From Prorocentrum cordatum (lineage: Eukaryota), in NCBI GenBank assembly GCA_963575745.1, contig CAUYUJ010000252.1:1-64000 (forward strand): a stretch of 64,000 bases of DNA, read 5' to 3'. The position numbers were made by a program, and so were the translations under genes. Shown here piece by piece: positions 1 through 64,000 of the stretch (positions are counted from its first letter, which is position 1; every line of letters begins with the position of its first letter). A model generated the notes under the pieces. The model had not been told where the DNA came from, ran no database searches, and was given only the letters and a program-made list of their open reading frames with translations.

Positions 1-699
1 GGAGGAGGAGGAGCATGAAGAGGAGCAGGAGGAGGAGGAGGAGGAGGAGGAGGAGGAGGAGGAGGAGGTGAAGGCGGAGCAGGAGGGTGAGGAGGAAAAG
101 GAGGAAGGCCGTATGCGGTCGCCGCACACGACTGTGCGCGCGACCCTGAGGGGGGGCAGCCTCAGCGCGCCGCCGCGCCAGGGGACGCGGGCGGCGGCGC
201 GCGTACCACGAAAGGGTGATCAACCGCGACTGCAACATCATCAACACCGACGTGGCATACCTCGATCTTCACAGACATGGGTACTTTCAACGTATCGAAT
301 GGCTATGGGACCTGACGAGTGGAATGCAACGTCCGGCACGGGATGCAAGTTCCATCATACGACGTCGTTATCATTGCTACGACCGCCCTCGCGAGGGCGT
401 CCAGGCACGAGCTTCGTACCTGGCAGCCCAAGTACGAGAAACCGCTGCGTATCAAGAGACCCAAGCACGATAAGGTGTTTTGTGACAGTCGTATCGAAAG
501 TGATAATCACCACAAGTAGGACACCAAGTCGACACCAGGAACAACAGGACCGAACTGCCTGAAGGGGATACTAAGTAAGTGGCTTCAGAGGTACCGGTTG
601 ACTATGGCCGCGCTGCTAGCAACGAGTACGACTACGACGCCAATCGCGGGCACGGCGAGCACAGCTTCTACGAAGAATGCACCGCATACATTTTCCTCA

Positions 700-3110
700 C
701 TTTGCCACAGGAGCTACGAGGGCAAAGAGCAGAGCTGCGATGTCCACAAACAGAGCTACCAGAGCAACCTGCTACGCGGCGTGGGCCACCAGCAGGCTTA
801 CGAGGGCAATACGCAGAGCTCCTAGAACCACCCTGTGTGCTACGAGGGCCACCAGCACTGTTTCCAGAACCACCAGCTACGCTCCGAGGGCCACCAGCAG
901 AGCTTCGAGTACTACTGGCCGAGCGTCGAGGACCGCCAGTTGTCACACCACTGCCACCTACTGAGCTACCTGCGCGTGACCAGCACGATCTCCTCCGTGG
1001 CGCTGGCACCCAGAACGTGGAAACCCACGACGTGGCAGCAGAGGATTCCGACTGTGACCTCGTGGGCGCCGACATGAACGTATCTTTCGATTGCTTCTTG
1101 GGTCAGGTGTGCGAGCACGAGGAAGGCCTCCAAGCTCCGCAGCGAGGACCAGCGGAGCCTCGACGACCACCAGAAATATATCATAACCCACAGTATAGCT
1201 TTGAGAAGAAGCAGCCGAACTACGAAGGCAACGAGAGCTTCAAGAGCCAAAGAAAGAGCTACGAGACCCATCGCTGAGCTATGAGAGCCACAAGCAGGGC
1301 TACGAGGACCACGAGGCGACAACCTGAGCTTCACGAGCCACAAACAGAAATATTACATCCACCATCGGAGCGAGGGGGAATACTGCCAGTCCTTCGAGTG
1401 TCACGAGCTCAACTCCAAGGACCGCAACCACAGCTACCAGAGCCACCTCCAGAACTGCGAGGACCGCCATCTTAACTACGAGGGCCGTAAGCAGGGTTAC
1501 GAGGACCACCACCTGAGCCACGCGGGCTTTAAAGCCAGCTGCGAGGGCCACAGGCAGGGCAACGAGGACAACTAGCTGCACCATGAGGATCACCAGCTGA
1601 GCTACGAGACCTACAAGCAGAGTGGCGAGAACCACCAGCTCAGCTGATGGATGCACCAGATCTGCTTCTTGCCGAGCCGCTGAACTACGATCAGGTCGGG
1701 GAGAGCGATTATGAGGACGACGGGTGCGATGATGAAGATGAAAGGAGCGACGCGGAGTACGAGGAGAGCGACCAGCAGGCCCGTTCAGATGACCAAAGGT
1801 TAGTTTCAAAGAACAGTCAGCACACAGTGGAACATCGTTGCTTTCGACTGCCGTCTCTGAACTTCGATTTTTGGAGGGCAGATTTCAGGATTTGGATCGC
1901 GAAGACTCTGGGGGGTCCCTTGAAGCCGAGGCCACCTCATGGTACCAGGGGGCATCGAGGTGAAACTTCAAGTCCAAAGGGGAGTGGAATGGCTACGACA
2001 ATCATTCCTAAGGAAGTCGAACACCTGCAAAGCTACGTCGGCCACAACCTGAGCTCCGAAAGCAAAATGCAAGGCTGTTGTAGCAACCAACAGAACTAAG
2101 CTATCATGGCCACCAGAAGACCCTCGAGGACAACAGGCTGAGTTTTGAGGACCACCGCCGCAGCTACGAGAGCCACCAGAAGAACGCCAAGGCCCATCAG
2201 CTGAGCTACGAGAGCCACCAGCAGAGTTACAAGAGCCACAAGCGGAGCCACGACCACAAACCGAGCCACTGGGACCACAGGTACATCCACTACTGCCAAA
2301 AGCTGCGCTACCAGGGCGACCACCTATACTGCAAGGGCCACGTGCAGACCCTCGAGAGCCACCAGCCCAACTGCGAGGGCTACTTGCTGAGCTACGAGGG
2401 CCACCACTTGAGCTATGCGGGCCACAAGAAGAACAGCTTCCCGGAAAGCTACCACAGCGACAAGCTAAACTGCAAGGGCCAGGAGCAGAGCTTCGAGAAC
2501 CGCCAGTCCAGTTACGAGGTCCACCTGCTCAGCTACGAGGGCCACAACCTGAACTACACGGACCGCAAGCAGAGCTACGAGAGCCTCATGCTGAGTACCA
2601 GGGCAACGAGATGAACTTAACTGACCACCAGCAGAGCTACAAGCTGCGCTACGAGGCCCGCAAACAGAGCTACGATATCCACCAACAGTGCAACCAGGGC
2701 CACCTGCTGTTCTACGAGAGCCGGCAGCAGAGCTACACTGGCCATCAGCTGAGATGCGACCCCCACTCGCTGAGCTACGGGAGCCACACGCAGGGCTACG
2801 GGGACCACCGGCTGAACTACCAGGGCCGGCCGCTGTGTTTTGAGGGTCGCAAGACGAAGGCCAGGGCCCACGGAGGACCTGGATTACCAAAAAGCCAATC
2901 GCTATCGGAGACACTTTGGAGGGCAACTACGGAAGAGCTTACTACGAGTGCACGGTGCTGGAGCTCAGCGTCCAGAAGCTGAAAGTCCGCTGGACCGACT
3001 GCGCGTAGGGTAGCGTCCCCCGCTGATTCATCCGCAGGAAACCACAAACATAGTTAAGGGGGCTACAAGCTGAGCTACGAACGCCACGAGCAGGGCTACG
3101 ATGACGTCCG
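700..3110 (+). repeat. Degenerate ~21-nt tandem repeat region (consensus ~GAGCTACGAGGGCCACCAGCA; reads ELRGPPA or SYEGHQQ)
   Basis: Many diverged copies of gagctacgagggccacca. ORFs 579..1277, 2342..2614 and 2611..2982 are built of the heptad but are broken by stops and frameshifts. Confidence 0.8.
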
Positions 3111-4319
3111 GTTGAACTGCCCAACCAGGTGGTGCCATGAAGAAAACGGCGAGACGGCCTGCCTGAAGCCGGATAAGATCACGTACTATTACAGCGTTAC
3201 GGACAGCGATATACGAGTACATCGTTACAGCAGGATACCACGTCTACTCCGTTAGCGTTGCAGGCACCATCGTTGCCATCGTGTACCACATAACTGGCGG
3301 GGTACTTCGTGTATGCGCTACTGGCAAAAGTGGATCGTCTACGGCATGTGCCGCTCCTACGGTTGAGCGGCCCCGCCGCTCCACCAACCTGCCCCTTGCA
3401 GGAGTGTAGGCGGCCTTTCTTTCCCTTCCTCCCCTCCTGCGGAAGGGGGCCGTCTCCGTGTAGCCGTCGCGCCCTGGGGCGCGTGGCGGGCGCGGGGGCG
3501 TTTGGGTGACGCGCTTCACGGCTGCGAAAAGAAGAGGGGAAGGATGAGCACGAGGAGCGAGGAGGATGAGGATGAGGAGGAGGAGGAGGAGGAAAAGGAG
3601 GAGGAGGAGGAGGAGGCGGATGATGATGATGAGGAGGAGGAGGAGGAGGATGAGGAGGAGAAGGAGGATGAGGAGGACGAGGAGGGGGAGGAGGAGCTAG
3701 AGGCGCTGGCCGATCGAAGTCAAGCTGCGACGCCGCGGTCGGCTATATTTCGGGGGAGCGTCCCTATCATGGCCGGGGGTCGGGAAGGGCCCGTAGAGGG
3801 GCCCCAAAACTCTGCGAACAGCGCCGGCGTGGAGAAGCTATGCCCACGCGCGTGTGATCTGGAGCCGCTCCGGGAGGAGCAGGCGCCGATCAGGGAGAGG
3901 GACGCCGCTCAGGGAGAGTGAGCCGCTCAGAGAGAGGGGTGCCACTCAGGGCGAGGGATGCCCGACGTGGACGCCGCTCAGGGGTGAGGTGCTGATAAAA
4001 GGGGGTAAGGCGGGCGAGGAGAGCGAGAATGGGGGAGGAAAGGAGGGATGGGGGAGGAGGGGGGATGATGATGATGCAAGGTGTTTGGGCTGATGGGGCA
4101 GGATGAAGTGAGGATGGGGGATGGTATTCAGGATGGACAGTCTGGGATGATGAGGATGTTGAGAAGGCGGAGGAGAAGGAGAAACAGGATTATGGTAAAG
4201 CGTACATGTAATCATTGGAGGGGGAATGAGGACGCCCCCCTGCTGTCCATCAAACTTCCAACGCCACAGAGGAATTAGAAGTAGGAGGTTGCTGCAGATG
4301 GCGATAACGGCAACAATTA

Positions 4320-4385
4320 TATGGTTATGACGGGGATTTGTGATGATGTGAATGATGATGCTCATGCTGATGCTGATGCTGATGC

Positions 4386-4448
<63 letters not shown>

Positions 4449-4513
4449 GTGGGAGGAGGCGGAGGATAATGATGGTGATTATGATGGTGATGGTGATTAT
4501 GATGACGTCGATA

Positions 4514-4586
<73 letters not shown>

Positions 4587-4708
4587 CGATGATGATGATA
4601 TGATGATGATGAGGATGATTATGATATGACGATGATGATGGATGATGATGATGATGATGATGATGTGGTGGTGTGATGATGATGATGTGGTGATGATGAT
4701 GATGATGA

Positions 4709-4753
<45 letters not shown>

Positions 4754-5070
4754 CGTATGCGGATGGTGATGATGATGGTGGTGGTGATGATGAATATGAT
4801 CATGTAATGCTGATGTTGATGATGATGACGATGATGATGACGATGATGCTGATGCTGATCATGATCATGCTCATTATGCTGATGATGCTGCTGTCGATGG
4901 TGATGATGCTGGTGCTGATGATGATGATGATGATGCTGCTGCTGATGATGATGAGGATGATGATGATGCTGATGCTGATGGGGGGATGATGATGACGGTG
5001 CTGATGGTGGTGATGTTGCTGATTATGACGATGATGCGTCTGATGGTGATGCTGCTTGTGACGATGGTGA
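4320..5070. repeat. (GAT/GCT/GGT)n compound microsatellite
   Basis: Direct reading of the sequence. Confidence 0.95.
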
Positions 5071-5779
5071 TGGACCAGGGATCGTGATGCTGCAAACGAC
5101 GCTGCTTGTGACGATGTGAGGATGCGGAGCAGGAGCGGGAGACGCAGGGCAGTTCAGAGGGGTAGCGGTCCTTCGTCTCCTCCAGCACCTCCTCGCCTCC
5201 TGCACCCACGTGTCTAGTGCCCCCCCTTCGCCCTTCCGCTCCTGCCCCTGTCTTGTTAGGATTGGTATTGTTTTCCATCTGCCGCTCCGCCGCATGGGCT
5301 CTTACTGAGTAGGCGCTGTGCGTCATCCTTTATAGAGTCGTTGCGTGTCGCCTCGTTATATAAGTGGTCGCTGGGACCCCCCCCAAAAAAGTGCCCCCCC
5401 TTCGCCCTTCCCTGTTCTCAAAGCCAGCCCGACGCCTCCCGGGGCCCACCCGGACCCGCTCTGCAGCGCGGCTCCGGCCGTGGCGGCGAGGATCAGCTCT
5501 AGTTGAAAGGATTCGCGTAAAGGAACAGGCTAAGGCAGCTAGTTCCCTATCGTGAGTCGCTTTAAGTTTCAGCTTTGATTAATTAAGCTTCGCTTAATAT
5601 TTAGTGCGGTGCACTCCCCTGCGGGTCTTTTCATTCATTCATTCATTCCCTCCCTCCCCCTCCCTCCCTGCCTCCCTCCCTCCCTCCCTCCCTGCCTCCC
5701 TCCCTCCCTCCCTGCCTCCCTCCCTCCATCCCTCCCTCCCTCCCTCCCTCCCTCCCCCTCGACTCGCTGGCGCCCTCAG

Positions 5780-5803
5780 GTCCTGCAGCACTTCAGAGTG
5801 AAG
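5780..5803 (+). CDS. Candidate exon of gene A, unknown protein (VLQHFRVK)
   Basis: (CCCT)n tract, then CAG|G acceptor; AAG|GT donor; phase 0, compatible with the next exon. Confidence 0.45.
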
Positions 5804-6088
5804 GTCCATCTCTGCGCGTCCCCGGCCGCTCGGATGTACTTCCTGGGGTAGTCATCGTGCCCGACAGCTTTGAAATCCCGGGTGAACGGTGTGGCCGCGT
5901 ACTTGGGCCTCCCTTGCTCTTGCTGCGCTGTTGCTGGATCGTAAGAATGTCGTCTTTTGCGGTCCCCTCCCTCCCCTCCTCTCCCCTCCCCCTCCCCTCC
6001 CCTCCCCCTCCCCTCCCCTCTCCCCCTGCTTCCGCTCCCCTCCCCTCTCTCTCCTCCGCCCGCCCTCCCCTCTCCCCTGCTCGTCCAG

Positions 6089-6181
6089 GTCGCGGCGCTG
6101 CCGCCGCTCGAGCTGCAGAGCCTGGCTGGCGACAGCGAGCGGCTGCACGAGCGCTTCGTGCGGCTGCAGGGAAGGCTGCAG
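6089..6181 (+). CDS. Exon of gene A (VAALPPLELQSLAGDSERLHERFVRLQGRLQ)
   Basis: Pyrimidine tract plus CAG|G; CAG|GC donor; 93 nt with GC3-rich codons; complex-sequence island between microsatellites. Confidence 0.65.
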
Positions 6182-6473
6182 GCCGCTCGCGGCGCGGTCG
6201 TCGGCGTCTTCCGCATCGTCGTCCTCGTTGTCGCCCTCGTGGTCGCCCTCGTGGTCGCCCTCGTCGTCGCCCTCGTTGTCGTTGGCCTTCGTCGTCGCCC
6301 TCGTCGTCGCCCTCGTCGTTGTGGTCCGCGTCGTTAGGGTCGTCGTCGTGGTCGTCGTGGTCGTCATCGTCGTCGTCGTCGCCGTGGCGCGGGAGTGGGG
6401 TGTGTGGGGGGGGAGCGTCGTCGTAGAGGTGGTGGTCGGCGCTGTCGTCGTCGTCGTCGTCGTCGTCGTCGCG

Positions 6474-6538
<65 letters not shown>

Positions 6539-6611
6539 GCTCGTCGTTGTCGTGGTGGTGGTGGTGGTCGTCGTCGCCGTCGTCGGACAGAGAGCCCTCG
6601 CGGCCTGCCAG

Positions 6612-6701
6612 GCGGCGGGGCCGCAGGGCCCCTCCGCCGCGGAGGCGGGCGAGCTGGTGGCATACCACAGGGACCTGGCGCTGTTCGTGCAGGGGGTGGA
6701 G
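6612..6701 (+). CDS. Exon of gene A (AAGPQGPSAAEAGELVAYHRDLALFVQGVE)
   Basis: CAG|G acceptor after (GTC)n; GAG|GA donor; 90 nt, phase 0. Confidence 0.6.
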
Positions 6702-7445
6702 GACTCCCTCCGCTCCGCCTCCCCCGTCCGCCGCCCCACGACCACAACCAGGGAGGAGCAGTGGTTGCGTATAGATTGAGGAGGAGGAGGAGGAGGAGGA
6801 GGAGGAGGAGGAGGAGGAGGAGGAGGAGGAGGAGGAGGAGGAGCAGGAGGAGGAGTAGGAGCTTGAGTAGGGCGACGCATTCTACACGTAATATCCACTG
6901 CTCGCACCCGTCCTCTTCCACAACCACCTACTACAGTGGAAAACCCATGCTAAGAAACACCCTGCTTGCCTCCAGGCTGCCCTGGGTTTCTTGGGTCTCG
7001 ATGGTTTTGAAATGGAAGGCTTGACGTTCTCACACCGGAAATCGATTGATGTCCTGGGGTCTCAGGGTTGGGCTTCGTGTGGAAAGTTTGTCGTGGTCGA
7101 GCTCATGTTCGGGCACTGAGAGAACGCCCACCCAGACAAGTCGACCGATCACATCTGCACGGGCACACTCGGCATTGGCATTCGAGCGTGCTTGTGCAGT
7201 CCTTCGTCGGTTTCGCTAATCGACGTGCGTTTCGCTTGGCACACTCGGCTGTTATCGGACGTCGATTGGCTGCCCCACCAGGGTGCACTTGGAATGCGGT
7301 GCCGTGCGCACGTGGAGCGCCCCTGGCAGCTTTCATTCAATATCGTTTTGCTGCATGGGGGTTCTGTCCACCCCCGGTGTGAACTCTGCTCTCCTCCCCT
7401 GGATTCCTGTCCAACCGGGGCCCGTTTTCTCCCGCATGTTGAGTT

Positions 7446-7623
7446 ACAGTCGGGGCCCTGAAAAAGGAACCCTTTTCGTTGGGGAGGGGCTCCGCGTTCC
7501 TTAAGTGTTTCACAGCTTGCCTCAGGTTGTCCTCAGGTTTTCGATGGGAAGTCGAGGTTTAACTTCTGGAGAAAAGGGGCCTCGTTCCTTATTTAGGGTT
7601 CCTTAGGTCAACGCCCCGACTGT
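7446..7623. mobile_element. MITE, Tc1/mariner-like CAGT...ACTG ends, copy 1
   Basis: TIR ACAGTCGGGGC/GCCCCGACTGT; internal AAGGAACCCT/AGGGTTCCTT; second copy at 13012-13188. Confidence 0.8.
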
Positions 7624-7803
7624 TCTCTCCTCCCCTAGATTCCTGTCCAACCGGGGCCCGTTTTCTCCCGCATGTTGAGTTTAAGCGTATACAGGTTCCT
7701 AAAGGTGAACTGGCAACAGCTGTCCAATCGGAAGGTTCCTGGTGTTTACAAAAGGGTGTATGGAAACTGAACTGGGGCTGCCAGTCCTCGAAAACCATGT
7801 GGG

Positions 7804-9801
7804 TTAGCCAGCAAGGCCGGCCCAGCGATGAACATCAGCAGGGCCACATAAGATCTCATTGGCGCCACAATCGGCCAAATGATCAGCTCGTTCGTTCAAA
7901 AATTGCCCAGTGTGGCTTTCCCATTTTCTGAAGACAATATAAGAAGAAACCTGATCAAAGACATGACGAACACGAAGAACAAGTCGAAGGTTCGTCCTCC
8001 CCCGGGTGCGCCGCTGAGCCACGCCGGCCGCGTACTCCGAGTCGTACTCGATGATGACAGGTTGTGAAGATGGCATCAAAGCAATATGATCATGAACCCA
8101 AGACAAAGCGAAAAATAAAGCAGACAGTTCACCAACATTATTGGAATGATGATATGCGCCGATGTATCCAGGCTCATTCGGGTCCAGGATGGTAGGCCCA
8201 CAGTAGTCCCGGAGCGAGGAAGAAGAGGAGGAGGCAACAGTAAAACCCCACCCAGACACGTCTGTATCTGGTCCAGCGGTCGCCGAACCATTGCAAGAAA
8301 GTACGAGGGCCTCGTGTACTCGAAAATCTCCTGGGGCAGGCTGCTGAGGAAGTTGGTCTTCTCGCCGGCCTGCCGGCGGTCCTCCCCCTGGTCCGCCGCC
8401 TGCTGCAGGCGGCGTCCGCTGCTTGATGCGGGGCAGAGGTGGAAGAGCAGCACGATATACATGTTCCAATGGTTGGGAACGGCACTGATCCAATTCGAGC
8501 AGAACTGGTTGTTGGCGACGCTCCGCGGCACAAGCCAAAGTAGCAATGGCATTCACGTGCAGCAGGTACTCCAAGATGTACTTCGCCTCCTCCAAAGACG
8601 GCGTCGTTTCTGCTCCCAGACAGTGCGGGACCAGTCCGCACCGTGCCAGGCAGGGGGGAAGACCGTCAGGATACGTATTCCCAGGTACGCGTGCATCAAG
8701 CACGCCGCGTGCAGCCGCATTGCACGGGCAGCTCCACAAACGGTGCATGGTGGTCTCGACCGCGCCCTTGCAGCGGACGCAGATCTCGTCGCCGTCGTGG
8801 TTCGGGATGCGGGTCTTGCTCAGGGAGGTCCAGATACCGCCGGTGGTGAGCGCGGGGCCGCCGTAGTGCAGCTGCGCGCCGAACATGTGCTCTCGTGCCT
8901 CATGCACCTCGGAGAGACCTTGGTGCAGGCCGCCGAAGTCCTTCGGCCGGCGGGCGGCCTCCCGCTCAGCCAGGCAGCGCCGCAAGAAAACACGCAGGTC
9001 GTGAAGCCGAGCGTCTACCCGAGCAGCCTTGCGCAATCGTGGATAATTGCGCCGGTCAGCTGGGGCAAGCAGCTCGGGGCGAATGCTGAAAGTGAAGGCG
9101 TAGTGGGTGCTCTTGAAAGACGTGGCAGTACGCCACTCAATGCCCAGCGCCCGACACGCTCGATCCAATAGAGTGAAAGGTCCAAATTTGTGACGTCGTC
9201 GCTGTGCCCACAAAGAGCGCCACACACTCAAAGGTACAATGTTGGCCAGGACGACCCTGTAGAACATGCGGATAGCCGTGTAGACAGCCGCGCACGTCAA
9301 GTGCGTTCGGTGCGCGCCCGGCCGAAGCAGATGGGTGAGGTCGCGCGATCTCCGACCCACTCGGCCCGGCGGTACATTGCCCATCAAGGGTACGGCGGCC
9401 CAAGCCGCTGCGCCCGACATCGTAAAAGCATAGCCGCCGTCACACCAGAGCGCCGCCACGGCGTCGGCGACACCAGCGCCGCGCTGCGTCTGCGGTAAGA
9501 TGTTGACGACGTCCACTCGTTTTCGAAACTGTTGCAGGCGTCTGGCAGCGACGGGCGCTGCCACCGGTGAGCCCAAGATTAGGGCAATCCCAAGATATCT
9601 GAAAGTACGCTGTAATGGAATAGCTCGCAGCTCGGGACTGCCGCACTCGGGGGCGCGCGTACCTGTGGCCGTGACCACCCCGCGGGCACACTTCGGCACG
9701 TTCAAATCTGGGCCAAAGGCACGGTCAATCTCGCGTGTGGCTGCCAGAGCGTCTGCGAGTTCTTGCCACGAATGAGCCAGAATGAACCTGTCGTCGAGGT
9801 A
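7804..9801 (-). CDS. LINE polyprotein, C-terminal part (RT from YLDD, zinc finger, RNase H)
   Basis: Open frame from YLDDRFIL to the stop at 7804. The first catalytic Asp of RNase H appears as Asn (CNGS). Confidence 0.9.
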   Translation of the reverse strand, partial: YLDDRFILAHSWQELADALAATREIDRAFGPDLNVPKCARGVVTATGTRAPECGSPELRAIPLQRTFRYLGIALILGSPVAAPVAARRLQQFRKRVDVVNILPQTQRGAGVADAVAALWCDGGYAFTMSGAAAWAAVPLMGNVPPGRVGRRSRDLTHLLRPGAHRTHLTCAAVYTAIRMFYRVVLANIVPLSVWRSLWAQRRRHKFGPFTLLDRACRALGIEWRTATSFKSTHYAFTFSIRPELLAPADRRNYPRLRKAARVDARLHDLRVFLRRCLAEREAARRPKDFGGLHQGLSEVHEAREHMFGAQLHYGGPALTTGGIWTSLSKTRIPNHDGDEICVRCKGAVETTMHRLWSCPCNAAARGVLDARVPGNTYPDGLPPCLARCGLVPHCLGAETTPSLEEAKYILEYLLHVNAIATLACAAERRQQPVLLELDQCRSQPLEHVYRAALPPLPRIKQRTPPAAGGGPGGGPPAGRREDQLPQQPAPGDFRVHEALVLSCNGSATAGPDTDVSGWGFTVASSSSSSLRDYCGPTILDPNEPGYIGAYHHSNNVGELSALFFALSWVHDHIALMPSSQPVIIEYDSEYAAGVAQRRTRGRTNLRLVLRVRHVFDQVSSYIVFRKWESHTGQFLNERADHLADCGANEILCGPADVHRWAGLAG

Positions 9802-11660
9802 TCGTCGAGGTAGGAGAAGAGCGTCGCCGTGGGCACCGCCCGCTCCACTGCCAAGTGCCACATGATTGAAGCTAAGTTGCACAGCAAGCACGCCATAGGA
9901 CAGCCCTGCGGTACGCCGACGAGGTTGCCGCCCTGCAACACGCCGTCCGTTGGCTGGTAATCAACGAACAAAATACGGGATAGGTTCTGGTAGTTCCGCA
10001 GGACGTGCCCGCAGATGTCCAAGCCCAGGTGGTTGGTCAGCTCCAGCAGGCTGTGCAAGTCCAGCCGGTCGTAACACTTCTCGAGGTCCAGGGACAGCAC
10101 GTAAGGTGGGTCGGTCTGCGCCACGCGCGCCTGCGCCAGCTTTGCTTGCAACTCCCATAATACGTCTGGACACGAATGTCGAGGCACTGCTCCTGCCAAG
10201 CCGGCTGGTTTCCACTCCAGCAGCCACTGTGTCAGATGGGCAGTATGGCGTCGCGTCCACAATCTGTAAGTAACGGGTAAGACAGTGAGCGGCCGACGGT
10301 CGCCTGGGGGCGACTCCGGCCCTTTCGGGATAAGAGTAACCCGAGCCTGTGTCCAGAAGCCAGGCAGCCTGCCCGCGTCCGCCGCGATCAGGAGCAGGGC
10401 GAGGCGGTCCAGGGAGTCCTTGTGCAGGTTCTCCAGCCAAGCCACAGACTGGCCCTCGATGCCGCTCGCGCCGTCGGGCAGAAACTCCAGGATGTGTTCG
10501 GCACACCAAGGCCCGAGCGGGCGATATGCTGGCACAGATGGCAGCAATGATAAATCGAATCGCTGGCGCCCAAGGCGTGCAGGAGGGGCCTGGCGTTCAC
10601 GAAGAAGACCAGGGTCAAGGCGAACACTGTGAAAATCAACTCGAAGTCCTGGTAGGTGTGTAATCTGGAAGACGCCGGCGTTCCACCGCCTGGCGAGCCC
10701 CCCATTGAGTTTCCGGGCCAGCTCGCGTGGAGACATGACCTCGGCGCCGAAGGCGGGCAGGATAGCTTCGCAGAGCGTGTCCAGCCTGTGCTTCACCCAC
10801 TTGGCCGCGCCACCTCGCGTACCCACCCGTTGTCGCCAATCTTTGAGTCTCATGCTGTTCGCGTCGTCGATGATGGACGTGATCATGCCCAACGTGTTGT
10901 CGGCCTCGTCGGGCCGCCCGTCGTGGAGCTGGCGCCGGAAGGTCCTCCATAGACTGTGGAGCTCTCGAGCTCGCGCCCCGGCACACCATCCGCCTCCGTC
11001 GGCCTGACGTAGCACGCGGGCCTCCGGAGCACCAGCCGCGTCGGCCCAGATAGCCCACGCCTGATCGATGTCGGACGGGAGCGCGTCTGCAAACTCGTCC
11101 TTGGCAGTAGTAGTCCAAGCGTCCATGCGCATAGGCTCGGAGACGGCCCACCGGAGGCTCTCGTGAAACTCAGGAGGTAAAGCCGCTTCCACCAACACAG
11201 GGCGATGTTGTGAATACTCGACAGGATCCAAAGCTGTAGCTGTGGCTGCAGCCGCAAGCGCGGTAGCGAATACCGCTCCATCGATGGTGGTCTGCCACTC
11301 CCCTACATGTGGGTTGCGGCGGAAAGTAGGCTCCGTAGGACAAATCGCCACCCGCTCCTCCCCGGCGTAGTGGACCGGGCGCTCGTTGAAGTCGCTCACG
11401 TCGATGGTGAGACGGGCAGGCTCGGTGAGGAGGCTGGCGTTGAACCTGCTACGCTCCGAAGCGGAGCCCGAATGGGCGTGCTGGTGCCGCACCAACACGC
11501 GCCTCTCGCCCAGCTGCAAAGCCAGTCGTTGCACACGGAAGTCAGTGTCATTCTGAGTGGCCGCGATGGGCGCTACATTTAGGCCGTCTCGGACAATAGT
11601 GCACATACCATGGCAACCAATGTGAACATGATACCCCAAAGTATGCAGATCAGCTCGCAA
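9702..11660 (-). CDS. LINE polyprotein, N-terminal part (APE + RT up to YLDD)
   Basis: 652-aa ORF in the track with APE and RT motifs; leaves the RT frame at the duplicated YLDD. Confidence 0.9.
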   Translation of the reverse strand: MRADLHTLGYHVHIGCHGMCTIVRDGLNVAPIAATQNDTDFRVQRLALQLGERRVLVRHQHAHSGSASERSRFNASLLTEPARLTIDVSDFNERPVHYAGEERVAICPTEPTFRRNPHVGEWQTTIDGAVFATALAAAATATALDPVEYSQHRPVLVEAALPPEFHESLRWAVSEPMRMDAWTTTAKDEFADALPSDIDQAWAIWADAAGAPEARVLRQADGGGWCAGARARELHSLWRTFRRQLHDGRPDEADNTLGMITSIIDDANSMRLKDWRQRVGTRGGAAKWVKHRLDTLCEAILPAFGAEVMSPRELARKLNGGLARRWNAGVFQITHLPGLRVDFHSVRLDPGLLRERQAPPARLGRQRFDLSLLPSVPAYRPLGPWCAEHILEFLPDGASGIEGQSVAWLENLHKDSLDRLALLLIAADAGRLPGFWTQARVTLIPKGPESPPGDRRPLTVLPVTYRLWTRRHTAHLTQWLLEWKPAGLAGAVPRHSCPDVLWELQAKLAQARVAQTDPPYVLSLDLEKCYDRLDLHSLLELTNHLGLDICGHVLRNYQNLSRILFVDYQPTDGVLQGGNLVGVPQGCPMACLLCNLASIMWHLAVERAVPTATLFSYLDDTSTTGSFWLIRGKNSQTLWQPHARLTVPLAQI

Positions 11661-13011
11661 GATGTGCCGCTGTCCATTGGGAAGGGCATGTTTACAAAAG
11701 GGTGGCCCAGCTGCGACGTTGGCTTTGTGTGTTTGGATCGGCGCTCTTCCTCCCGCCGTTCACAACGGCCCTCTCGCCCAAGCGCGGGCCACAGTTCAGG
11801 GCTCGACTTCTTCATCGTCGTCGGCGCCCCGCTCCTGTCCTCTCCTCCTCCGTGCACTGGTCCTCCTGCTCCTCCCGCTCCTCCTGCTCCTGCTCCTGCT
11901 GCCGCTGCTCCTCCTCGTCCTTTTCATTCCTCATCCTCGTTTTGCCCACCCTCTTGCTCATCCGCCACCTCCTCCTCCTCCTCCTCCTCCTCATCCTCCT
12001 CCTATTCCTCCTCCTCCTCCTCCTCCTCCTCCTCGGATGTACACAGGGCTCCTTCTCTTTTTGCGCATAGCATGATGTGATCCTTTGAGGGTTCCAGTTC
12101 CGCTGTGTCACCCGTCGGCGGATAGAGAAACATCAGCGCAATGGGAAGGGATTGGTGTGAATGGGGTAGGATGTCAGATGTGACGCGAGCCCCCTCCTTT
12201 CTCCTGCCTTCTCTCCCTCTTCCCTTCCCCAGCCCCTCCCCCTCTCCCCTCACCTTCCCTTCGACATCTCACCTCCCCCTTCCCCGACCCCTCCCCAACC
12301 CCTCCCCCTCCCCTCACCTCCCTCTCACCCTCCACCCCCCCTCTCCCCCGAACTCTGCCCCTCCCCCTTCCCCCCCCCTCCTCCCCCCCCCAGAGCCGAC
12401 CGACCTGGACCTCTCGGGGGGTAGGGTCTGGGAGTGATGCCTTGCCCCCCCCCCCACACCACCTCTCCCCCTCCCCTCCCCTTCCCCCTCCCCCTCCCTC
12501 CCCCTCCCTCTCCCCTCCCCTCTCCCCTCTTCCTCCCCCTCTCCCCCCTCCCTCTCCCTCCTCCAACATCACCAGCACTGGCAATCCCCTCATCATTGTC
12601 ACCAGCCCTGTGCAGTCTCTACCTTGCCGTGCTCGACGGCCAGGGCTCCCCCAGCATGCTCCAACACTGGGCTCCGTGGCTTTCTACCTGGGTCTCTTGA
12701 TGCTGAAGGGCCCACGGGAGTAGAAAGGAAGTCGGACGTTACCCGCCCCACCACCCTAAGCAATCTTGGCGTGGCAAGTGTGTGCTGGCTTCTCAATCAT
12801 AGCCCAGCGGGCTGCGGGAACCCTTTGAGACCACCCCCAGAGGGGCTCCATCAAAGGACGCAACCCGTCTGACAACATCCTGGGACGAGACGGCTATCTC
12901 GCTTCACAAGACGTGCTCCACGCCGACTCCGAGGGGGGCCTCGCCCTCTTCGGTTTGAGGCCTGTTCCCCATCTCTGGACCATGGTTGGATTTTCGAAAT
13001 TTGGGAGCGTA

Positions 13012-13188
13012 CCGTCGGGGCCCTGAAAAAAGGAACCTTGTTCGTTGGGGAGGGGCTCCGCGTTCCTTAAGTGTTTCACAGTTTGCCTCAGGTTTTCCTT
13101 ATGTTTTCGATACGAGATGGAAGTTTAACTAGTGGAAAAAAGGGGCCTCGTTCCTTATTTAGGGTTCCTTAGGTCAAGACCCTCACTG
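13012..13188. mobile_element. MITE copy 2, flanked by TA
   Basis: Colinear with 7446-7623; TA at 13010-13011 and 13189-13190. Confidence 0.8.
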
Positions 13189-13190
13189 TA

Positions 13191-14690
13191 TTAGAATTCC
13201 TTGGAGCATCGTCGTCGCTTTCAGCAGCCTGTACAGGGCTGTTTCCATCAGCATCATGTTTGGGGGGCTCATCTCGGACGGATTCCTCCTAAATCGTAGC
13301 GTACGGCAGAGATGCCCGCTCAGCGGCTTCATCTTCGCGTTGGCCCTCGACCCGTTCTTGTGTGCCCTTCGCCAGCACTGCCCATATGCCGATGGCGAGA
13401 TCTGCACTTTCGCCGACGACGCCAGCATTGGCTGTTGGGAAACATGTTGCCGAACCTGCTTCGCATTTTCGTCCGCCTGCCTGCGCGCCAGGCCTCTCTG
13501 TTAACTGTGCCAGGCCCGTCGTTGTTACCCGGTTTTTACACTAAAGACGAAGCGCTTCAGAAGTTCCAGCAAGCTGGCGTAGATGTATCCAGCTTCACGG
13601 TCCAGAGAACTCGGGGGTATCTCGGAGTCACCCTCGGCCGAGGGACCGCCTTTCATGGCACGCCCAGTTTGCGAAGTTAACGCTCGCGCCTGAGAGACCA
13701 AAAACAGGAGATCTTTCACTCATCTCATCTGTCGCTCTGTTTAGTTTTGTTGGACCGCCGTCTTATTTCATGTAGGCCAATACTTTACAGTGTGCCGTGA
13801 AGTCAAAGGTGCATATCGCAGGTCAGTGACCCACAAACAGCCCGCGCTTTTTAGTTTCGCACTTCTCCCTCCTGAAGCTCGACGATCTACAAATCCGTCC
13901 TCCTCTGTGGGATCTTGAGTGCGAGGTTTGGGCATATGTATATCATTGTGCCGTGGAGCGGACTGCCTACCATTGCGTGGTGCATGACTTTGATGAGCTT
14001 TGGAAGGAGGGGGACTACGTTGTCGCTCATCGCCTCCAGCACATGTTCAAGTATTCGTTTCTTTCTGTATGCGCGAGAACGTGAAGAGCCTAATTAGCAT
14101 CCCTGGAGTACCCCGCTTTTGTTAGGATTTTTTTTTCAATGGTCCGTGTACGAGCAGTTGCGGGAATTTGATCCCAGACATGTTCGTGAGTCCCTCTTCC
14201 CCCGCTTTAAACACCGGGGTCTTGAGCCATCTTCGGGCCAGATCGACATTGCCCTGCGTAGGTCCTCGTGGGTGCCCCTTGATTGCGGTCTCGACTCTGC
14301 TGAGCTGGGCCAACAGCTGGAGCAAAAGTGCTCGGTATAGGCAAGCCACCTCTTTGTGTAGATCTCTCTGATCAGATGAAGCACTACCTCCGATGCCCTG
14401 AAGCCCTGCCCGCAATCCAAAAGTTGGCGCCGTCTCTTCCAGCATGCTGGGAATCGGCGACCTTTTCCCATGTCCGCTGTCCCGAGCCCCTCTTTCTCTC
14501 ATATCCTGCACGGGTGCTGTCGTTGAATGTTGCCCTCGATCTGTTTCGCATCTCTTTCTGCGGCCTCAGGTCGCGCGAGGCGGTCTCCTCGCCTCTTGCC
14601 CGCTCCTGCTTTCACGCGCGCCTGCGCGCCCTCGCACGGAAACGCGGTCGGGTGCAAACACTCGCAGCAATTTGAACGATACATTGCAGA
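13191..14690 (+). mobile_element. Degenerate 5'-truncated L1/Tx1-like LINE fragment (RT + C-terminal Cys/His motif)
   Basis: SVRQRCPLSGFIFALALDPFL (GVRQGCPLS-like), FADD, GYLGVTLG, DQMKHYLRCP; many frameshifts. Confidence 0.8.
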
Positions 14691-15078
14691 ACTGACGGGG
14701 GGGGGAGTCCGTAGTATCAGCATCATCGTCGTAATCACTAAAGTCATCATCACCATCATATCATCAACCTCATCAGCCATCATCGCCAACGCGCCATCGT
14801 CAACATCATCAGCCATCATCGCCATCATCGCCAACACGCCATCGCCACGCCAACATCAGCAACATAGTCACCATGATCACCGCAATCATCACCATCATCA
14901 CCACCACCACCGCCATCATCACTACCATCATCATGACCATCAAGAGCAGCATCATCATCACCATCATCATCATCATCGTCGTCATCATCACCATCATCAC
15001 CATCATCATCATCATCATCATCAGCATCATCATCATCACCATCACCATCCCCTTAGCCCCCCGCTCCAACTCTGCCAG

Positions 15079-15194
15079 GACAGGCTGGGCGTCACCGGGC
15101 CGCCCCCAGCGCCTCCGCCGGCAATGTCCGCGAGGCTGGGCGGCGGCCTCGGAGGAGGCAGCGGCGGTGGGGCTCCCTCCTCCTCGTCCTCCAG
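15079..15194 (+). CDS. Candidate exon of gene A (DRLGVTGPPPAPPPAMSARLGG...); 3' end uncertain
   Basis: CAG|GAC acceptor matching the GAG|GAC donor of the previous exon. Confidence 0.4.
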
Positions 15195-15639
15195 GCCCTC
15201 GTCCTTTTTCCCCCCTCCCCCTTCTCCTCCTCCTCCTCTTCCTCCTCCTCCTTCTCCTTCTCCTCCTCTTCCTCCTCCTCCTCCTCCTCTTCCGTCTCCT
15301 CCTCCTCCTCCTCCTTCTCCTCCTCCTCCTCTTCCTCCTCCTCTTTCTCCCCCCGTTCCCCCCCTCGCCGAACCTCGGCGCGCTCTCTCGTCTCGCTCTT
15401 CTCGCCCGTGGCCGTTGGCTCTCCTTGTGCCCGTCCTTCCTCCCCCGTCTGAGGCGCGTCTGCGGCGACGAAATCGCCAAATGGGCGCGGATCTGTTTGC
15501 CCCTTGTTTCGGGGGGGCGGGCGGGGGAGGGGGGGGGAAGGGGGACGTAGAGGAGGAGTGGCGTTCGGAATAGTAGGATGACGCTGAGGAAGGTGAGAAG
15601 TTAGAGGGCGAGGAGGAGGAGGAGGAGGAGGACTCATTA

Positions 15640-16330
15640 TCCGACCTGACAGCAACGTCAGGAGAGTGATTGCCAGACGTTTCTGTGATGATCACACCCA
15701 ATTCCAGGCCTCAGCCGAAAGCAGTCTCCAGTGCTAATAGCAATTGAGCGACGTGGCAGAATCCCGACATCTGTTGGATCCTGGCTCTTGCCCTGTGCCA
15801 CCTCCACCGCCCATGCTTGTCAGACCTCCACCAGTGCGCAGGCCCTGGGTATACAAGGCTCCGGCCGACGTGCCAGCCAAGAGGTGCCCGCAGCTGAGTA
15901 CCCAGAAGAAGAGCCCAACCAAAACGATTGAGCAGACTTCTAGATGAATATGGACACTCCTGGTGGTGCGGGGGCTGAGAGAGCTCACGGCGATATGCAA
16001 CTGAGACCGCAGTGCTGCTGACGCCCACATGGACTTCAGTATGAATGGTTGTGGCCATCATGTCACAGTGCCCTGTGCGTTCCTTGTCACAGTTGTGTTG
16101 TGAGTATACGTGTCTGGCACTCTACGTTATCGTCTCCTGACTGTAATGTCTGCTGCTACTGGACCTGCTCCGCAGAGGCTGAGGACCCCAGGTTTTCTGG
16201 GGATCTCTCCAATATCTCATTCCCATGTATATGTCGTCCTCTTCGTCGGGTGAGGTGGGGCCTTCTGTCTCGTGTACTCATTTTTGTATCGGTTGGTAAT
16301 GACATGTCTGATGTTACCAGGCATGGGCTC
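15640..16330 (-). mobile_element. Possible LINE 5' UTR plus degenerate start of an APE domain
   Basis: Minus-strand LLLALETAFG / GVIITET resembles the APE N-terminus; shares sequence blocks with 12560-12760. Confidence 0.35.
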
Positions 16331-16530
16331 CGCTGAGGATCTCCCGAATGGTGAGGTGAAGTGAAAAACTATGTCGAAGAGGAGGAGGAGGAGGAGGAGG
16401 AGGAGGAGGAGGAGGAGGAGGAGGAGGAGGAGGGGGAAGAGAAGGAACGGAGGAGGAGGAGGAGGAGGAGGAGGAGGGAAAGGAGGAGCAGTCGGAGGAG
16501 GAGGAGGACGAGGAGGAGGAGGAGGAGGAG

Positions 16531-16962
16531 GCGCTGGCTGCACAGCGCGAAGAGGCCATTCTGGACCTCGAAATGCAGCGGCCGGGCCAGCCGCGCGCCT
16601 TCTTCGATGTCACTGTCAGGTACAGCGTACCGGGTGACATCGACGCGCTGCGGTCCGCCGCCGGCCGCGACGGCTCCATCAACGCCGCCGCAGAGGCGGA
16701 CCAGCATCGCCGGTACCCAGTGGTGGTATCACCTTGGCGGATGGTGCCTTTGGCGCTGGAGACTGGCGGCCAGCACGGCCACGCCGCTTTCTGGCACCTG
16801 CGCAGCCTTGCCCGGGACCAGGCGGCTCTGCTGGCGGCGGGCGACGAGGGCGAGGCGGACGCCCTGGCCGGCCAGCTGGTGGCCCGTTGGGGGCGGGAGT
16901 TCAGTGTAGTCTTCCACCGGGCCACAGCGCGACAGCTGCGGGCGGCCCTGGGGGCGGACTAG
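16531..16962 (+). mobile_element. 3' fragment of a CRE/R2-type non-LTR element: restriction-like endonuclease domain
   Basis: AILDL...FFDVTVR...AEADQHRRYP...VPLALETGG.HG.AA..L, then a stop; typical RLE C-terminal layout. Confidence 0.8.
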
Positions 16963-17111
16963 GCTGGCCGTGCGGCGGCGCTGCACCCCGCCGAGCCGGG
17001 CGGCAGCTGGGGCGTGCTGTTTGTCACCTACTGGGTCGCCTCGTTCTTGGCGGCGGTCAGTATGGGCGCAAGCGCGGCCGTCGGCAAAGCGACCCGCGCC
17101 GCGGCCCTCGC

Positions 17112-18400
<1,289 letters not shown>

Positions 18401-18426
18401 CGAGCGGCGCGGGCCCCCGATGCCAG

Positions 18427-18561
18427 CCAGGAATCCCGCAGCCGCCCGCCGGGGGCCCCGCGTCGCCGCCGCGGCCGCTGGGCGGCCTGGCGGGGCAGCC
18501 GCCGCCCCGGCCGCCCAGCGGCTTCGCCGCGCAGCCGCAGTCGGCCGAGCAGCGGCTGCAG
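18427..18561 (+). CDS. Exon of gene A (PGIPQPPAGG...SAEQRLQ)
   Basis: CAG acceptor, CAG|GC donor, GC3-rich; in frame with the exon at 24060. Confidence 0.55.
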
Positions 18562-18700
18562 GCGGGGCGGCCTCGTCGAAGCGGGGGGGGCTCTGCCTCG
18601 GGGTCCGCTTCGGTCCTCGCTCCTGGATCCCCCTCGGCCCTCGATCCGCCGTGGCCCTCCTCGGCCCTCTTCCTGCTGCTCTTCTCGTCGCCCCCTGCCT

Positions 18701-18722
18701 TCCGTAGCCATGTTGGCCCAAG
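18701..18722 (+). other. DinoSL spliced-leader relic (TCCGTAGCCATGTTGGCCCAAG), followed by a weaker second relic at 18723-18739
   Basis: 20/22 identical to DCCGTAGCCATTTTGGCTCAAG. Confidence 0.85.
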
Positions 18723-19943
18723 GTTATCCTGGTTCAAAGCGTCCACGGTAGTTCCGTTGCAAGAGTGCTCCCCTGACACTTTCTACTACAATATATACCG
18801 TTTTGTCGCGCCACCATTCTCGGCGGGGATGCCAGAACGTCATCTTCTCAACGCCTCAACGCGGCCAGAGGCAAAACAACAGAGGATGAACAGCCCGCTG
18901 CGCAAGATGGACGGGTTGGACGACGCAGCCGAGCTTGCCGCAGGTGGCGTCTGAAGTGTGGACGACGGGACGAAACAACAGCAGGCACCTTTCCAACAAC
19001 GTCTTGCAATCGCATCGGACGGTGCACTGTTAACGGTAAGTATGCTGTCACGCATGCTACTTGAGCACCTGGGGCCGATCAGGTTCGACATTGCCGCGAT
19101 CAAGCAACACGGCGTATCGCACGCAGACCTGAAACCATTAAAAACATCGATTGGCGGCCTTACTTTGCGCATTGCAGCCATTGAGGCTTGAGGCTAACCG
19201 TGCTGTTACGAGACACTAATCGGCAACATCGGGGGCAGCCCCCAGCATGAATTCCACGATCGAGGATAAATTGCACGGGTTGGCGCGCGAGGTGGACAAT
19301 CTTCGTGGGAAAAGGTTTCTAGGACCACTTAGCAACACTACGGCATCAACGACCGCCTACACAGCTGGGAAAAGTTATAACAACATCAACATGACGATCG
19401 TCGTGAATGATCTGCAGGCGGCGACGCCCAAAGAGGACCATTCAGTGATATTCGTCTTTCAATGTTGGCAGTGCGCAGGCGTGCACCATGGGCCAGGTCA
19501 TTGATATGCCACTGGCTTGCGCGCATTGGGGGGTGGACGCCACTTAATGCCCGGGTGCTCTTCCAAGTTGCTCCTTAACAGGGCCGGTGGCGCGGGCGGT
19601 TCCACGTTCTGCCTTGCGGTTTCGTTCCCACCAGTCGGATGGCTAACATGCAGCGCGCAATGCAGACGAGACGCTTCTCCGTAACATTGACAGGCGGATG
19701 TCGCTTGATTCGACGGGCACCGCCTGGTCTGATTCAACATATTTTCGGCTTCTATCCATGTTGCCATTTTGTAATATATTTTCACAGGGGTGGGTAATTC
19801 GACTTAAGTACTGGGTTTCCGCACGACTCCGTCTAGCTCCAACCTCCCATGTCCAAGTAACGACTTAAAACCTTCAACAACCCCGACTAAAAGTCAGTTC
19901 GCACCCGTGCACTGATCACCGTCAACGAAACATGGAGAACGAC

Positions 19944-19978
<35 letters not shown>

Positions 19979-22860
19979 TGGACCACCTGGGAAATACATA
20001 CTCTCAGCTGCACGACATGATCGCCATCCGCGAGCAGTGGCGATTGTGTTAAATAGCCAGCATGCCCGATTTATCAAGAGTTCACAGCCATCAGCGAGAG
20101 GATCGCTTACATGGACTTGGACTTGCCAGAGCAATCCATGAGGATAATCCGTCGTATTTTCCCCACTGTGGTTACGGCGACACCCACGTGCAGCAGGTAT
20201 ACGACATGCTCTCCGCCCTCCATAAACGGCCGGCCCATCAGCGAATGATGACAATACTGGCTGGCGATTCCAATGTGCAAGTTGGGGTTCAGAGCATCTG
20301 CGACGATACGGACAACGACGACGAGCAGCAGGTTGCACCGAACACATTGGTGGACAAATTTGGAATGGGGACGTGCGGCGCCCGAGGAACATGGTTACGA
20401 GCATGGGCGAACAAGGAGAAACTGATCACCAACACGCACTTTTACACAAGCACCCGAGCCATGTCTTTACACGCGCCAGCAGCAGCTCAGGCAGAACACG
20501 TTCAAAAATCGACTACGTCCTCATCGACCGGGCGTTCCGCACCATAGTTCTTGATGCTCGCGCGTCCGCGTGCCCAGATTTAGGCTCCGACCGTCAAGCT
20601 GTTCATATGCAACTCGACTTGTCTGTTTCGTCCGTGAAGCGACGGCGGAAACGGAGCAAACAGAAGACAATGCTCGCAGGACGACCACGGGCTAACGATC
20701 CACATTTTCAGCAGCACTTGACAGAATCGTTGCAAGAACGTTCGCGAGACTCAACAGTACGCGAGAGATGTGCAGACACTGAACGAGCGTTGCTAGTTGC
20801 AAGTGCGCTCTATGCCGATAGCAAGTACCACTGCGACTCCGACAACAAGCAGAACCAACAACTCCGTGACCTCATCGCCCAGCGACGCAGCACGCCGGAG
20901 GAGGACACCGTTGCCCGCAAGATGATTAGCAAACATATCTGCAAGGAGCTACGGTCATTGAAACGGGCCCGGCGGCAGGAGAAGATCAAGGACATCATCT
21001 GCAGTTTCAAGGGCCTCACAAAGATAGCGAGCACCAGAAAGATCAAGCACAAAGACATGATTCCGACTATGACGGGGCGCGATGGCAACGACGTGACTGA
21101 TCGACAAAGCATCGCCGACATCTTCGCCACATTCTACGAGCAGCTCTACCGGCGCAACGTTTACCACAACGAACGTGCGACGCGCGACGCCGACGCACCC
21201 CTCAGGAGCGCCGACACCGGCATGGCCCACGTCCCCATGCCACCCTTCTCACAAGAAGAGGTAGTGCAGGCGATCAAGCAATTCAAATATTTCAAATGCA
21301 AGGACACGGCGGGGATCACAGCAGCATGTTGAAGGCCGGCGGGACGTGCATAGAGCAACGCCTGCAATGCTTATCCGACGACATCATACAAACATTTTGT
21401 TTACCACCAAAATAATGGAGACGTACGACCCTTAGCGTAATCTTCAAATCTGGGGCCCCCAAAAGACCGCAGAACTATAGACCAATTGCGGTCATTCCTT
21501 TCCTGTGCAAGTTGATGGCCCGATTCGCGTGCAATCGTCGAAACCCAGGACTGGATGGCCAATGAAGCGTCGACCAAGCAGGCTTCCGACATGGCTACAG
21601 CACCGAAGGCCACCTCTCACCACAAGCCTGCTTCACAACCAGTCGGAAGAATGGCAATTACCCCTGCGGGCGGCAGGTGTGGACTTCAATCAAGCATTCG
21701 GCTGCGCAGGCTCTGGGAGAACAGCGAGCACCCTCATCCTACATCGACCTCCTACAGAAGTCCTACGACAACCAAACTGCCAGAGTCCGCACGGACACCA
21801 CGAGCACAGAGCTCAGCATTGAGAGAGGCGTAAAGCAAGGTGACCCGCTCGGCTCACTTCTGCCCGACGCGCTTCTTGAACATACCCTCCGACGGTTGAA
21901 GTTGTCGCAGTACAGGAGGAAGTTGGGCATGCAACTGGGATTTTGTCACAGACCCCATCATTACCAATCTTATATTCGCAGAAGATGTTTTGTTGCATGC
22001 ACCGTATCTACGCCAGCTGAAACGTTTACGTTGCGATCTGAAGAACCAGTCTTCCCACTGCGGCTCGGATCTGCACCCAGAGAAGACCAAACTACTTTCG
22101 AATGTCACCCGCCGCGAGGGCAGAACAATTCATTTCGTCACTATCGGTGGAGATAGCGTTGAGGTCTTGGAAGCGAAACAGAGCACGAAACTCTCAGGCG
22201 GAGTACTCACGTTTCATGACTTCCACGAAAAAGGAGCTCAATCATAGAATTGCCTCTGGGTGGCGCAAGTTTAACCAATTAAGGCACGAACTGATGTGCC
22301 AACACTACCCTCTTGCCAGCCGCCTGCGGCTTCTCAACTGGGCAGTGACGCCTGTCGTCACGTGCGGATGCACGTCGCTTGGTTTTATTAAGAATATGTT
22401 CACTACATTACAGCGGACGCAACGACATACTATCATCATCGTAGTTGGCACCAGCAGGAGGCGCACGAAGGGCCCCCCCGAGAACGACGACCAGACGAAC
22501 CATCATACCAGCAATTCCGAGCTCGCGGAGAATACCAATTTAGAGACCACAGCGCCTGAGAGCGACTTCGGCGACAGCAGCGAAACCAACGACGACGACA
22601 ACACAAGCAGCTTTGACGACAGCACCACGGGTTCCGGGATCGATTTTGTCTGGAGAGCAGCGCGCGTTGCCAACGCTCGCGCCGAACGAGCCCAAGTCTA
22701 ATTCTGGACAACAGCTCATTGCAAACGGAAGTGGCGGTGGGCTTACCGCGTGGCAAATCAATCTATTGACCGATGGTCACGACGTGCCGCCGTGTGGGAA
22801 CCCCCAGTGCATGACAAACGACCTGCCCAGAGGAGACACGGAGGGCAGCGGAAAAGATAG
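18701..22860 (+). mobile_element. Near full-length degenerate RTE-like LINE (ORF1-like coil, APE, RT) in an intron of gene A
   Basis: APE motifs YFPH, LAGDSNVQVG, KIDYVLID, LGSDRQAV. RT motifs IFKSG..NYRPI, DFNQAF, RGVKQGDPL, FAEDV. Numerous stops and frameshifts. Confidence 0.9.
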
Positions 22861-24059
22861 GAGGGCTCCGCTGCGGCGGATCTGCGCGTTTCGTTTCGCT
22901 TCGCTTTGCTTCGCTTCGCTTCGCTCCTCCTCCTCCTCCTCCTCCTCCCTCTCCTCCTCCTCCTCCTCCTCCTCCTCCTCCTCCTCCTCCTCCTCCTCCT
23001 CCTCCTCCTCCTTCTCATCTTCCTCCTTGCCTTCTCGCTCCATGCCTGCCTCTCTTCCCCCCTTTTCGACGCTGTCGTCCTCCCACTTCTCCTCTTCCCC
23101 CAATCTTCCCCTCCTCTTCGCCCCCCTCCACCTCCTCCTCCCTCCTCCCTCATCCCCGCCCCCCCCCCTTTCGAGCCAGTTTGGAGCCATCCAAAGCCTG
23201 CCAAGCCCCTCCTCCTCGTGATTCTCCATGGCATACCTCCTCCTCCTCCTTCTCCACCTGCGTTTTCCGTCCTATTCAACTTCCCTTCTCGGTCGGGAAC
23301 TGTTGGATCGCGTGTTGCGCCGCTGGTTCTGGCCCACCACGCTCCGGCGCGACACGTTATCCACTCCGCGGCCCCCAGACGTCAACGCCCCGACCATATC
23401 ACGAGCCTCCCGCCGCCCGCCCTCCTCCCGAGCCCTGCTGCCCCCATCCCTCCTCCCGTTGTTTTCCGTACTGTAGTTCCTGAGTTGGGCTTTTTTTTTG
23501 TCCCGCTTTGCGCATTCCGCCGTACGGGTTCACCTTGCTCATCATCGAGCGAGCAGAACTATGCACATACACCGATTCTGGCATAATTCTCCTTTCTCTG
23601 TCATCACGCTTCCTGCGCCTGCAGCTCTGGCTTCGGTCCCTGGGTGTCGCCGCCAGGTCACTCGAGCCCCGGCTGGCCGCACCGGGGCGCTCATCCTGGA
23701 ATCCTTCCCGCGGTGAGTGCCCCCCCTCCCTTCCCGTTCTCCGCGACGGCTCCTTCCCGCTCTTCCCTCCTCTTGCAGCCGGGCAGCTCGTTTGCCCAGC
23801 GCCCCCGGCAGCTCGAGCGCCCGCGCGGATTGCCCCGGCCGGGCCGCGACGCCAGAGGTGTCGTTAGCTTGGGCTGCCTGAGATGCTCCAGGCGTGGCCT
23901 CCCTTCGTTGGAGAGGGCTGCGGGAACCCTGCGCAGGAGTCCCCCCCCCCCACTTCCCGCACGGGATGTGCGCGTCGCCCGCGAATGCACGGCGGCCGCG
24001 CCGAAGCCATGCCCGACCGGCCTCCTCCCTCCCCAGACCGGTCGAGACCTCCCCCGCAG

Positions 24060-24137
24060 GCGGCGATGGCTGGGGTGGCCGGAAGCATGCAGCGCTTCGA
24101 GGCACTGCGACCGAGGCTCCAGAGCCTGCCGCAACAG
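24060..24137 (+). CDS. Exon of gene A (AAMAGVAGSMQRFEALRPRLQSLPQQ)
   Basis: CCCCCGCAG|G acceptor, CAG|GC donor, 78 nt, phase 0. Confidence 0.6.
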
Positions 24138-24219
24138 GCGGGAAGGGGGTCGCGGCAGCGGCGGGGCGAGGCCCCTGGCGGGCGCCGGGAGGCACCTGAG
24201 GCAGGGTTCCCTTCGACTC

Positions 24220-24420
24220 CTCCGGGTCGATTCGGTTCGAGATCGGTATTTGTGGATTCCGATTCCGATTCGCTTCGACTTTGGATTCCGATGCCGATTC
24301 CGACTTCTCCATGGAGGCCTGATTGACCTGCCGATTGCTCTGCCGACTCGGCTTCTCCCGGCTTGCTGCCGCTTCCGCCGATCCGATTCCTTCCGACCGC
24401 CGATCCGACTATGGGTTCGT
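24220..24420. repeat. Degenerate (CCGATT)n minisatellite, followed by (GTC/GTG)n to ~24990
   Basis: Direct reading of the sequence. Confidence 0.8.
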
Positions 24421-24837
24421 TTTCCGAGGTCCAAGCGAGCTTTCTGTGGCCATCGTCGTCGTGGCCGTCGTCGTGGTCGCGGTCGTCGTTGTCGTCGTCG
24501 TCGTCGTTATCGTCGTGCTCGTTGTTGTCGTAGTCGTCGTTGTCGTCGTCGTCGTCGTCGTCGTGTTCGCGGTCGTCGTCGTGGTCGTTGTCATGGTCGT
24601 GGTCGTGGTTGTGGTCGTGGTGGTGGTGGTGTCATGGTCGTCGTCGTCGTGCTCGTTGTTGTCGTGGTCGCTGTCGCGGTGGTGGTGGTGGTGGTGGTGG
24701 TGGTTGTCGTCGTCGTCGTCATCGTCGTCGTCGTTGTCGGTCGCGGTGGTGGTCGTGGTGGTGGTCGTGGTCGTGGTCGTGGTGATCGTCGTCGTCGTCG
24801 TTGCCTTCGCTGTCGTCGTCGTCGCCGTCGTCGCGGT

Positions 24838-24884
<47 letters not shown>

Positions 24885-25699
24885 TCGTCGCCGTCCTCGC
24901 TGTCGTCTTCGTCCTCGTCGTCGTGGTCGTCGTCGCCGTGCTCGTTGTTGTCGTGGTCGTGGTCGCTGTCGCATCGGTCGTCGTCGGTCTTTCCGCGGCA
25001 GCTCTGCAGAAGGTCTGGGTCGTTGGGAGGAGTGCAGAGAGAGGTCTGGGGCAGCCAGTGGCAGAGGCAATGCAGTTCTAGTGGGGGAGGAAGAAAAGGA
25101 TATGAGTAAAGTAGGATGGAGGAAAAGGAAGCGAGGCGCAGGACGGAGGAACGCATATTGAGCGGGGCGCAGGCAGGACGAAAAGGCGGAGACGGACCAG
25201 AAAGAGCAATCACGCAGGAGTCGGAGGGTTGGGAGGAGAAGGAGGGGAGGACTTCGGGGGGAGGCCAGTTTGGGCGGAGCAGACGGTTCACAAGCGAGGA
25301 TACGAATTTGGGGGCCGATGAGGGTGAATGGGGGGCAGGAGGAGGATACAGAGGATACAGAGGATGCGGAGGAGGAGGAGGAGGAGGAGGAGGAGGAGGA
25401 GGAGGAGGAGAGGAGGAGGAGGGGAAGAGGAGGAGGCGGAGGAGGAGGAGGAGGAGGAGGAGGAGGAGGAGGAGGAGTACGAGGGAGAAAGAAGCAGCTC
25501 ATCAGGAGAATGTTCAGGAAGACTAAGACGAGAATCTTGTAATGGGCTGGAGTACGTAACTGGAGCAAGAGGGGGGGGGGGCATGAGCAGGGATAGCGAA
25601 ACGGACAAACAAGTGGTGGAGGAGGAGGAGGGACCGAATCAGGAGGAGGTTGAGCTGCAGGAGGAGCCATGGATGTGGGAGGCACCAAACACAATAAGC

Positions 25700-26560
25700 T
25701 GAGCGCGGGCACACATGAGCTCTCAATGGGTGGTCAGGTGGTGCCTCCATACTTCGTGTCCTGCGGTGAGCCACGCCATCGCCGACCGAGCTGTGCCTCC
25801 GTTCTCCTGGCAGCCGCGCGGGCGTGTCGGCAGAGCTCTTCTGGCCGGAGCGTCCACGGCCGCCCCCGCTTGTTTTGGCTGGGGCACCGCGAGGCGTGCG
25901 GCATCATCGGCTCGCCTTCGGGCTGGCACGCCGCGACGAGGGCGGTCCCGCCCGCCAGCTCCGTCAGCGTGAGGGTGCCTTCCAGCGTCCTGCGCCCCCG
26001 CACAGCACTGCCTGCCAGAGTCAGCGCTGCAGCCGACGCGGCCGTGGATGTCGTAGCAATGATTCGTCGGTTTCTAGAAGCGGCCTTGCCTTCGGCGCAC
26101 CCTCGCCTTCGGCGCACCCTCGCCTTTGGCGGAAGGCGGACGAAGACGGCCGAAATAAAGCGGCGGCGGTTCCGCTTGTGGAAGCCAGCGGGAGCTAAAG
26201 CGAAGCGCCAATTTTTTGGGATGCCTTGGACTTCGGGAGTCGTCCATGCAGGAGTGGAATGGCACCCGCTCGCGCAGCCCACTTGAGAGGGAAGTTGCCC
26301 TCACCGACAGGTCGTAGCGTCCGTAAAGGCGCGCTGGACCAGATGGCTGGAACACGTTGGGTGGACACGCGTGTGCGACAGCTCCGTAAGGGCTCTGCCC
26401 CGAGGCAGGACTGTCTCGAACATCTGGGCGGACAGCGGGTGGATTCAGATTACCGCGCTGGCACGTTGGCGGCACATCTCAGCAGCGTCCAGGGGCGCTG
26501 CTCGTCCAGCTGTCATGGCCGACCTCTTTGATAAGCTGGGCGCTGCTTTGCAGGTGTCAT
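25700..26560 (+). pseudogene. Possible highly degenerate tyrosine-recombinase (DIRS-like) relic
   Basis: Pieces in shifting frames (VVAMIRRFLEAA, GGHAC, EHLGGQRVD, IQITALARW) follow the order of tyrosine-recombinase C-terminal motifs. Confidence 0.3.
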
Positions 26561-27393
26561 GCTGCTGCGGCATCGCAGAAGATAGGGGAGCACAGGGGGG
26601 TAGTTGTATGATTCAGAGGAAGGCGAGGATGAGCAGAGCGAGAAGGAGGAGGAGGCGGAGGCGGAGGAGGAGGTGGATGAGGAGGAGGAAGGAGGAGGAG
26701 GAGGGAGGTTGAGAAGGAGGAGGCGGAAGAGGAGGAGTAGGAAGAGGAGAAGGACGAGGAGGAGGAGGAGTAGGAGGAGGAGGAAGAGGAGGAGGAGGAG
26801 GAGGTGGAGAAGGAGGAGGAGGAGGAGGAAGAGGAAGAGAAGGAGGATGAGGAGCAAGAGGATGAGGATGAGGAGGAGGTGGAGAAGGAGGAGGAAGAGG
26901 AGGAGGAGGAGAAGGAGGAGGAGGAGGAGGGGGAGGAGCAAGACGAGGAGGAGGATGAGCAAGAGGTGTAGAGAGGGGATAAGCAAAGTGATGAGGATGA
27001 GGACGGGCGGGAGTCGAGCTCCTAGATCTCTGGTGTTCTGATTCGACTTTCGATGGGAATCCAGCCTTGGCAAGGAGAAGCCCCCCGGGAGGTCCAAGAA
27101 GGGCCAGGAACTTCCTCGATGCTCGACCCTCGGCCTTCTTCCTCCTCCTCCTCCTCCTCCTCCTCTTCCTCCTCCACCTTCTGCTCCTCGAGATCGGCTC
27201 GAATGCGATGCGGTCTGCGGCGCCATGACGTCCGATGGGCCGGGGCCCATGGAGGGCCCGCTGGATCCGCCGGCCGATGCACCGCAAAGGCGCGCCCCGC
27301 TGCTGCTTCTTCCAGGAGCAGGCAGGAGGCGGCATGCCTCGGGGACATGGAGGAGGGATGGGCGGGGGAGTGGAGAAGAAGTGTGGAAGAGGA

Positions 27394-27425
<32 letters not shown>

Positions 27426-28532
27426 GAGGAGGAGGGAGGAGGAGGAGGAGGAGGAGGAGGGGGGAGGAGAGAGGAGGAGAGGAGGAGGACGAGGAGGAGA
27501 GGAGGAGGAGGAGGAGGAGGAGGAGGAGGGGGAGGAGGAGGAGGAGAAGGAGGAGGAGGAGGAGGAGGAGGGCAAGGAGGAGGAGGAGGAGGAAAGCATT
27601 ATCGACCCACGAATCTGGAAAGGAATGTGCAGAGATGCGGAGCATGCCACTGGGGGACGGGCCATTGCAATGCCGAAGGTGTCGATCGTGATGTACCGTG
27701 ACAGGGGCTGTGTTGTGCCGTGCGGTGCTGAGTTGAGATGTGTCATGCCGCGGTGAATTGCGTTGTGCTCGACAGTACAGCGTTCTGGATCAGGTCGTCA
27801 TTCGCATCCGAGCCCCGACCGAACTGATCTGGATATTACGCTCGAGCTGCCTGATCGCATGGCTCGCCCAGAGCTGAGTGCAACTGAGGCGTGCGGGGGG
27901 CTCCACAAGTTCGGGCTCAAGATCCGATTCGGCTCTGAAGCGGGGCCAATCCTGACCGAGGCGAAAAGGCACCGGCAGTGGACGGGCCGAGACGTGGCGA
28001 GCCGAGACGCAAACGAACTGAGGCAGGACGAACCGATGCAGTACGAGCCGAGACGAGGGCCGAACCGACTACGTAACCGAATTGGGGCAAAACGAGCCGA
28101 GACTGGAACGAGACGAATCCATGTTGGCTCACCCTCCTGAAGCCATGGCATCTCCTGCCGAGGGAGCCGAACTCCGAGGGCCAAGAACCCCTGCATGTGT
28201 GCCCCCCCAGGGCGGCGATCCTGGCGCAAATTGCGAACGATCCGTGTTTTGCTGCCCTCTGCTGCGTCATGCCGTGTTGGCGTGTTCCGCGTTCCATCGA
28301 GCTGTGGAGCAAGTCGTCCTTGGTGCCCTAACACTGACCGGCCTAAGCTGGATCTTAAGCTCAAGCTGCTCGAACGTATAGCTCGCCCAGAGCTGATTGC
28401 AATCGAAACGTTCGAGGCGCGCAACCGGCGATGACGATGACGATGATGATGACGATGCTTGATGAATTCTGAGCGCACTCTGCACTCATGACTATGGTAT
28501 CGGGCTCGCCCAGCTCGTCATCGTCATTGCCG

Positions 28533-28564
<32 letters not shown>

Positions 28565-28727
28565 ATGATGATGATGCTGATGATGATAAATGACGATGAC
28601 GATGCTGATGATGATGATCATCATCAGTACCATCATCATCAGTATCATCATCATCATCATCATGACGATCATAGTTATCATGATCATAATCGTGACCCGT
28701 CATCATCATCAGCAGCATCATCGTCAC

Positions 28728-28776
<49 letters not shown>

Positions 28777-28823
28777 GTCAGCATCAGCATCAGCATCAGC
28801 ATCAGCATCAGCATCAGCATCAG

Positions 28824-28854
<31 letters not shown>

Positions 28855-29043
28855 GTCATCGTCATCGTCATCGTCATGATCCTCGCTTTTTCGGTACGTC
28901 CTTCGCCGATATCGCCAGCCCTTCTTGCAGAAAAAAGGGCCTCGGCTTGGGCGTCCAAGACCCTTGCATCCTCACGGTGGAAGCGCTGGTCAGAGAATGC
29001 GCCCAGGAGGTTTCCGACCTTGGAGGATTCCTTATCTGATGAA

Positions 29044-29230
29044 CGGCGGCGAGAGAGGGGGGGGAAGTGAGCATGAGAAGGCCTTCTCAGAAGGCGGCGG
29101 GTCTTATCATAAGCCCTCGCGCCTTCCGAGGGGTCGTCTGAGTCTTCGGGGGAGGCTCAGAAAACTCGAAAGCTGTCCAGCAGGCCGGAGGACCTCCGAG
29201 CCTTCCCAGAGGGCCTTGCCTCATCAGGGC
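29044..29230 (+). repeat. Dispersed repeat; other copies at ~32741-32900 (+) and ~49330-49430 (-)
   Basis: Shared cggcggcgag...gagaaggccttctc(a/g)gaaggcggcggg...aagccctcgcg. Confidence 0.8.
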
Positions 29231-30899
29231 GGCGGTGATCTCCGCGGCCACTCCACGTCTGGAGCTCCAGCGGCTTCTAGACCCTGGAGCCCCTGCACGC
29301 AGAGGAGGGAGGAGGGAGGAGTGAGGAGGGAGGAGGGAGGAGGGAGGAGGGAGGACTGGCTCCTCATCCGATGCCCTCTCCGTGCCGCGCGTCCCTGGGG
29401 CCTGGCCGCGCCGCACAGGGCGTGAGGGGCACCCCCCGTCGACGAGCGCGCCGCGCGTGGCCTCCCCCCAGGAGGAGGAGGAGGAGGAGGCGGAGGAGGA
29501 GGAGGAGGAGGAGGCGGAGGAGGCGGAGGAGGCGGAGGAGGAGGAGGCGGAGGAGAAGGAGGAGGAGGAGGAGGAGGAGCAGGAAGAGGAGGAGGAGGAG
29601 GAGGAGGAGGAGGCGGAGGAGGAGGAGGAGGCGGAGGAGGAGGAGGAGGAGGAGGAGGAGGAGGAGGAGGAGGAGGAGGAGCGGATCCTGCCCCCCCCGG
29701 AGGCGGAGGAGGCAGCGTGCCTCTCGTGCCGCTGGCGGGCCCGAGGCCATCTGGGCCGCCTGGGTTGGGCGTCGCTCCCCTCGGCGCCGCGCGTCGCTCC
29801 TCCTGCTCCTCCCTCCTCCCTCCTTCCTCCTCCTCCTCATCCTTCCTCCTGCGCCTCCTCCTCCACCTCCTCCTCCCCCTCCTCTCCTCCCCTTCTCCTC
29901 TTCTCTACTCGTCTTTCCTCTCCTTCCTATCTCCTCTTCTCCTTTTCCTCCTCCTCCTCCTCCTCCTTCCAGTCCTCTCTCTTCTCCTCTCCTCTCTTCT
30001 CCTTCCCTAGCCTCTCCTCCTCCTCCTCCTTCTCCTCCTCCTCGACTCCCCCTCCAAGCGTCCTGGTGCTGGCGGGCGTTCGGGTGCGATCTGTTGTTGC
30101 CTGCGGGGCCCTTCTGGCTCGAGCCGAGCAGGGAGGAGGAAGAGAAAGATGGTGAGCGGGAATGGTGCGTCCACGAGGTTGCATTCGCTGGCACGCTTTA
30201 GTGCCCACCCCTGTGCTCGGAGTCATGCTGTCGGGGATAGCCGCGAGAGACGAGCGATACCCAGAAGGAACAACCAATGGGAAAGCGATCGGACACGGCT
30301 GGGGGAAGGCAATCTCGCACGGGCGGGGCAAACCATTCATTTCCCCCTTCAACACGTCGGGGGCTAGGGTATCTGCACCAGCCCGAGATGTGCACTGCTC
30401 GGTTCTTCTTCGAGCTCCTCGTCCCCCCATTGTCTCCTTACCAATTCTCCGTCCTCTGTGCTTATGAGGAAAGATGTTCCGATCCAGTTTTTGTTATTCT
30501 TCTTTGGAGGGTCTATCTCTCTCTCTCTCTCTCTTTCTCTTTCTCTCTCTCTCTCTTTCTCTTTCTCTTTCTCTTTATCCCTCTCTCTCCCCTCCCTGCG
30601 TCCCTCCCTGCTACTCTTTCTCTCCTTATCTCTCTCTCTCTCTCTCTATCGCTATCTTCATTTATCTTGCAGGTTCTCGTCTTATGTGTCTTATAAGTCT
30701 TGCTTACAAGTCGTTGCATAGCTCTTTCTTTCTTTAGTTTTCTCTCTCTCTCTCTCTCTCCTTCTCTCTCTCTCCCTCTCTCTCTCTCTCCCTCTTCTTT
30801 CCTTTCTCTCCAATTCGAGTTATCTATCGGAGTCCTGGCTCTATGCGTAGAGAACTGGTCCATTGCTACACTCTAGTTTGCCCCTGCCCGCGTCCTATG

Positions 30900-31150
30900 T
30901 TGCCCATGGCTTCCTCTGTTGTGCATGGTTTCCTCTGCTATTCGCATGGCTTTCTTTGTTGCCCCTAGACGCGTCCTCTGATGCACATGGCCTCCTCTGC
31001 TAGCTTTCTCTGGTGCGCATGTCTTCCTTTGTTGCGCATTGTTATTCGCATGAGTTCCTCGGCATCCGCATGGCCTACTCTGCTATCCGCATGGCTTCCT
31101 CTGCATCTGCATGGCTTCCTTTGCTATTCCAATGGCTTCCTGTGGCTATT
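30900..31150. repeat. ~20-nt minisatellite (GCATGGCTTCCTCTGCTATTC-like)
   Basis: Several diverged units visible. Confidence 0.75.
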
Positions 31151-31214
31151 TCATTGGCGTCCCAACAATCGCCCAACCATCCTCGAATCCAGACGTACAG
31201 TGGGACATGACGGA

Positions 31215-31740
31215 GCAGCGTAGAGTAGAGTAGGGACGAGTCTATGAGTCGAGTAGATCTCAACACCTTACAGTCTGTTCGAGTAGAGTAGAGCACGGTA
31301 GTGTAGAGTAGAGTAGAGTCGAGTAGAGCAGGAGTAGACCAGTATGCGCAGAGTAGGGCCAGGTAGGGTAGTGCAGGGTAGATGTAGGTAGCCTCTAGCA
31401 GCCTAGTGTAGCGAAAGGCATTGGAGTAGGGTAGATAGTGTAGCAGAGTCGCACGCAGTCAGAGCAGCGTATATCAGGACAGAGTAGATCATAGTAGAGT
31501 CGAGTATATACGAGCACAGCCGATTCGAGTAGACCATGGGCGAGTCTATTCTATTGTCGTAGGATAACCGTTGAGTAGAGTAGGGTATTAATTCAGTAGA
31601 TTCGCAGTCGGGTAGAGCAGCGTAGAGTAGATTCTCGTAATTCGGGTGGAGGAGGGTCTGTCAGGGTAGGGCCGGGTAGAGTCGAGCAGTGCAGGGCACG
31701 GCGGGGCAGAGTAGGGCAGATGCTAGAGCATGGTCGAGTA
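31215..31740. repeat. Degenerate (TAGAG)n satellite, resuming at 36556-36830
   Basis: The same pentamer tract lies on both sides of the 31745-36555 element. Confidence 0.85.
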
Positions 31741-33195
31741 TCATCGATTCCCCGCGGGCATGCAACAGTTCAGGCCCGCTGCCCGTGGCCACGGCGCCAG
31801 CCGGCCTGCCTCGCGCCAGCCCCTGGCCCGTGCCCCGGGCGCGCGGTGGGCGAGCGCCAGCCGAGCGCCGAGTGCGACGAGAGCTGGCTCGCGCTGAGAG
31901 CTCCTCCTCCGCCGCTGGGCCGACCTCGCGGGCAGCGCCGTCGGGGCTGCCTCGGGGAGCGGGCAGCCTGGCGGCGCCCCTCCGCCCAGACTCGGGAGCC
32001 TTCGGCGCCCTCGGGTGAGAGGCGGTGCTTACTGAACGCTGCCATGGGCGACGCCACTTGCCTCGGGTGCGGCGGCGTCGGGCCTGTTGCCGAGGCTGGA
32101 GTAAGTGAGGCCGCCACCCCTGCCGTCCTCGTCATAGCTGCGGAGGCCGCTGTTGCAGCTGCCTCCCCGCTGGTGCCTCCTCCACCGTCACGGAGCCGAT
32201 GCCGATGGCAGCCTGCCCCGTCTCTGCACCGCCCATGTGGTACTCCTTCTGGGCTGGGCTGTCAGGATCAGAAGAGGAGCAGGAGCAGCAGGATGAGGAG
32301 CAGGAGCAGGAGGAGCACGAGGAGGAGGAGGAGGAGGAGGAGAAGGAGGATGAGGAGGAGGAGGAGGAGCAGGAGGAGGAGGAGGAGGAGGAGGAGGAGG
32401 AGGAGGAGAACGAGGACGAGGACGAGGACGAGGACGAGAACGAGGAGGACAAGGAGGACAAGGAGCGCCTGTGGAGTGGTATGTAGGCCAGGCGGAGCTC
32501 GTACCTCTGGAACCCTTCCGCCACCCCCAGCGGGATGCCGTGCCTGCTGAGCGCGCCCGTGGGCGACCGCCCCTCACTCGGGGCATAGGCGAGCCTGTCC
32601 TGGCTGGGTGCGAGAGCCGATGCCGACGCCGCGGGTGCCTTCTGGCATGCCGACCTCGCCAGTGGCTGCGGCGGCCGCCGCCGCCGCAGCATGCTGCCAC
32701 TGCCGCGCTTGGCCTGGCCCTGGAATCGGTGCCCCCCTTTTCGGCGGCGAGCGAGGGGGGGAAGTGAGGAGGAGAAGGCCTTCTCGGAAGGCGGCGGGAC
32801 TCCTCAGAAGCCCTGGCGCACTCAGAGAAGTCTTTGTTGGTCTTTCGGAAGGCTCCGAAGACTTCTCAGACGGCCCGGGGACTCCCGATCCCTCTGATGA
32901 GGCCCTCTCCTTCTCACTCCTCCCCCTCGCCCGCCGACCTTGTGCCCCGCCCCCCGGGGCTGCGGAGCGACTCGGGGCCGGGCTCCTCCAGCCTGGTGCC
33001 CGCGGTGTGGCCGAGGTGCGCGCCAGCGCCGACCCCGCGGCCAAGGGGGCGGGGGGCCGCCGAGGGGTGCCGGCCAGCGGCGAGGCAGCGGCCACGGCGC
33101 GAGGGCGCGGGCCTCCGAGCCGCGCGGTGCTGCTCGGGCTGCTGCCGACGCTGCCCTTCGCGGTCCTCCTCGCAGAGGCCCGTGGTGGCTGCTGC

Positions 33196-33390
33196 GAGCA
33201 GTACTCATGTCCACATCCACTGCAGTATGGAGTTCCGGGCTCCCTTCCCCAGAAGCCCAAGCGCGCACTGGATATGGATAAATTTGCCCCCGAGAGGCTC
33301 GATTCTTATCCATGTCCAGTACGCCTCGGCCTTGTGGCGCCCCTTCCCAAAAAAATCGAAGGCACACTGGATATGGACACAACTCTTGCC
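33196..33390. mobile_element. MITE-like foldback inserted in the LINE
   Basis: TGTCCACATCCA / TGGATATGGACA inverted ends, with internal copies of the same motif. Confidence 0.65.
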
Positions 33391-36300
33391 CGCAGCTGCG
33401 GTGAGTGCTGTGCGCCTGCGCTCGCCCTTGTCCCACGCCATCCGGCGCAGGCCTGCGGCCGGCCGCCGGAGGAGCGGCGGGTGCTCGTCGCCGTCCCCCT
33501 CCCTGGAAGACGCGGTCGAGGGACGGCAGCTGCAGCCTGGCGCGGGCGTGGGAGGTGCGCCACTGCTCCCAGCGCTGCTGCGCGCTCACGCACTCTTCGT
33601 CGTAGAGGAAGTGCGGGACCCAGTTGGCGGCGAGCCTCCGTGTAGCCTCCTGCAGGAGTGCGCAGCCGTCGCACTCGTGCTCCTCCCCGACGGCGTGGCC
33701 GCTGTGGGGGTGATGCGTCCTCCCCTTTGCCCGCGGCTCCGCGTTGAGGCCGACGCCGTTGTCGAGGCATGGCGCTGCTAGCGGTGGAGCCCCCGCCATG
33801 GTGTCTGGGAGGTCCCGTCGATCAGCCTTTCCGTATAGGCCGTAGAGGCTCAGGAAGGCGCGCTGGAGCGCGAGCCTCCCAGCCCTGCTCCTGCGCCGTG
33901 CGTTAGCGCAGACCTCCGGCGTCGTAGCCTGCCGCGTCGCCTCCTGGGACCAGCCGCGGTCTGCCGCATGTCTCTCGACGATAGTCGGCCGAAGCTGGGG
34001 TGCTGCATGCAGTTGAAGACGTGCGTCTCGCACCTGTCTAGCTGGTCCCTCGTGGCCGCGCCCTCGTTGTGCATCAACGCAGTGGGGTAGCACCACGCTG
34101 CGGCCAGCCTCGGTAGCGTTCGCCTCATGGTTGCATCTTCATGGCGTCCATCTTGTCGGATGCGAGGCTCTTCCTTGTCGATCGGGTCCACTGGCAAGGT
34201 TCCCCCCGTGGCCTCGCTCTGGAGGCCTGGTTCCTGAGGCTCCTTGGCCTGCTGCCCTTCGCTGGCGGGCCCCCGGCGAGTGCGCTTCGCAGGCGTCGTG
34301 GCGCATGGCGCCCATGCTCCCCTGGGTGGTGAAGAGGTTCGGCTGCGACCGGGCTCCGCGGCCTTGGGGCCCCTCAATTCCTCGCGCTCCACCTGGGGGA
34401 AGCACTTCTGGTCGCACCTGCTGCCCTTGAGCACCTGCTCTCAGCTGACGAGGGCCCCATGGCGGCGGCACCAGCGGTCGGGACCGCCTTGCTCCACAGG
34501 ACGGTGCGAGGGCAGCTCGCTCCTGGCCGGGTGGGGCACGCTCAGCGGCTCGATGGCCTGGCGCCGAGCCGCGAAGGCAATTCAGATGCCTGACAGCTCC
34601 TCTGGCCCAGGCCTCGTCCCTCAGTGCCTCCATGACGGCCTGCTCCTGCTGCGTGTCTGCGAGCGTAGCTACAGCAGGGGCGGCGACTGAGGCGCCGCCA
34701 GGGGGGGCCATCGCCTGTAGTTGCCCAGGAAGCCCGCGCGGGCCCTCGAAGTCTCATGCTTTGGTGGCAACTCACGGGAGCCTCCCATACCAACTTGTCG
34801 GCTCTCGCGAATCGACGCTACATCGACGCTAGTCGACGGGGTACTTGTGCAGACGGCTTCGCAGGTGTCCCATGCCCGCATTCACATTGACTCGTGGAGC
34901 GACACTGGACGTGGTGGTGCCCGTGAGCAGCAGGATGAAGTGCGGCCTCTCCAAGAGCGTTGCCATGAACGGGACGGACCAGTCGATCCAGTCGTTGATT
35001 TCGTGCCAGGCTTTGCCTTCTGTCATTACAAAGAACTACTGCACGGCTTGGCCCTCAGGATGTCCAGCGACTCGCCGTGCATGTTGAGCCTGGGACGAGG
35101 GTGGCCTTGCGGGGGGGCTTTCCCATGCACCTCCGATCTGGCGGTCTTGGTCCATGCACCTCCACGTGCTTGTCGGTGCCCGACTCACCCCGCAGGTCCC
35201 ATTGCCTGCGTGCCTTCTGATCCTCGCGCTCAGCCTTCGGCAGGCATTTCTGGTCGCGCTCGCTGGCCCTAGGCACCTCCTCCTACTTGCCGATCAAGCC
35301 ACTACGGCACTGCCAGTTCTGGGTCCTTGGTCCACGAGGTCCAACGAGCTCTGCTTCAGGGGACAGCTGGCCATGCTCCTGGATATGGGATGCCGAGGGC
35401 TGCCCTAGACCTGGAAACCATCCGGAGAACTTGACAGCGTACATGCCCGCTTCCTGGTAAGATCCTGGCTTCTTGTCCCTGGCTTGCTTCACAAAGTCCA
35501 GTCGACGTCCAGTCGACGTCGCCGGGCAGGGGGTCGGCGGTGGCGTTGACCTCGTGGCGTCCGTTGCCTCTGGACCCTCTGCATCTAGGCTGCCGCTGCC
35601 AGGATGACCGCGAGGCACTCCTTCCTGTCCTCTGGTGCTCCTTATGGTGGCACTGCTGCAGTGACGTCTTCCAGAAGGTCTGGGTCGTCCAAAAAGTGGC
35701 TCTTGCTTAGGTGCTGTAGCGCCTCCGCCGCCGTCGCCTGGGCGGTGAGCATGCGCGCCATCATCGCCAGTCTCACCGCCGCCGGCCCCGTCGGCAGGCC
35801 CCTCCATGGCCGCGTCGGTTTCCTCCTGGCCTTCGTCGACTGCCTTCTGGCGCGGAGCGCCTCGTGGGCCGCGTCTACCTTGACACTGCTCTGCATGCAG
35901 TGCTGGGGCTTGCTGGACTCGGCTGCCGGCTTGAGCCCTTCAAGACCTGCTCCTCCAGGCGCCGACCCGTGGACATTCTTGATTTCGGTCTCCGCCTCGG
36001 CGAGCTGGCCATTGAGCTCTTTGAGATGCCGCTTCTCGCGCACGATTTGCTCCGCGATCTGGGGCTGCTGTTTCTCCAGGCCGTCGAGCATGCGGACGTG
36101 CTTATCACTCTGCTGCTGCTCGAGCTTGCGCCTCGCTGCCAGGAGCGATCTCAGTGTCGAGACCGTTTGTTTTTCTCGTACTCGGCGGCCAGCTTCCCGA
36201 GCGTGACAGCGATGCCATTGCCTGCTTCGCCTATTCCGGCCTCGGCCGTGAGCTCGATGGAGGGGCCTGCTGCTCAAAGCGCCTGCGCTGCCAGGGCGTG

Positions 36301-36533
36301 CGGTTTGTAGCTGCCGTAGCTGACGGTGCTTACGCGCCCCTTGGTGAAGGTGATGGAGCCGCAGCGGCACGGCCAGTGCGGCGTCCGCGGTCCTCGTAGC
36401 ACGCCGTACTCTGCTTCTGGCGGTGGTCCCATGATTCTGGGTGTGGAGTGCCAGGGCAAGCCCTCGATGTGGAACAGTGGAGAACTGGCCGCGGACCAGC
36501 GGCATTTGTCGAAACACCCGGACGAGTGAGCAC

Positions 36534-36555
36534 CTTGAGCCAACATGGCCACGGT
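36534..36555 (-). other. DinoSL spliced-leader relic (ACCGTGGCCATGTTGGCTCAAG)
   Basis: Reverse complement of cttgagccaacatggccacggt; 20/22 identical to DinoSL. Confidence 0.85.
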
Positions 36556-37859
36556 GGGTAGAACAGAGTAGAGCAGAGTCGAGTCGAGTAGAGCAGATGA
36601 CAGTACATGAGAGCAAAGTAAGAGTAGAGTAATACTAGAGAAGACAAGGGTAGAGCCGAGCAAGAATAGGAGTAGAGTCGAGTAGCGTAGGTCCTGTACG
36701 GTAGGGTAGAGCAGAGTAAGGTAGAGCAGAGCAGAGTAGAGTGGAATAGAGTAGATGGTAGAGTATAGTCGGGTAGAGTACAGTAGAGTAGTGTGGAGTA
36801 AAGTTGTTGACAGTGGAGTAGAGTCTAGTCTTATCCATCAGAGCCCAGTGCAGCCCAGCCTACTCCAGCCCACTCCAGTCCACCTCATATCAGTCTTCTG
36901 ACCTATTTGGCGTCTGCGTTTTTTTGTCAGCTTCTTAATATCACACTCTCTCTCGCTCTCTCGCTCCCACATGTCTCAAGTGCCGCCCGCGCCCGCCCTC
37001 TACAATTGGACGGGCCTGCCCGCGCTGGTGCGCGTGGTGGCGCACGTATTGGCGTTCGCGCGTGCAGGAGGGCCCTCGAGCGCACATTCGCGTGCACGCT
37101 CTGTGGCATGGGTAAGGATGTACACATGGGCTTTCGCTATCATGTGCGCATGCGTGGTCCCCGCGCCGTGAGTGTCCACCTCTCCTTCCCGCCCTCCGCG
37201 GCCGCTTCCTCCCCCCTTCCCCACTCTTGCAGCTGGACAGTAAGGGCTGTTTCGTAGCCCGACGCGCTAGAGCGCGCGAGCGGATTGCCTCTGCCGCGCT
37301 CCGACGTAAAACACGCATGTACAGTCACGTGCCTATGCGCAGGGGCATCATTGTTCAAGCGTGTACATGCTCGCGCGCACGGCTGCCGTCGTTTGTCCGC
37401 ACCTGCGCCTGCATGCGTCTGCGCGCGTATGAGGTTCCACTTCGGGAGTCAGGTTGCGAGTTCTGGCGGCGGCTGGAGCGGCCGCAGTTACAGCCCTGGC
37501 TCTGGGTGCAGCTTCGCGCCCTTGGCTCCCAGTGTCCGCGGGAAGCCCGTTGTCCAAACGATGCTCTAGGACCCAAGAGTGGCCAGGATCACAGTCTGCT
37601 TTTCCCGCCCTCCTCCCCTTAGTCCCCCTGAGGAGAAGAGGTACGACGGAGCACAGGACAGAATTCCGAGTGATTCGCGATCTCGAGATTCACAGATGCC
37701 CAAGGGGAACACGACGCCCCGAGTTTCCTGGGTACCATCTTGTCGCCCCATTGTTCCGAAGGAGGGCACTTAGCGCACCCACAGGAGACTTGCTAATCTT
37801 GCAGCCATCACATGTTTCCTTTCGAGTCAGCTCGCCAAGCTATGCCCAGAAGCTGCCAG

Positions 37860-37973
37860 GCTCTCGAGCGGGTGCGGATGGACCAGATCACCTCTGGTCC
37901 AGTAGACTATGTCGTGAAGTGCACCGAGGGTCTCTTCGCCGGGCGCTTCATCTACGTCAACCGCACCCCTCAG
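37860..37973 (+). CDS. Gene B exon, start of an FHA-like domain (ALERVRMDQITSGPVDYVVKCTEGLFAGRFIYVNRTPQ)
   Basis: CAG|G acceptor, CAG|GC donor, 114 nt; KCTEG..AG..I resembles the first FHA strands. Confidence 0.65.
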
Positions 37974-38039
37974 GCTGCTATGTTTTTCCATGTCGACCCA
38001 AGTGGCGCGAGGCCGGTATACGTGAAACAGCTGCGTTCG

Positions 38040-38632
<593 letters not shown>

Positions 38633-38753
38633 NNNNNNNNNNNNNNNNNNNNNNNNNNNNNNNNNNNNNNNNNNNNNNNNNNNNNNNNNNNNNNNNNNNN
38701 NNNNNNNNNNNNNNNNNNNNNNNNNNNNNNNNGACGCGGGACCCCAAATTCGC

Positions 38754-38946
38754 AGGCCTAGAGGTTGACACCAACACCAATATCGGCGGTGTGCCTCCAC
38801 CGAGGGAAGAGGATCCCGATCTCGGTGATGGTGGTAATATTCTAGCTTTCAAGGCGGCCGAAATATTACCACCACCGAAATCTAGGATCACCTCCCCGCG
38901 GTGGAGGCAACCCCCTGTGTTGGTGTTGGTGCCCATGTCCAGGCCT
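38754..38946. mobile_element. Foldback/MITE with ~85-bp arms and AGGCCT termini
   Basis: caccaacaccaa...cctccaccg...tggtaatatt pairs with aatattacca...cggtggagg...ttggtgttggtg. Confidence 0.8.
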
Positions 38947-39589
38947 CCAACAAACTTCTCTGGACTCTGGCAGGAGAGAGGAGCTGTTGCGCAGCATGGG
39001 CTTCGAAGCCAGAGCAGTCTAACATTTCTCTCTTGGGCTGTTGCGGCAACCGGGACACGCCGCCTCTGACGGGCGCGTCATTGTCGTCGTCCTACCTTGA
39101 AGTCGGGCATGTCACTCTACAGGGGGAATCTTCAAAAACAGTAAATGAACAGCCTGAGGACAATTTTTGAGATAATTGTTGCATATTTAGGGGACATGTT
39201 GCTCGTATTTCTTATTTCTCGTCCAAAATCCGCCTGGAGGGGACACGCCCGACCTAATCCTACAACCCCGTGCGAAAACCAAATGGTGTCTTTCTACACG
39301 CACGCACTTCCCCACCCCCCCAGTTTCGACGTTCCATGCGGTGCCGAGTTGTGCTTCCGAAATTCGCCCGTCGCCCGATCAACATTGCAATGGGGGGGGG
39401 CCGGGGGGCTCACCAAACACCAGCTGCTCTTCGCACGGGGATGTAGCACGGCGCCCGTGGAAGGCGCGGTCTCTCACCCGCAGCATGCCCGCGCGCGTGA
39501 GCCTGAGACGCGCTGGCGCGCCGTGCCCGCGCGGCCCTGCCCCGCCGGCGGCCCCCGCCGCTCGCTCCCGGTGGCTGCCCGCGAGGCCC

Positions 39590-39938
39590 TGGACCTGCAC
39601 GAACGAAATGGGCAAGGAAAGAATGGGTATTACCAGCCTCGAACGCATCCCTATCCCTACATCTTAGGTTCGCCCTCAAAAAATAAGGGAATCCCTAAGA
39701 TTGGCATCATGATGAGGAGGTGCCCAGCATAGGGATAGGGATATGTTCCAGGCTGGTAAGGGTACAATGCCCAACAGCGGTCTTGTCCATTTTGAACAGG
39801 GCTCGCGGTCCGCGCCGCCGCGGCCTGCGTCCATTCGAGACAGGAGGCCGCCTGCCCAACAGCGGCCGCTGTTGAATCGGGACAACATTTGCTGTTGGGC
39901 ACTGTGCCCATTGTTTCCGTGCCCATTGCGGGCGTCCA
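39590..39938. mobile_element. Nested MITEs: inner element 39630-39759 with 5-bp TSD GGGTA, inside an outer foldback
   Basis: Inner TIR TTACCAGCCT..ATCCCTATCCCTA / TAGGGATAGGGAT..AGGCTGGTAA; outer AATGGGCA..TGCCCAACAGC / GCTGTTGGGCA..TGCCCATT. Confidence 0.8.
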
Positions 39939-40019
39939 AACTGGAGGATTGTTCCTCACGTGGTCGAGCCGTGCAAGCTATCAAAGGAGAACAAACACAC
40001 ACACAAGCATAATTAAACT

Positions 40020-40155
40020 TTTGGCGTTCCGCGCGGATTTCTTGGCTCCGCGCCTGGGCCCCCCGACGGCTCCAGCGGCGCCGCCCCTGGCGCGCTCCGC
40101 GCGACAGGGAGGTGGGCCCGTCGCGAATCCAAGCAATCCGCGCGGAGCGCCAACA
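40020..40155. mobile_element. ~135-bp MITE family; other copies at ~49101-49240 and ~61275-61420 (inverted)
   Basis: TTGGCG(T/C)TCCGCGCGGAT / ATCCGCGCGGAGCGCCAA ends; shared core ggcgccgcccctggcgcgctccgcgcg. Confidence 0.75.
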
Positions 40156-40619
40156 CTTTATGTTTATGTGGTTTTTCTTCTTCTAAGCAAGCCGCAGGAG
40201 GTTTTGAATGATGCCCCCCCCAAGCTCTCGGCTTGCAAATCAAGCTCGCTCCTCCCCTCCTCACCCTTTCCCTCATCATCCTCATCACCAGGGGCCCTCA
40301 CCCCCCCACGATCATCAGCGGTCCATGGCCGCCGCGGGGGGAATAAATTTTCAAGTGTTGTTGGGGTCCCAGTCCGTCAACAAGCACGCGGAAAATTTCG
40401 TTCCCAATTCCGGGTGTGTGTGTGTGTGTTATGAAAGACCTGTCGCGGTCGCTGCACGTGCGATTCTGGTTTCTCCGACAGCACAGGGTGCCCGAGGCGC
40501 CCTCAGGAGGGAGGGGGGAGGGCGATCACCCCCCAGTTTTCAATAGCCTGACTGTTCCAGCATATCCATGTTTTCGAGGATGCCTCGAGGGAGAGCTTTA
40601 CTTTTAAACGATACGACAT

Positions 40620-40815
40620 CTCATACACACCCCTTACATGTGCGACTCCCAGATGTCTTGGTGTGGAATTCCGCCCGGGCTCCAGGTGCGCGATGTCGGA
40701 TGGGATCCCCGCTCGAGCCCCCCCCTCGGGGTCGACGCTTCGCACCCCTAATTACCTACAGCACCTTAGCCGCCTTGCCCTTCCCCAGTCCACCTCCCTA
40801 TAGGTTTGAGCGTGC
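40620..40815 (+). repeat. Diverged direct repeat; second copy at ~42550-42755
   Basis: cccagat..gtggaattcc..tccccgctcga..ctcggggtc..cgccttgcccttcccca..cctaYaggtttgag is present in both. Confidence 0.85.
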
Positions 40816-40961
40816 GCTCTTCTTTCATCGCGCCCCACCCATTTCTTTCGACTCGTCCTCTCTCTGCCTCGGTGTTAGTGCCAAGTTCTTCTGCAGCCAC
40901 TGGCTCACTGGGTGCGTTTTTGCATGGGGCCGCGCAGTGCCATTCAGCAAGTGGGCGCCAC

Positions 40962-42047
40962 ATGTCTACCAAGGTCGCAAGTGCAGTGACGAGGACGGCA
41001 GGTGGAGGTGAGAACCCTGAAGAGCCTCTCAGAGAACCTTTGGTTAACCTGCCAGTTGAGACCGGTAAGAAACATGTCTACGGATACATGTGGATGTTTG
41101 CGGTCGCGAGTCTGAATCTTGGGACGGTGGTATTGACCAGCTTCATCTCACAGTCTGGCGATATCCCGACATACACTCAGAATTTCATAAGGTGCCTCGC
41201 AGCGGCCTTTTCCATGCTCGCGGTCGCCATCTTTCGTCAAGACCCACTGCTTCCATCTAGGTTGATAGCTCGACAGTGCTTGACTTTCGGTTTGGCCGAT
41301 TGGTTCTTCCTCTGGGGCTACGTGAAAGCTCTCATCTATGTTTCAGTCTTGCAGTACACTGTTCTCAATACGTCTTTCGGCCCCGTTGTCAGCGCGTTGA
41401 TGGGTCTTTTGGTGCTCGGCGAGCAAATTAGTAAATATAAGGTATGTGGGCTGCTTCGAAATGTGGCCTTGGCATTCCTGATCACAGATCCCTTCGATGG
41501 AAAAGGTTCTGTAGCCACATTGATGACAGGATTTCTCTGGGTGATCGTGGCTGCGGCTGGCACCGGTGCCATGCGAATCGTTCAGCGCACGAATGCTGCA
41601 ATTCCCCCGATCGTGTTTATGTTCTGGGGCTACGTCCTAAATACTTTGTTGTGGTTGCCGCCAGGATGCATTCCACCAAAGTTACGCGTGCCTTTCCTGT
41701 GGCCTGCCGTGCCCCAGGATAGCACAGACTTGTTCGGATTACCTGCGAGCACTTGGATCGTGATGTCGCTCTCAGGTGTCCTTGGTGCGTCGATCATGCT
41801 TGCTCAAGGCCAGGCTTTGAAGTACTTGGATGTAGGCACATATGCTATGCTTGTAACACCGTTGGCGCTGGTCCAAACTGTCATCTATAGTTCGATATCC
41901 GCGTGCCTGCGGCAAGTTTCGCCACTGTGCCAGCGTAGCGCTCTGTTTGGCGGACCTTCGAGATCCGCCCGGAAGAGCTACAGTCAAGACGCTGAAATAA
42001 GGAACAGCCTGGGTTCGGAAGGGGCACGCTGTTCCTTGGATTCATAG
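40962..42047 (+). CDS. EamA/DMT (drug-metabolite transporter superfamily) membrane protein; similarity fades at ~41900
   Basis: About nine hydrophobic helices with DMT signatures NFIRC, KALIYVSV, PVVSALMGLLVLGEQI and QALKYLDVG; more than 900 nt without an intron. Confidence 0.85.
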   Translation: MSTKVASAVTRTAGGGENPEEPLREPLVNLPVETGKKHVYGYMWMFAVASLNLGTVVLTSFISQSGDIPTYTQNFIRCLAAAFSMLAVAIFRQDPLLPSRLIARQCLTFGLADWFFLWGYVKALIYVSVLQYTVLNTSFGPVVSALMGLLVLGEQISKYKVCGLLRNVALAFLITDPFDGKGSVATLMTGFLWVIVAAAGTGAMRIVQRTNAAIPPIVFMFWGYVLNTLLWLPPGCIPPKLRVPFLWPAVPQDSTDLFGLPASTWIVMSLSGVLGASIMLAQGQALKYLDVGTYAMLVTPLALVQTVIYSSISACLRQVSPLCQRSALFGGPSRSARKSYSQDAEIRNSLGSEGARCSLDS

Positions 42048-42318
42048 TTGTTTCTCTAGCTATCCTCGTGCACCAATGGGTTTCTAGGGTCAGAAAGGCT
42101 TTGTTCCTGATTTCGCGTTCCTTATGGTAGTAGCTTGACTGCAGGCTCTTGGGAGCCGTAGCATGTTATGCGCTCTTCCGCGGCCTCGCGATGGCCGTAA
42201 GATGAGATGGTTGTCTTCCTGAGTGCCCAGACGCGTGTAGTTATTTTGGCCTGCGGCGACGCACACGGTCACATACAGTACGCATTGTCTGGATACGCGA
42301 ATGCGAATGCGGACGTCT

Positions 42319-42539
42319 AGGCCTCCCAGATGGGGTCAGAGTAGATGGGATCGGAGGATCGCGCCGCATCGGCGATGCATCGGCGATGCGGCTCGGTGTG
42401 GAGCCTAGTTTTCTCCGTGCGCCCAGGCGTCGCCGATGCACCGCCGACGTCGCCGATGCATCGTCGGCGCATCGGCGATGCATCGGCGGTGCGGCGCGAT
42501 CCTCCGACCCCATCTACTGCGACCCCATCTGAGAGGCCT
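42319..42539. mobile_element. Foldback/MITE with ~60-bp arms and AGGCCT termini; partial copy at ~45470-45520
   Basis: aggcctcccagatggggtc..gtagatggg.tcggaggatcgcgccgca pairs with tgcggcgcgatcctccga.cccatctac..gaccccatctgagaggcct. Confidence 0.85.
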
Positions 42540-43319
42540 CTGGGTAATGAGCTGACACCCAGCATCCACATCTAAGCGGCCCCCAGATTTCTCGGGGTGG
42601 AATTCCGGGAGGTGCTATGGGTATGTGTCGTCGGATCGGGGTCCCCGCTCGAACGGGAGCCCCCCTCGGGGTCCGACAACTCTGCACCCATACCTATAGT
42701 GCCTCCATCGCCTTGCCCTTCCCCATTCCTTCTCCCTACAGGTTTGAGTGTGTGTGTGCTGTTCTTTCTTCAGTAGAGGAAGGTGGCCACAGGAGAAGGG
42801 ATGCTCCAAGGCGCACCCGGCGCCGCGGGATGGGCCGAGCCGCTCGGTGCACGGCCTCCGCCTACCCGAACCGCCTCTTGCGCCTGCCAGGTCGGCGGCC
42901 GAACGCCAGGCAGAGCAGTGAAATAAAGTGACGCCCGAGCCCAGCAGAGCCGTCACGTGTGACGCCTTTTTCTCCTATGCCCGAGTGGACCGTACTCTGC
43001 GACAAGTCCCTTCCGCAGTGCGTAACTGCCCCGATACGCCCGCTTTGACACGCAGTACGTGCCGTGTTTAAAAGCATCTATGTTCACACGCTGCGTGTGC
43101 TGGCCACGTTGTGACGAACGTGTTGCGCCAAGGGTAACGTACGTTGTCAATCTCTTGGTTGAGCTCCGTGTCAACACGCCCCAGGGGCGGCTACGCCGCA
43201 GTGGTTTGATGCAGTAGCTTAGGGGAGGAAGAGGTGGAGGATGAGGAAACGGTGATGCGGGGGGAAGAGAGGGGGGAGGGAGAGGACACGGTTTAGCAGT
43301 GGCTCTCGGCTGATCGATT

Positions 43320-43760
43320 TTGGGAACCCCTTTTGAGAGTCTTGGGAGCATCTTGGGACGTCAGGCGGGCACCTTGGGACCATTTTCGGTCGTCCTGGGG
43401 CGTTTCGGTGCAATCCGGGGGCACTCCTGGGCCGTCCCTGGGCGGCCTCTGTTCCCATCTTGGGCCGTACGGAGGCCATCTGGTGCCCTTGTAAATGCAC
43501 TCTTTCGCAGTCTTGCGCTGATCTTGGGCCACTCATAGACAGCCTCTGGGCGCTCCCGAGACGGCCTGTGCCGACGCGCCTGGAAGTCCTAACACACGGA
43601 CGTCCAGATGCCTTGTTGGCTGTTGCCGTCCTGGTCCTCTCTTGGGCCTCTTGGGCCGTCTTCGATGCCTCTTGGGCATTTTGGAGGCCTCCCTGTGCCG
43701 TCTAGGAGGTCCTCTTGGGCCACTTGGGGGCCCATGGGGGTACCAGAAGCGTGGTGGCAG
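43320..43760. repeat. Degenerate TCTTGGG(G)CC-rich repeat
   Basis: Recurrent tcttgggcc / gccgtcttg units. Confidence 0.6.
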
Positions 43761-44760
43761 TGCATGCAAGCATCTGTTGCGGCGGCGGATCTGCCTCTCT
43801 CGGTCGCTTAGTGTGGCTGGGAGTCGTACTGCAGGCACTGGCAATCATGGTGGACATGCATCAGGAATCGCGAGCGCCAGCCTGAAAAGACAGGTGACCA
43901 AGCACCGCATCAAATCCACCAGAAATCCAGGATCCGTCCGCATGCTCTTGGAACTTCGGACGAAGACTTCGCCCCGTTGTGAGCGAGCAAGCCTTGCATC
44001 CGTCGTTTTCCAGGAGCCGCCCAGGTGGACATCGTTTGGTGCGTCTCATGTGATTACATGCCGATTTTCCAGCAGTAGCGTTTTCCCCTTTAGCAAGGGC
44101 TTTGACGTTGTCGTTTTGACAATGTTCCGTTTGGTCCCTGGCCCTGGCCTGCTATGCCAGGTATGGGGAGCAATTCGACTGTTTGGGCAGTTCGCGCGTG
44201 ACATGTTTGCCTGGCTCGTTTCGGAGATGCGCTCGCGAGCCCGTATCCACGATGCGCGTCGGTGATCCCTGGCAAGACAGGCGTGGCTTGTTCAGCTCAA
44301 GGCCTCCGACTAAAAGAGCAAGGGGAGCACTCACCTTTGTGCTGGGCTTTCCTCGCGCCCAGCACCTCGCGGTTCACGGAGAGGGGAAGGACGAGGAAGA
44401 GGGTGAGGAGGAGCTGCGTGCGGACGGCCCCGCAGGAGGGTCGCGCTAGATCATCCAAGCTTGTAGCTTGCAGTGCTTGCCGTCGGACTTCGTTCCGCTG
44501 TGTCAAAGGAGGTGGAGGAGAAGTTTGGGCATGATAATGACAATGATTATCAGGAGGGGGAGGAGGAGGAGGGGAGGAGGAGGAGCAGGAGACGAGGGTG
44601 ATGATGATGAGGAGGAGGAGGGGAAGCAGCAGGAGGATCAGGAGGGGGAGGAGAAGGAGGATAAGCATGATGATGATGATGCTGATGATGATGATGCTGA
44701 TGCTGATGCTGATGATGATGATGATGATGATGCTGATGATGCTGATGATGATGATGATGC

Positions 44761-44798
<38 letters not shown>

Positions 44799-46870
44799 CT
44801 GATGCTGATGATGATGCTGCTGATGATGAGGATGATGATGATGCTGATGATGATGCTGATGATGATGAGGAGGATGAGGATGAGGATGAGGATGAGGATG
44901 AGGATGATGTGGATGATGCTGATGCTGATGATGATGCTGCTGATGATGAGGATGATGATGATGCTGATGATGATGCTGATGATGATGAGGAGGATGAGGA
45001 TGAGGATGAGGATGAGGATGCGTAAGACAGGAGATAGGAAGGAGAAGCCTGCTTCGTTTGGGACCAGGCAGTTTTGGTAGGCCCCCCCCTCCTTTTCCTG
45101 TTCCTTCCCCTCGGGGAGGGGGGCAGGATTGTGGCGGAAAGCTCGTAGTGGGTTCTGAAATATTTTTGGGGCGCCTCACGGCTGACGATATCTGTGTCGC
45201 ACCGAATATGGTCCAGATCTGATGTATTTTGCATTTACGATCGTTGGCTTGGGCTGAGGCGGGTTGCAGACGAGGTCGAAAGGAAGGTCGCGAGTCTTCC
45301 CCTCGCGGCCTGGCAGAACAGCCGCTTCCAGCGACACGTACCAGTATTTCCTCCGGGATTTCGACAGCACCGACGGCACGTGAGCCTCTCAGCCGGTTCT
45401 AACAGCAGGTTGAGGTTCCGCCTTGTGCTTGTGAAGTTCAAGGCCGTCAATATGAGGCTGGAGCAGGTGAGGTCGGAGGATCGTGCCACACCGCCGACGC
45501 ATCGGCGATGCGGTGCGGTCTAGACACTGGTTGTCTGCATCCAGACGTCACCGATACATCCCCATTATCCTGGTTCCATTCAGAAGGCCTCCAGAAGTGA
45601 GAGTCCGCCGCATCTACTCGACTTTGCGCGAGCTTGGGAGATGCAGCTCTTCTGGGCTGATCGGCGCCATGTGCTGCGCTGACGTGATCCTGGGCCGTTT
45701 TGACTTCGATCGGGTGGACAGAGCAGAATTCGATGCGCCATATGCGAGTTCGCACATGGATACCACAGCGTAACTAGTCTTGGTCTTGACATCGTGTCGC
45801 GCTTTGTTGAGGTCGCGCTTCATTGGGATCTTGTGATCTCGTGCTTCGTCGGGGTCTTGATCAGTCTGTGGTACGCACTGCGACGCCTTTCAGGTTGCGC
45901 TGCTGCGAGACCGTCGGCGTGTCAGCATCGCTGCAGTGCCCACTGGTTGTGGAGGGGGGAAGAGGCAGAGATGGAGGTTGTGGAGGACGGAGCTCTTGAC
46001 CCCATCTCCAGGTGAGAGTTCTCGAGCCGCATCGATCTCGAAGGTCTCGGGGGATAAGACGAATGCTCTTCGTGTTAGATGTTCATGGCGCTTGGTGTGG
46101 CGTGGGGGAGGGGGGAACGGAAGAGGAGGCGGAGGAGGAGGAGGAAGAGCAGACGGAGGAGCAGGGGGAGGAGGAGGAGGAGGAGAAACGGCCACCCTCC
46201 TTCAGCAGTCCCTCCTCCAGAGACGAACTCAGAGACAGCCGAGAGGCTCGCAAACTTCCAGACATGTAAGCACTGGAGGGGGAAGTGGATACAACATTGC
46301 ACGCAGTGCCGCCGACGCGTGGGCCTCCAGAGCGGTTCACTCGGGCAACGAGTGCGGAGCCTCATGTGTGTGGTGTGTGTGTGTGTGGGTGATTGTGTCT
46401 CGGCGCCGGCCGCCTTGCCTCTTGCAGCTGCCGCAGGGTGGGCCTCGTCCGCCGTGCGCACTTCCTCTGGCACCCTTTGCCGCACAGCTGGTGCGAACCT
46501 CTGGACACACAGGGTTCGCGGCGCCTACGTCCACCTCGCTGTCACCGGCTGGAAGTACACTTCCGCCACCCCCTGGCCACCCCTGGGTCGCACCCTCACA
46601 GTCGGGCTTCAGATTCAAATCTGTGCATTCCTTTTCGTCTCTGGCATTGCATTGCACGCGCTTCGGCTTCTTCCACTTGCGTCTGCCCCGCGAAAAAATC
46701 TTCCGATCCACCCATCTGCTGCGCCAGGTGCTAATTGGCTTAAGCGTGGCCCAGTTTCGCACTCGCGACGGTGTAGCCACCCCGCCGCTGGAGGAAAAAG
46801 CGCGCGTGTGTGTGTGTTTGTGTGTGTGTGTGGAACCCCACTTGCGTGTGTGCCCCATGGGATGTGTGTG

Positions 46871-46904
<34 letters not shown>

Positions 46905-47433
46905 CGTGGGTGAGTTCCAAGCGCTCCCGGTGCGTGCGGGAGCTCTTCCCTCGGCTTCCACTTCACCGTCGGTCGGCCAGTTGTCCTTGGTGTCTGTCTG
47001 TCTGTCCCCCTCCCTCGGCTGTCGGCTGTCGTTCCTCGCTCCTCGCCTCCCTCTTCGCTTCGCTTGGGCCCCCTTTGCCCTCGTCTCGCTGCCCCTTTGT
47101 CGTCCTAGGTTGCCTGGTCGGTCTCCCGTCTGCCCTGCATCGCCCCTCGCTTCGCTTTCTGCTCACGCATTCGTTGCATGTGCGACTTTCCATTCACTTA
47201 GCCCGTCGTTAGTTTGCTTTGTCCGGCCTGGGGCTGGCCGCCGGCGACCGTGCTTGCGGGCTGTGCCGAGGGCGAGGTTGGTCCTCCTCTCGCTCCTGCG
47301 GGAACGGGGCGGGGGAAGAAGCAGGAGGAGGATGATGCAGAGAAGGAGGATGAGGAGGAGGAGGAGAAAAGGAGGATGGGGATGATGACGGAGGAAGACG
47401 ACGACCTCGGTTTCAGCCTGCGTCAAAGCCAAG

Positions 47434-47542
47434 GTGGGTGCGGATCCGATGGAACCGCTCCATAGAGATATCCCCTGGCCAGCAGATGACCGTGGGCGGC
47501 ACCATGATCCAGGTCAACGAGGGTGCTGCCATCCCACCAGAG
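47434..47542 (+). CDS. Gene B exon, end of the FHA domain (WVRIRWNRSIEISPGQQMTVGGTMIQVNEGAAIPPE)
   Basis: WVR...I.PG....VG pattern of the FHA C-terminus; AAG|G acceptor, GAG|GA donor. Confidence 0.75.
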
Positions 47543-47754
47543 GAGAGGGGGAGGAGGAGGGGACGGGAAAAGAGAGAAAGAGAGAGAGAGAGTGCGAGAG
47601 GGAGAGGCAGAGTGCGGATTTTAAGTGTGATCTACCTCGGGCCAGCTCCTTCCCCACTGGCGGGGATTGCAGGCGATCTTATCTTTACCATGCCATCCTC
47701 CTCTCCTCCTCTCTGGCACCACTCACCACTGCAGCTGCACGTGTTCTGGGAACC

Positions 47755-47826
<72 letters not shown>

Positions 47827-47877
47827 GATCATCATCATCATCATCACCATCACCATCACCATCACCATCACCATCAC

Positions 47878-47928
<51 letters not shown>

Positions 47929-50084
47929 CATCATCATCCTCATCATCACACATGTATAAATGTATATAGTAAGTATATTTATATATCTATGTATACCGAT
48001 GTGGCTCGCCCCTCCTCCTGGAGAATGTAAAGCTGGGGCGAGGGGAATGTGCGATGCGGAACACCTTGGTAAGCACTTCTGCCGCTCCAGACACGGCCCT
48101 CGAGAGAGCGCGAAAGGATGCCGTCTCCCTTTCCCTTTCTGACAGAAAGTAACATATTTTTCTCAATCATGGTTTTGCCGACCGTCGCGGACCCTCGCAC
48201 CCCCTCCCCCCCTCCATGGAGTAGATTTTAGCTGTTTTTGGCGCCTGTTTCAAGCAGGTGGAGTCCCATCATGGACGCCCTTTTGCAAACAGTCGCATCG
48301 AGCCAGACCCCCCCCCCCCCTCCCACCCCCTCTCCGCCCAATGTCAACGCCGAATGAGGGAACGTTCGCAAGCTGGTGGAGGGTCCGCGAAAACGCGCGT
48401 AAGTGCAGCGAGGGCGGTCTCGCCGGCGCAGACGTGGCGGAAGCCGACCGACGACCCACAGACGGAGACCATGGGCGGGCCAGAGCTTCTGGAGCCGAAC
48501 GCATCGGCATACACATAGGATGGTCTTTCATACTCGCTGAACCCAGGGTGCTTCCGGTGGGCCTATTGCGGATCTCAGACTGTGTCGGGCGAACGGGTAG
48601 GCGGCGATTGCTTGTTCTTCGCCTCATGCAAGCTTTGACCGTGATTTGCTGTGAGTCTGCCTTGATTGGCTGTGGGCTTGTCGCTGCTATGCCTTTGCCC
48701 TTCCTTAGCCTTCGCTCCTTTTCGTGTTGCTCCTGAACTGCTCTTTGTTATGCTTTCGTTGTTCTGTCATGCAGTTGCTGATGCTGACCCGGCAGGCCCC
48801 TCTCTGGCCGCAGCGTTGCTGTATTCCTCAGACGGTGCTTTCATTGAGGGATTATTGTGGGTTTTGCATTTTCTTGTGAGTATTTGGCTGGCGGCTCCTT
48901 GTTTCAAAGGAGCAAAAGGTCAGGATAATGATACGTTCCAGGATCCCCAAGGCTTCCAGGATTGCCAGTACTTCCTAACGTTCTGCACAGGCTGTGCCGC
49001 TAGATATGAAATCCCTGAAAGGATCCTGAGCCAATCTTATCATGACATCATGCTCGCCATAAAATTTCCTCGAAAAAGAAACGTCGCCATAGACATACAT
49101 TGTTGGCGCTCCGCGCGGATCTCTTGGATCCGCGTTGGGCCCCATCAGGCGGCGCCTCTGGCGCCGCCCCTGGCGCGCTCCGCGCGCCCGGGAGGGGGGT
49201 CCAGCGCGGATCCAAAAACTCTGCGCGGACCTCCAAACATTTGTGCTTGGGCCGCTTTTTCCTCCTCCATTCTCGGCCTCTTGCCGTCGGTGACCCCCTC
49301 GTGGCCGCCCCGTGCGCTCCCTGCCGCTCTTCGGGCGCTCTGGGCAGGCGCGAGGGTTTCTTCTGAGCAGCCCCGCCGCCTGCCGAGAAGGCATTCTCCT
49401 TCTCGCCTCCCCCCGTCGCTCGCCGCCGATTATATTGTTTTCGGCCTGTGGCCGTCGGCATCCCCCTCTCGCGGCCGCCCCGTGCGCTCCCCGCCGCTCT
49501 CCGGGCGCTTTTTTGGCAGGCCGCGCCCTTGGGCGACCTCTCGCGGCCGCCTCGTGCGCGGGCCCGGCCTTCCCGGGGACCCCCCCCCGGCGGTTCGCCG
49601 CCCGCGGTCGCCTCGCGGCTGCCCCGTGGACAACGACGACGACGACCACGACCACGACCACGACGATGACGGCCACGATCAGAGGAGAAAGAGGTACACA
49701 TGCTGCTACCCTTGCCTTGTTTCCCTTTTTTGGGACCTCCTGGGAGGCCCTCGTCGCTACCGCCAGATTCGCCTCGAAATCCTGGTCAGAACGCATCCCA
49801 GGGAGTAGCGGCATCGGTACCTTATGGGTTCCCCCTATCTAGGTTCCGTTCGCAAAAGCGGGATGGACTCTATCCTCTATCACCCTCCCGATGCCGGACT
49901 TACCGGATCCCCTTGGGACCCTGCAGTTTGTACATTTCTGCGTTAGCGTTCGTTGTCCATGCGAAATCCGATTATCCCAACCAAATCGGCATTGACCCCC
50001 GTCACGTCAGTCAAATGATACAATGCGCGCACTTGTGTATATCAAGATATTCTTGTCAGCAATCCCTTGCAACAGAGACCACAA

Positions 50085-50405
50085 CGTCCACACGCGCGCA
50101 GATGTCGAGACCATACCGACCACATTCGTTTTGCAATAATGTCAGCATCTTCAAGACCGATCTTTTCTTTCCAGAAAGCCCACTTGCAACTTTCTGCCCG
50201 CGTGCGTTTGCTGAACTCGCTTGAAATCCATGTGCGTTTAGCAATCTTGTCCAGAACCCACATTGACATCTCACCATGAGGTGCATTCGCGTTGATCTGG
50301 TATGCGCCCAGTGGACAAATCCATATCAAACACCTTGCGGGTCACATGTGCGCCTTGCAGCGCGCGCGTGTCGAAATTCTTCTTCAAATTATTTCAAGAT
50401 CGAAG
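50085..50405 (+). repeat. ~300-bp diverged dispersed repeat; copies at ~51440-51640 (partial) and ~52730-53010
   Basis: Shared ttctgcccgcg..tttagcaatct..ccagaaccc..gcggg.cacatg..cgcgcgcgtgtcgaaat..tttcaagat. Confidence 0.7.
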
Positions 50406-51991
50406 TTGTCAGCAACAAATGAAAACCACGTGTTTGTCAATCGAGTAGTTACCAGAACGGTTGAATTTCTCCGCGTGCACTATCTCATCACCCTCATCAG
50501 CACCATCGCATCACTGCCGTCAGCGTCAGCACCAAACTCCGCCATTGCCGCCATCATCAGCGCAAGCGCCTTCATCACCGACACGTTGACATCATCGTCG
50601 TCGTCGCCAGCATCGGTGCCGTCATTGGCGCCGCCGTCGTCATCGTCATCGTCACCATCACCATCGCTATTGCAATCATGGTCGCCGTTGTTGTCGATGT
50701 CATCATGACATCGCGCCCGCCCGGGTCCAACCCGCCCTGAGGCGCCCGCGCGCCAGCGCGGCTCGTGGGACGCGCTGGGGAATTTCCGTCGGCAAACGCT
50801 ATCGCGGCCGCACCAGATGTGCCGGACCAGTTGGCCGAGCTGCGTGTGAGCGTGAGCGGGCCAGAGTGGCCGCAGAGATACGCTAGCAAGTTCCAATCGG
50901 CAGCCGTTATCGTGGCCGCACTGGTTTTGCCGATCAGGTTGAGGGTGGGAGGGCGAGCAGTGGATTTGTCAGTTCATACGTGACAGAATTCATTGCGCCA
51001 CATAGGTTGCACCACGCAGATTGCACCGCTTTATATCGCACCACACATATGGCACCACGTGCTTATATAGCACAGTATAAGTGGCACCAATTAGACCGCG
51101 CCATGTGCAAGTCGCAACATAAGTGACACCACGCTTATTGAGCCGCATACCTGGCATCATACATATTCCACTACGTATGGTATGTTCCCTAAAAGCGGAT
51201 ATGTGTGTTTACCCATTGCCAGGGACGGATTTCATACCTCATTTCAGCGTGTTAGCTTTTCCCCCGACTAACGGATCGTCATATGAGGTTCCAAATCGTG
51301 CAATCCTCGCCCGTTCCCCTTTCGACCCCCCCCCTCACCCCTGCCATAGAATACGATGCGGAGCACACATTTGGATCAAATTGCACCATCCCAAATGAAC
51401 CCGCATCAGAAACTACCATGTAGGGTCACACGTGCGAGTCCCGCGCGGGCACGTCCAAATCATTCGCACGCCATCCGATTTCAAACAACCTCGAGATCGT
51501 GCTTTCAAGGCTCTGCGGCCATAGTTTGTTTTCAAGAAGACCAGGCAGGGTTTCTTCTATGCGCACGCGCACTTGCTAAGCTCAAGCAGCTCCATGTGCT
51601 GTTCCAGTTCCGCTCAATGAAGCCATGCGGGCCGCCTACGCGCGCGCAGGTTGACGTCGTCAGGCGGGCGCCCCCCCATGCGCACATGTCGACACCATTC
51701 CAAGCGAATCGATTCCCAAGTCATTTCGAGATGGAGGTCAGCCACATATGTTTAAACGAGAAAGCTGCCAGGTTTTGTTTACGCGCGTGTCTTTCTCATC
51801 CTTACCAGTACCATCGCCGTCAGCATCATCGCTAGCGTCATCATTGCCACCCTCATCATCACCTTCACCATCACCATCACCACAAGCATCGTCGTCATTA
51901 TCACCACCGTCGCCGTCATCGTCGCCATCGTTATCGTCATTGCCGTCGCTCGCGCCATCAGCAGCACCATCATAACCATCAGCATCATCAG

Positions 51992-52023
<32 letters not shown>

Positions 52024-54150
52024 GTATCATCATCATCACCATCATCATCATCACCATCCCCATCACCATCATCATCATCAGCAGCATCATCACCATCGTT
52101 ATCACCATCATCATCATCATCATCATCAGCAGCATTATTTTCACCACCGTTATCTTATCATCGTCGCAGTCGCTTGCGTCGTCGTTGCCATCACCACTCA
52201 CCCGCCCGAATCATGGATCTGCATGCCAATGGTCCGCGCGTCATTGCACCAAGTGGGTTTTGCCAGCAGGTTGCGGACTGGTGGGTGCAAACTTGTCCGA
52301 TCGCTGGAGTTAGCCACTTCATGATGTTCAGGATTTGGCTGCACTGCGTAGACAAGGCCGTCTAAGTTTTACCCGCCAGGATGTGCCAGACACATAATGT
52401 ACAACATGGGTTCATTCACACAGGTTGCGTGTATACGTTGCACCTCGTAGACTGCACCACATCAGTGCCTCACGCTCAGTTTGCACAAGATGGGTTCTAT
52501 TTTCAAAAGAAGACTAGGCTCCACCAACCTCCCGAGCCTGGACTTATCGGACCTCCTTGGGACATTGCAAATTATTTACTATTATGTCTCATCGTTCATT
52601 TGCATGTGAATTCATACCGTTCCAGCCCAGGCAGTGTTGCCCCTCGTCCCTGTTCAATAATACCATGCCCGCGCACGCGTTCATCTCAAAAGATGCGTTG
52701 TCAAGAAACCCGGGCATTACGTACAACAAATCCACACGCGCACGCACACGTCCAAGTCGCACCGAACGCATTACTTTTGCCAGCATCTCAGCACACAAGC
52801 CGTACACACCTAATTTTTTCCATCGAATCACTTTGCAGGTGTTCTGCCCGCGCGCCCATCTAATTTTAGCAATCTCGCCCAGAACCCGCACGCTCATCCC
52901 ACCACGCGGTGCAATCACATAATGCTATGCGGGCCACATGCGCGTGCCGCCACGCGCGCGTGTCGAAATCCTTCCAAAACCGGTGGTTTCGACGCATTTC
53001 AAGATAGAGCGTTCCAAGCGTGCTAGCCAGCGTGGACCCCGAACAGTAAGTCATTGCACTGGATGTGTGTGTGTGTGTGTGTGTGGTGCAGGCTATGCGG
53101 TGCAAATGTGAGTCATGTGGTGCAGTATACGTGGTGCATGATAGAGGCGGCACCGATGCGGCAACGGGCGGCAACGTGGCGAAGCCTCGCCAGACCCACC
53201 CAGCGCACGAGGCGGCAACGAGGCGGCACCGAAGCGGCAACGGACGGCAACGAAGCGAAATTTCGCCAGACCCCCCCAGCGGGCCGCACCAGTTGTGTCA
53301 AACCAGCTGGTAGCTCTGCGCGCGACCGTGCGCGCGCGAGCGCGGCCGTAGAGATGCGCCAGCAACTGTCAGTCAGTGGCCGCAATCGTGGCGGAATGGG
53401 TATTGCCAAATAAGTTGCGGGTGGGAAGGTGGGACTTGCAGTGAATTTGACGGCTTCAAGTTCCTCATCGCTACTTGCGCCCGAAAAGTATGGCGCCGTA
53501 AATATCGTGTTGCATTTTTCACACCGCATCGGTTACACCACAGATATCGCACCACGCACACACGCAAACAGGTTACAACATGTATACTGTACATTGAGAG
53601 TGCAATGACCTTTGGCGTCGGGAAGTGGCGCATTATTTTGCGCTTGTTGCTGCCGTCACTATTGCTATTGCTGCTGATGGGGTGCGTTCAAGTACGACCC
53701 TATGCTGCGCGTTGCCTTGCTTTGCTTAGCAGCGCCTTGCGTTGGTCCGCTTTTATGCGTTGTGCTTTTCTCAGCAATGTTGCTTTTGTTTTGTTCCGCT
53801 TCACCTCGCTGTCCGCATCAGTATTTTTCAGCTGTTAGCCTTTTTGTTGTTGTTTATAGCTTGTGTGCTGAAGCGGTATTGGTTTTGTTTCGCCTGCTCT
53901 GATTTGAGCTAGCGTGTTTGTTCTTGCTGTGCTGAGCGCTCAGTCTGTTATTCCCGTGCCTTCGCGCCCCTTAGTTTCGTGCCAGGTGTCTTTTCCAATT
54001 CATTTCCTTGTTGTGTTGCGTGAGCTCTGTCTCTCGGCCAGCTCGCCACGCGGGCATGGGACCCAGCCACGCGCAGCCGGATCAACACCAGCGCAAACCC
54101 GCTCAGACCCCAAGAAATGGGAGAGGAGCGGAAGGCTAGGGAGGGTTCGG

Positions 54151-54345
54151 TGCGGTAGGTTCGCGTCGTGCCGATTGGCGGCGACCTTGCCGCCGGCGTT
54201 CCACGTTGAACGCTGCCGGCGACCCAGAATCGGCCGATGTTGAACGATCTGACGTTTTGTCAACGACCGATCGGTCAAGGTTGAACAGGTTACCCGCGGT
54301 GTCAGAAAACCAGCGCCGGGGCCGTCACAACACGAACCTGCCGCA
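54151..54345. mobile_element. MITE; second copy at 56047-56214, so the two copies flank the SAM exon
   Basis: TIR TGCGGTAGGTTCGCGTCG / C(A/G)AC(A/G)CGAA(C/T)CTGCCG(C/T)A; shared core gacccagaatcgg.cgatgttga.cgatctgacgttt. Confidence 0.8.
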
Positions 54346-55474
54346 GGGAGGCTTCGGGAAGCTGGCTCAGACACCTGTGAAAGCGACTACAAAGTGTGCC
54401 GAGGGTTATAAGGTCCTTTTGGAAGGGCTTAGCATCTATACATACATATCTACACATATGTGTATATATATAAAGATGTATATGTGTATGTATGTGTGTA
54501 TATATACATATACATATGCCTTCGCACGAAACCGCGGCCTCGGCAGGCTCTCGGATGCCACGTCTGCAGGGCCACGCCTTCTTCCAGGCAGCCCCCGGCG
54601 AGCCCCTCCGCCGGCGGGGCAGGCCTTCTCGGTCTCCGCTGCCGCGCCGGGCCCAGCCGCTGCTTCTTTTGGGGCACGCACGGTGCCTGCCTGAACCCGT
54701 CTGGCCCCGGCAGGTGCGGCCGGGTATGCCCTCCCGGCCCAGAAGGGAATGCCGGATGCACCGGTCCTGGGCCCAGGATTGGCCTTGCCAGGATCGGTGT
54801 GTGTGTGTGTGTGTGCGTGCAGCTTGGCGTTCCCCTCCCCCGGCTCTGTTCACCACCCTGCGGCACATGCTTTGGACAGTGCGGTCCCGCTCGCAGCCAT
54901 GCGCGAATACAGGCATGGGCGCCACCAGAGGAGGAGGAGGAGGAGGAGGAGGAGGAGAGGAGGAGGAGGAGGAGGAGGAGGAGGAGGATGTTGCCTGGAT
55001 GTTAGCCTGATCCGCTCTGCAACAAGCACGAGTGCGGAGCCGACGAAAATCGAGACCCCCCTCGCCTGAGTTCTGGGGGGGGCCTCCTGCAAAATGACGC
55101 GCAGCTGAAACATCAACCACTGCGCTCCGCGCTCCCCCCGCGGCGGCGGCGTTGGCTCTCCGCGCTCCTCGGAGCACTGGCCGCCGCCGCGGGGGCCTCC
55201 AGCCCCAGCCCCAGCGGGGGAGTGGGCCGCAGTGGAACTGTGAACCCCGGGGGGAGGAGAGGAGAGGTGAGAGGGGGAGGAGAAGAGAAGCCAGGAGGAA
55301 GGATGAGGGGGGGGGCACAGTCCCCCCGTGGCCTACCCCCCGAGGAGGAGGAGGAGGAGGAGGAGGAGGAGGAGGAGGAGGAGGAGGAGGAGGAGGAGGA
55401 GGAAGAGGAAGAGAAAGCGGATGTGAAGGATGAGGGGGAGGCCTCCGCATCTCTCCCGTGCCGTGCCGCCGGAG

Positions 55475-55615
55475 GAGGAGGTGCAGCAGTGGCTCGCGAC
55501 GTACAACTTGCAGCAGCTGGCGGCGCGGCTGAACGAGAGCGGCCTGCACAGTCTGGTCGACGTCGCGACTAGGCTCGGCTCGGTTATGGAGCTGGCCGGC
55601 GAGATGTCCGAGCAG
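55475..55615 (+). CDS. Gene B exon, SAM-like domain (EEVQQWLATYNLQQLAARLNESGLHSLVDV...EMSEQ)
   Basis: V..WL...L......L...G+.+L pattern; 141 nt; CAG|GA donor. Confidence 0.75.
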
Positions 55616-56419
55616 GATCGCCGCCTGCGCTGCTCGGCGGCGAAGTTCGGAGACTGCCCTCGCCGATCCACCGTGCAAGCAGCTCGATGGGCGGCGCCTG
55701 GACAGGGCTCGCTCGGAGTTCGTCGAGCACGTGGCGAGATCCGAACCCTTTACCCGCCTCCCATCGATTTAGGAGAATCAAGTGGTTGGGGGGGGGTCAG
55801 GATTCGGATGTCGCCACCCAACTGTGCATGAAGATTGCGTGGTCGTGCTTTGCGTGATTTTATTCGATCGCTGGTCTCGTTCTCGCGGGCTCCATTCCCA
55901 GGCGCTGCGATCTTGATGGACAGAGGGGCTCGGTTGTACCCTATGCCTGTATGGGCACCAAGAGTGCTCACGTGAAGCCCCAGTAAGTAAAGATTTCGGG
56001 GATGGTGGCCGATCAGCTTGAAATTGGCAGGCCCTGGCCTACACACTGCGGTAGGTTCGCGTCGCGTCGTCCGGCGGCGACGCGCCGCCAGCGACCCAGA
56101 ATCGGTCGATGTTGAGCGATCTGACGTTTCGGAAACGGCCGATCGTTCAAGGTTGAACGATCCCCGCGGTGTCAGGAAGCAACGCCGAGGTCGTCACGAC
56201 GCGAATCTGCCGTACACCATGTTCGTGCCGCAGCGACGTGACGGCGACGCGGTCGCGGGCGTTCAAGGCTGAGTGCCACCAGCGGCCTGAACCAGGCCGA
56301 TCTTGAGCGGCAGTCGCTGTCAGACAGCGGAGATCGCGAAGGTTTACGGTCGGGAGTTTTTGGGCAGCGTGACGCTGCTCCGCGGGTTCTGGCCCACCAC
56401 GCTTTGGAGCGACACGTTA

Positions 56420-56587
56420 TGAAGGGCCTGTTTTCCACCACCACCACCATAAGTTGGAGGGGGGAAGGGGGAGGAGGAGGAGGAGGAGGAGGAGGAGGAG
56501 GAGGAGGAGGAGGAGGTGGAGGAGGGGAGGACTCCCTCCCCCTGCAACTTACGGTGGTGGTGGTGGTGGTGGAAAACAGGCCCATCA
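56420..56587. repeat. Inverted repeat with ~45-bp arms around a (GGA)n core
   Basis: gggcctgttttccaccacc..taagttg / caactta..ggtggtggaaaacaggccc. Confidence 0.85.
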
Positions 56588-58342
56588 CCCTAGCCACCTC
56601 GCGGTCCCGAGGCGCCAGCGCGCCCGGGCGTGCCCGAGCCTCCCGCCGCGCAGAGCGGAGCGACGCGCGAGGTCCGCGTGCAGGGGGACGGCGTGCCGCC
56701 CGGGCCGCCATGCCGACGTGCTGCCCAGCAGCTCCCGGCCGCAGCGGCGTGCGCGTCGTCGGGCCTGGAATTCCGCGCAGACACGACAGTCACCAGCCCT
56801 GCATAGTCACACACTGTTCAGTTCTGATTCTTCGAGAGTTCTTGGATTTTCTGGGGGGGCCCAAGATCCTTTCATTTCTAATTGTTCTATCCTGGGCCTC
56901 TTTCTGGCCACTAGGGGGGCCGGGAATAATTAGAAACGAGCGCACTCAGAAATAAGCACGATTCGGAACGAACGACGTGTACGTGCCGCGGTCGCTCATC
57001 AGAAGCGCGCTGCCCAGAGCTGCCCGACGGGCGGGGCTCTGCGTCCTGGGCGCTGCTTCTGGGGATGTGGACGCCGAGCCTCTGCGGCTCAGCGCGGCAG
57101 CGGTTCTGCTCCTCAGACGAGGGTCTGGACCTCTTGCGGAGTGTCAGCGGGTCGAGGCCAGGGGCACAGAGATGGGACCTGGTATCCATCCCCTCGACGC
57201 CCTCCTCCCTCCCCTCATCCCCTTTCTTCCGCCCTTTCTCCCTCCATCCTCCCTCCCGCCTCACTCCGTGTTCTTCCCTCCAAACCTCAATCTTTTTGCC
57301 GTTACTCCCTCCTGTCGCATTCCCAGACGTGTCCTTAGGGCGGCGGGCCTGGCGTTTCGCTTAAGACTTCCTCACCGCGTATGATCCTGGAGCTTGAAAT
57401 TTTCAACAGGTGCACGGATGGAGGGGTGCCGTTTTCAAAATGGCGTCCTCGCACGATTGCCGCGCACATTCGTGTCTGAATCGTTTGCAGCAGTTACAAG
57501 ATGCATCACACGTTCTGTAATTTTGGGCTCTCGTCTTGGAGCTGCGGACAATCGCCATAAACGTTTTCAGAAGTTAGAACCTTTGAGCGCATGCCGTCAA
57601 AATGAGGGCTCTCGCCGTAGCGCTGCGCATATTCGTCTCGCAAGGCGGCAGCACCTACCAGTATGGAGCACATGGCTTTGTCAACACGTGGGTCACGCTC
57701 GAGCGCCGTGCAGCTTCGTCTCAAGCCGCTGCAGTCGAGTCGGGAGGGGATGCGGGCCCTCTCTCCCGAGCGAGGCTCTCGCTCGAGCGCAGCGCACGCT
57801 CGCCTCACGTGCCTGCAGCCTGTGCAGCGGTGCAGGGCGGTGGCGTTGCAGTATGTGGTTCTTGCTCGAAGCCTCCCTTGAAGTTCGAGGCCGCAAGCAC
57901 TTCAGCATCTGCACCAGGTGCACGGGGGCAGGGCAGCTTCGGACGCAGACTTCAGGGCGGGGCTCTCGCTTGAGACCCTCTGTCGCCTCATGACCTGGCG
58001 TGTCTGGCTCTTGGTGCAGTCGCGCGGATGGGGGGCCGTCCTGTTTCAAAGTGGTTACCTCGCGGGGCGCCTCGTGAAGTTGTGTGGCCATCGCTGCTCG
58101 CATTTCTGATCACGCGATGGACGGATGCAGCGCGATTCCATTTCAGCACGGGGATCTCGCCTGAATGTCAGGCCCATATGGCGCTGCTCTTTCAAATGCG
58201 CTCTTCGTGTATTGGATAGGATGGCTGATCGGGACTTTTGCGGGCGGACATGGAACGGGAGGGCGTATTGCAGCATCGCTGATGCATCGTGGGGCAACTC
58301 TGGTCCTCCTCTTCCTCCTCCTCCTCCTCCTCCGCTGAGCAG

Positions 58343-58441
58343 GAGCGGACCGACCTGAAGTCCGCGCTAGACGAGCTCGGCAAGATGTGGCCCAGCGCTG
58401 GCTACCCGCGCCACTCGTTGTCGTTCTGCGTCCTGCCAGAG
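58343..58441 (+). CDS. Gene B exon (ERTDLKSALDELGKMWPSAGYPRHSLSFCVLPE)
   Basis: (CCT)n then CAG|G; completes the last SAM helix; GAG|GA donor; 99 nt. Confidence 0.75.
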
Positions 58442-59339
58442 GACTGCCCTCGGCGAGAGAGGAGGGGAGAGGAGCTGAGGAGGAGGATGTAGAGGAGGAG
58501 GAACAGGTGGAGGAGTAGGAGAAAAAGGCGGAGGAGGAGGAGGCGGACGACGGGGAGGATGAGAAGGAGGAGCAGGAGGAGGAGGAGGAGGCGGTGGAGG
58601 AGGAGGAGGAGGAGGAGGAACGGGAGGGCGAGGAGGAGGAGCAGGAGGAGGGGGAGGAGGTGTTCCGTTGATTCCAGGAGAGGAGCAGGACTACGAGGAG
58701 CATGAGGAGGTGGAGAGGCAGGAGGCACAGGCATGGCTTAGGGTTCAGTGATGCGGAAGACGAAGAGTGCACCGCGCTCACTTCTTTGCCCCTGGGTTGG
58801 TGTATGAGCGGCGGCTTCTGCGCTGGCATGTGCGCGCATGTGCGCCGGCATGTGCGTGCATGTGCCGCGCTTATGCGGCAGTTCGGGTGGGATGTCCTAC
58901 TGCGCACGGAGCGGGGGAGGCTTCCAGAGGACCAGGATGCCTCAGGCATTTTGCTCACACAACCCACTTTTCATAAAGAGTCACCCCTCCCCTTCCCCTT
59001 GCTCCCCTCTCCCGTCTTCCTGTCTCCCTTTCCTGTCCCCTTCCCTACGCCTGTCCCCCCGTCCTCTTCCCTTACCCCCTCCCTCTCCCTCTCGCCCTCC
59101 CTCCCTTTTTCTGTTCCCCCTCTCTCTACATCTACATCCAAACTGAATTAATATTTATCACTGTCTCTCTCTCTCGCTCTCTCTCTCTACCTCTGTGCCT
59201 CTGTGTCTCTCTACCTCTCCACCTCTCAGCAAATCTACCTCTGTTATCTCGCTTTCGCAATTCCCTCTTTCTTTATTTCTTATGTTATTTTTCTCTCTCT
59301 CTCTCTATCTCTCTGTCTTTCTCGCTCCTCGCTCTTATG

Positions 59340-60010
59340 TGTCTTATATGTGATGTATGTGTATGTTTTTTTCTCTCTCGCTCTGTTCTCTCGTATGTTC
59401 AAAAGCCCTGACTGCTTGATTTTCCATGTACATGTATCTGACCGTGCATCGTATACCTATATGGACATGTGTGTGCATGCATACATCGATACATGCGTGT
59501 TTATATTTAGATATGCATGCATGCGTGCATGCATGCATGCATGTATGATTATGTGTATGTATGTGTGCATGTACGAGTGCTTGCGTGTGTGCATGGACGT
59601 ATGCATGCATGCGTACACATATATAGATACATATATATGTATATATGTATGTATGTATGAATGTAGGTATATGTATATGTATGCAGTAATCTTTACATAT
59701 GCAGACATGTATGCATGCATGCACGTACGACTGTATGCATATATGCATGCACGTATGAATGTATACATGCATGCATGTATGCATGTATGTATGCAGATAC
59801 GTATAGATGCAGGCATCGGCGCCACAAAGTATATATGTATGCATGGTTATATGCATGTATGTCTGCATACATGTATGTACGTATATACGTATGTGTATAG
59901 GTACGTATGTATGTTTTTATTTATGTACGCATGCATGCATTCGTGTACGTATGCGTGCCTGTATGTCTGCATCCATGTTTATGTGCAGTTATACACATGT
60001 ATGTTTGCCA
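59340..60010. repeat. Alternating purine-pyrimidine tract (TA/TG/CA)
   Basis: Direct reading of the sequence. Confidence 0.9.
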
Positions 60011-60109
60011 GCGTGGGCTCCAAGCAGTACGTTTTGGCGCTGCCGATGTGGAAGCTGTGTGGTGCAAGCTGTGTGGTGTACGCTATGTCGTGTAGCATGC
60101 GTGGTGGAA

Positions 60110-60500
60110 GCTAGCGGCGGGAATAGGTGGCCACGGGCGGCAAAGTGACGACACCTCACCTCGCAGGACCCACCTGGCGCACGAGGCGCCCACGAGGCGG
60201 CCAGTGGCGGCAACGTGGCGAAACCTCGCAGGACCCCCGCGGGTCACGAGGCGGCCACGAGGCGGCCACGAGGCGACAACGTGGCGAACTCTCGCAGGAC
60301 CCACCCGGCGCACGAGGCGGCCTCCAGGCGGCCACGGGGCGACAACGTGGCGAACTCTCGCAGGACCCACCCGGCGCACGAGGCGGCCTCCAGGCGGCCA
60401 CGGGCGGCAACGTGCCGAAGCCTCGCCCGACCCGCCCAGCGCACGAGGCGGCCACGAGGCGGCCACGGGCGGCAACGTGGCGAAGCCTCGCCAGATCCGC
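60110..60500 (+). repeat. ~60-bp tandem minisatellite (~6 units); related units at 53145-53290
   Basis: ggcaacgtggcgaa.c.tcgcaggacccacccggcgcacgaggcggcc units. Confidence 0.9.
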
Positions 60501-61779
60501 CCCCTCTCCCCTTCTTCCCTCCTTCCCCTCCCCAGCTCCCCCTTTCTCTTCCTTTCCGCCTCCCCTCTCTCTCTCTCTCTCTTTCTCCTTCTGTCCATGT
60601 CCGTCTCTCCCTCCTCCCTCTCCCCCTTGCCAGCTCCCCCGTCGAGCAAGTTGTTTTTCGCGCGTGCGGGTTGGCCTGGCGACTGCCGCGTGTCCCAGGG
60701 CTGCGCTGGCTCCGCGGCTGTGCAGGTCGAAGCTCGCGGACGTACATTCTTTCGGGGACAGCAGCAACCAACCAGAAGGGGGGGCTGTCACAACCAATCG
60801 TCAGGCGCCCCTGCGTTCCCCTCCTTCTTCTTCCTGGGCTCCCGTGGGCTGTCGGGGGGAACGCATCCTCCCCCCTTCTTCTTTCACTCTCCTTTGGCCA
60901 GGCACGCGCAGGATGAGGCTAGGTCGCTCCCGAGCGCTCCAGAACGCCTTCAGCGCGTTTCGGAGCTCCCTGAAGTGACCGCGGCGCCCGAAGAATCCTC
61001 CAGACCCGTCGGGTTCTCAGAGATTCCCGCCTCATCCCAACCGATCCGGATTTGTCCGCGTCCTGGTTCGTCTCGCACGGGGTGCCCTGGACGGTTCGGT
61101 GCCCCTGCCAGCCTGCGCTTGCACGGTCTCCGCCTCCCGTTCCAGCCACCGTGCTCAGCTCCCGTGACCGTCTCTGCTTCGGTCTCCGTGGCCAGCCCGG
61201 TACTCCCTGGCGTCCCACCGTCTCACAGGTGAAGCTGCATTGCGAGGAACGGACAATGACATGCACATGAACCTGCAGAGGTTCGCGCGGCTTTCGCGGA
61301 TCGGCCCTGGACCCCCGTTCCTGCCGCGCGGAACGCGCCCGGGGCGGCGCCATGGGCGCCGCCAGGCGGGGCCCAGCGCCGGCCGATCCGAGAGAGCCCC
61401 GCGGATCTCCGAAAGTTTGTGCTCATATGCCACGGCTGGCTCCCCCTTATAGCACAGCCTGGGACCATCGCGCACCCGCACGCGCGAGCGGCGCCTGCGC
61501 GAGCGGCGCCTGCGCGGCGGGGCCGCAGCCCGGCCCGCGCAGGCGGGATCGGGGCCCCGCCCCTTGCGTCATGGCATCGCAGCCGTGGCCCTTCCTGCCG
61601 AGCCCAGCTGCACCGCAGGCGCCGCGAGGGCCACCTCGGGCGTGTCAGCTGGGGGGTGGGCGTGCAGAGCACCGCCTGGGCCGCGGGGCCGCGCGGCGAG
61701 CAGCCCGCCTCGGCCGGGCCCGTGGTCTGTCCTCTCCTCTGTGGCAGGCCTGCCCCTTCCCCTCTCGCAGAGAGAGAGG

Positions 61780-61814
<35 letters not shown>

Positions 61815-62019
61815 CGAGAGAGCGCAAGTCCTCCTCCTCCTCCTCCCCCTCCTCCCCCTCCTCCTCCTCCTTCCCCTCCTCCTCCTCCTCCTCCTCCTTC
61901 TCCTCCTCCTCCTCCTCCTCCTCCTCCTCCTCCTCCTGCCCCCGCAACATGCGTTCGGTTACTTTCGCAGCTGGCTGTAGCACATACTAGCTCGTTGCCC
62001 CCTTGTCCCGCCGCCTCAG

Positions 62020-62297
62020 GAGGGATCGTCGGACGAGCCGAAGGAGATTGCGTCCATGGCTTGGCAGGGCGGCACGATCGCCCTGGCTCCGAACGGCGTT
62101 GCCGAGGAGGAGTTCGACGACGAGCCGGAGAGCAACGTGGCGCGGCCGCGCAAGGACGTCACAGTCGGTTGCGTCGCGGTTCAGGGCTGGGAGAAGTGCG
62201 AATGGCTGCGGGTGGGCTACTCCTACGGCCGCTACTACGTCCACCTGGGCGAGCGGTCCGCCGAGTCGACCCAGAAGGGGTGGGTGAGGCTCCAGAA
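62020..62297 (+). CDS. Gene B exon, second divergent FHA-like region (EGSSDEPKE...GRYYVHLG...KGWVRLQK); donor at 62288 or 62297
   Basis: CAG|G acceptor, strong GC3 coding signal; YYV...WVRL pattern. Confidence 0.75.
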
Positions 62298-63170
62298 GCA
62301 GCGGGGCCCCCAGTCGTGCCCACCACGACCGATCGGCCTCCACTGCCCTGGTCTGTGGGTCGGAGCTGGTCCTGCATCGAAGTTGGCGCTGACGTGCTGG
62401 CACACCTGACGATGCGGATGGGAAGAGGCCTGCTGGGGAGGATGGGGTGGGGGAGTGGGGGAAGGTGTGGCTTCGCCGTCTCGTCGTGGTGTCGTTTCCT
62501 TCTTCTCCCTCCACGATCGGTTCTCTTTACCTGGCGAGAACTAGTTTGAGGCCCTTGAAGCCTCGAGGGAGGAGCACCAACGGTCTGCACCCTGAAGCCT
62601 GGGACTGGAAGGGGGCACTGGACGAGAGGAATGGGGCAGGAGCTGGATTAGGGGCAGAAGGAGGGAGCTGCTCTTCTGGCCGGCCTCTCCATCGGGAGTC
62701 GGCCGATCATTGCGGGGCGGGCGGAGAGCACATGCTGTCACCCAGGGCAGGCCGCCCGATCGATCCCGCGATTACCTCATCCTCGGCCTCCTCCTGCTCC
62801 TCTCACGGCGTCCTCGTCTGTTTCTTGCTGTGTCTTCGTGCTGGCCACCAAGCAGTGGCGAAGCGCCCTGACATGCCTGAAGGCTCACCAGGGAGGGTTC
62901 TAAGGCCTTTTGGTGGTTTGCACGAGGGGTTCTCAGAACACTTCTGGCTGGGACAGCCTTGCTTGAGTCAATCGGCTTCATGCTCTAAAACATGGTTTTC
63001 GTCCTCAGGGCGTCCTCTCGCTCTTAGATAAATTCGCGGTTGGCCAGCAGGAATGCCGGGGCGGTCGGGCCCTGCTGAAGGCCAGCTCCGCCGCGGGACC
63101 GAGAGGCCTCGTGAGGCCCGTGGGCCTGCTCCCCTCGGCCCTTCCCTGCGCCGCTGGCCGCTGGCCCGAG

Positions 63171-63285
63171 GCAGAGCCACTGGCTGCAGCCGCACGACTT
63201 CTTCCGCATCGGCGAGCTCGAGTTCTCGGTGATGCGCTTCAACGCCGCGGTGCACTCGGCGCAGGGGTTCCGGGCCACGATGGAG
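63171..63285 (+). CDS. Gene B exon: end of the FHA-like domain and start of the PP2C/PPM phosphatase domain (QSHWLQPHDFFRIGELEFSVMRFNAAVHSAQGFRATME|D)
   Basis: L.P.D.F.IG..EF (FHA end), then QG.R..MED (PP2C motif 1). The gene continues beyond the window. Confidence 0.85.
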
Positions 63286-63426
63286 GACCGCGGGCGCGGC
63301 ACCCCCTCCCCCGGTGGCACCGGCGGGGGGAGCACCCGGTCAGCTCGGCCAGCCTGAGGGGGAGGAGGACGGCCTGGGAGAGAGAGAGAAAGAGAGATAG
63401 AGAGAGAAGGAGAGAGAGCGACAGAG

Positions 63427-63483
<57 letters not shown>

Positions 63484-63920
63484 AGAAGAGAGCGAGAGAG
63501 GAGCGGGAAGGGAGCCGAGGAGGCGTCGAGGGAGGGAGAGGGAGGGGCGGAGGGGGGAGAGGAGGAGGGGGGGGATGGGGGGGAGGGAAATAGGGAAAAA
63601 GGTGGCAGGGGTGCGGCGCTGCTCCTGCCCGCCGTCCTCCGCGCCGGCCGCGCTCTGCGGAGGCGGGAGGGGGCACGACGGAGCGCCAGAGGGAGCAGAG
63701 GTGTGCGCGCGTGGATTTTCACGGGGCTCGGGCGTGTGGTGGTGGTGGCCATCAGTGGTTGGTGCCTCCGTCCTCCTGTGCTGCGGGGGAAAAAAAGGAG
63801 AAGAGCGTCTGCTTGCCCTCTGGGCCACAACTCGCGTCATGCCGCGGGCATTCGCAACCCGCCTTCACCCCCCCATAACGTAACGTTCCCCCCCCCCCCC
63901 CCTCCCATCCCCCCCCCCCC

Positions 63921-63964
<44 letters not shown>

Positions 63965-64000
63965 CCCCCCCCGCCCCCCCCCCTCCACCACCCCCTCCCC

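What the first reader, a model, noticed from the sequence alone, without database searches (positions are those of the whole stretch)
18701..22860. RTE-like LINE whose 5' end is a DinoSL spliced leader plus a second decayed leader
Seen: a 20/22 match to DinoSL sits exactly where GC-rich intron sequence gives way to the element, on the element's sense strand, and is followed by GTTATCCTGGTTCAAAG, which resembles an older relic. Known: relic SLs, including tandem ones, mark retroposed dinoflagellate mRNAs. Inference: the LINE RNA itself is SL-trans-spliced, gaining its 5' end and cap from the host pathway, and may have passed through more than one RNA-to-DNA cycle. This would let a promoterless LINE be cut out of read-through or intronic transcripts.
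Basis: partly seen in the sequence, partly recalled or inferred. Interest (0 to 1): 0.8.

Follow-up and report, generated by a model that had tools for sequence, protein, structure and literature searches.

The report
Decayed LINE copy headed by DinoSL
A broken copy of a jumping gene in a dinoflagellate genome begins exactly with the short leader that this group of algae splices onto its messenger RNAs, so it was copied back from a leader-capped RNA, which is an expected but rarely documented consequence of known dinoflagellate biology.

Summary
The core observation holds. Window 18701-18722 (+) matches the 22-nt dinoflagellate spliced leader (DinoSL) at 20 of 22 positions. No comparable match appeared in 100 shuffles. 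The match sits where pyrimidine-rich low-complexity DNA gives way to a 4.2-kb island of normal sequence.

The island carries, on the same strand, a frameshifted non-LTR retrotransposon with an AP-type endonuclease followed by a reverse transcriptase.

The best reading is that the island is a retrocopy of an SL-trans-spliced RNA that encoded a LINE.

- **Not shown:** that the SL is the family's regular 5' end. About 1.1 kb between the SL and the first endonuclease motif has no recognisable homology. No whole genome is held. In the one run that carries this locus, the SL-proximal ~140 nt lie at single-copy depth while downstream parts are multi-copy.
- **Second decayed leader:** weak; 4.3% of random 20-mers in the window score as well.
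- **RTE clade:** not tested.

There is precedent. DinoSL-tagged retrogenes are enriched for RT functions (PMC5585692). Genome-encoded SL fused to transposable and retrotransposable elements was reported in Schistosoma mansoni (PMC5832876).

Verdict: a real, ordinary-to-moderately interesting new member of a known kind.

The parts
18701..18722 (+). Genome-encoded DinoSL-like 22-mer (20 of 22; differs at T12>G and T18>C). It is the 5' terminus of the inserted island.
   Evidence: Sequence. Scan and shuffles. DinoSL text in PMC7245778. Composition break.
18723..18739 (+). Putative older relic leader. Weak, possibly chance.
   Evidence: 10 of 15 plus 1 gap to CCATTTTGGCTCAAG. 4.3% of random 20-mers in the window score as well.
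18740..19865 (+). About 1.1 kb of unassigned 5' region: 5' UTR or N-terminal leader of the LINE, or transduced or foreign sequence. It contains a block at about 19280-19760 that is multi-copy in run X1.
   Evidence: No Pfam hit. Profile of LINE homologues finds nothing upstream of 19912. The ORF 19220-19504 gave only spurious repeat-protein hits and no atlas lead. Depth profile.
19912..20586 (+). Remnant of AP-type endonuclease domain, interrupted by frameshifts and a microsatellite.
   Evidence: Profile positions 99-113, 147-181 and 173-220 map to 19912-19956, 20075-20179 and 20152-20295. tblastn of P0001-P0003. The homologues carry PF03372 and PF14529. The end coordinate is interpolated from the P0001 Pfam range 123-349.
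19948..19976 (.). (GA)n microsatellite inside the endonuclease region.
   Evidence: Sequence. Read laying reports a skipped repeat at 19935-19984.
21440..22161 (+). Reverse transcriptase domain remnant, frameshifted. Motifs read by eye: QAGFR, VDFNQAF, GVKQGDPLG, FAED.
   Evidence: P0001 aa 607-820 aligns to 21320-21940 at 45% identity, and aa 827-916 to 21960-22226. P0001 RVT_1 spans aa 647-894, E 1.1e-36. Coordinates are interpolated.
22162..22860 (+). Conserved C-terminal region of the LINE protein. The copy stops about 70 codons short of its homologues.
   Evidence: P0001 aa 919-1185 aligns to 22234-22896, and P0002 and P0003 reach 22842 and 22839. Two X1 contigs run on unlike the window behind 22862.
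22861..23030 (.). 3' flank of simple repeats, (GCTTC)n then (CCT)n. No poly(A) and no target-site duplication recognised.
   Evidence: Sequence. The longest flank repeat shared with 18641-18700 is a low-complexity 7-mer.

Best explanation
The island 18701-22860 is a dead retrocopy of an RNA that carried the dinoflagellate spliced leader at its 5' end and encoded an AP-endonuclease/reverse-transcriptase LINE protein.

Proposed sequence of events:
1. A source LINE, or a longer transcript running through it, was transcribed.
2. The host machinery trans-spliced the 22-nt leader with its cap onto an AG acceptor upstream of the LINE ORF.
3. The RNA was reverse transcribed to its very 5' end, most likely by the LINE's own protein, and inserted into a pyrimidine-rich tract.
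4. The copy then decayed: at least 5 frame changes, 5 in-frame stops, a (GA)n expansion in the endonuclease, and loss of the last ~70 codons and the 3' end.

Shown: the SL at the island boundary, the sense orientation, exon-only SL, LINE identity, and the decay.

Inferred: trans-splicing as the source of the SL, self-mobilisation, and a single insertion event.

I split this reading about evenly between two forms:
- (a) The SL sits on the family's own 5' UTR.
- (b) The acceptor lay in sequence upstream of the source copy, so the copy carries a private 5' transduced stretch.
For: - **SL match.** 20 of 22, with no comparable match in 100 shuffles.
- **Exon only.** The following bases (GTTATCC...) lack the GTAC start and the T-run. 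Both features follow all 7 of 7 SL-RNA-gene-like sites recovered from public contigs (window sequence).
- **Flanks.** Both are pyrimidine-rich low complexity (C+T 0.75 upstream, 0.92 downstream, 0.41-0.53 inside), as for one insertion into one tract.
- **LINE on the same strand.** P0001 (RVT_1 plus Exo_endo_phos) aligns over aa 188-1185 in six frame-shifted pieces. The profile places endonuclease motifs in order from 19912.
- **Second SL-headed island.** A 20 of 22 SL at 36555-36534 (-) also sits at a low-complexity boundary. SL-headed retrocopies are therefore common here.
- **Shared variant.** Both leaders, and a partial third at 28119-28133, carry the same T12>G change. The same variant occurs in public contigs L203 and L216, which argues for genuine leaders.
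- **Literature.** About 22-23% of genes in two Symbiodiniaceae genomes were identified as DinoSL-tagged retrogenes (PMC6050394, passages). Those retrogenes are enriched for 'RNA-dependent DNA replication' (PMC5585692, passages).
Against: - **One copy only.** No genome is held.
- **Unassigned 5' region.** The 1.1 kb between the SL and the first endonuclease motif has no recognisable LINE or protein homology.
- **Depth in run X1.** Depth is 1.55 at 18696-18841, against 15.6, 30-43 and 3-23 further in. The SL-proximal part is not seen in other copies. These are short contigs of a low-coverage run, so the weight is limited.
- **Missing insertion hallmarks.** No target-site duplication, no poly(A), and the 3' end is missing.
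- **Related LINE loci.** None of 80 from metagenomes has an SL within 4 mismatches. Their hosts are unknown and may not use DinoSL.
- **SL-bearing loci.** None of 119 from viral contigs or 22 from genome contigs has a LINE homologue of the four query proteins.
Confidence: 0.7

Rival explanations
1. Nested or adjacent, independent events. An older SL-headed retrocopy of some other RNA (18701 to about 19860) later received a 5'-truncated LINE at or near its 3' end. On this reading the SL never belonged to a LINE transcript.
For: - The 5' 1.1 kb has no LINE homology.
- The X1 depth profile is uneven: 1.55, 15.6, 4.3, 0, 30-43, 8.4, 0, then 3-23.
- The endonuclease N-terminus is incomplete. Only profile positions from 99 onward are detected, and weakly (E 0.047).
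- SL-headed islands without a LINE exist in the same window (36555-36534).
Against: - No remainder of a host retrocopy and no poly(A) lie between the 5' region and the LINE, or behind the LINE.
- Both outer flanks are the same kind of pyrimidine-rich tract.
- One reading frame, broken by four stops, runs from 19579 into the endonuclease motif at 19921-19938 (my reading).
- The multi-copy block reaches at least to 19790 without a clean boundary (my comparison of the loose-end consensus with the window).
Confidence: 0.17
2. The 22-mer is a decayed SL RNA gene. Alternatively, the junction arose by template switching of the reverse transcriptase from the LINE RNA onto unspliced SL RNA, as in U6-L1 chimeras of mammals (recalled).
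For: Both SL copies in the window are followed by GT, the donor dinucleotide. SL genes are followed by GU or GC in Fugacium (PMC6616646, section 3.3).
Against: - All 7 of 7 SL-RNA-gene-like sites in public contigs continue GTAC... with a T-run 30-50 nt on. The window copies continue GTTA... and GTGC..., have no run of 4 T within 60 nt, and are unlike each other.
- 2 of 16 retrocopy-like SL sites in the same set are also followed by GT, so GT is not diagnostic.
- There is no tandem array and no Rfam hit.
- The exon carries 2 changes.
Confidence: 0.05
3. A site-specific LINE inserted into a spliced-leader gene, as SLACS, CZAR and NeSL elements do in trypanosomatids and nematodes (recalled).
For: A LINE abuts SL sequence.
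Against: - The element has an AP-type endonuclease. By recall, that group has a restriction-like one.
- The whole exon lies upstream and no SL-gene remainder lies behind the element.
- There is no SL gene array.
- A second SL in the window heads a non-LINE island.
Confidence: 0.03

Closest known systems
DinoSL-tagged retrogenes and retropseudogenes of dinoflagellates (PMC5585692, PMC6050394 and PMC12014239, passages read; Slamovits & Keeling 2008 as cited in them)
   Same: A genome-encoded leader lies at the 5' boundary of an intron-free copy, explained by reverse transcription of a trans-spliced mRNA. RT-related genes are enriched among such copies: GO term 'RNA-dependent DNA replication'.
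   Different: Here the cargo is itself a recognisable endonuclease-RT LINE, so the element may have copied its own capped mRNA. The cited passages treat RT genes as ordinary retroposed genes and do not describe LINE 5' ends.
Genome-encoded SL fused to transposable elements in Schistosoma mansoni (PMC5832876, passages)
   Same: Exonic SL sequences were found merged to six transposable or retrotransposable elements. The authors read these as possibly 'trans-spliced retro-transcribed elements'.
   Different: A different phylum and a different leader (36 nt). The authors also allowed for assembly chimeras. No anatomy of the junction is given in the passages I saw.
DinoSL-bearing endogenous RNA-virus copies in Symbiodiniaceae (PMC10235124, PMC9651163, passages)
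   Same: A foreign or selfish RNA that acquired the host leader was retroposed, leaving a leader relic beside the insert.
   Different: The cargo is viral RdRp or capsid genes without their own reverse transcriptase, so mobilisation must be in trans.
SL-gene-specific LINEs (SLACS, CZAR, NeSL; recalled, not checked in a paper here)
   Same: LINE sequence adjoins spliced-leader sequence in genomic DNA.
   Different: There the SL is target DNA split by the insertion. Here the complete exon precedes the element, nothing of an SL gene follows it, and the endonuclease is AP-type.

Membership tests
DinoSL-tagged retrocopy (retroposed trans-spliced RNA) | Near-complete 22-nt DinoSL encoded in DNA at the 5' boundary of the copy | tested here: met
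   20 of 22 at 18701-18722. No comparable match in 100 shuffles. Composition break at the same base.
DinoSL-tagged retrocopy (retroposed trans-spliced RNA) | Exon only: no SL RNA intron behind the leader | tested here: met
   The window continues GTTATCC..., with no GTAC start and no T-run. 7 of 7 gene-like sites have both.
DinoSL-tagged retrocopy (retroposed trans-spliced RNA) | Leader in sense orientation to the cargo ORF | tested here: met
   SL on the + strand. All LINE alignments are in + frames.
DinoSL-tagged retrocopy (retroposed trans-spliced RNA) | 3' poly(A) and target-site duplication | tested here: not met
   No poly(A). Only a 7-nt low-complexity repeat is shared by the flanks. 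The 3' end of the cargo is missing. The copy is old, so loss is possible.
DinoSL-tagged retrocopy (retroposed trans-spliced RNA) | Tandem relic leader as a sign of repeated cycles | tested here: inconclusive
   10 of 15 plus a gap. 4.3% of random windows score as well.
AP-endonuclease non-LTR retrotransposon (LINE) | Reverse transcriptase domain | tested here: met
   tblastn to P0001-P0003 gives 45% identity over 214 aa at 21320-21940. These proteins hit RVT_1 at E 1e-36 to 1e-39. Direct Pfam on the broken window ORFs found nothing.
AP-endonuclease non-LTR retrotransposon (LINE) | N-terminal AP-type endonuclease upstream of the RT on the same strand | tested here: met
   Profile and tblastn matches at 19912-20586. 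The homologues carry PF03372 and PF14529.
AP-endonuclease non-LTR retrotransposon (LINE) | Repeated family in the genome | tested here: met
   113 contigs of run X1 were laid, 76 of them under 90% identity, covering 28 of 30 bins.
RTE clade of LINEs | Placement of the RT within the RTE clade in a phylogeny with reference elements | not testable with these tools
RTE clade of LINEs | Single ORF, no gag-like ORF1, no C-terminal zinc knuckle or RNase H (features recalled) | tested here: inconclusive
   Homologues P0001 and P0003 show only endonuclease and RVT_1. The upstream ORF 19220-19504 has no credible relatives. The ~1.1-kb 5' region is long for this clade by recall.
SL RNA gene | Intact exon, GTAC-type intron start, downstream U-rich motif, tandem arrays | tested here: not met
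   The exon has 2 changes. The intron features are absent. There is a single occurrence with no array. No Rfam hit.
SL-gene-specific LINEs (SLACS/CZAR/NeSL) | Insertion inside the SL exon of SL gene arrays; restriction-like endonuclease (recalled) | tested here: not met
   The complete exon lies upstream and no SL-gene remainder lies downstream. The endonuclease is AP-type.

The most novel reading that the evidence does not exclude
LINEs of dinoflagellates have no promoter of their own. They are carved out of read-through or intronic transcripts by SL trans-splicing, which gives them cap and 5' end. Each new copy then carries the leader as a portable module: an AG acceptor inside the leader for the next round, and the TTTT/TTTG motif proposed as a promoter core in PMC5585692. 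Copies with private stretches between the SL and the conserved element body, as this one may be, would be 5' transductions from upstream acceptors.
Probability: 0.3. Interest if true: 0.65.

Novelty: new member of a known kind. Interest (0 to 1): 0.38.

Why it matters
Dinoflagellate genomes are thought to have grown largely by retroposition of leader-tagged mRNAs. Which element supplies the reverse transcriptase is still open; the papers I read name both LINEs and Ty1/copia as candidates. A LINE copy that itself begins with the leader shows that LINE-encoding RNA enters the same trans-splicing and retroposition path as host mRNAs.

If this holds family-wide, it would explain how promoterless LINEs are expressed in genomes with long unidirectional transcription. 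It would also give a simple sequence tag for finding full-length, recently active LINEs. As it stands this is one decayed copy, and the idea follows from known biology.

Tried and rejected
- **Sequencing runs:** only one weak DNA holder (X1, 0.12 of words) and two runs of the same study. No RNA holder listed.
- **Contigs laid:** short, about 200 nt. None bridges the SL and the LINE body. X2 laid nothing. X3 laid only on a low-complexity stretch at 22569-22609.
- **Pfam on 9 ORF pieces of the element:** no credible hit.
- **Rfam on 18000-23500:** one chance-level hit, RsmY, E 0.96.
- **Other copies in the window:** none by blastn or tblastn.
- **Upstream ORF 19220-19504:**
  - The representative search gave 3 hits, all repeat proteins matched by summed weak stretches.
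  - The atlas gave unnamed bacterial clusters only.
  - My idea of a gag-like zinc knuckle there was dropped. The 2-nt insertion seen in other copies does not restore a CCHC pattern.
- **Metagenome relatives:** 80 of 336 confirmed loci were kept, and 0 of 80 have an SL within 4 mismatches. The closest, L001, has ~180-nt tandem repeats upstream and its best SL-like 21-mer has 8 mismatches. Their hosts are unknown, so this says little.
- **Exact-SL scans:** 119 viral-contig loci and 22 genome-contig loci yielded no LINE homologue of P0001, P0003, P0007 or P0008.
- **Second SL-headed island:** no Pfam hit and no homologue.
- **Earlier-findings look-ups:** by place, sequence and four words gave nothing.
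- **Preprint 10.1101/2024.02.20.581179:** returned no occurrences for any term, so its list of leader variants was not seen.
- **Supplementary tables:** those of PMC5585692 and PMC5832876, which may list RT genes or elements with leaders, were not opened.
Full report
**The observation**

Window 18701-18722 on the + strand reads TCCGTAGCCATGTTGGCCCAAG. The dinoflagellate spliced leader is printed as DCCGTAGCCATTTTGGCTCAAG in PMC7245778 (passage), so 20 of 22 positions agree. The two differences are T12>G and T18>C.

A scan of both strands with the 21-nt core and up to 3 mismatches found 2 matches. One hundred dinucleotide-preserving shuffles gave none. Allowing 5 mismatches still gives only these two.

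The match sits at a sharp change of sequence character. The 100 nt before it are 75% C+T low-complexity DNA. The next 200 nt are 53% C+T with normal complexity. The 200 nt beyond the element (22901-23100) are again 92% C+T. The leader is therefore the first 22 nt of a 4.2-kb island set in a pyrimidine-rich tract. I could not verify that this tract is an intron.

**What the island is**

Pfam found nothing in the nine broken ORF pieces. The 368-aa ORF 20226-21332 does have relatives: three long proteins carrying RVT_1 and Exo_endo_phos, and in one case Exo_endo_phos_2 (confirmed for P0001 and P0003).

tblastn of these proteins back on the window gives a colinear chain on the + strand. P0001 aa 188-1185 aligns to 20075-22896 in six main pieces that change frame at least five times. 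The pieces contain five in-frame stops.

A profile of the three proteins places endonuclease positions 99-113 at 19912-19956 (weak, E 0.047). Positions 147-181 fall at 20075-20179 and positions 173-220 at 20152-20295. A (GA)n microsatellite at 19948-19976 interrupts the endonuclease.

The homologues continue for about 70 residues beyond the last aligned residue. Two contigs of run X1 run on with different sequence behind 22862. I read that sequence as the next conserved motif of the protein, so this copy has lost its 3' end. No poly(A) and no target-site duplication are recognisable.

In short, it is an old, dead copy of an AP-endonuclease/RT non-LTR retrotransposon. Whether it belongs to the RTE clade could not be tested. 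The homologues have no further Pfam domain, which is compatible with RTE.

**Does the leader belong to the LINE?**

This is the crux, and it could only be partly answered. No whole genome is held.

Between the leader and the first detectable endonuclease motif lie about 1.1 kb without any recognisable homology:
- No Pfam hit.
- No profile match upstream of 19912.
- Only spurious hits for the ORF 19220-19504 in 1.84 billion representatives.
- No atlas lead.

The only sequencing run that holds the locus (X1; 0.12 of the sampled words) consists of ~200-nt contigs. 113 were laid, 76 of them below 90% identity, so the element is a repeated family.

Depth in that run is uneven:

| Region | Depth |
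|---|---|
| Upstream flank | 1.07 |
| 18696-18841 (leader and first ~120 nt) | 1.55 |
| 18842-18987 | 15.6 |
| 19134-19279 | 0 |
| 19280-19717 (up to 15 distinct contigs per site) | 30-43 |
| Most of the LINE body (one bin, 21032-21177, reaches 23.1) | 3-16 |

The leader-proximal stretch is thus seen at single-copy depth while sequence further in is multi-copy. This leans against the leader being the shared 5' end of many copies. It fits either 5' truncation of the other copies, or a private stretch between the leader and the conserved body. The data are thin, and part of the 15.6 could be low-complexity noise.

Two points favour one contiguous unit. One reading frame, broken by four stops, runs from 19579 into the endonuclease motif at 19921-19938. 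And both outer flanks are the same kind of tract.

**The second decayed leader**

GTTATCCTGGTTCAAAG aligns with the relic form CCATTTTGGCTCAAG (PMC12014239) at 10 of 15 positions with one gap. 4.3% of all 20-nt windows of this sequence score as well.

Genuine relics recovered in public contigs begin CCATTT directly behind AAG (L203, L212). The putative relic is also far more decayed than the leader next to it, although both have sat in the same DNA since insertion. That would require a long-dead source copy. I treat it as unproven.

**Rival explanations**

*SL RNA gene or SL-RNA template-switch chimera.* I recovered 23 exact-leader sites from genome contigs (22 loci). Seven look like SL RNA genes. 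All seven continue GTAC... and have a T-run 30-50 nt on. One continues GTACACATTGGG, the form given in PMC12584245. The window's two leaders continue GTTA... and GTGC..., lack such a run and are unlike each other. Of the 16 other sites, 2 are also followed by GT, so the GT is not telling.

*Site-specific insertion into an SL gene.* This is unlikely. The whole exon precedes the element, nothing of a gene follows it, and the endonuclease is AP-type.

*An independent older retrocopy into which, or next to which, a truncated LINE landed.* This cannot be excluded (my estimate 0.17).

**Context in the window**

- **Second leader.** ACCGTGGCCATGTTGGCTCAAG, 20 of 22, lies at 36555-36534 on the - strand. 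It again sits at a boundary from low-complexity to complex sequence. Its island has no Pfam hit or homologue.
- **Partial third.** CCATGTTGGCTCA lies at 28119-28131.
- **Shared variant.** All three share G at leader position 12. The same variant occurs in public contigs L203 and L216. A leader with the same G was reported from Polarella, but that variant also has T for C at position 2 and was not confirmed there (PMC7245778).
- **Another LINE.** A better-preserved LINE of another type (RT, zinc-knuckle-like motif, RNase H) lies on the - strand at 7807-11759. It is truncated within its endonuclease and has no leader, the best match having 7 mismatches. It is therefore uninformative.

**Wider tests**

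- None of 80 metagenome loci encoding relatives of the LINE has a leader within 4 mismatches. Their hosts are unknown.
- None of 119 viral-contig loci or 22 genome-contig loci with an exact leader has a homologue of the four LINE proteins tried.

These tests neither support nor refute the idea.

**What is known**

Retroposition of leader-bearing mRNAs is established in dinoflagellates. In two Symbiodiniaceae genomes about 22-23% of genes were identified as DinoSL-tagged retrogenes (PMC6050394). The retrogene set is enriched for 'RNA-dependent DNA replication' (PMC5585692). Viral inserts with leaders are described in PMC10235124 and PMC9651163.

In Schistosoma mansoni, six genome-encoded leaders merged to transposable or retrotransposable elements were read as possibly trans-spliced, retro-transcribed elements (PMC5832876).

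Four full-text searches and the passages I read gave no explicit description of a dinoflagellate LINE whose 5' end is the leader. I did not open the supplements.

**Verdict**

The leader is real and marks the 5' end of a retroposed RNA that carried a LINE. That is a new example of a known process. The claim that the family regularly takes its 5' end from trans-splicing, and the second cycle, remain untested. Interest 0.38.

Noticed in passing
window 36534-36555 (- strand) and the island downstream to about 35640: A second genome-encoded DinoSL-like 22-mer (20 of 22; A5>G and T12>G). It lies at a boundary from (TACTC)-type low complexity to complex sequence. It heads an island with a coiled-coil-like ORF that has no Pfam hit and no homologue.
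   Followed up: partly
window 18712, 36544 and 28119-28133: All three leader-like sequences in the window carry G instead of T at leader position 12 (CCATGTTGG). This creates an ATG inside the leader. The same variant occurs in public contigs L203 and L216. It may be the normal or a common leader form of this organism.
   Followed up: partly
window 7807-11759 (- strand): A second, much better preserved LINE of another type. It has two overlapping ORFs of 685 and 718 aa, with RVT_1 (E 2.6e-10), a CX2CX7HX4C-like motif and RNase H (E 2e-4). It is truncated within the endonuclease and has no leader at its 5' boundary.
   Followed up: partly
window 40770-42044 (+ strand): A 425-aa open frame with an EamA-like transporter domain (E 7e-12). 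It may be a single-exon host gene or retrogene. No leader was found near it.
   Followed up: no
window 19280-19760: A block inside the element's 5' region that is about 3 or more times as abundant in run X1 as the LINE body (6-15 distinct contigs per site against 2-5). All X1 contigs differ from the window at 19418 and 19423, and some carry a 2-nt insertion near 19470.
   Followed up: partly
loci L206/L221, L207/L208, L213, L220 (genome contigs): Contigs filed under bacterial MAGs carry intact dinoflagellate SL RNA genes: the leader, then GTAC..., then a T-run, some in tandem. These are presumably eukaryotic contamination of the bins.
   Followed up: no
loci L081-L160 and further loci (viral contigs): 119 stretches with an exact DinoSL, mostly on giant-virus MAG contigs and often several per contig.
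   Followed up: no
locus L001 5000-5840: The closest metagenomic relative of the LINE has ~180-nt tandem repeats directly upstream of its ORF. These are reminiscent of monomer-type LINE 5' UTRs. There is no leader.
   Followed up: no

What the first reader, a model, noticed from the sequence alone, without database searches (positions are those of the whole stretch)
31745..36555. A second, unrelated LINE-like element is also SL-headed and is inserted in a (TAGAG)n satellite
Seen: on the minus strand, ACCGTGGCCATGTTGGCTCAAG directly abuts the satellite and precedes a WPCRCG plus coiled-coil ORF1 and APE/RT-like remnants. The same satellite resumes at the other end, which defines the insertion. 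Inference: two different families in 64 kb starting with an SL suggests SL trans-splicing is a general part of the retrotransposon life cycle in this genome.
Basis: partly seen in the sequence, partly recalled or inferred. Interest (0 to 1): 0.75.

Follow-up and report, generated by a model that had tools for sequence, protein, structure and literature searches.

The report
Spliced-leader-tagged retrocopy, not a LINE
A 4.8-kb stretch that starts with a dinoflagellate spliced-leader relic and splits a satellite is most likely a decayed reverse-transcribed copy of an ordinary trans-spliced messenger RNA, a known kind of genomic fossil, and it shows none of the enzymes that would make it a LINE.

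Summary
The sequence facts hold. A 22-nt spliced-leader (SL) relic lies at 36555-36534 (-), 2 mismatches in 21 compared bases from the DinoSL consensus. It touches a 5/10-bp satellite that resumes at about 31736. No satellite word lies in between.

The LINE reading does not hold. No APE or RT signal appeared in:
- 20 minus-strand ORFs
- all six frames read through stops
- three PDB searches
- a phmmer run against 1.84 billion proteins
- a local LINE profile

The same read-through scan does find RVT_1 (E=3.7e-4) in the other SL-headed element at 18701(+), so the method can find RT in a decayed element here.

The "ORF1" is not one ORF. The WPCRCG motif is in frame F3 and a 63-residue helix is in F2. 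A public gene model joins them only through a 170-nt GC..AG gap.

The body carries a ~170-nt unit three times, three short high-copy foldback or palindromic repeats and a (CTC)n tract. It has no poly(A) relic.

Best reading (0.62): a decayed SL-tagged retrocopy of a non-LINE mRNA of unknown function. This is a known class in dinoflagellates.

Open oddities: both SL relics in the window share the same T>G change, and both are followed by GT.

The parts
36556..36858 (.). Satellite, flank on the 5' side of the insert (5-bp AGAGT/GTAGA-type unit with a 10-bp register)
   Evidence: TRF 36565-36804 period 5; families D2/D3; 23 satellite words in 36501-37000
36534..36555 (-). Spliced-leader relic, 22 nt; A>G and T>G against the DinoSL consensus. 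The T>G creates an ATG (36546-36544) in frame F3
   Evidence: The consensus is printed in PMC7245778
36433..36533 (-). Leader between the SL relic and the first body ATG; begins with GT
   Evidence: The RNA fold is no more stable than shuffles (z=+1.0). No Rfam match at E<=10
36277..36432 (-). Short ORF (52 codons, frame F3) holding PEAEYGVLRGPRTPHWPCRCG. This is copy 1 of the thrice-repeated unit and exon 1 of the public gene model P0001
36132..36301 (-). 170-nt GC..AG gap that the public gene model removes to join F3 to F2. It may be an intron or a way of bridging a frameshift
   Evidence: P0004 aligns across it in one frame
35969..36157 (-). Long helix (coiled-coil-like), frame F2
   Evidence: AlphaFold2 helix over residues 2-64, block mean pLDDT 91-97; weak Fib_alpha hit E=0.38
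35220..35360 (-). Copy 2 of the ~170-nt unit (PEAELVGPRGPRTQNWQCRSG ... RDQKCLPKAERED), with an in-frame TAG
   Evidence: (D5)
34829..35035 (-). ORF piece MTEGKAWHEINDWIDWSVPFMATLLERP..., 55% identical to transcript-derived protein P0005
34675..34820 (.). Short high-copy repeat. Includes a 35-nt palindromic word also found at 49138-49172, 61341-61373 and 40055-40089
   Evidence: 37-70 contigs with unlike flanks pile on it
34378..34500 (-). Copy 3 of the ~170-nt unit (GPDRWCRRHG ... RCDQKCFPQVEREE), with an in-frame TGA at the same place as in copy 2
33572..33754 (-). ORF piece ...HECDGCALLQEATRRLAANWVPHFLYDEEC..., 52-55% identical to P0002 (a short partial protein on another contig, same species label)
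33193..33390 (.). Pair of hairpin repeats (TCCATATCCAGTG-type arms), repeated elsewhere in the DNA runs
   Evidence: (4-25 contigs)
32745..32936 (.). Foldback/MITE-like element: arms 32745-32781 and 32900-32936, 32 of 37 matched; DNA fold -61 kcal/mol for 32740-32945
   Evidence: Copies at 29044-29166 and 49348-49429. About 100 contigs per run pile on 32740-32819
32274..32458 (.). (GAG)n on the plus strand, (CTC)n on the sense strand: a microsatellite
31745..32273 (-). GC-rich 3' part of the insert with no A-rich tail. Whether it belongs to the retrocopied RNA is inferred only from its place inside the split satellite
31220..31736 (.). Satellite, flank on the 3' side of the insert (more decayed)

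Best explanation
The stretch is a 5'-complete retrocopy of a spliced-leader trans-spliced mRNA that does not encode LINE enzymes. It inserted into a (CTCTA)n-like satellite and has since decayed. Steps 1-3 below are inferred; step 4 is partly shown.

1. A nuclear pre-mRNA of a lineage-specific gene of unknown function received the 22-nt SL by trans-splicing. The gene has an N-terminal W.C.CG-type unit present three times, a long helix and further unassigned segments.
2. The mature RNA was reverse-transcribed by a LINE-encoded enzyme acting in trans. Such LINEs lie in the same window.
3. The cDNA integrated, so that SL nucleotide 1 became the insert's 5' boundary.
4. Without selection the copy collected frameshifts and stops, about six frame changes over 2.9 kb. 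Short high-copy foldback and palindromic repeats and a microsatellite now sit in its body. Gene prediction picked up a 144-aa partial model from it.
For: The SL relic sits exactly at the satellite boundary and the satellite resumes on the other side.

Codon-position GC3 marks coding-like segments, up to 0.88-0.94, that hop F3>F2>F1>F2>F3>F2 with stops between them.

No APE or RT signal was found:
- Pfam on 20 of 20 minus-strand ORFs, none relevant.
- All 6 frames read through stops: 0 APE or RT families at E<=1. The only hits were 4 weak ones (E 0.35-0.68) on the plus-frame translation of the GAG tract.
- PDB phmmer on the 3 sense frames at E<=10: low-complexity hits only.
- phmmer of 1190 aa of F2 against 1.84e9 proteins: 5 hits, none with RT.
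- Local LINE HMM: nothing in the insert at E<=10.

Control: the same read-through scan gives RVT_1 E=3.7e-4 for the SL-headed element at 18701(+).

A true LINE of this window finds 5 relatives at E<=1e-5 at once. This stretch finds only 5 hits. P0001 is its own gene model, the exact translation of 36432-36302 plus 36131-35831. P0002 is one 68-aa paralogue at 55%. P0003-P0005 are three short transcript-derived pieces at 47-58%. Of these, P0003 matches only the high-copy hairpin repeat at 33193-33390 and a repeat at 39672-39758, so it says nothing about the body.

SL-tagged retrogenes and thousands of SL-tagged pseudogenes are documented in dinoflagellates (passages of PMC5585692; PMC12014239; PMC11453091).
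Against: - No poly(A) relic: the only A-run on the sense strand of 31700-36560 is one A5.
- No clear target-site duplication.
- No parent gene was found. F2 has no long relative. An F3 segment has none among 174-555-aa proteins. The A2 profile has none among longer proteins.
- The SL is followed by GT, as SL RNA genes are (PMC6616646).
- Pfam was weak on stop-to-stop pieces of the neighbouring decayed LINE (RVT_1 only E=0.19), so a very decayed RT could escape.
- A public gene model exists here, so part of it may still be a working gene.
Confidence: 0.62

Rival explanations
1. It is a live or recently live retrogene. The frame changes are introns, some made by the inserted short foldback repeats, and the locus still makes a protein.
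For: A public protein record, P0001, is the exact translation of 36432-36302 plus 36131-35831 with a 170-nt GC..AG gap. GC donors are usual in dinoflagellates (passage of PMC6616646). The high-copy piece 34675-34820 sits where F2 is broken by three stops and F2 is open again after it. F2 is open from 34753 to 32822 except for one TGA.
Against: The model is partial (144 aa) and covers only 431 nt. Long ORFs occur in several frames and on both strands here because of the 66-70% GC, for example 364 and 337 aa on the plus strand, so open frames carry little weight. Two of the three copies of the repeated unit carry an in-frame stop. The transcript-derived relative P0004 aligns across the supposed intron in one frame.
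Confidence: 0.12
2. It is a member of an RT-less, SL-headed retroposon family: a non-autonomous element copied repeatedly by LINE enzymes.
For: Diverged relatives of two body parts exist. P0002 comes from another contig with the same species label, and P0004 and P0005 come from one transcriptome data set. A third transcript hit, P0003, matches only the high-copy hairpin repeat at 33193-33390 and a repeat at 39672-39758, so it does not bear on the body. The unit is repeated internally.
Against: The relatives are only 39-58% identical in protein, which fits an old gene family rather than a recent burst. P0001's 90%-identity cluster has 1 member. There is no copy elsewhere in the 64-kb window apart from the short embedded repeats.
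Confidence: 0.1
3. The head is not the product of trans-splicing but an unspliced SL RNA or an SL-like gene. Either reverse transcriptase switched template from the 5' end of another RNA to an SL RNA, as in U6-L1 chimeric pseudogenes (recalled), or it is an orphan SL pseudogene that happens to lie here.
For: Both SL relics of the window are followed by GT. Sequences after the SL in 18 SL loci of Fugacium all start GU or GC (passage of PMC6616646). Both relics carry the same T>G, which breaks the ATTTTGG word. A GTGTTTCG word lies 16 nt after the SL, loosely like the GUUUUC proposed there.
Against: The 30-60 nt after the two SLs are unlike each other. There is no fold beyond shuffles, no Rfam hit, and no tandem SL or 5S array: the window's only two SL-like 21-mers within 3 mismatches lie 17.8 kb apart on opposite strands. 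GT after a splice acceptor is not rare. The insert boundary at SL nucleotide 1 is equally expected for a trans-spliced mRNA.
Confidence: 0.08
4. It is a decayed LINE. ORF1 is the WPCRCG motif plus the coiled coil, and APE and RT have decayed beyond recognition or were deleted.
For: A helix after a Cys-rich motif loosely resembles some LINE ORF1 proteins. Real LINEs lie nearby and one is SL-headed. Pfam is weak on stop-to-stop pieces of decayed LINEs here.
Against: No APE or RT signal by any of five approaches, whereas the control element with an equally diverged SL (2 mismatches) is detected. The coding-like body is only about 2.9 kb and holds one unit three times. WPCRCG is C-x-C, not a CCHC knuckle, and there is no zf-CCHC hit at E<=1. 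There is no simple-repeat or A tail. There is no family of relatives of the kind the true LINE finds.
Confidence: 0.05

Closest known systems
DinoSL-tagged retrogenes and processed pseudogenes of dinoflagellates (Slamovits and Keeling 2008, recalled and cited in the passages read; Song et al. 2017 PMC5585692; PMC12014239)
   Same: A full-length SL relic in the DNA at the 5' end of an intronless-looking, broken coding body, inserted into unrelated sequence. This is what reverse transcription of a trans-spliced mRNA should leave. Song et al. count 4,744 and 5,092 pseudogenes with DinoSL relics in two genomes.
   Different: No parent gene was identified, there is no poly(A) relic, the SL carries a T>G that creates an ATG, and the body contains later repeat insertions.
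Non-LTR retrotransposons (LINEs), for example the SL-headed one at 18701-~22925(+) and the one at 7807-11759(-) in this window
   Same: The orientation-specific 5' SL head matches that of the neighbour at 18701. Both would enter the genome by reverse transcription.
   Different: No APE, no RT, no RNase H, no tail repeat, and no family of relatives (against 16, 55, 65).
SL RNA genes of dinoflagellates (passages of PMC6616646)
   Same: A 22-nt SL followed by GT.
   Different: Two changes in the otherwise conserved exon, no array, no 5S partner, and no shared intron between the two loci.
U6-L1 chimeric pseudogenes of mammals (recalled, not read here)
   Same: A small abundant RNA at the 5' end of a retrocopy through template switching. 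This is a possible route to an SL RNA head followed by GT.
   Different: Nothing here shows an SL RNA intron. This is a lead only.

Membership tests
LINE (non-LTR retrotransposon) | Reverse transcriptase domain | tested here: not met
   Pfam on 20 ORFs and on 6 read-through frames at E<=1 gave no RVT hit. PDB phmmer on 3 frames at E<=10 gave none. phmmer of F2 against 1.84e9 proteins gave none. The local LINE HMM and hhalign gave only chance-level hits, E 0.21-0.53. Control element: RVT_1 E=3.7e-4.
LINE (non-LTR retrotransposon) | Endonuclease (APE-type or restriction-like) | tested here: not met
   No Exo_endo_phos hit in the same searches. The A4 profile includes an APE-bearing relative, P0010 (PF03372), and finds nothing.
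LINE (non-LTR retrotransposon) | ORF1 with a nucleic-acid-binding module (CCHC knuckle, RRM or similar) as one open frame | tested here: not met
   WPCRCG is C-x-C. There is no zf-CCHC or RRM hit. The motif and the helix lie in different frames.
LINE (non-LTR retrotransposon) | 3' tail (poly(A) or short tandem repeat) and target-site duplication | tested here: not met
   No A-rich tract and no tail repeat at 31745-31800. The only shared flank word is a 9-nt satellite word, so the duplication test is inconclusive inside a satellite.
LINE (non-LTR retrotransposon) | Many copies in the genome | not testable with these tools
   No genome is held for this window.
DinoSL-tagged retrocopy / processed pseudogene | SL sequence encoded in the DNA at the 5' end of the copy | tested here: met
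   The 22-mer has 2 mismatches in the 21 compared bases. 0 of 100 shuffles gave any match. It lies exactly at the insert boundary.
DinoSL-tagged retrocopy / processed pseudogene | Lies in sequence unrelated to the parent locus (an insertion) | tested here: met
   It splits one satellite array found nowhere else in the window in such density: 51 of 55 words.
DinoSL-tagged retrocopy / processed pseudogene | A parent gene with introns elsewhere, while the copy lacks them | not testable with these tools
   No genome is held. The protein searches found no long relative.
DinoSL-tagged retrocopy / processed pseudogene | Poly(A) relic at the 3' end | tested here: not met
   The sense strand of 31700-36560 has one A5 run and no window of 20 nt with 12 or more A.
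DinoSL-tagged retrocopy / processed pseudogene | Disabled reading frame (for the pseudogene subclass) | tested here: met
   The GC3 frame path changes about six times, with stops between segments. The alternative of introns is not excluded.
SL RNA gene | Exact SL exon followed by a GT/GC donor | tested here: inconclusive
   GT follows, but the exon has 2 changes, one of them inside ATTTTGG.
SL RNA gene | Tandem SL or SL-5S arrays | tested here: not met
   The window's only 2 SL-like 21-mers within 3 mismatches lie 17.8 kb apart on opposite strands. No 5S or other Rfam family reaches the gathering score.

The most novel reading that the evidence does not exclude
The two SL heads in this window come from a variant spliced-leader RNA. 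It has G in place of the third T of ATTTTGG, which makes an AUG, and in both loci GT follows. Retroelement machinery would capture this RNA preferentially. One route is trans-splicing of retroelement and retrocopy transcripts by a minor SL class. The other is reverse-transcriptase template switching onto unspliced SL RNA. Either route would be an undescribed way of putting SL heads on retrocopies in dinoflagellates. It would also mean that SL relics are not always proof of a trans-spliced mRNA parent.
Probability: 0.1. Interest if true: 0.6.

Novelty: new member of a known kind. Interest (0 to 1): 0.25.

Why it matters
As it stands this is one more SL-tagged retrocopy in a dinoflagellate-type genome. 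It is useful mainly as a caution: an SL head plus a helix-rich first ORF is not enough to call a LINE.

Two things would matter if a genome-wide count bore them out.

1. A decayed LINE in the same window (18701+) starts exactly with an SL. Full-length LINE copies could then be recognised, and their 5' ends defined, by the SL. The share of SL relics that head LINEs rather than host genes could be measured.
2. The shared T>G and the GT after both relics could point to a variant SL RNA, or to a template-switch origin of some relics. That would affect the use of DinoSL relics as retrogene tags.

Tried and rejected
- Whole-genome search: no genome is held for this window. Copy number, parent gene and a genome-wide classification of SL relics could not be done.
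- Earlier notes of this scan: nothing by place, by words or by sequence.
- Sequencing runs: no RNA holder is listed. Only two DNA-type holders with small shares, 0.08 and 0.05. When laid, most of the insert (for example 31882-32657, 33822-34403, 34986-35179) had no cover in these low-depth contig sets.
- The joints reported between about 31323-31332 and 36556-36713 have sides under 30 nt and lie in satellite. I read them as satellite-to-satellite matches, not as an empty site.
- Metagenome scans with the helix ORF and with the A2 profile: nothing real. The one locus returned, L001, shares only 13 residues and nothing else, and I dropped it.
- ESM Atlas on the 196-aa F3 ORF: no usable hit.
- tblastn of the window's LINE ORFs against the insert gave only chance hits (E 0.5 or worse). 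The two LINEs do not hit each other either, so this was a poor control.
- hhalign of the A4 LINE profile: the control scored E=0.016 at the right RT motif but with probability 2.8%. The insert frames scored E 0.21-0.53. The F1 match aligns the repeated W.C..G unit to the RT 'IPK...RP' motif. The unit occurs three times and the score is at chance level, so I rejected it.
- Alignment A3 was made in the wrong frame and is not used.
- Rfam: no family at the gathering score in the window, and none at E<=10 around the SL.
- Papers by Zhang et al. on SL RNA genes (PMC2734150, PMC1838650) are not held. The SL RNA intron of this genus could not be compared.
- Supplementary tables of the papers were not opened.


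Full report
WHAT IS THERE

On the minus strand the 22-mer ACCGTGGCCATGTTGGCTCAAG occupies 36555-36534. It differs at two of the 21 compared positions from the dinoflagellate spliced leader (DinoSL, DCCGTAGCCATTTTGGCTCAAG as printed in PMC7245778; passages read). A search with up to 3 mismatches finds two such words in the 64 kb: this one and 18702-18722(+). None of 100 dinucleotide-preserving shuffles gave any match.

The base next to the SL's first nucleotide starts a 5/10-bp satellite. Repeat families D2/D3 have copies at 31300-31736 and from 36555 to 36858, with none between. Of 55 plus-strand satellite words in the window, 51 lie in 31220-31678 or 36566-36818, none lie in 31679-36565, and 4 lie elsewhere. 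So a roughly 4.8-kb insert with 64-71% GC, set in 57-59% GC flanks, splits one satellite array. Its 5' end is SL nucleotide 1.

THE 'ORF1'

The motif WPCRCG (36375-36358) lies in frame F3. The ORF runs from ATG 36432 and stops after 52 codons. The helix-rich part is in frame F2. AlphaFold2, without an alignment, gives one helix over residues 2-64 of 36160-35645(-), block mean pLDDT 91-97, with a poorly defined rest. So a long helix exists, but the motif and the helix are not one open frame.

A public protein record, P0001 (144 aa, partial, labelled Prorocentrum cordatum), is the exact translation of 36432-36302 joined to 36131-35831. It removes a 170-nt GC..AG gap. A transcript-derived relative, P0004, aligns across that gap in one frame. 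The gap may therefore be a predictor's bridge over a frameshift rather than an intron.

WPCRCG is C-x-C, not a CCHC knuckle. It is part of a ~170-nt unit present three times on the same strand: 36420-36352, 35360-35220 and ~34500-34378. DNA identity is 73-76% between copies 2 and 3. An in-frame stop sits at the same place in copies 2 and 3.

NO LINE ENZYMES

All of the following were negative for the insert:
- Pfam gave nothing relevant for 20 of 20 minus-strand ORFs.
- Pfam gave no APE or RT family at E<=1 for the six frames of 31300-37100 read through stops. The only hits were four weak ones (E 0.35-0.68) on the plus-frame translation of the GAG tract.
- phmmer of the three sense frames against all PDB chains at E<=10 gave only low-complexity matches.
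- phmmer of 1190 residues of F2 against 1.84 billion representative proteins gave five hits, all 62-170 aa and none with RT.
- An HMM built from the window's better-kept LINE and five relatives, one of which carries the APE family PF03372, found nothing in the insert at E<=10.
- hhalign with that profile scored E 0.21-0.53, at chance level.

The control matters. On stop-to-stop pieces of the other SL-headed element, Pfam gave only RVT_1 E=0.19. The same read-through scan that was blank for the insert gave RVT_1 E=3.7e-4 over profile positions 2-143. Typical APE-end and RT words are also visible there. So a LINE whose SL has diverged equally is detectable by this method, and the insert is not.

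WHAT THE BODY LOOKS LIKE

Third-position GC marks coding-like segments, up to 0.88-0.94. They hop through the frames as follows, with stops between them:
- F3 at 36575-36280
- F2 at 36200-35750
- F1 at 35375-35225
- F2 at 35075-34925
- F3 at 34775-34025
- F2 at 33950-33600

This is what a coding sequence looks like after decay. Introns are the alternative.

Relatives are few and distant:
- P0002: 68 aa, another contig, same species label, 52-55% identical.
- P0004 and P0005: two short pieces from one transcriptome set in EukProt, 39-58% identical.
- A third piece from that transcriptome, P0003, matches only the high-copy hairpin repeat at 33193-33390 and, at 90%, a repeat at 39672-39758. It does not bear on the body.
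- No long relative turned up.

By contrast the true LINE at 9705-11759(-) found five relatives at E<=1e-5 straight away.

The 3' third of the insert is not coding-like. It holds:
- a pair of hairpins (33193-33390);
- a foldback/MITE-like element with arms 32745-32781 and 32900-32936, 32 of 37 matched, DNA fold -61 kcal/mol, with copies at 29044-29166 and 49348-49429;
- a (CTC)n tract;
- 0.5 kb of GC-rich sequence.

Two public DNA runs were laid on the region. Many contigs with unlike flanks pile on just three short parts: 32740-32819 (about 100 contigs per run), 34675-34820 (37-70) and 33193-33347 (4-25). They also pile on the satellite. A few exact single pieces show that the same organism is in the runs. 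These parts are therefore short high-copy repeats inside the insert.

WHAT SPEAKS AGAINST A PLAIN RETROCOPY

- There is no A-rich tract anywhere on the sense strand.
- There is no clear target-site duplication. The satellite makes this test weak.
- Both SL relics of the window are followed by GT, and both carry the same T>G.
- In Fugacium, all sequences found after the SL at SL RNA loci start with GU or GC (passage of PMC6616646).
- The same G variant was once reported as a non-canonical DinoSL in Polarella (passage of PMC7245778). A full-text search for that word finds only that paper and its preprint.
- Against an SL RNA gene or chimera: the sequences after the two SLs are unlike each other, they fold no better than shuffles, they have no Rfam match, and they lie in no array.

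I keep this as a minor rival and as the most novel reading.

MECHANISM AND COMPARISON

The best-supported account has four steps:
1. A trans-spliced mRNA of an unassigned, lineage-specific gene.
2. Reverse transcription by LINE enzymes in trans. LINEs with RT, RNase H and APE relatives lie at 7807-11759(-), and a decayed SL-headed one lies at 18701-~22925(+).
3. Integration into the satellite with the SL as the 5' end.
4. Decay and invasion by short repeats.

Steps 1-3 are inferred from the anatomy. Step 4 is partly shown.

This class is well documented. DinoSL relics tag retrogenes (PMC12014239; PMC11453091). Thousands of pseudogenes carry them: 4,744 and 5,092 in two genomes (PMC5585692). 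For all eight papers used I saw only search listings and passages found by term, not whole texts or supplements.

THE WIDER INFERENCE

The window holds one SL-headed LINE and one SL-headed non-LINE copy. The two other RT-bearing pieces have no SL-like word beside them. One case cannot show that trans-splicing is a general step of the retrotransposon cycle. It is, however, what one expects where nuclear mRNAs generally receive the SL.

I did not find a paper stating that dinoflagellate LINEs begin with DinoSL. The three searches returned 39, 6 and 14 papers holding the terms. I read only listings and passages, so this is not proof of absence.

VERDICT

The open oddities are the shared T>G, the GT after both relics and the missing poly(A).

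Noticed in passing
window 18701-22925 (+): A decayed LINE that starts exactly with an SL relic (TCCGTAGCCATGTTGGCCCAAG). RVT_1 scores E=3.7e-4 in a read-through frame. APE-end (IDYVL...SDRQAV) and RT words (QAGFRHGYST, GVKQGDPLG, FAEDVLL) are visible. A CWQC..HH knuckle-like word lies at 19220-19504. (TTCGC)7 at 22890-22925 may be its tail. This is the one real SL-headed LINE in the window.
   Followed up: partly
window 7807-11759 (-): A better-kept LINE with two long ORFs (685 and 718 aa): RVT_1 E=2.6e-10 and RNase_H E=2.3e-4. Its relatives are 49-86% identical, and one of them carries the APE family PF03372. No SL-like word lies on its 5' side.
   Followed up: partly
window 13163-13501 (+): An isolated RT scrap (RVT_1 E=2e-4).
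   Followed up: no
window 40770-42044 (+): A 425-aa ORF with an EamA transporter domain (E=7e-12). It is the only clear host-type gene found among the 199 ORFs scanned.
   Followed up: no
window 32745-32936; copies 29044-29166 and 49348-49429: A foldback/MITE-like element of about 190 bp with 37-nt arms (32 of 37 matched). About 100 contigs per DNA run pile on one arm, so it is a very high-copy short repeat in this organism.
   Followed up: partly
window 34675-34709; also 49138-49172, 61341-61373, 40055-40089: A 35-nt GC-rich palindromic word that recurs four times in 64 kb. It forms part of a roughly 145-bp piece covered by 37-70 contigs per DNA run.
   Followed up: partly
window 36546-36544 (-) and 18710-18712 (+): The shared T>G in both SL relics creates an ATG inside the leader. 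At 36546 it is in frame (F3) with the 36432 ORF. At 18710 it opens a 13-codon ORF.
   Followed up: no
window 39672-39758 (-): It encodes 29 residues that are 90% identical to the C-terminal part of P0003. The N-terminal part of P0003 matches the hairpin repeat at 33203-33346. P0003 comes from a transcriptome set labelled as a green alga, yet it carries repeats of this genome type. The label or the purity of that set looks doubtful.
   Followed up: no
whole window: An unusual load of trinucleotide and other simple repeats. TRF gives 122 rows, with many (GAG)n/(CTC)n, (GAT)n and (CAT)n tracts of 100-700 bp.
   Followed up: no
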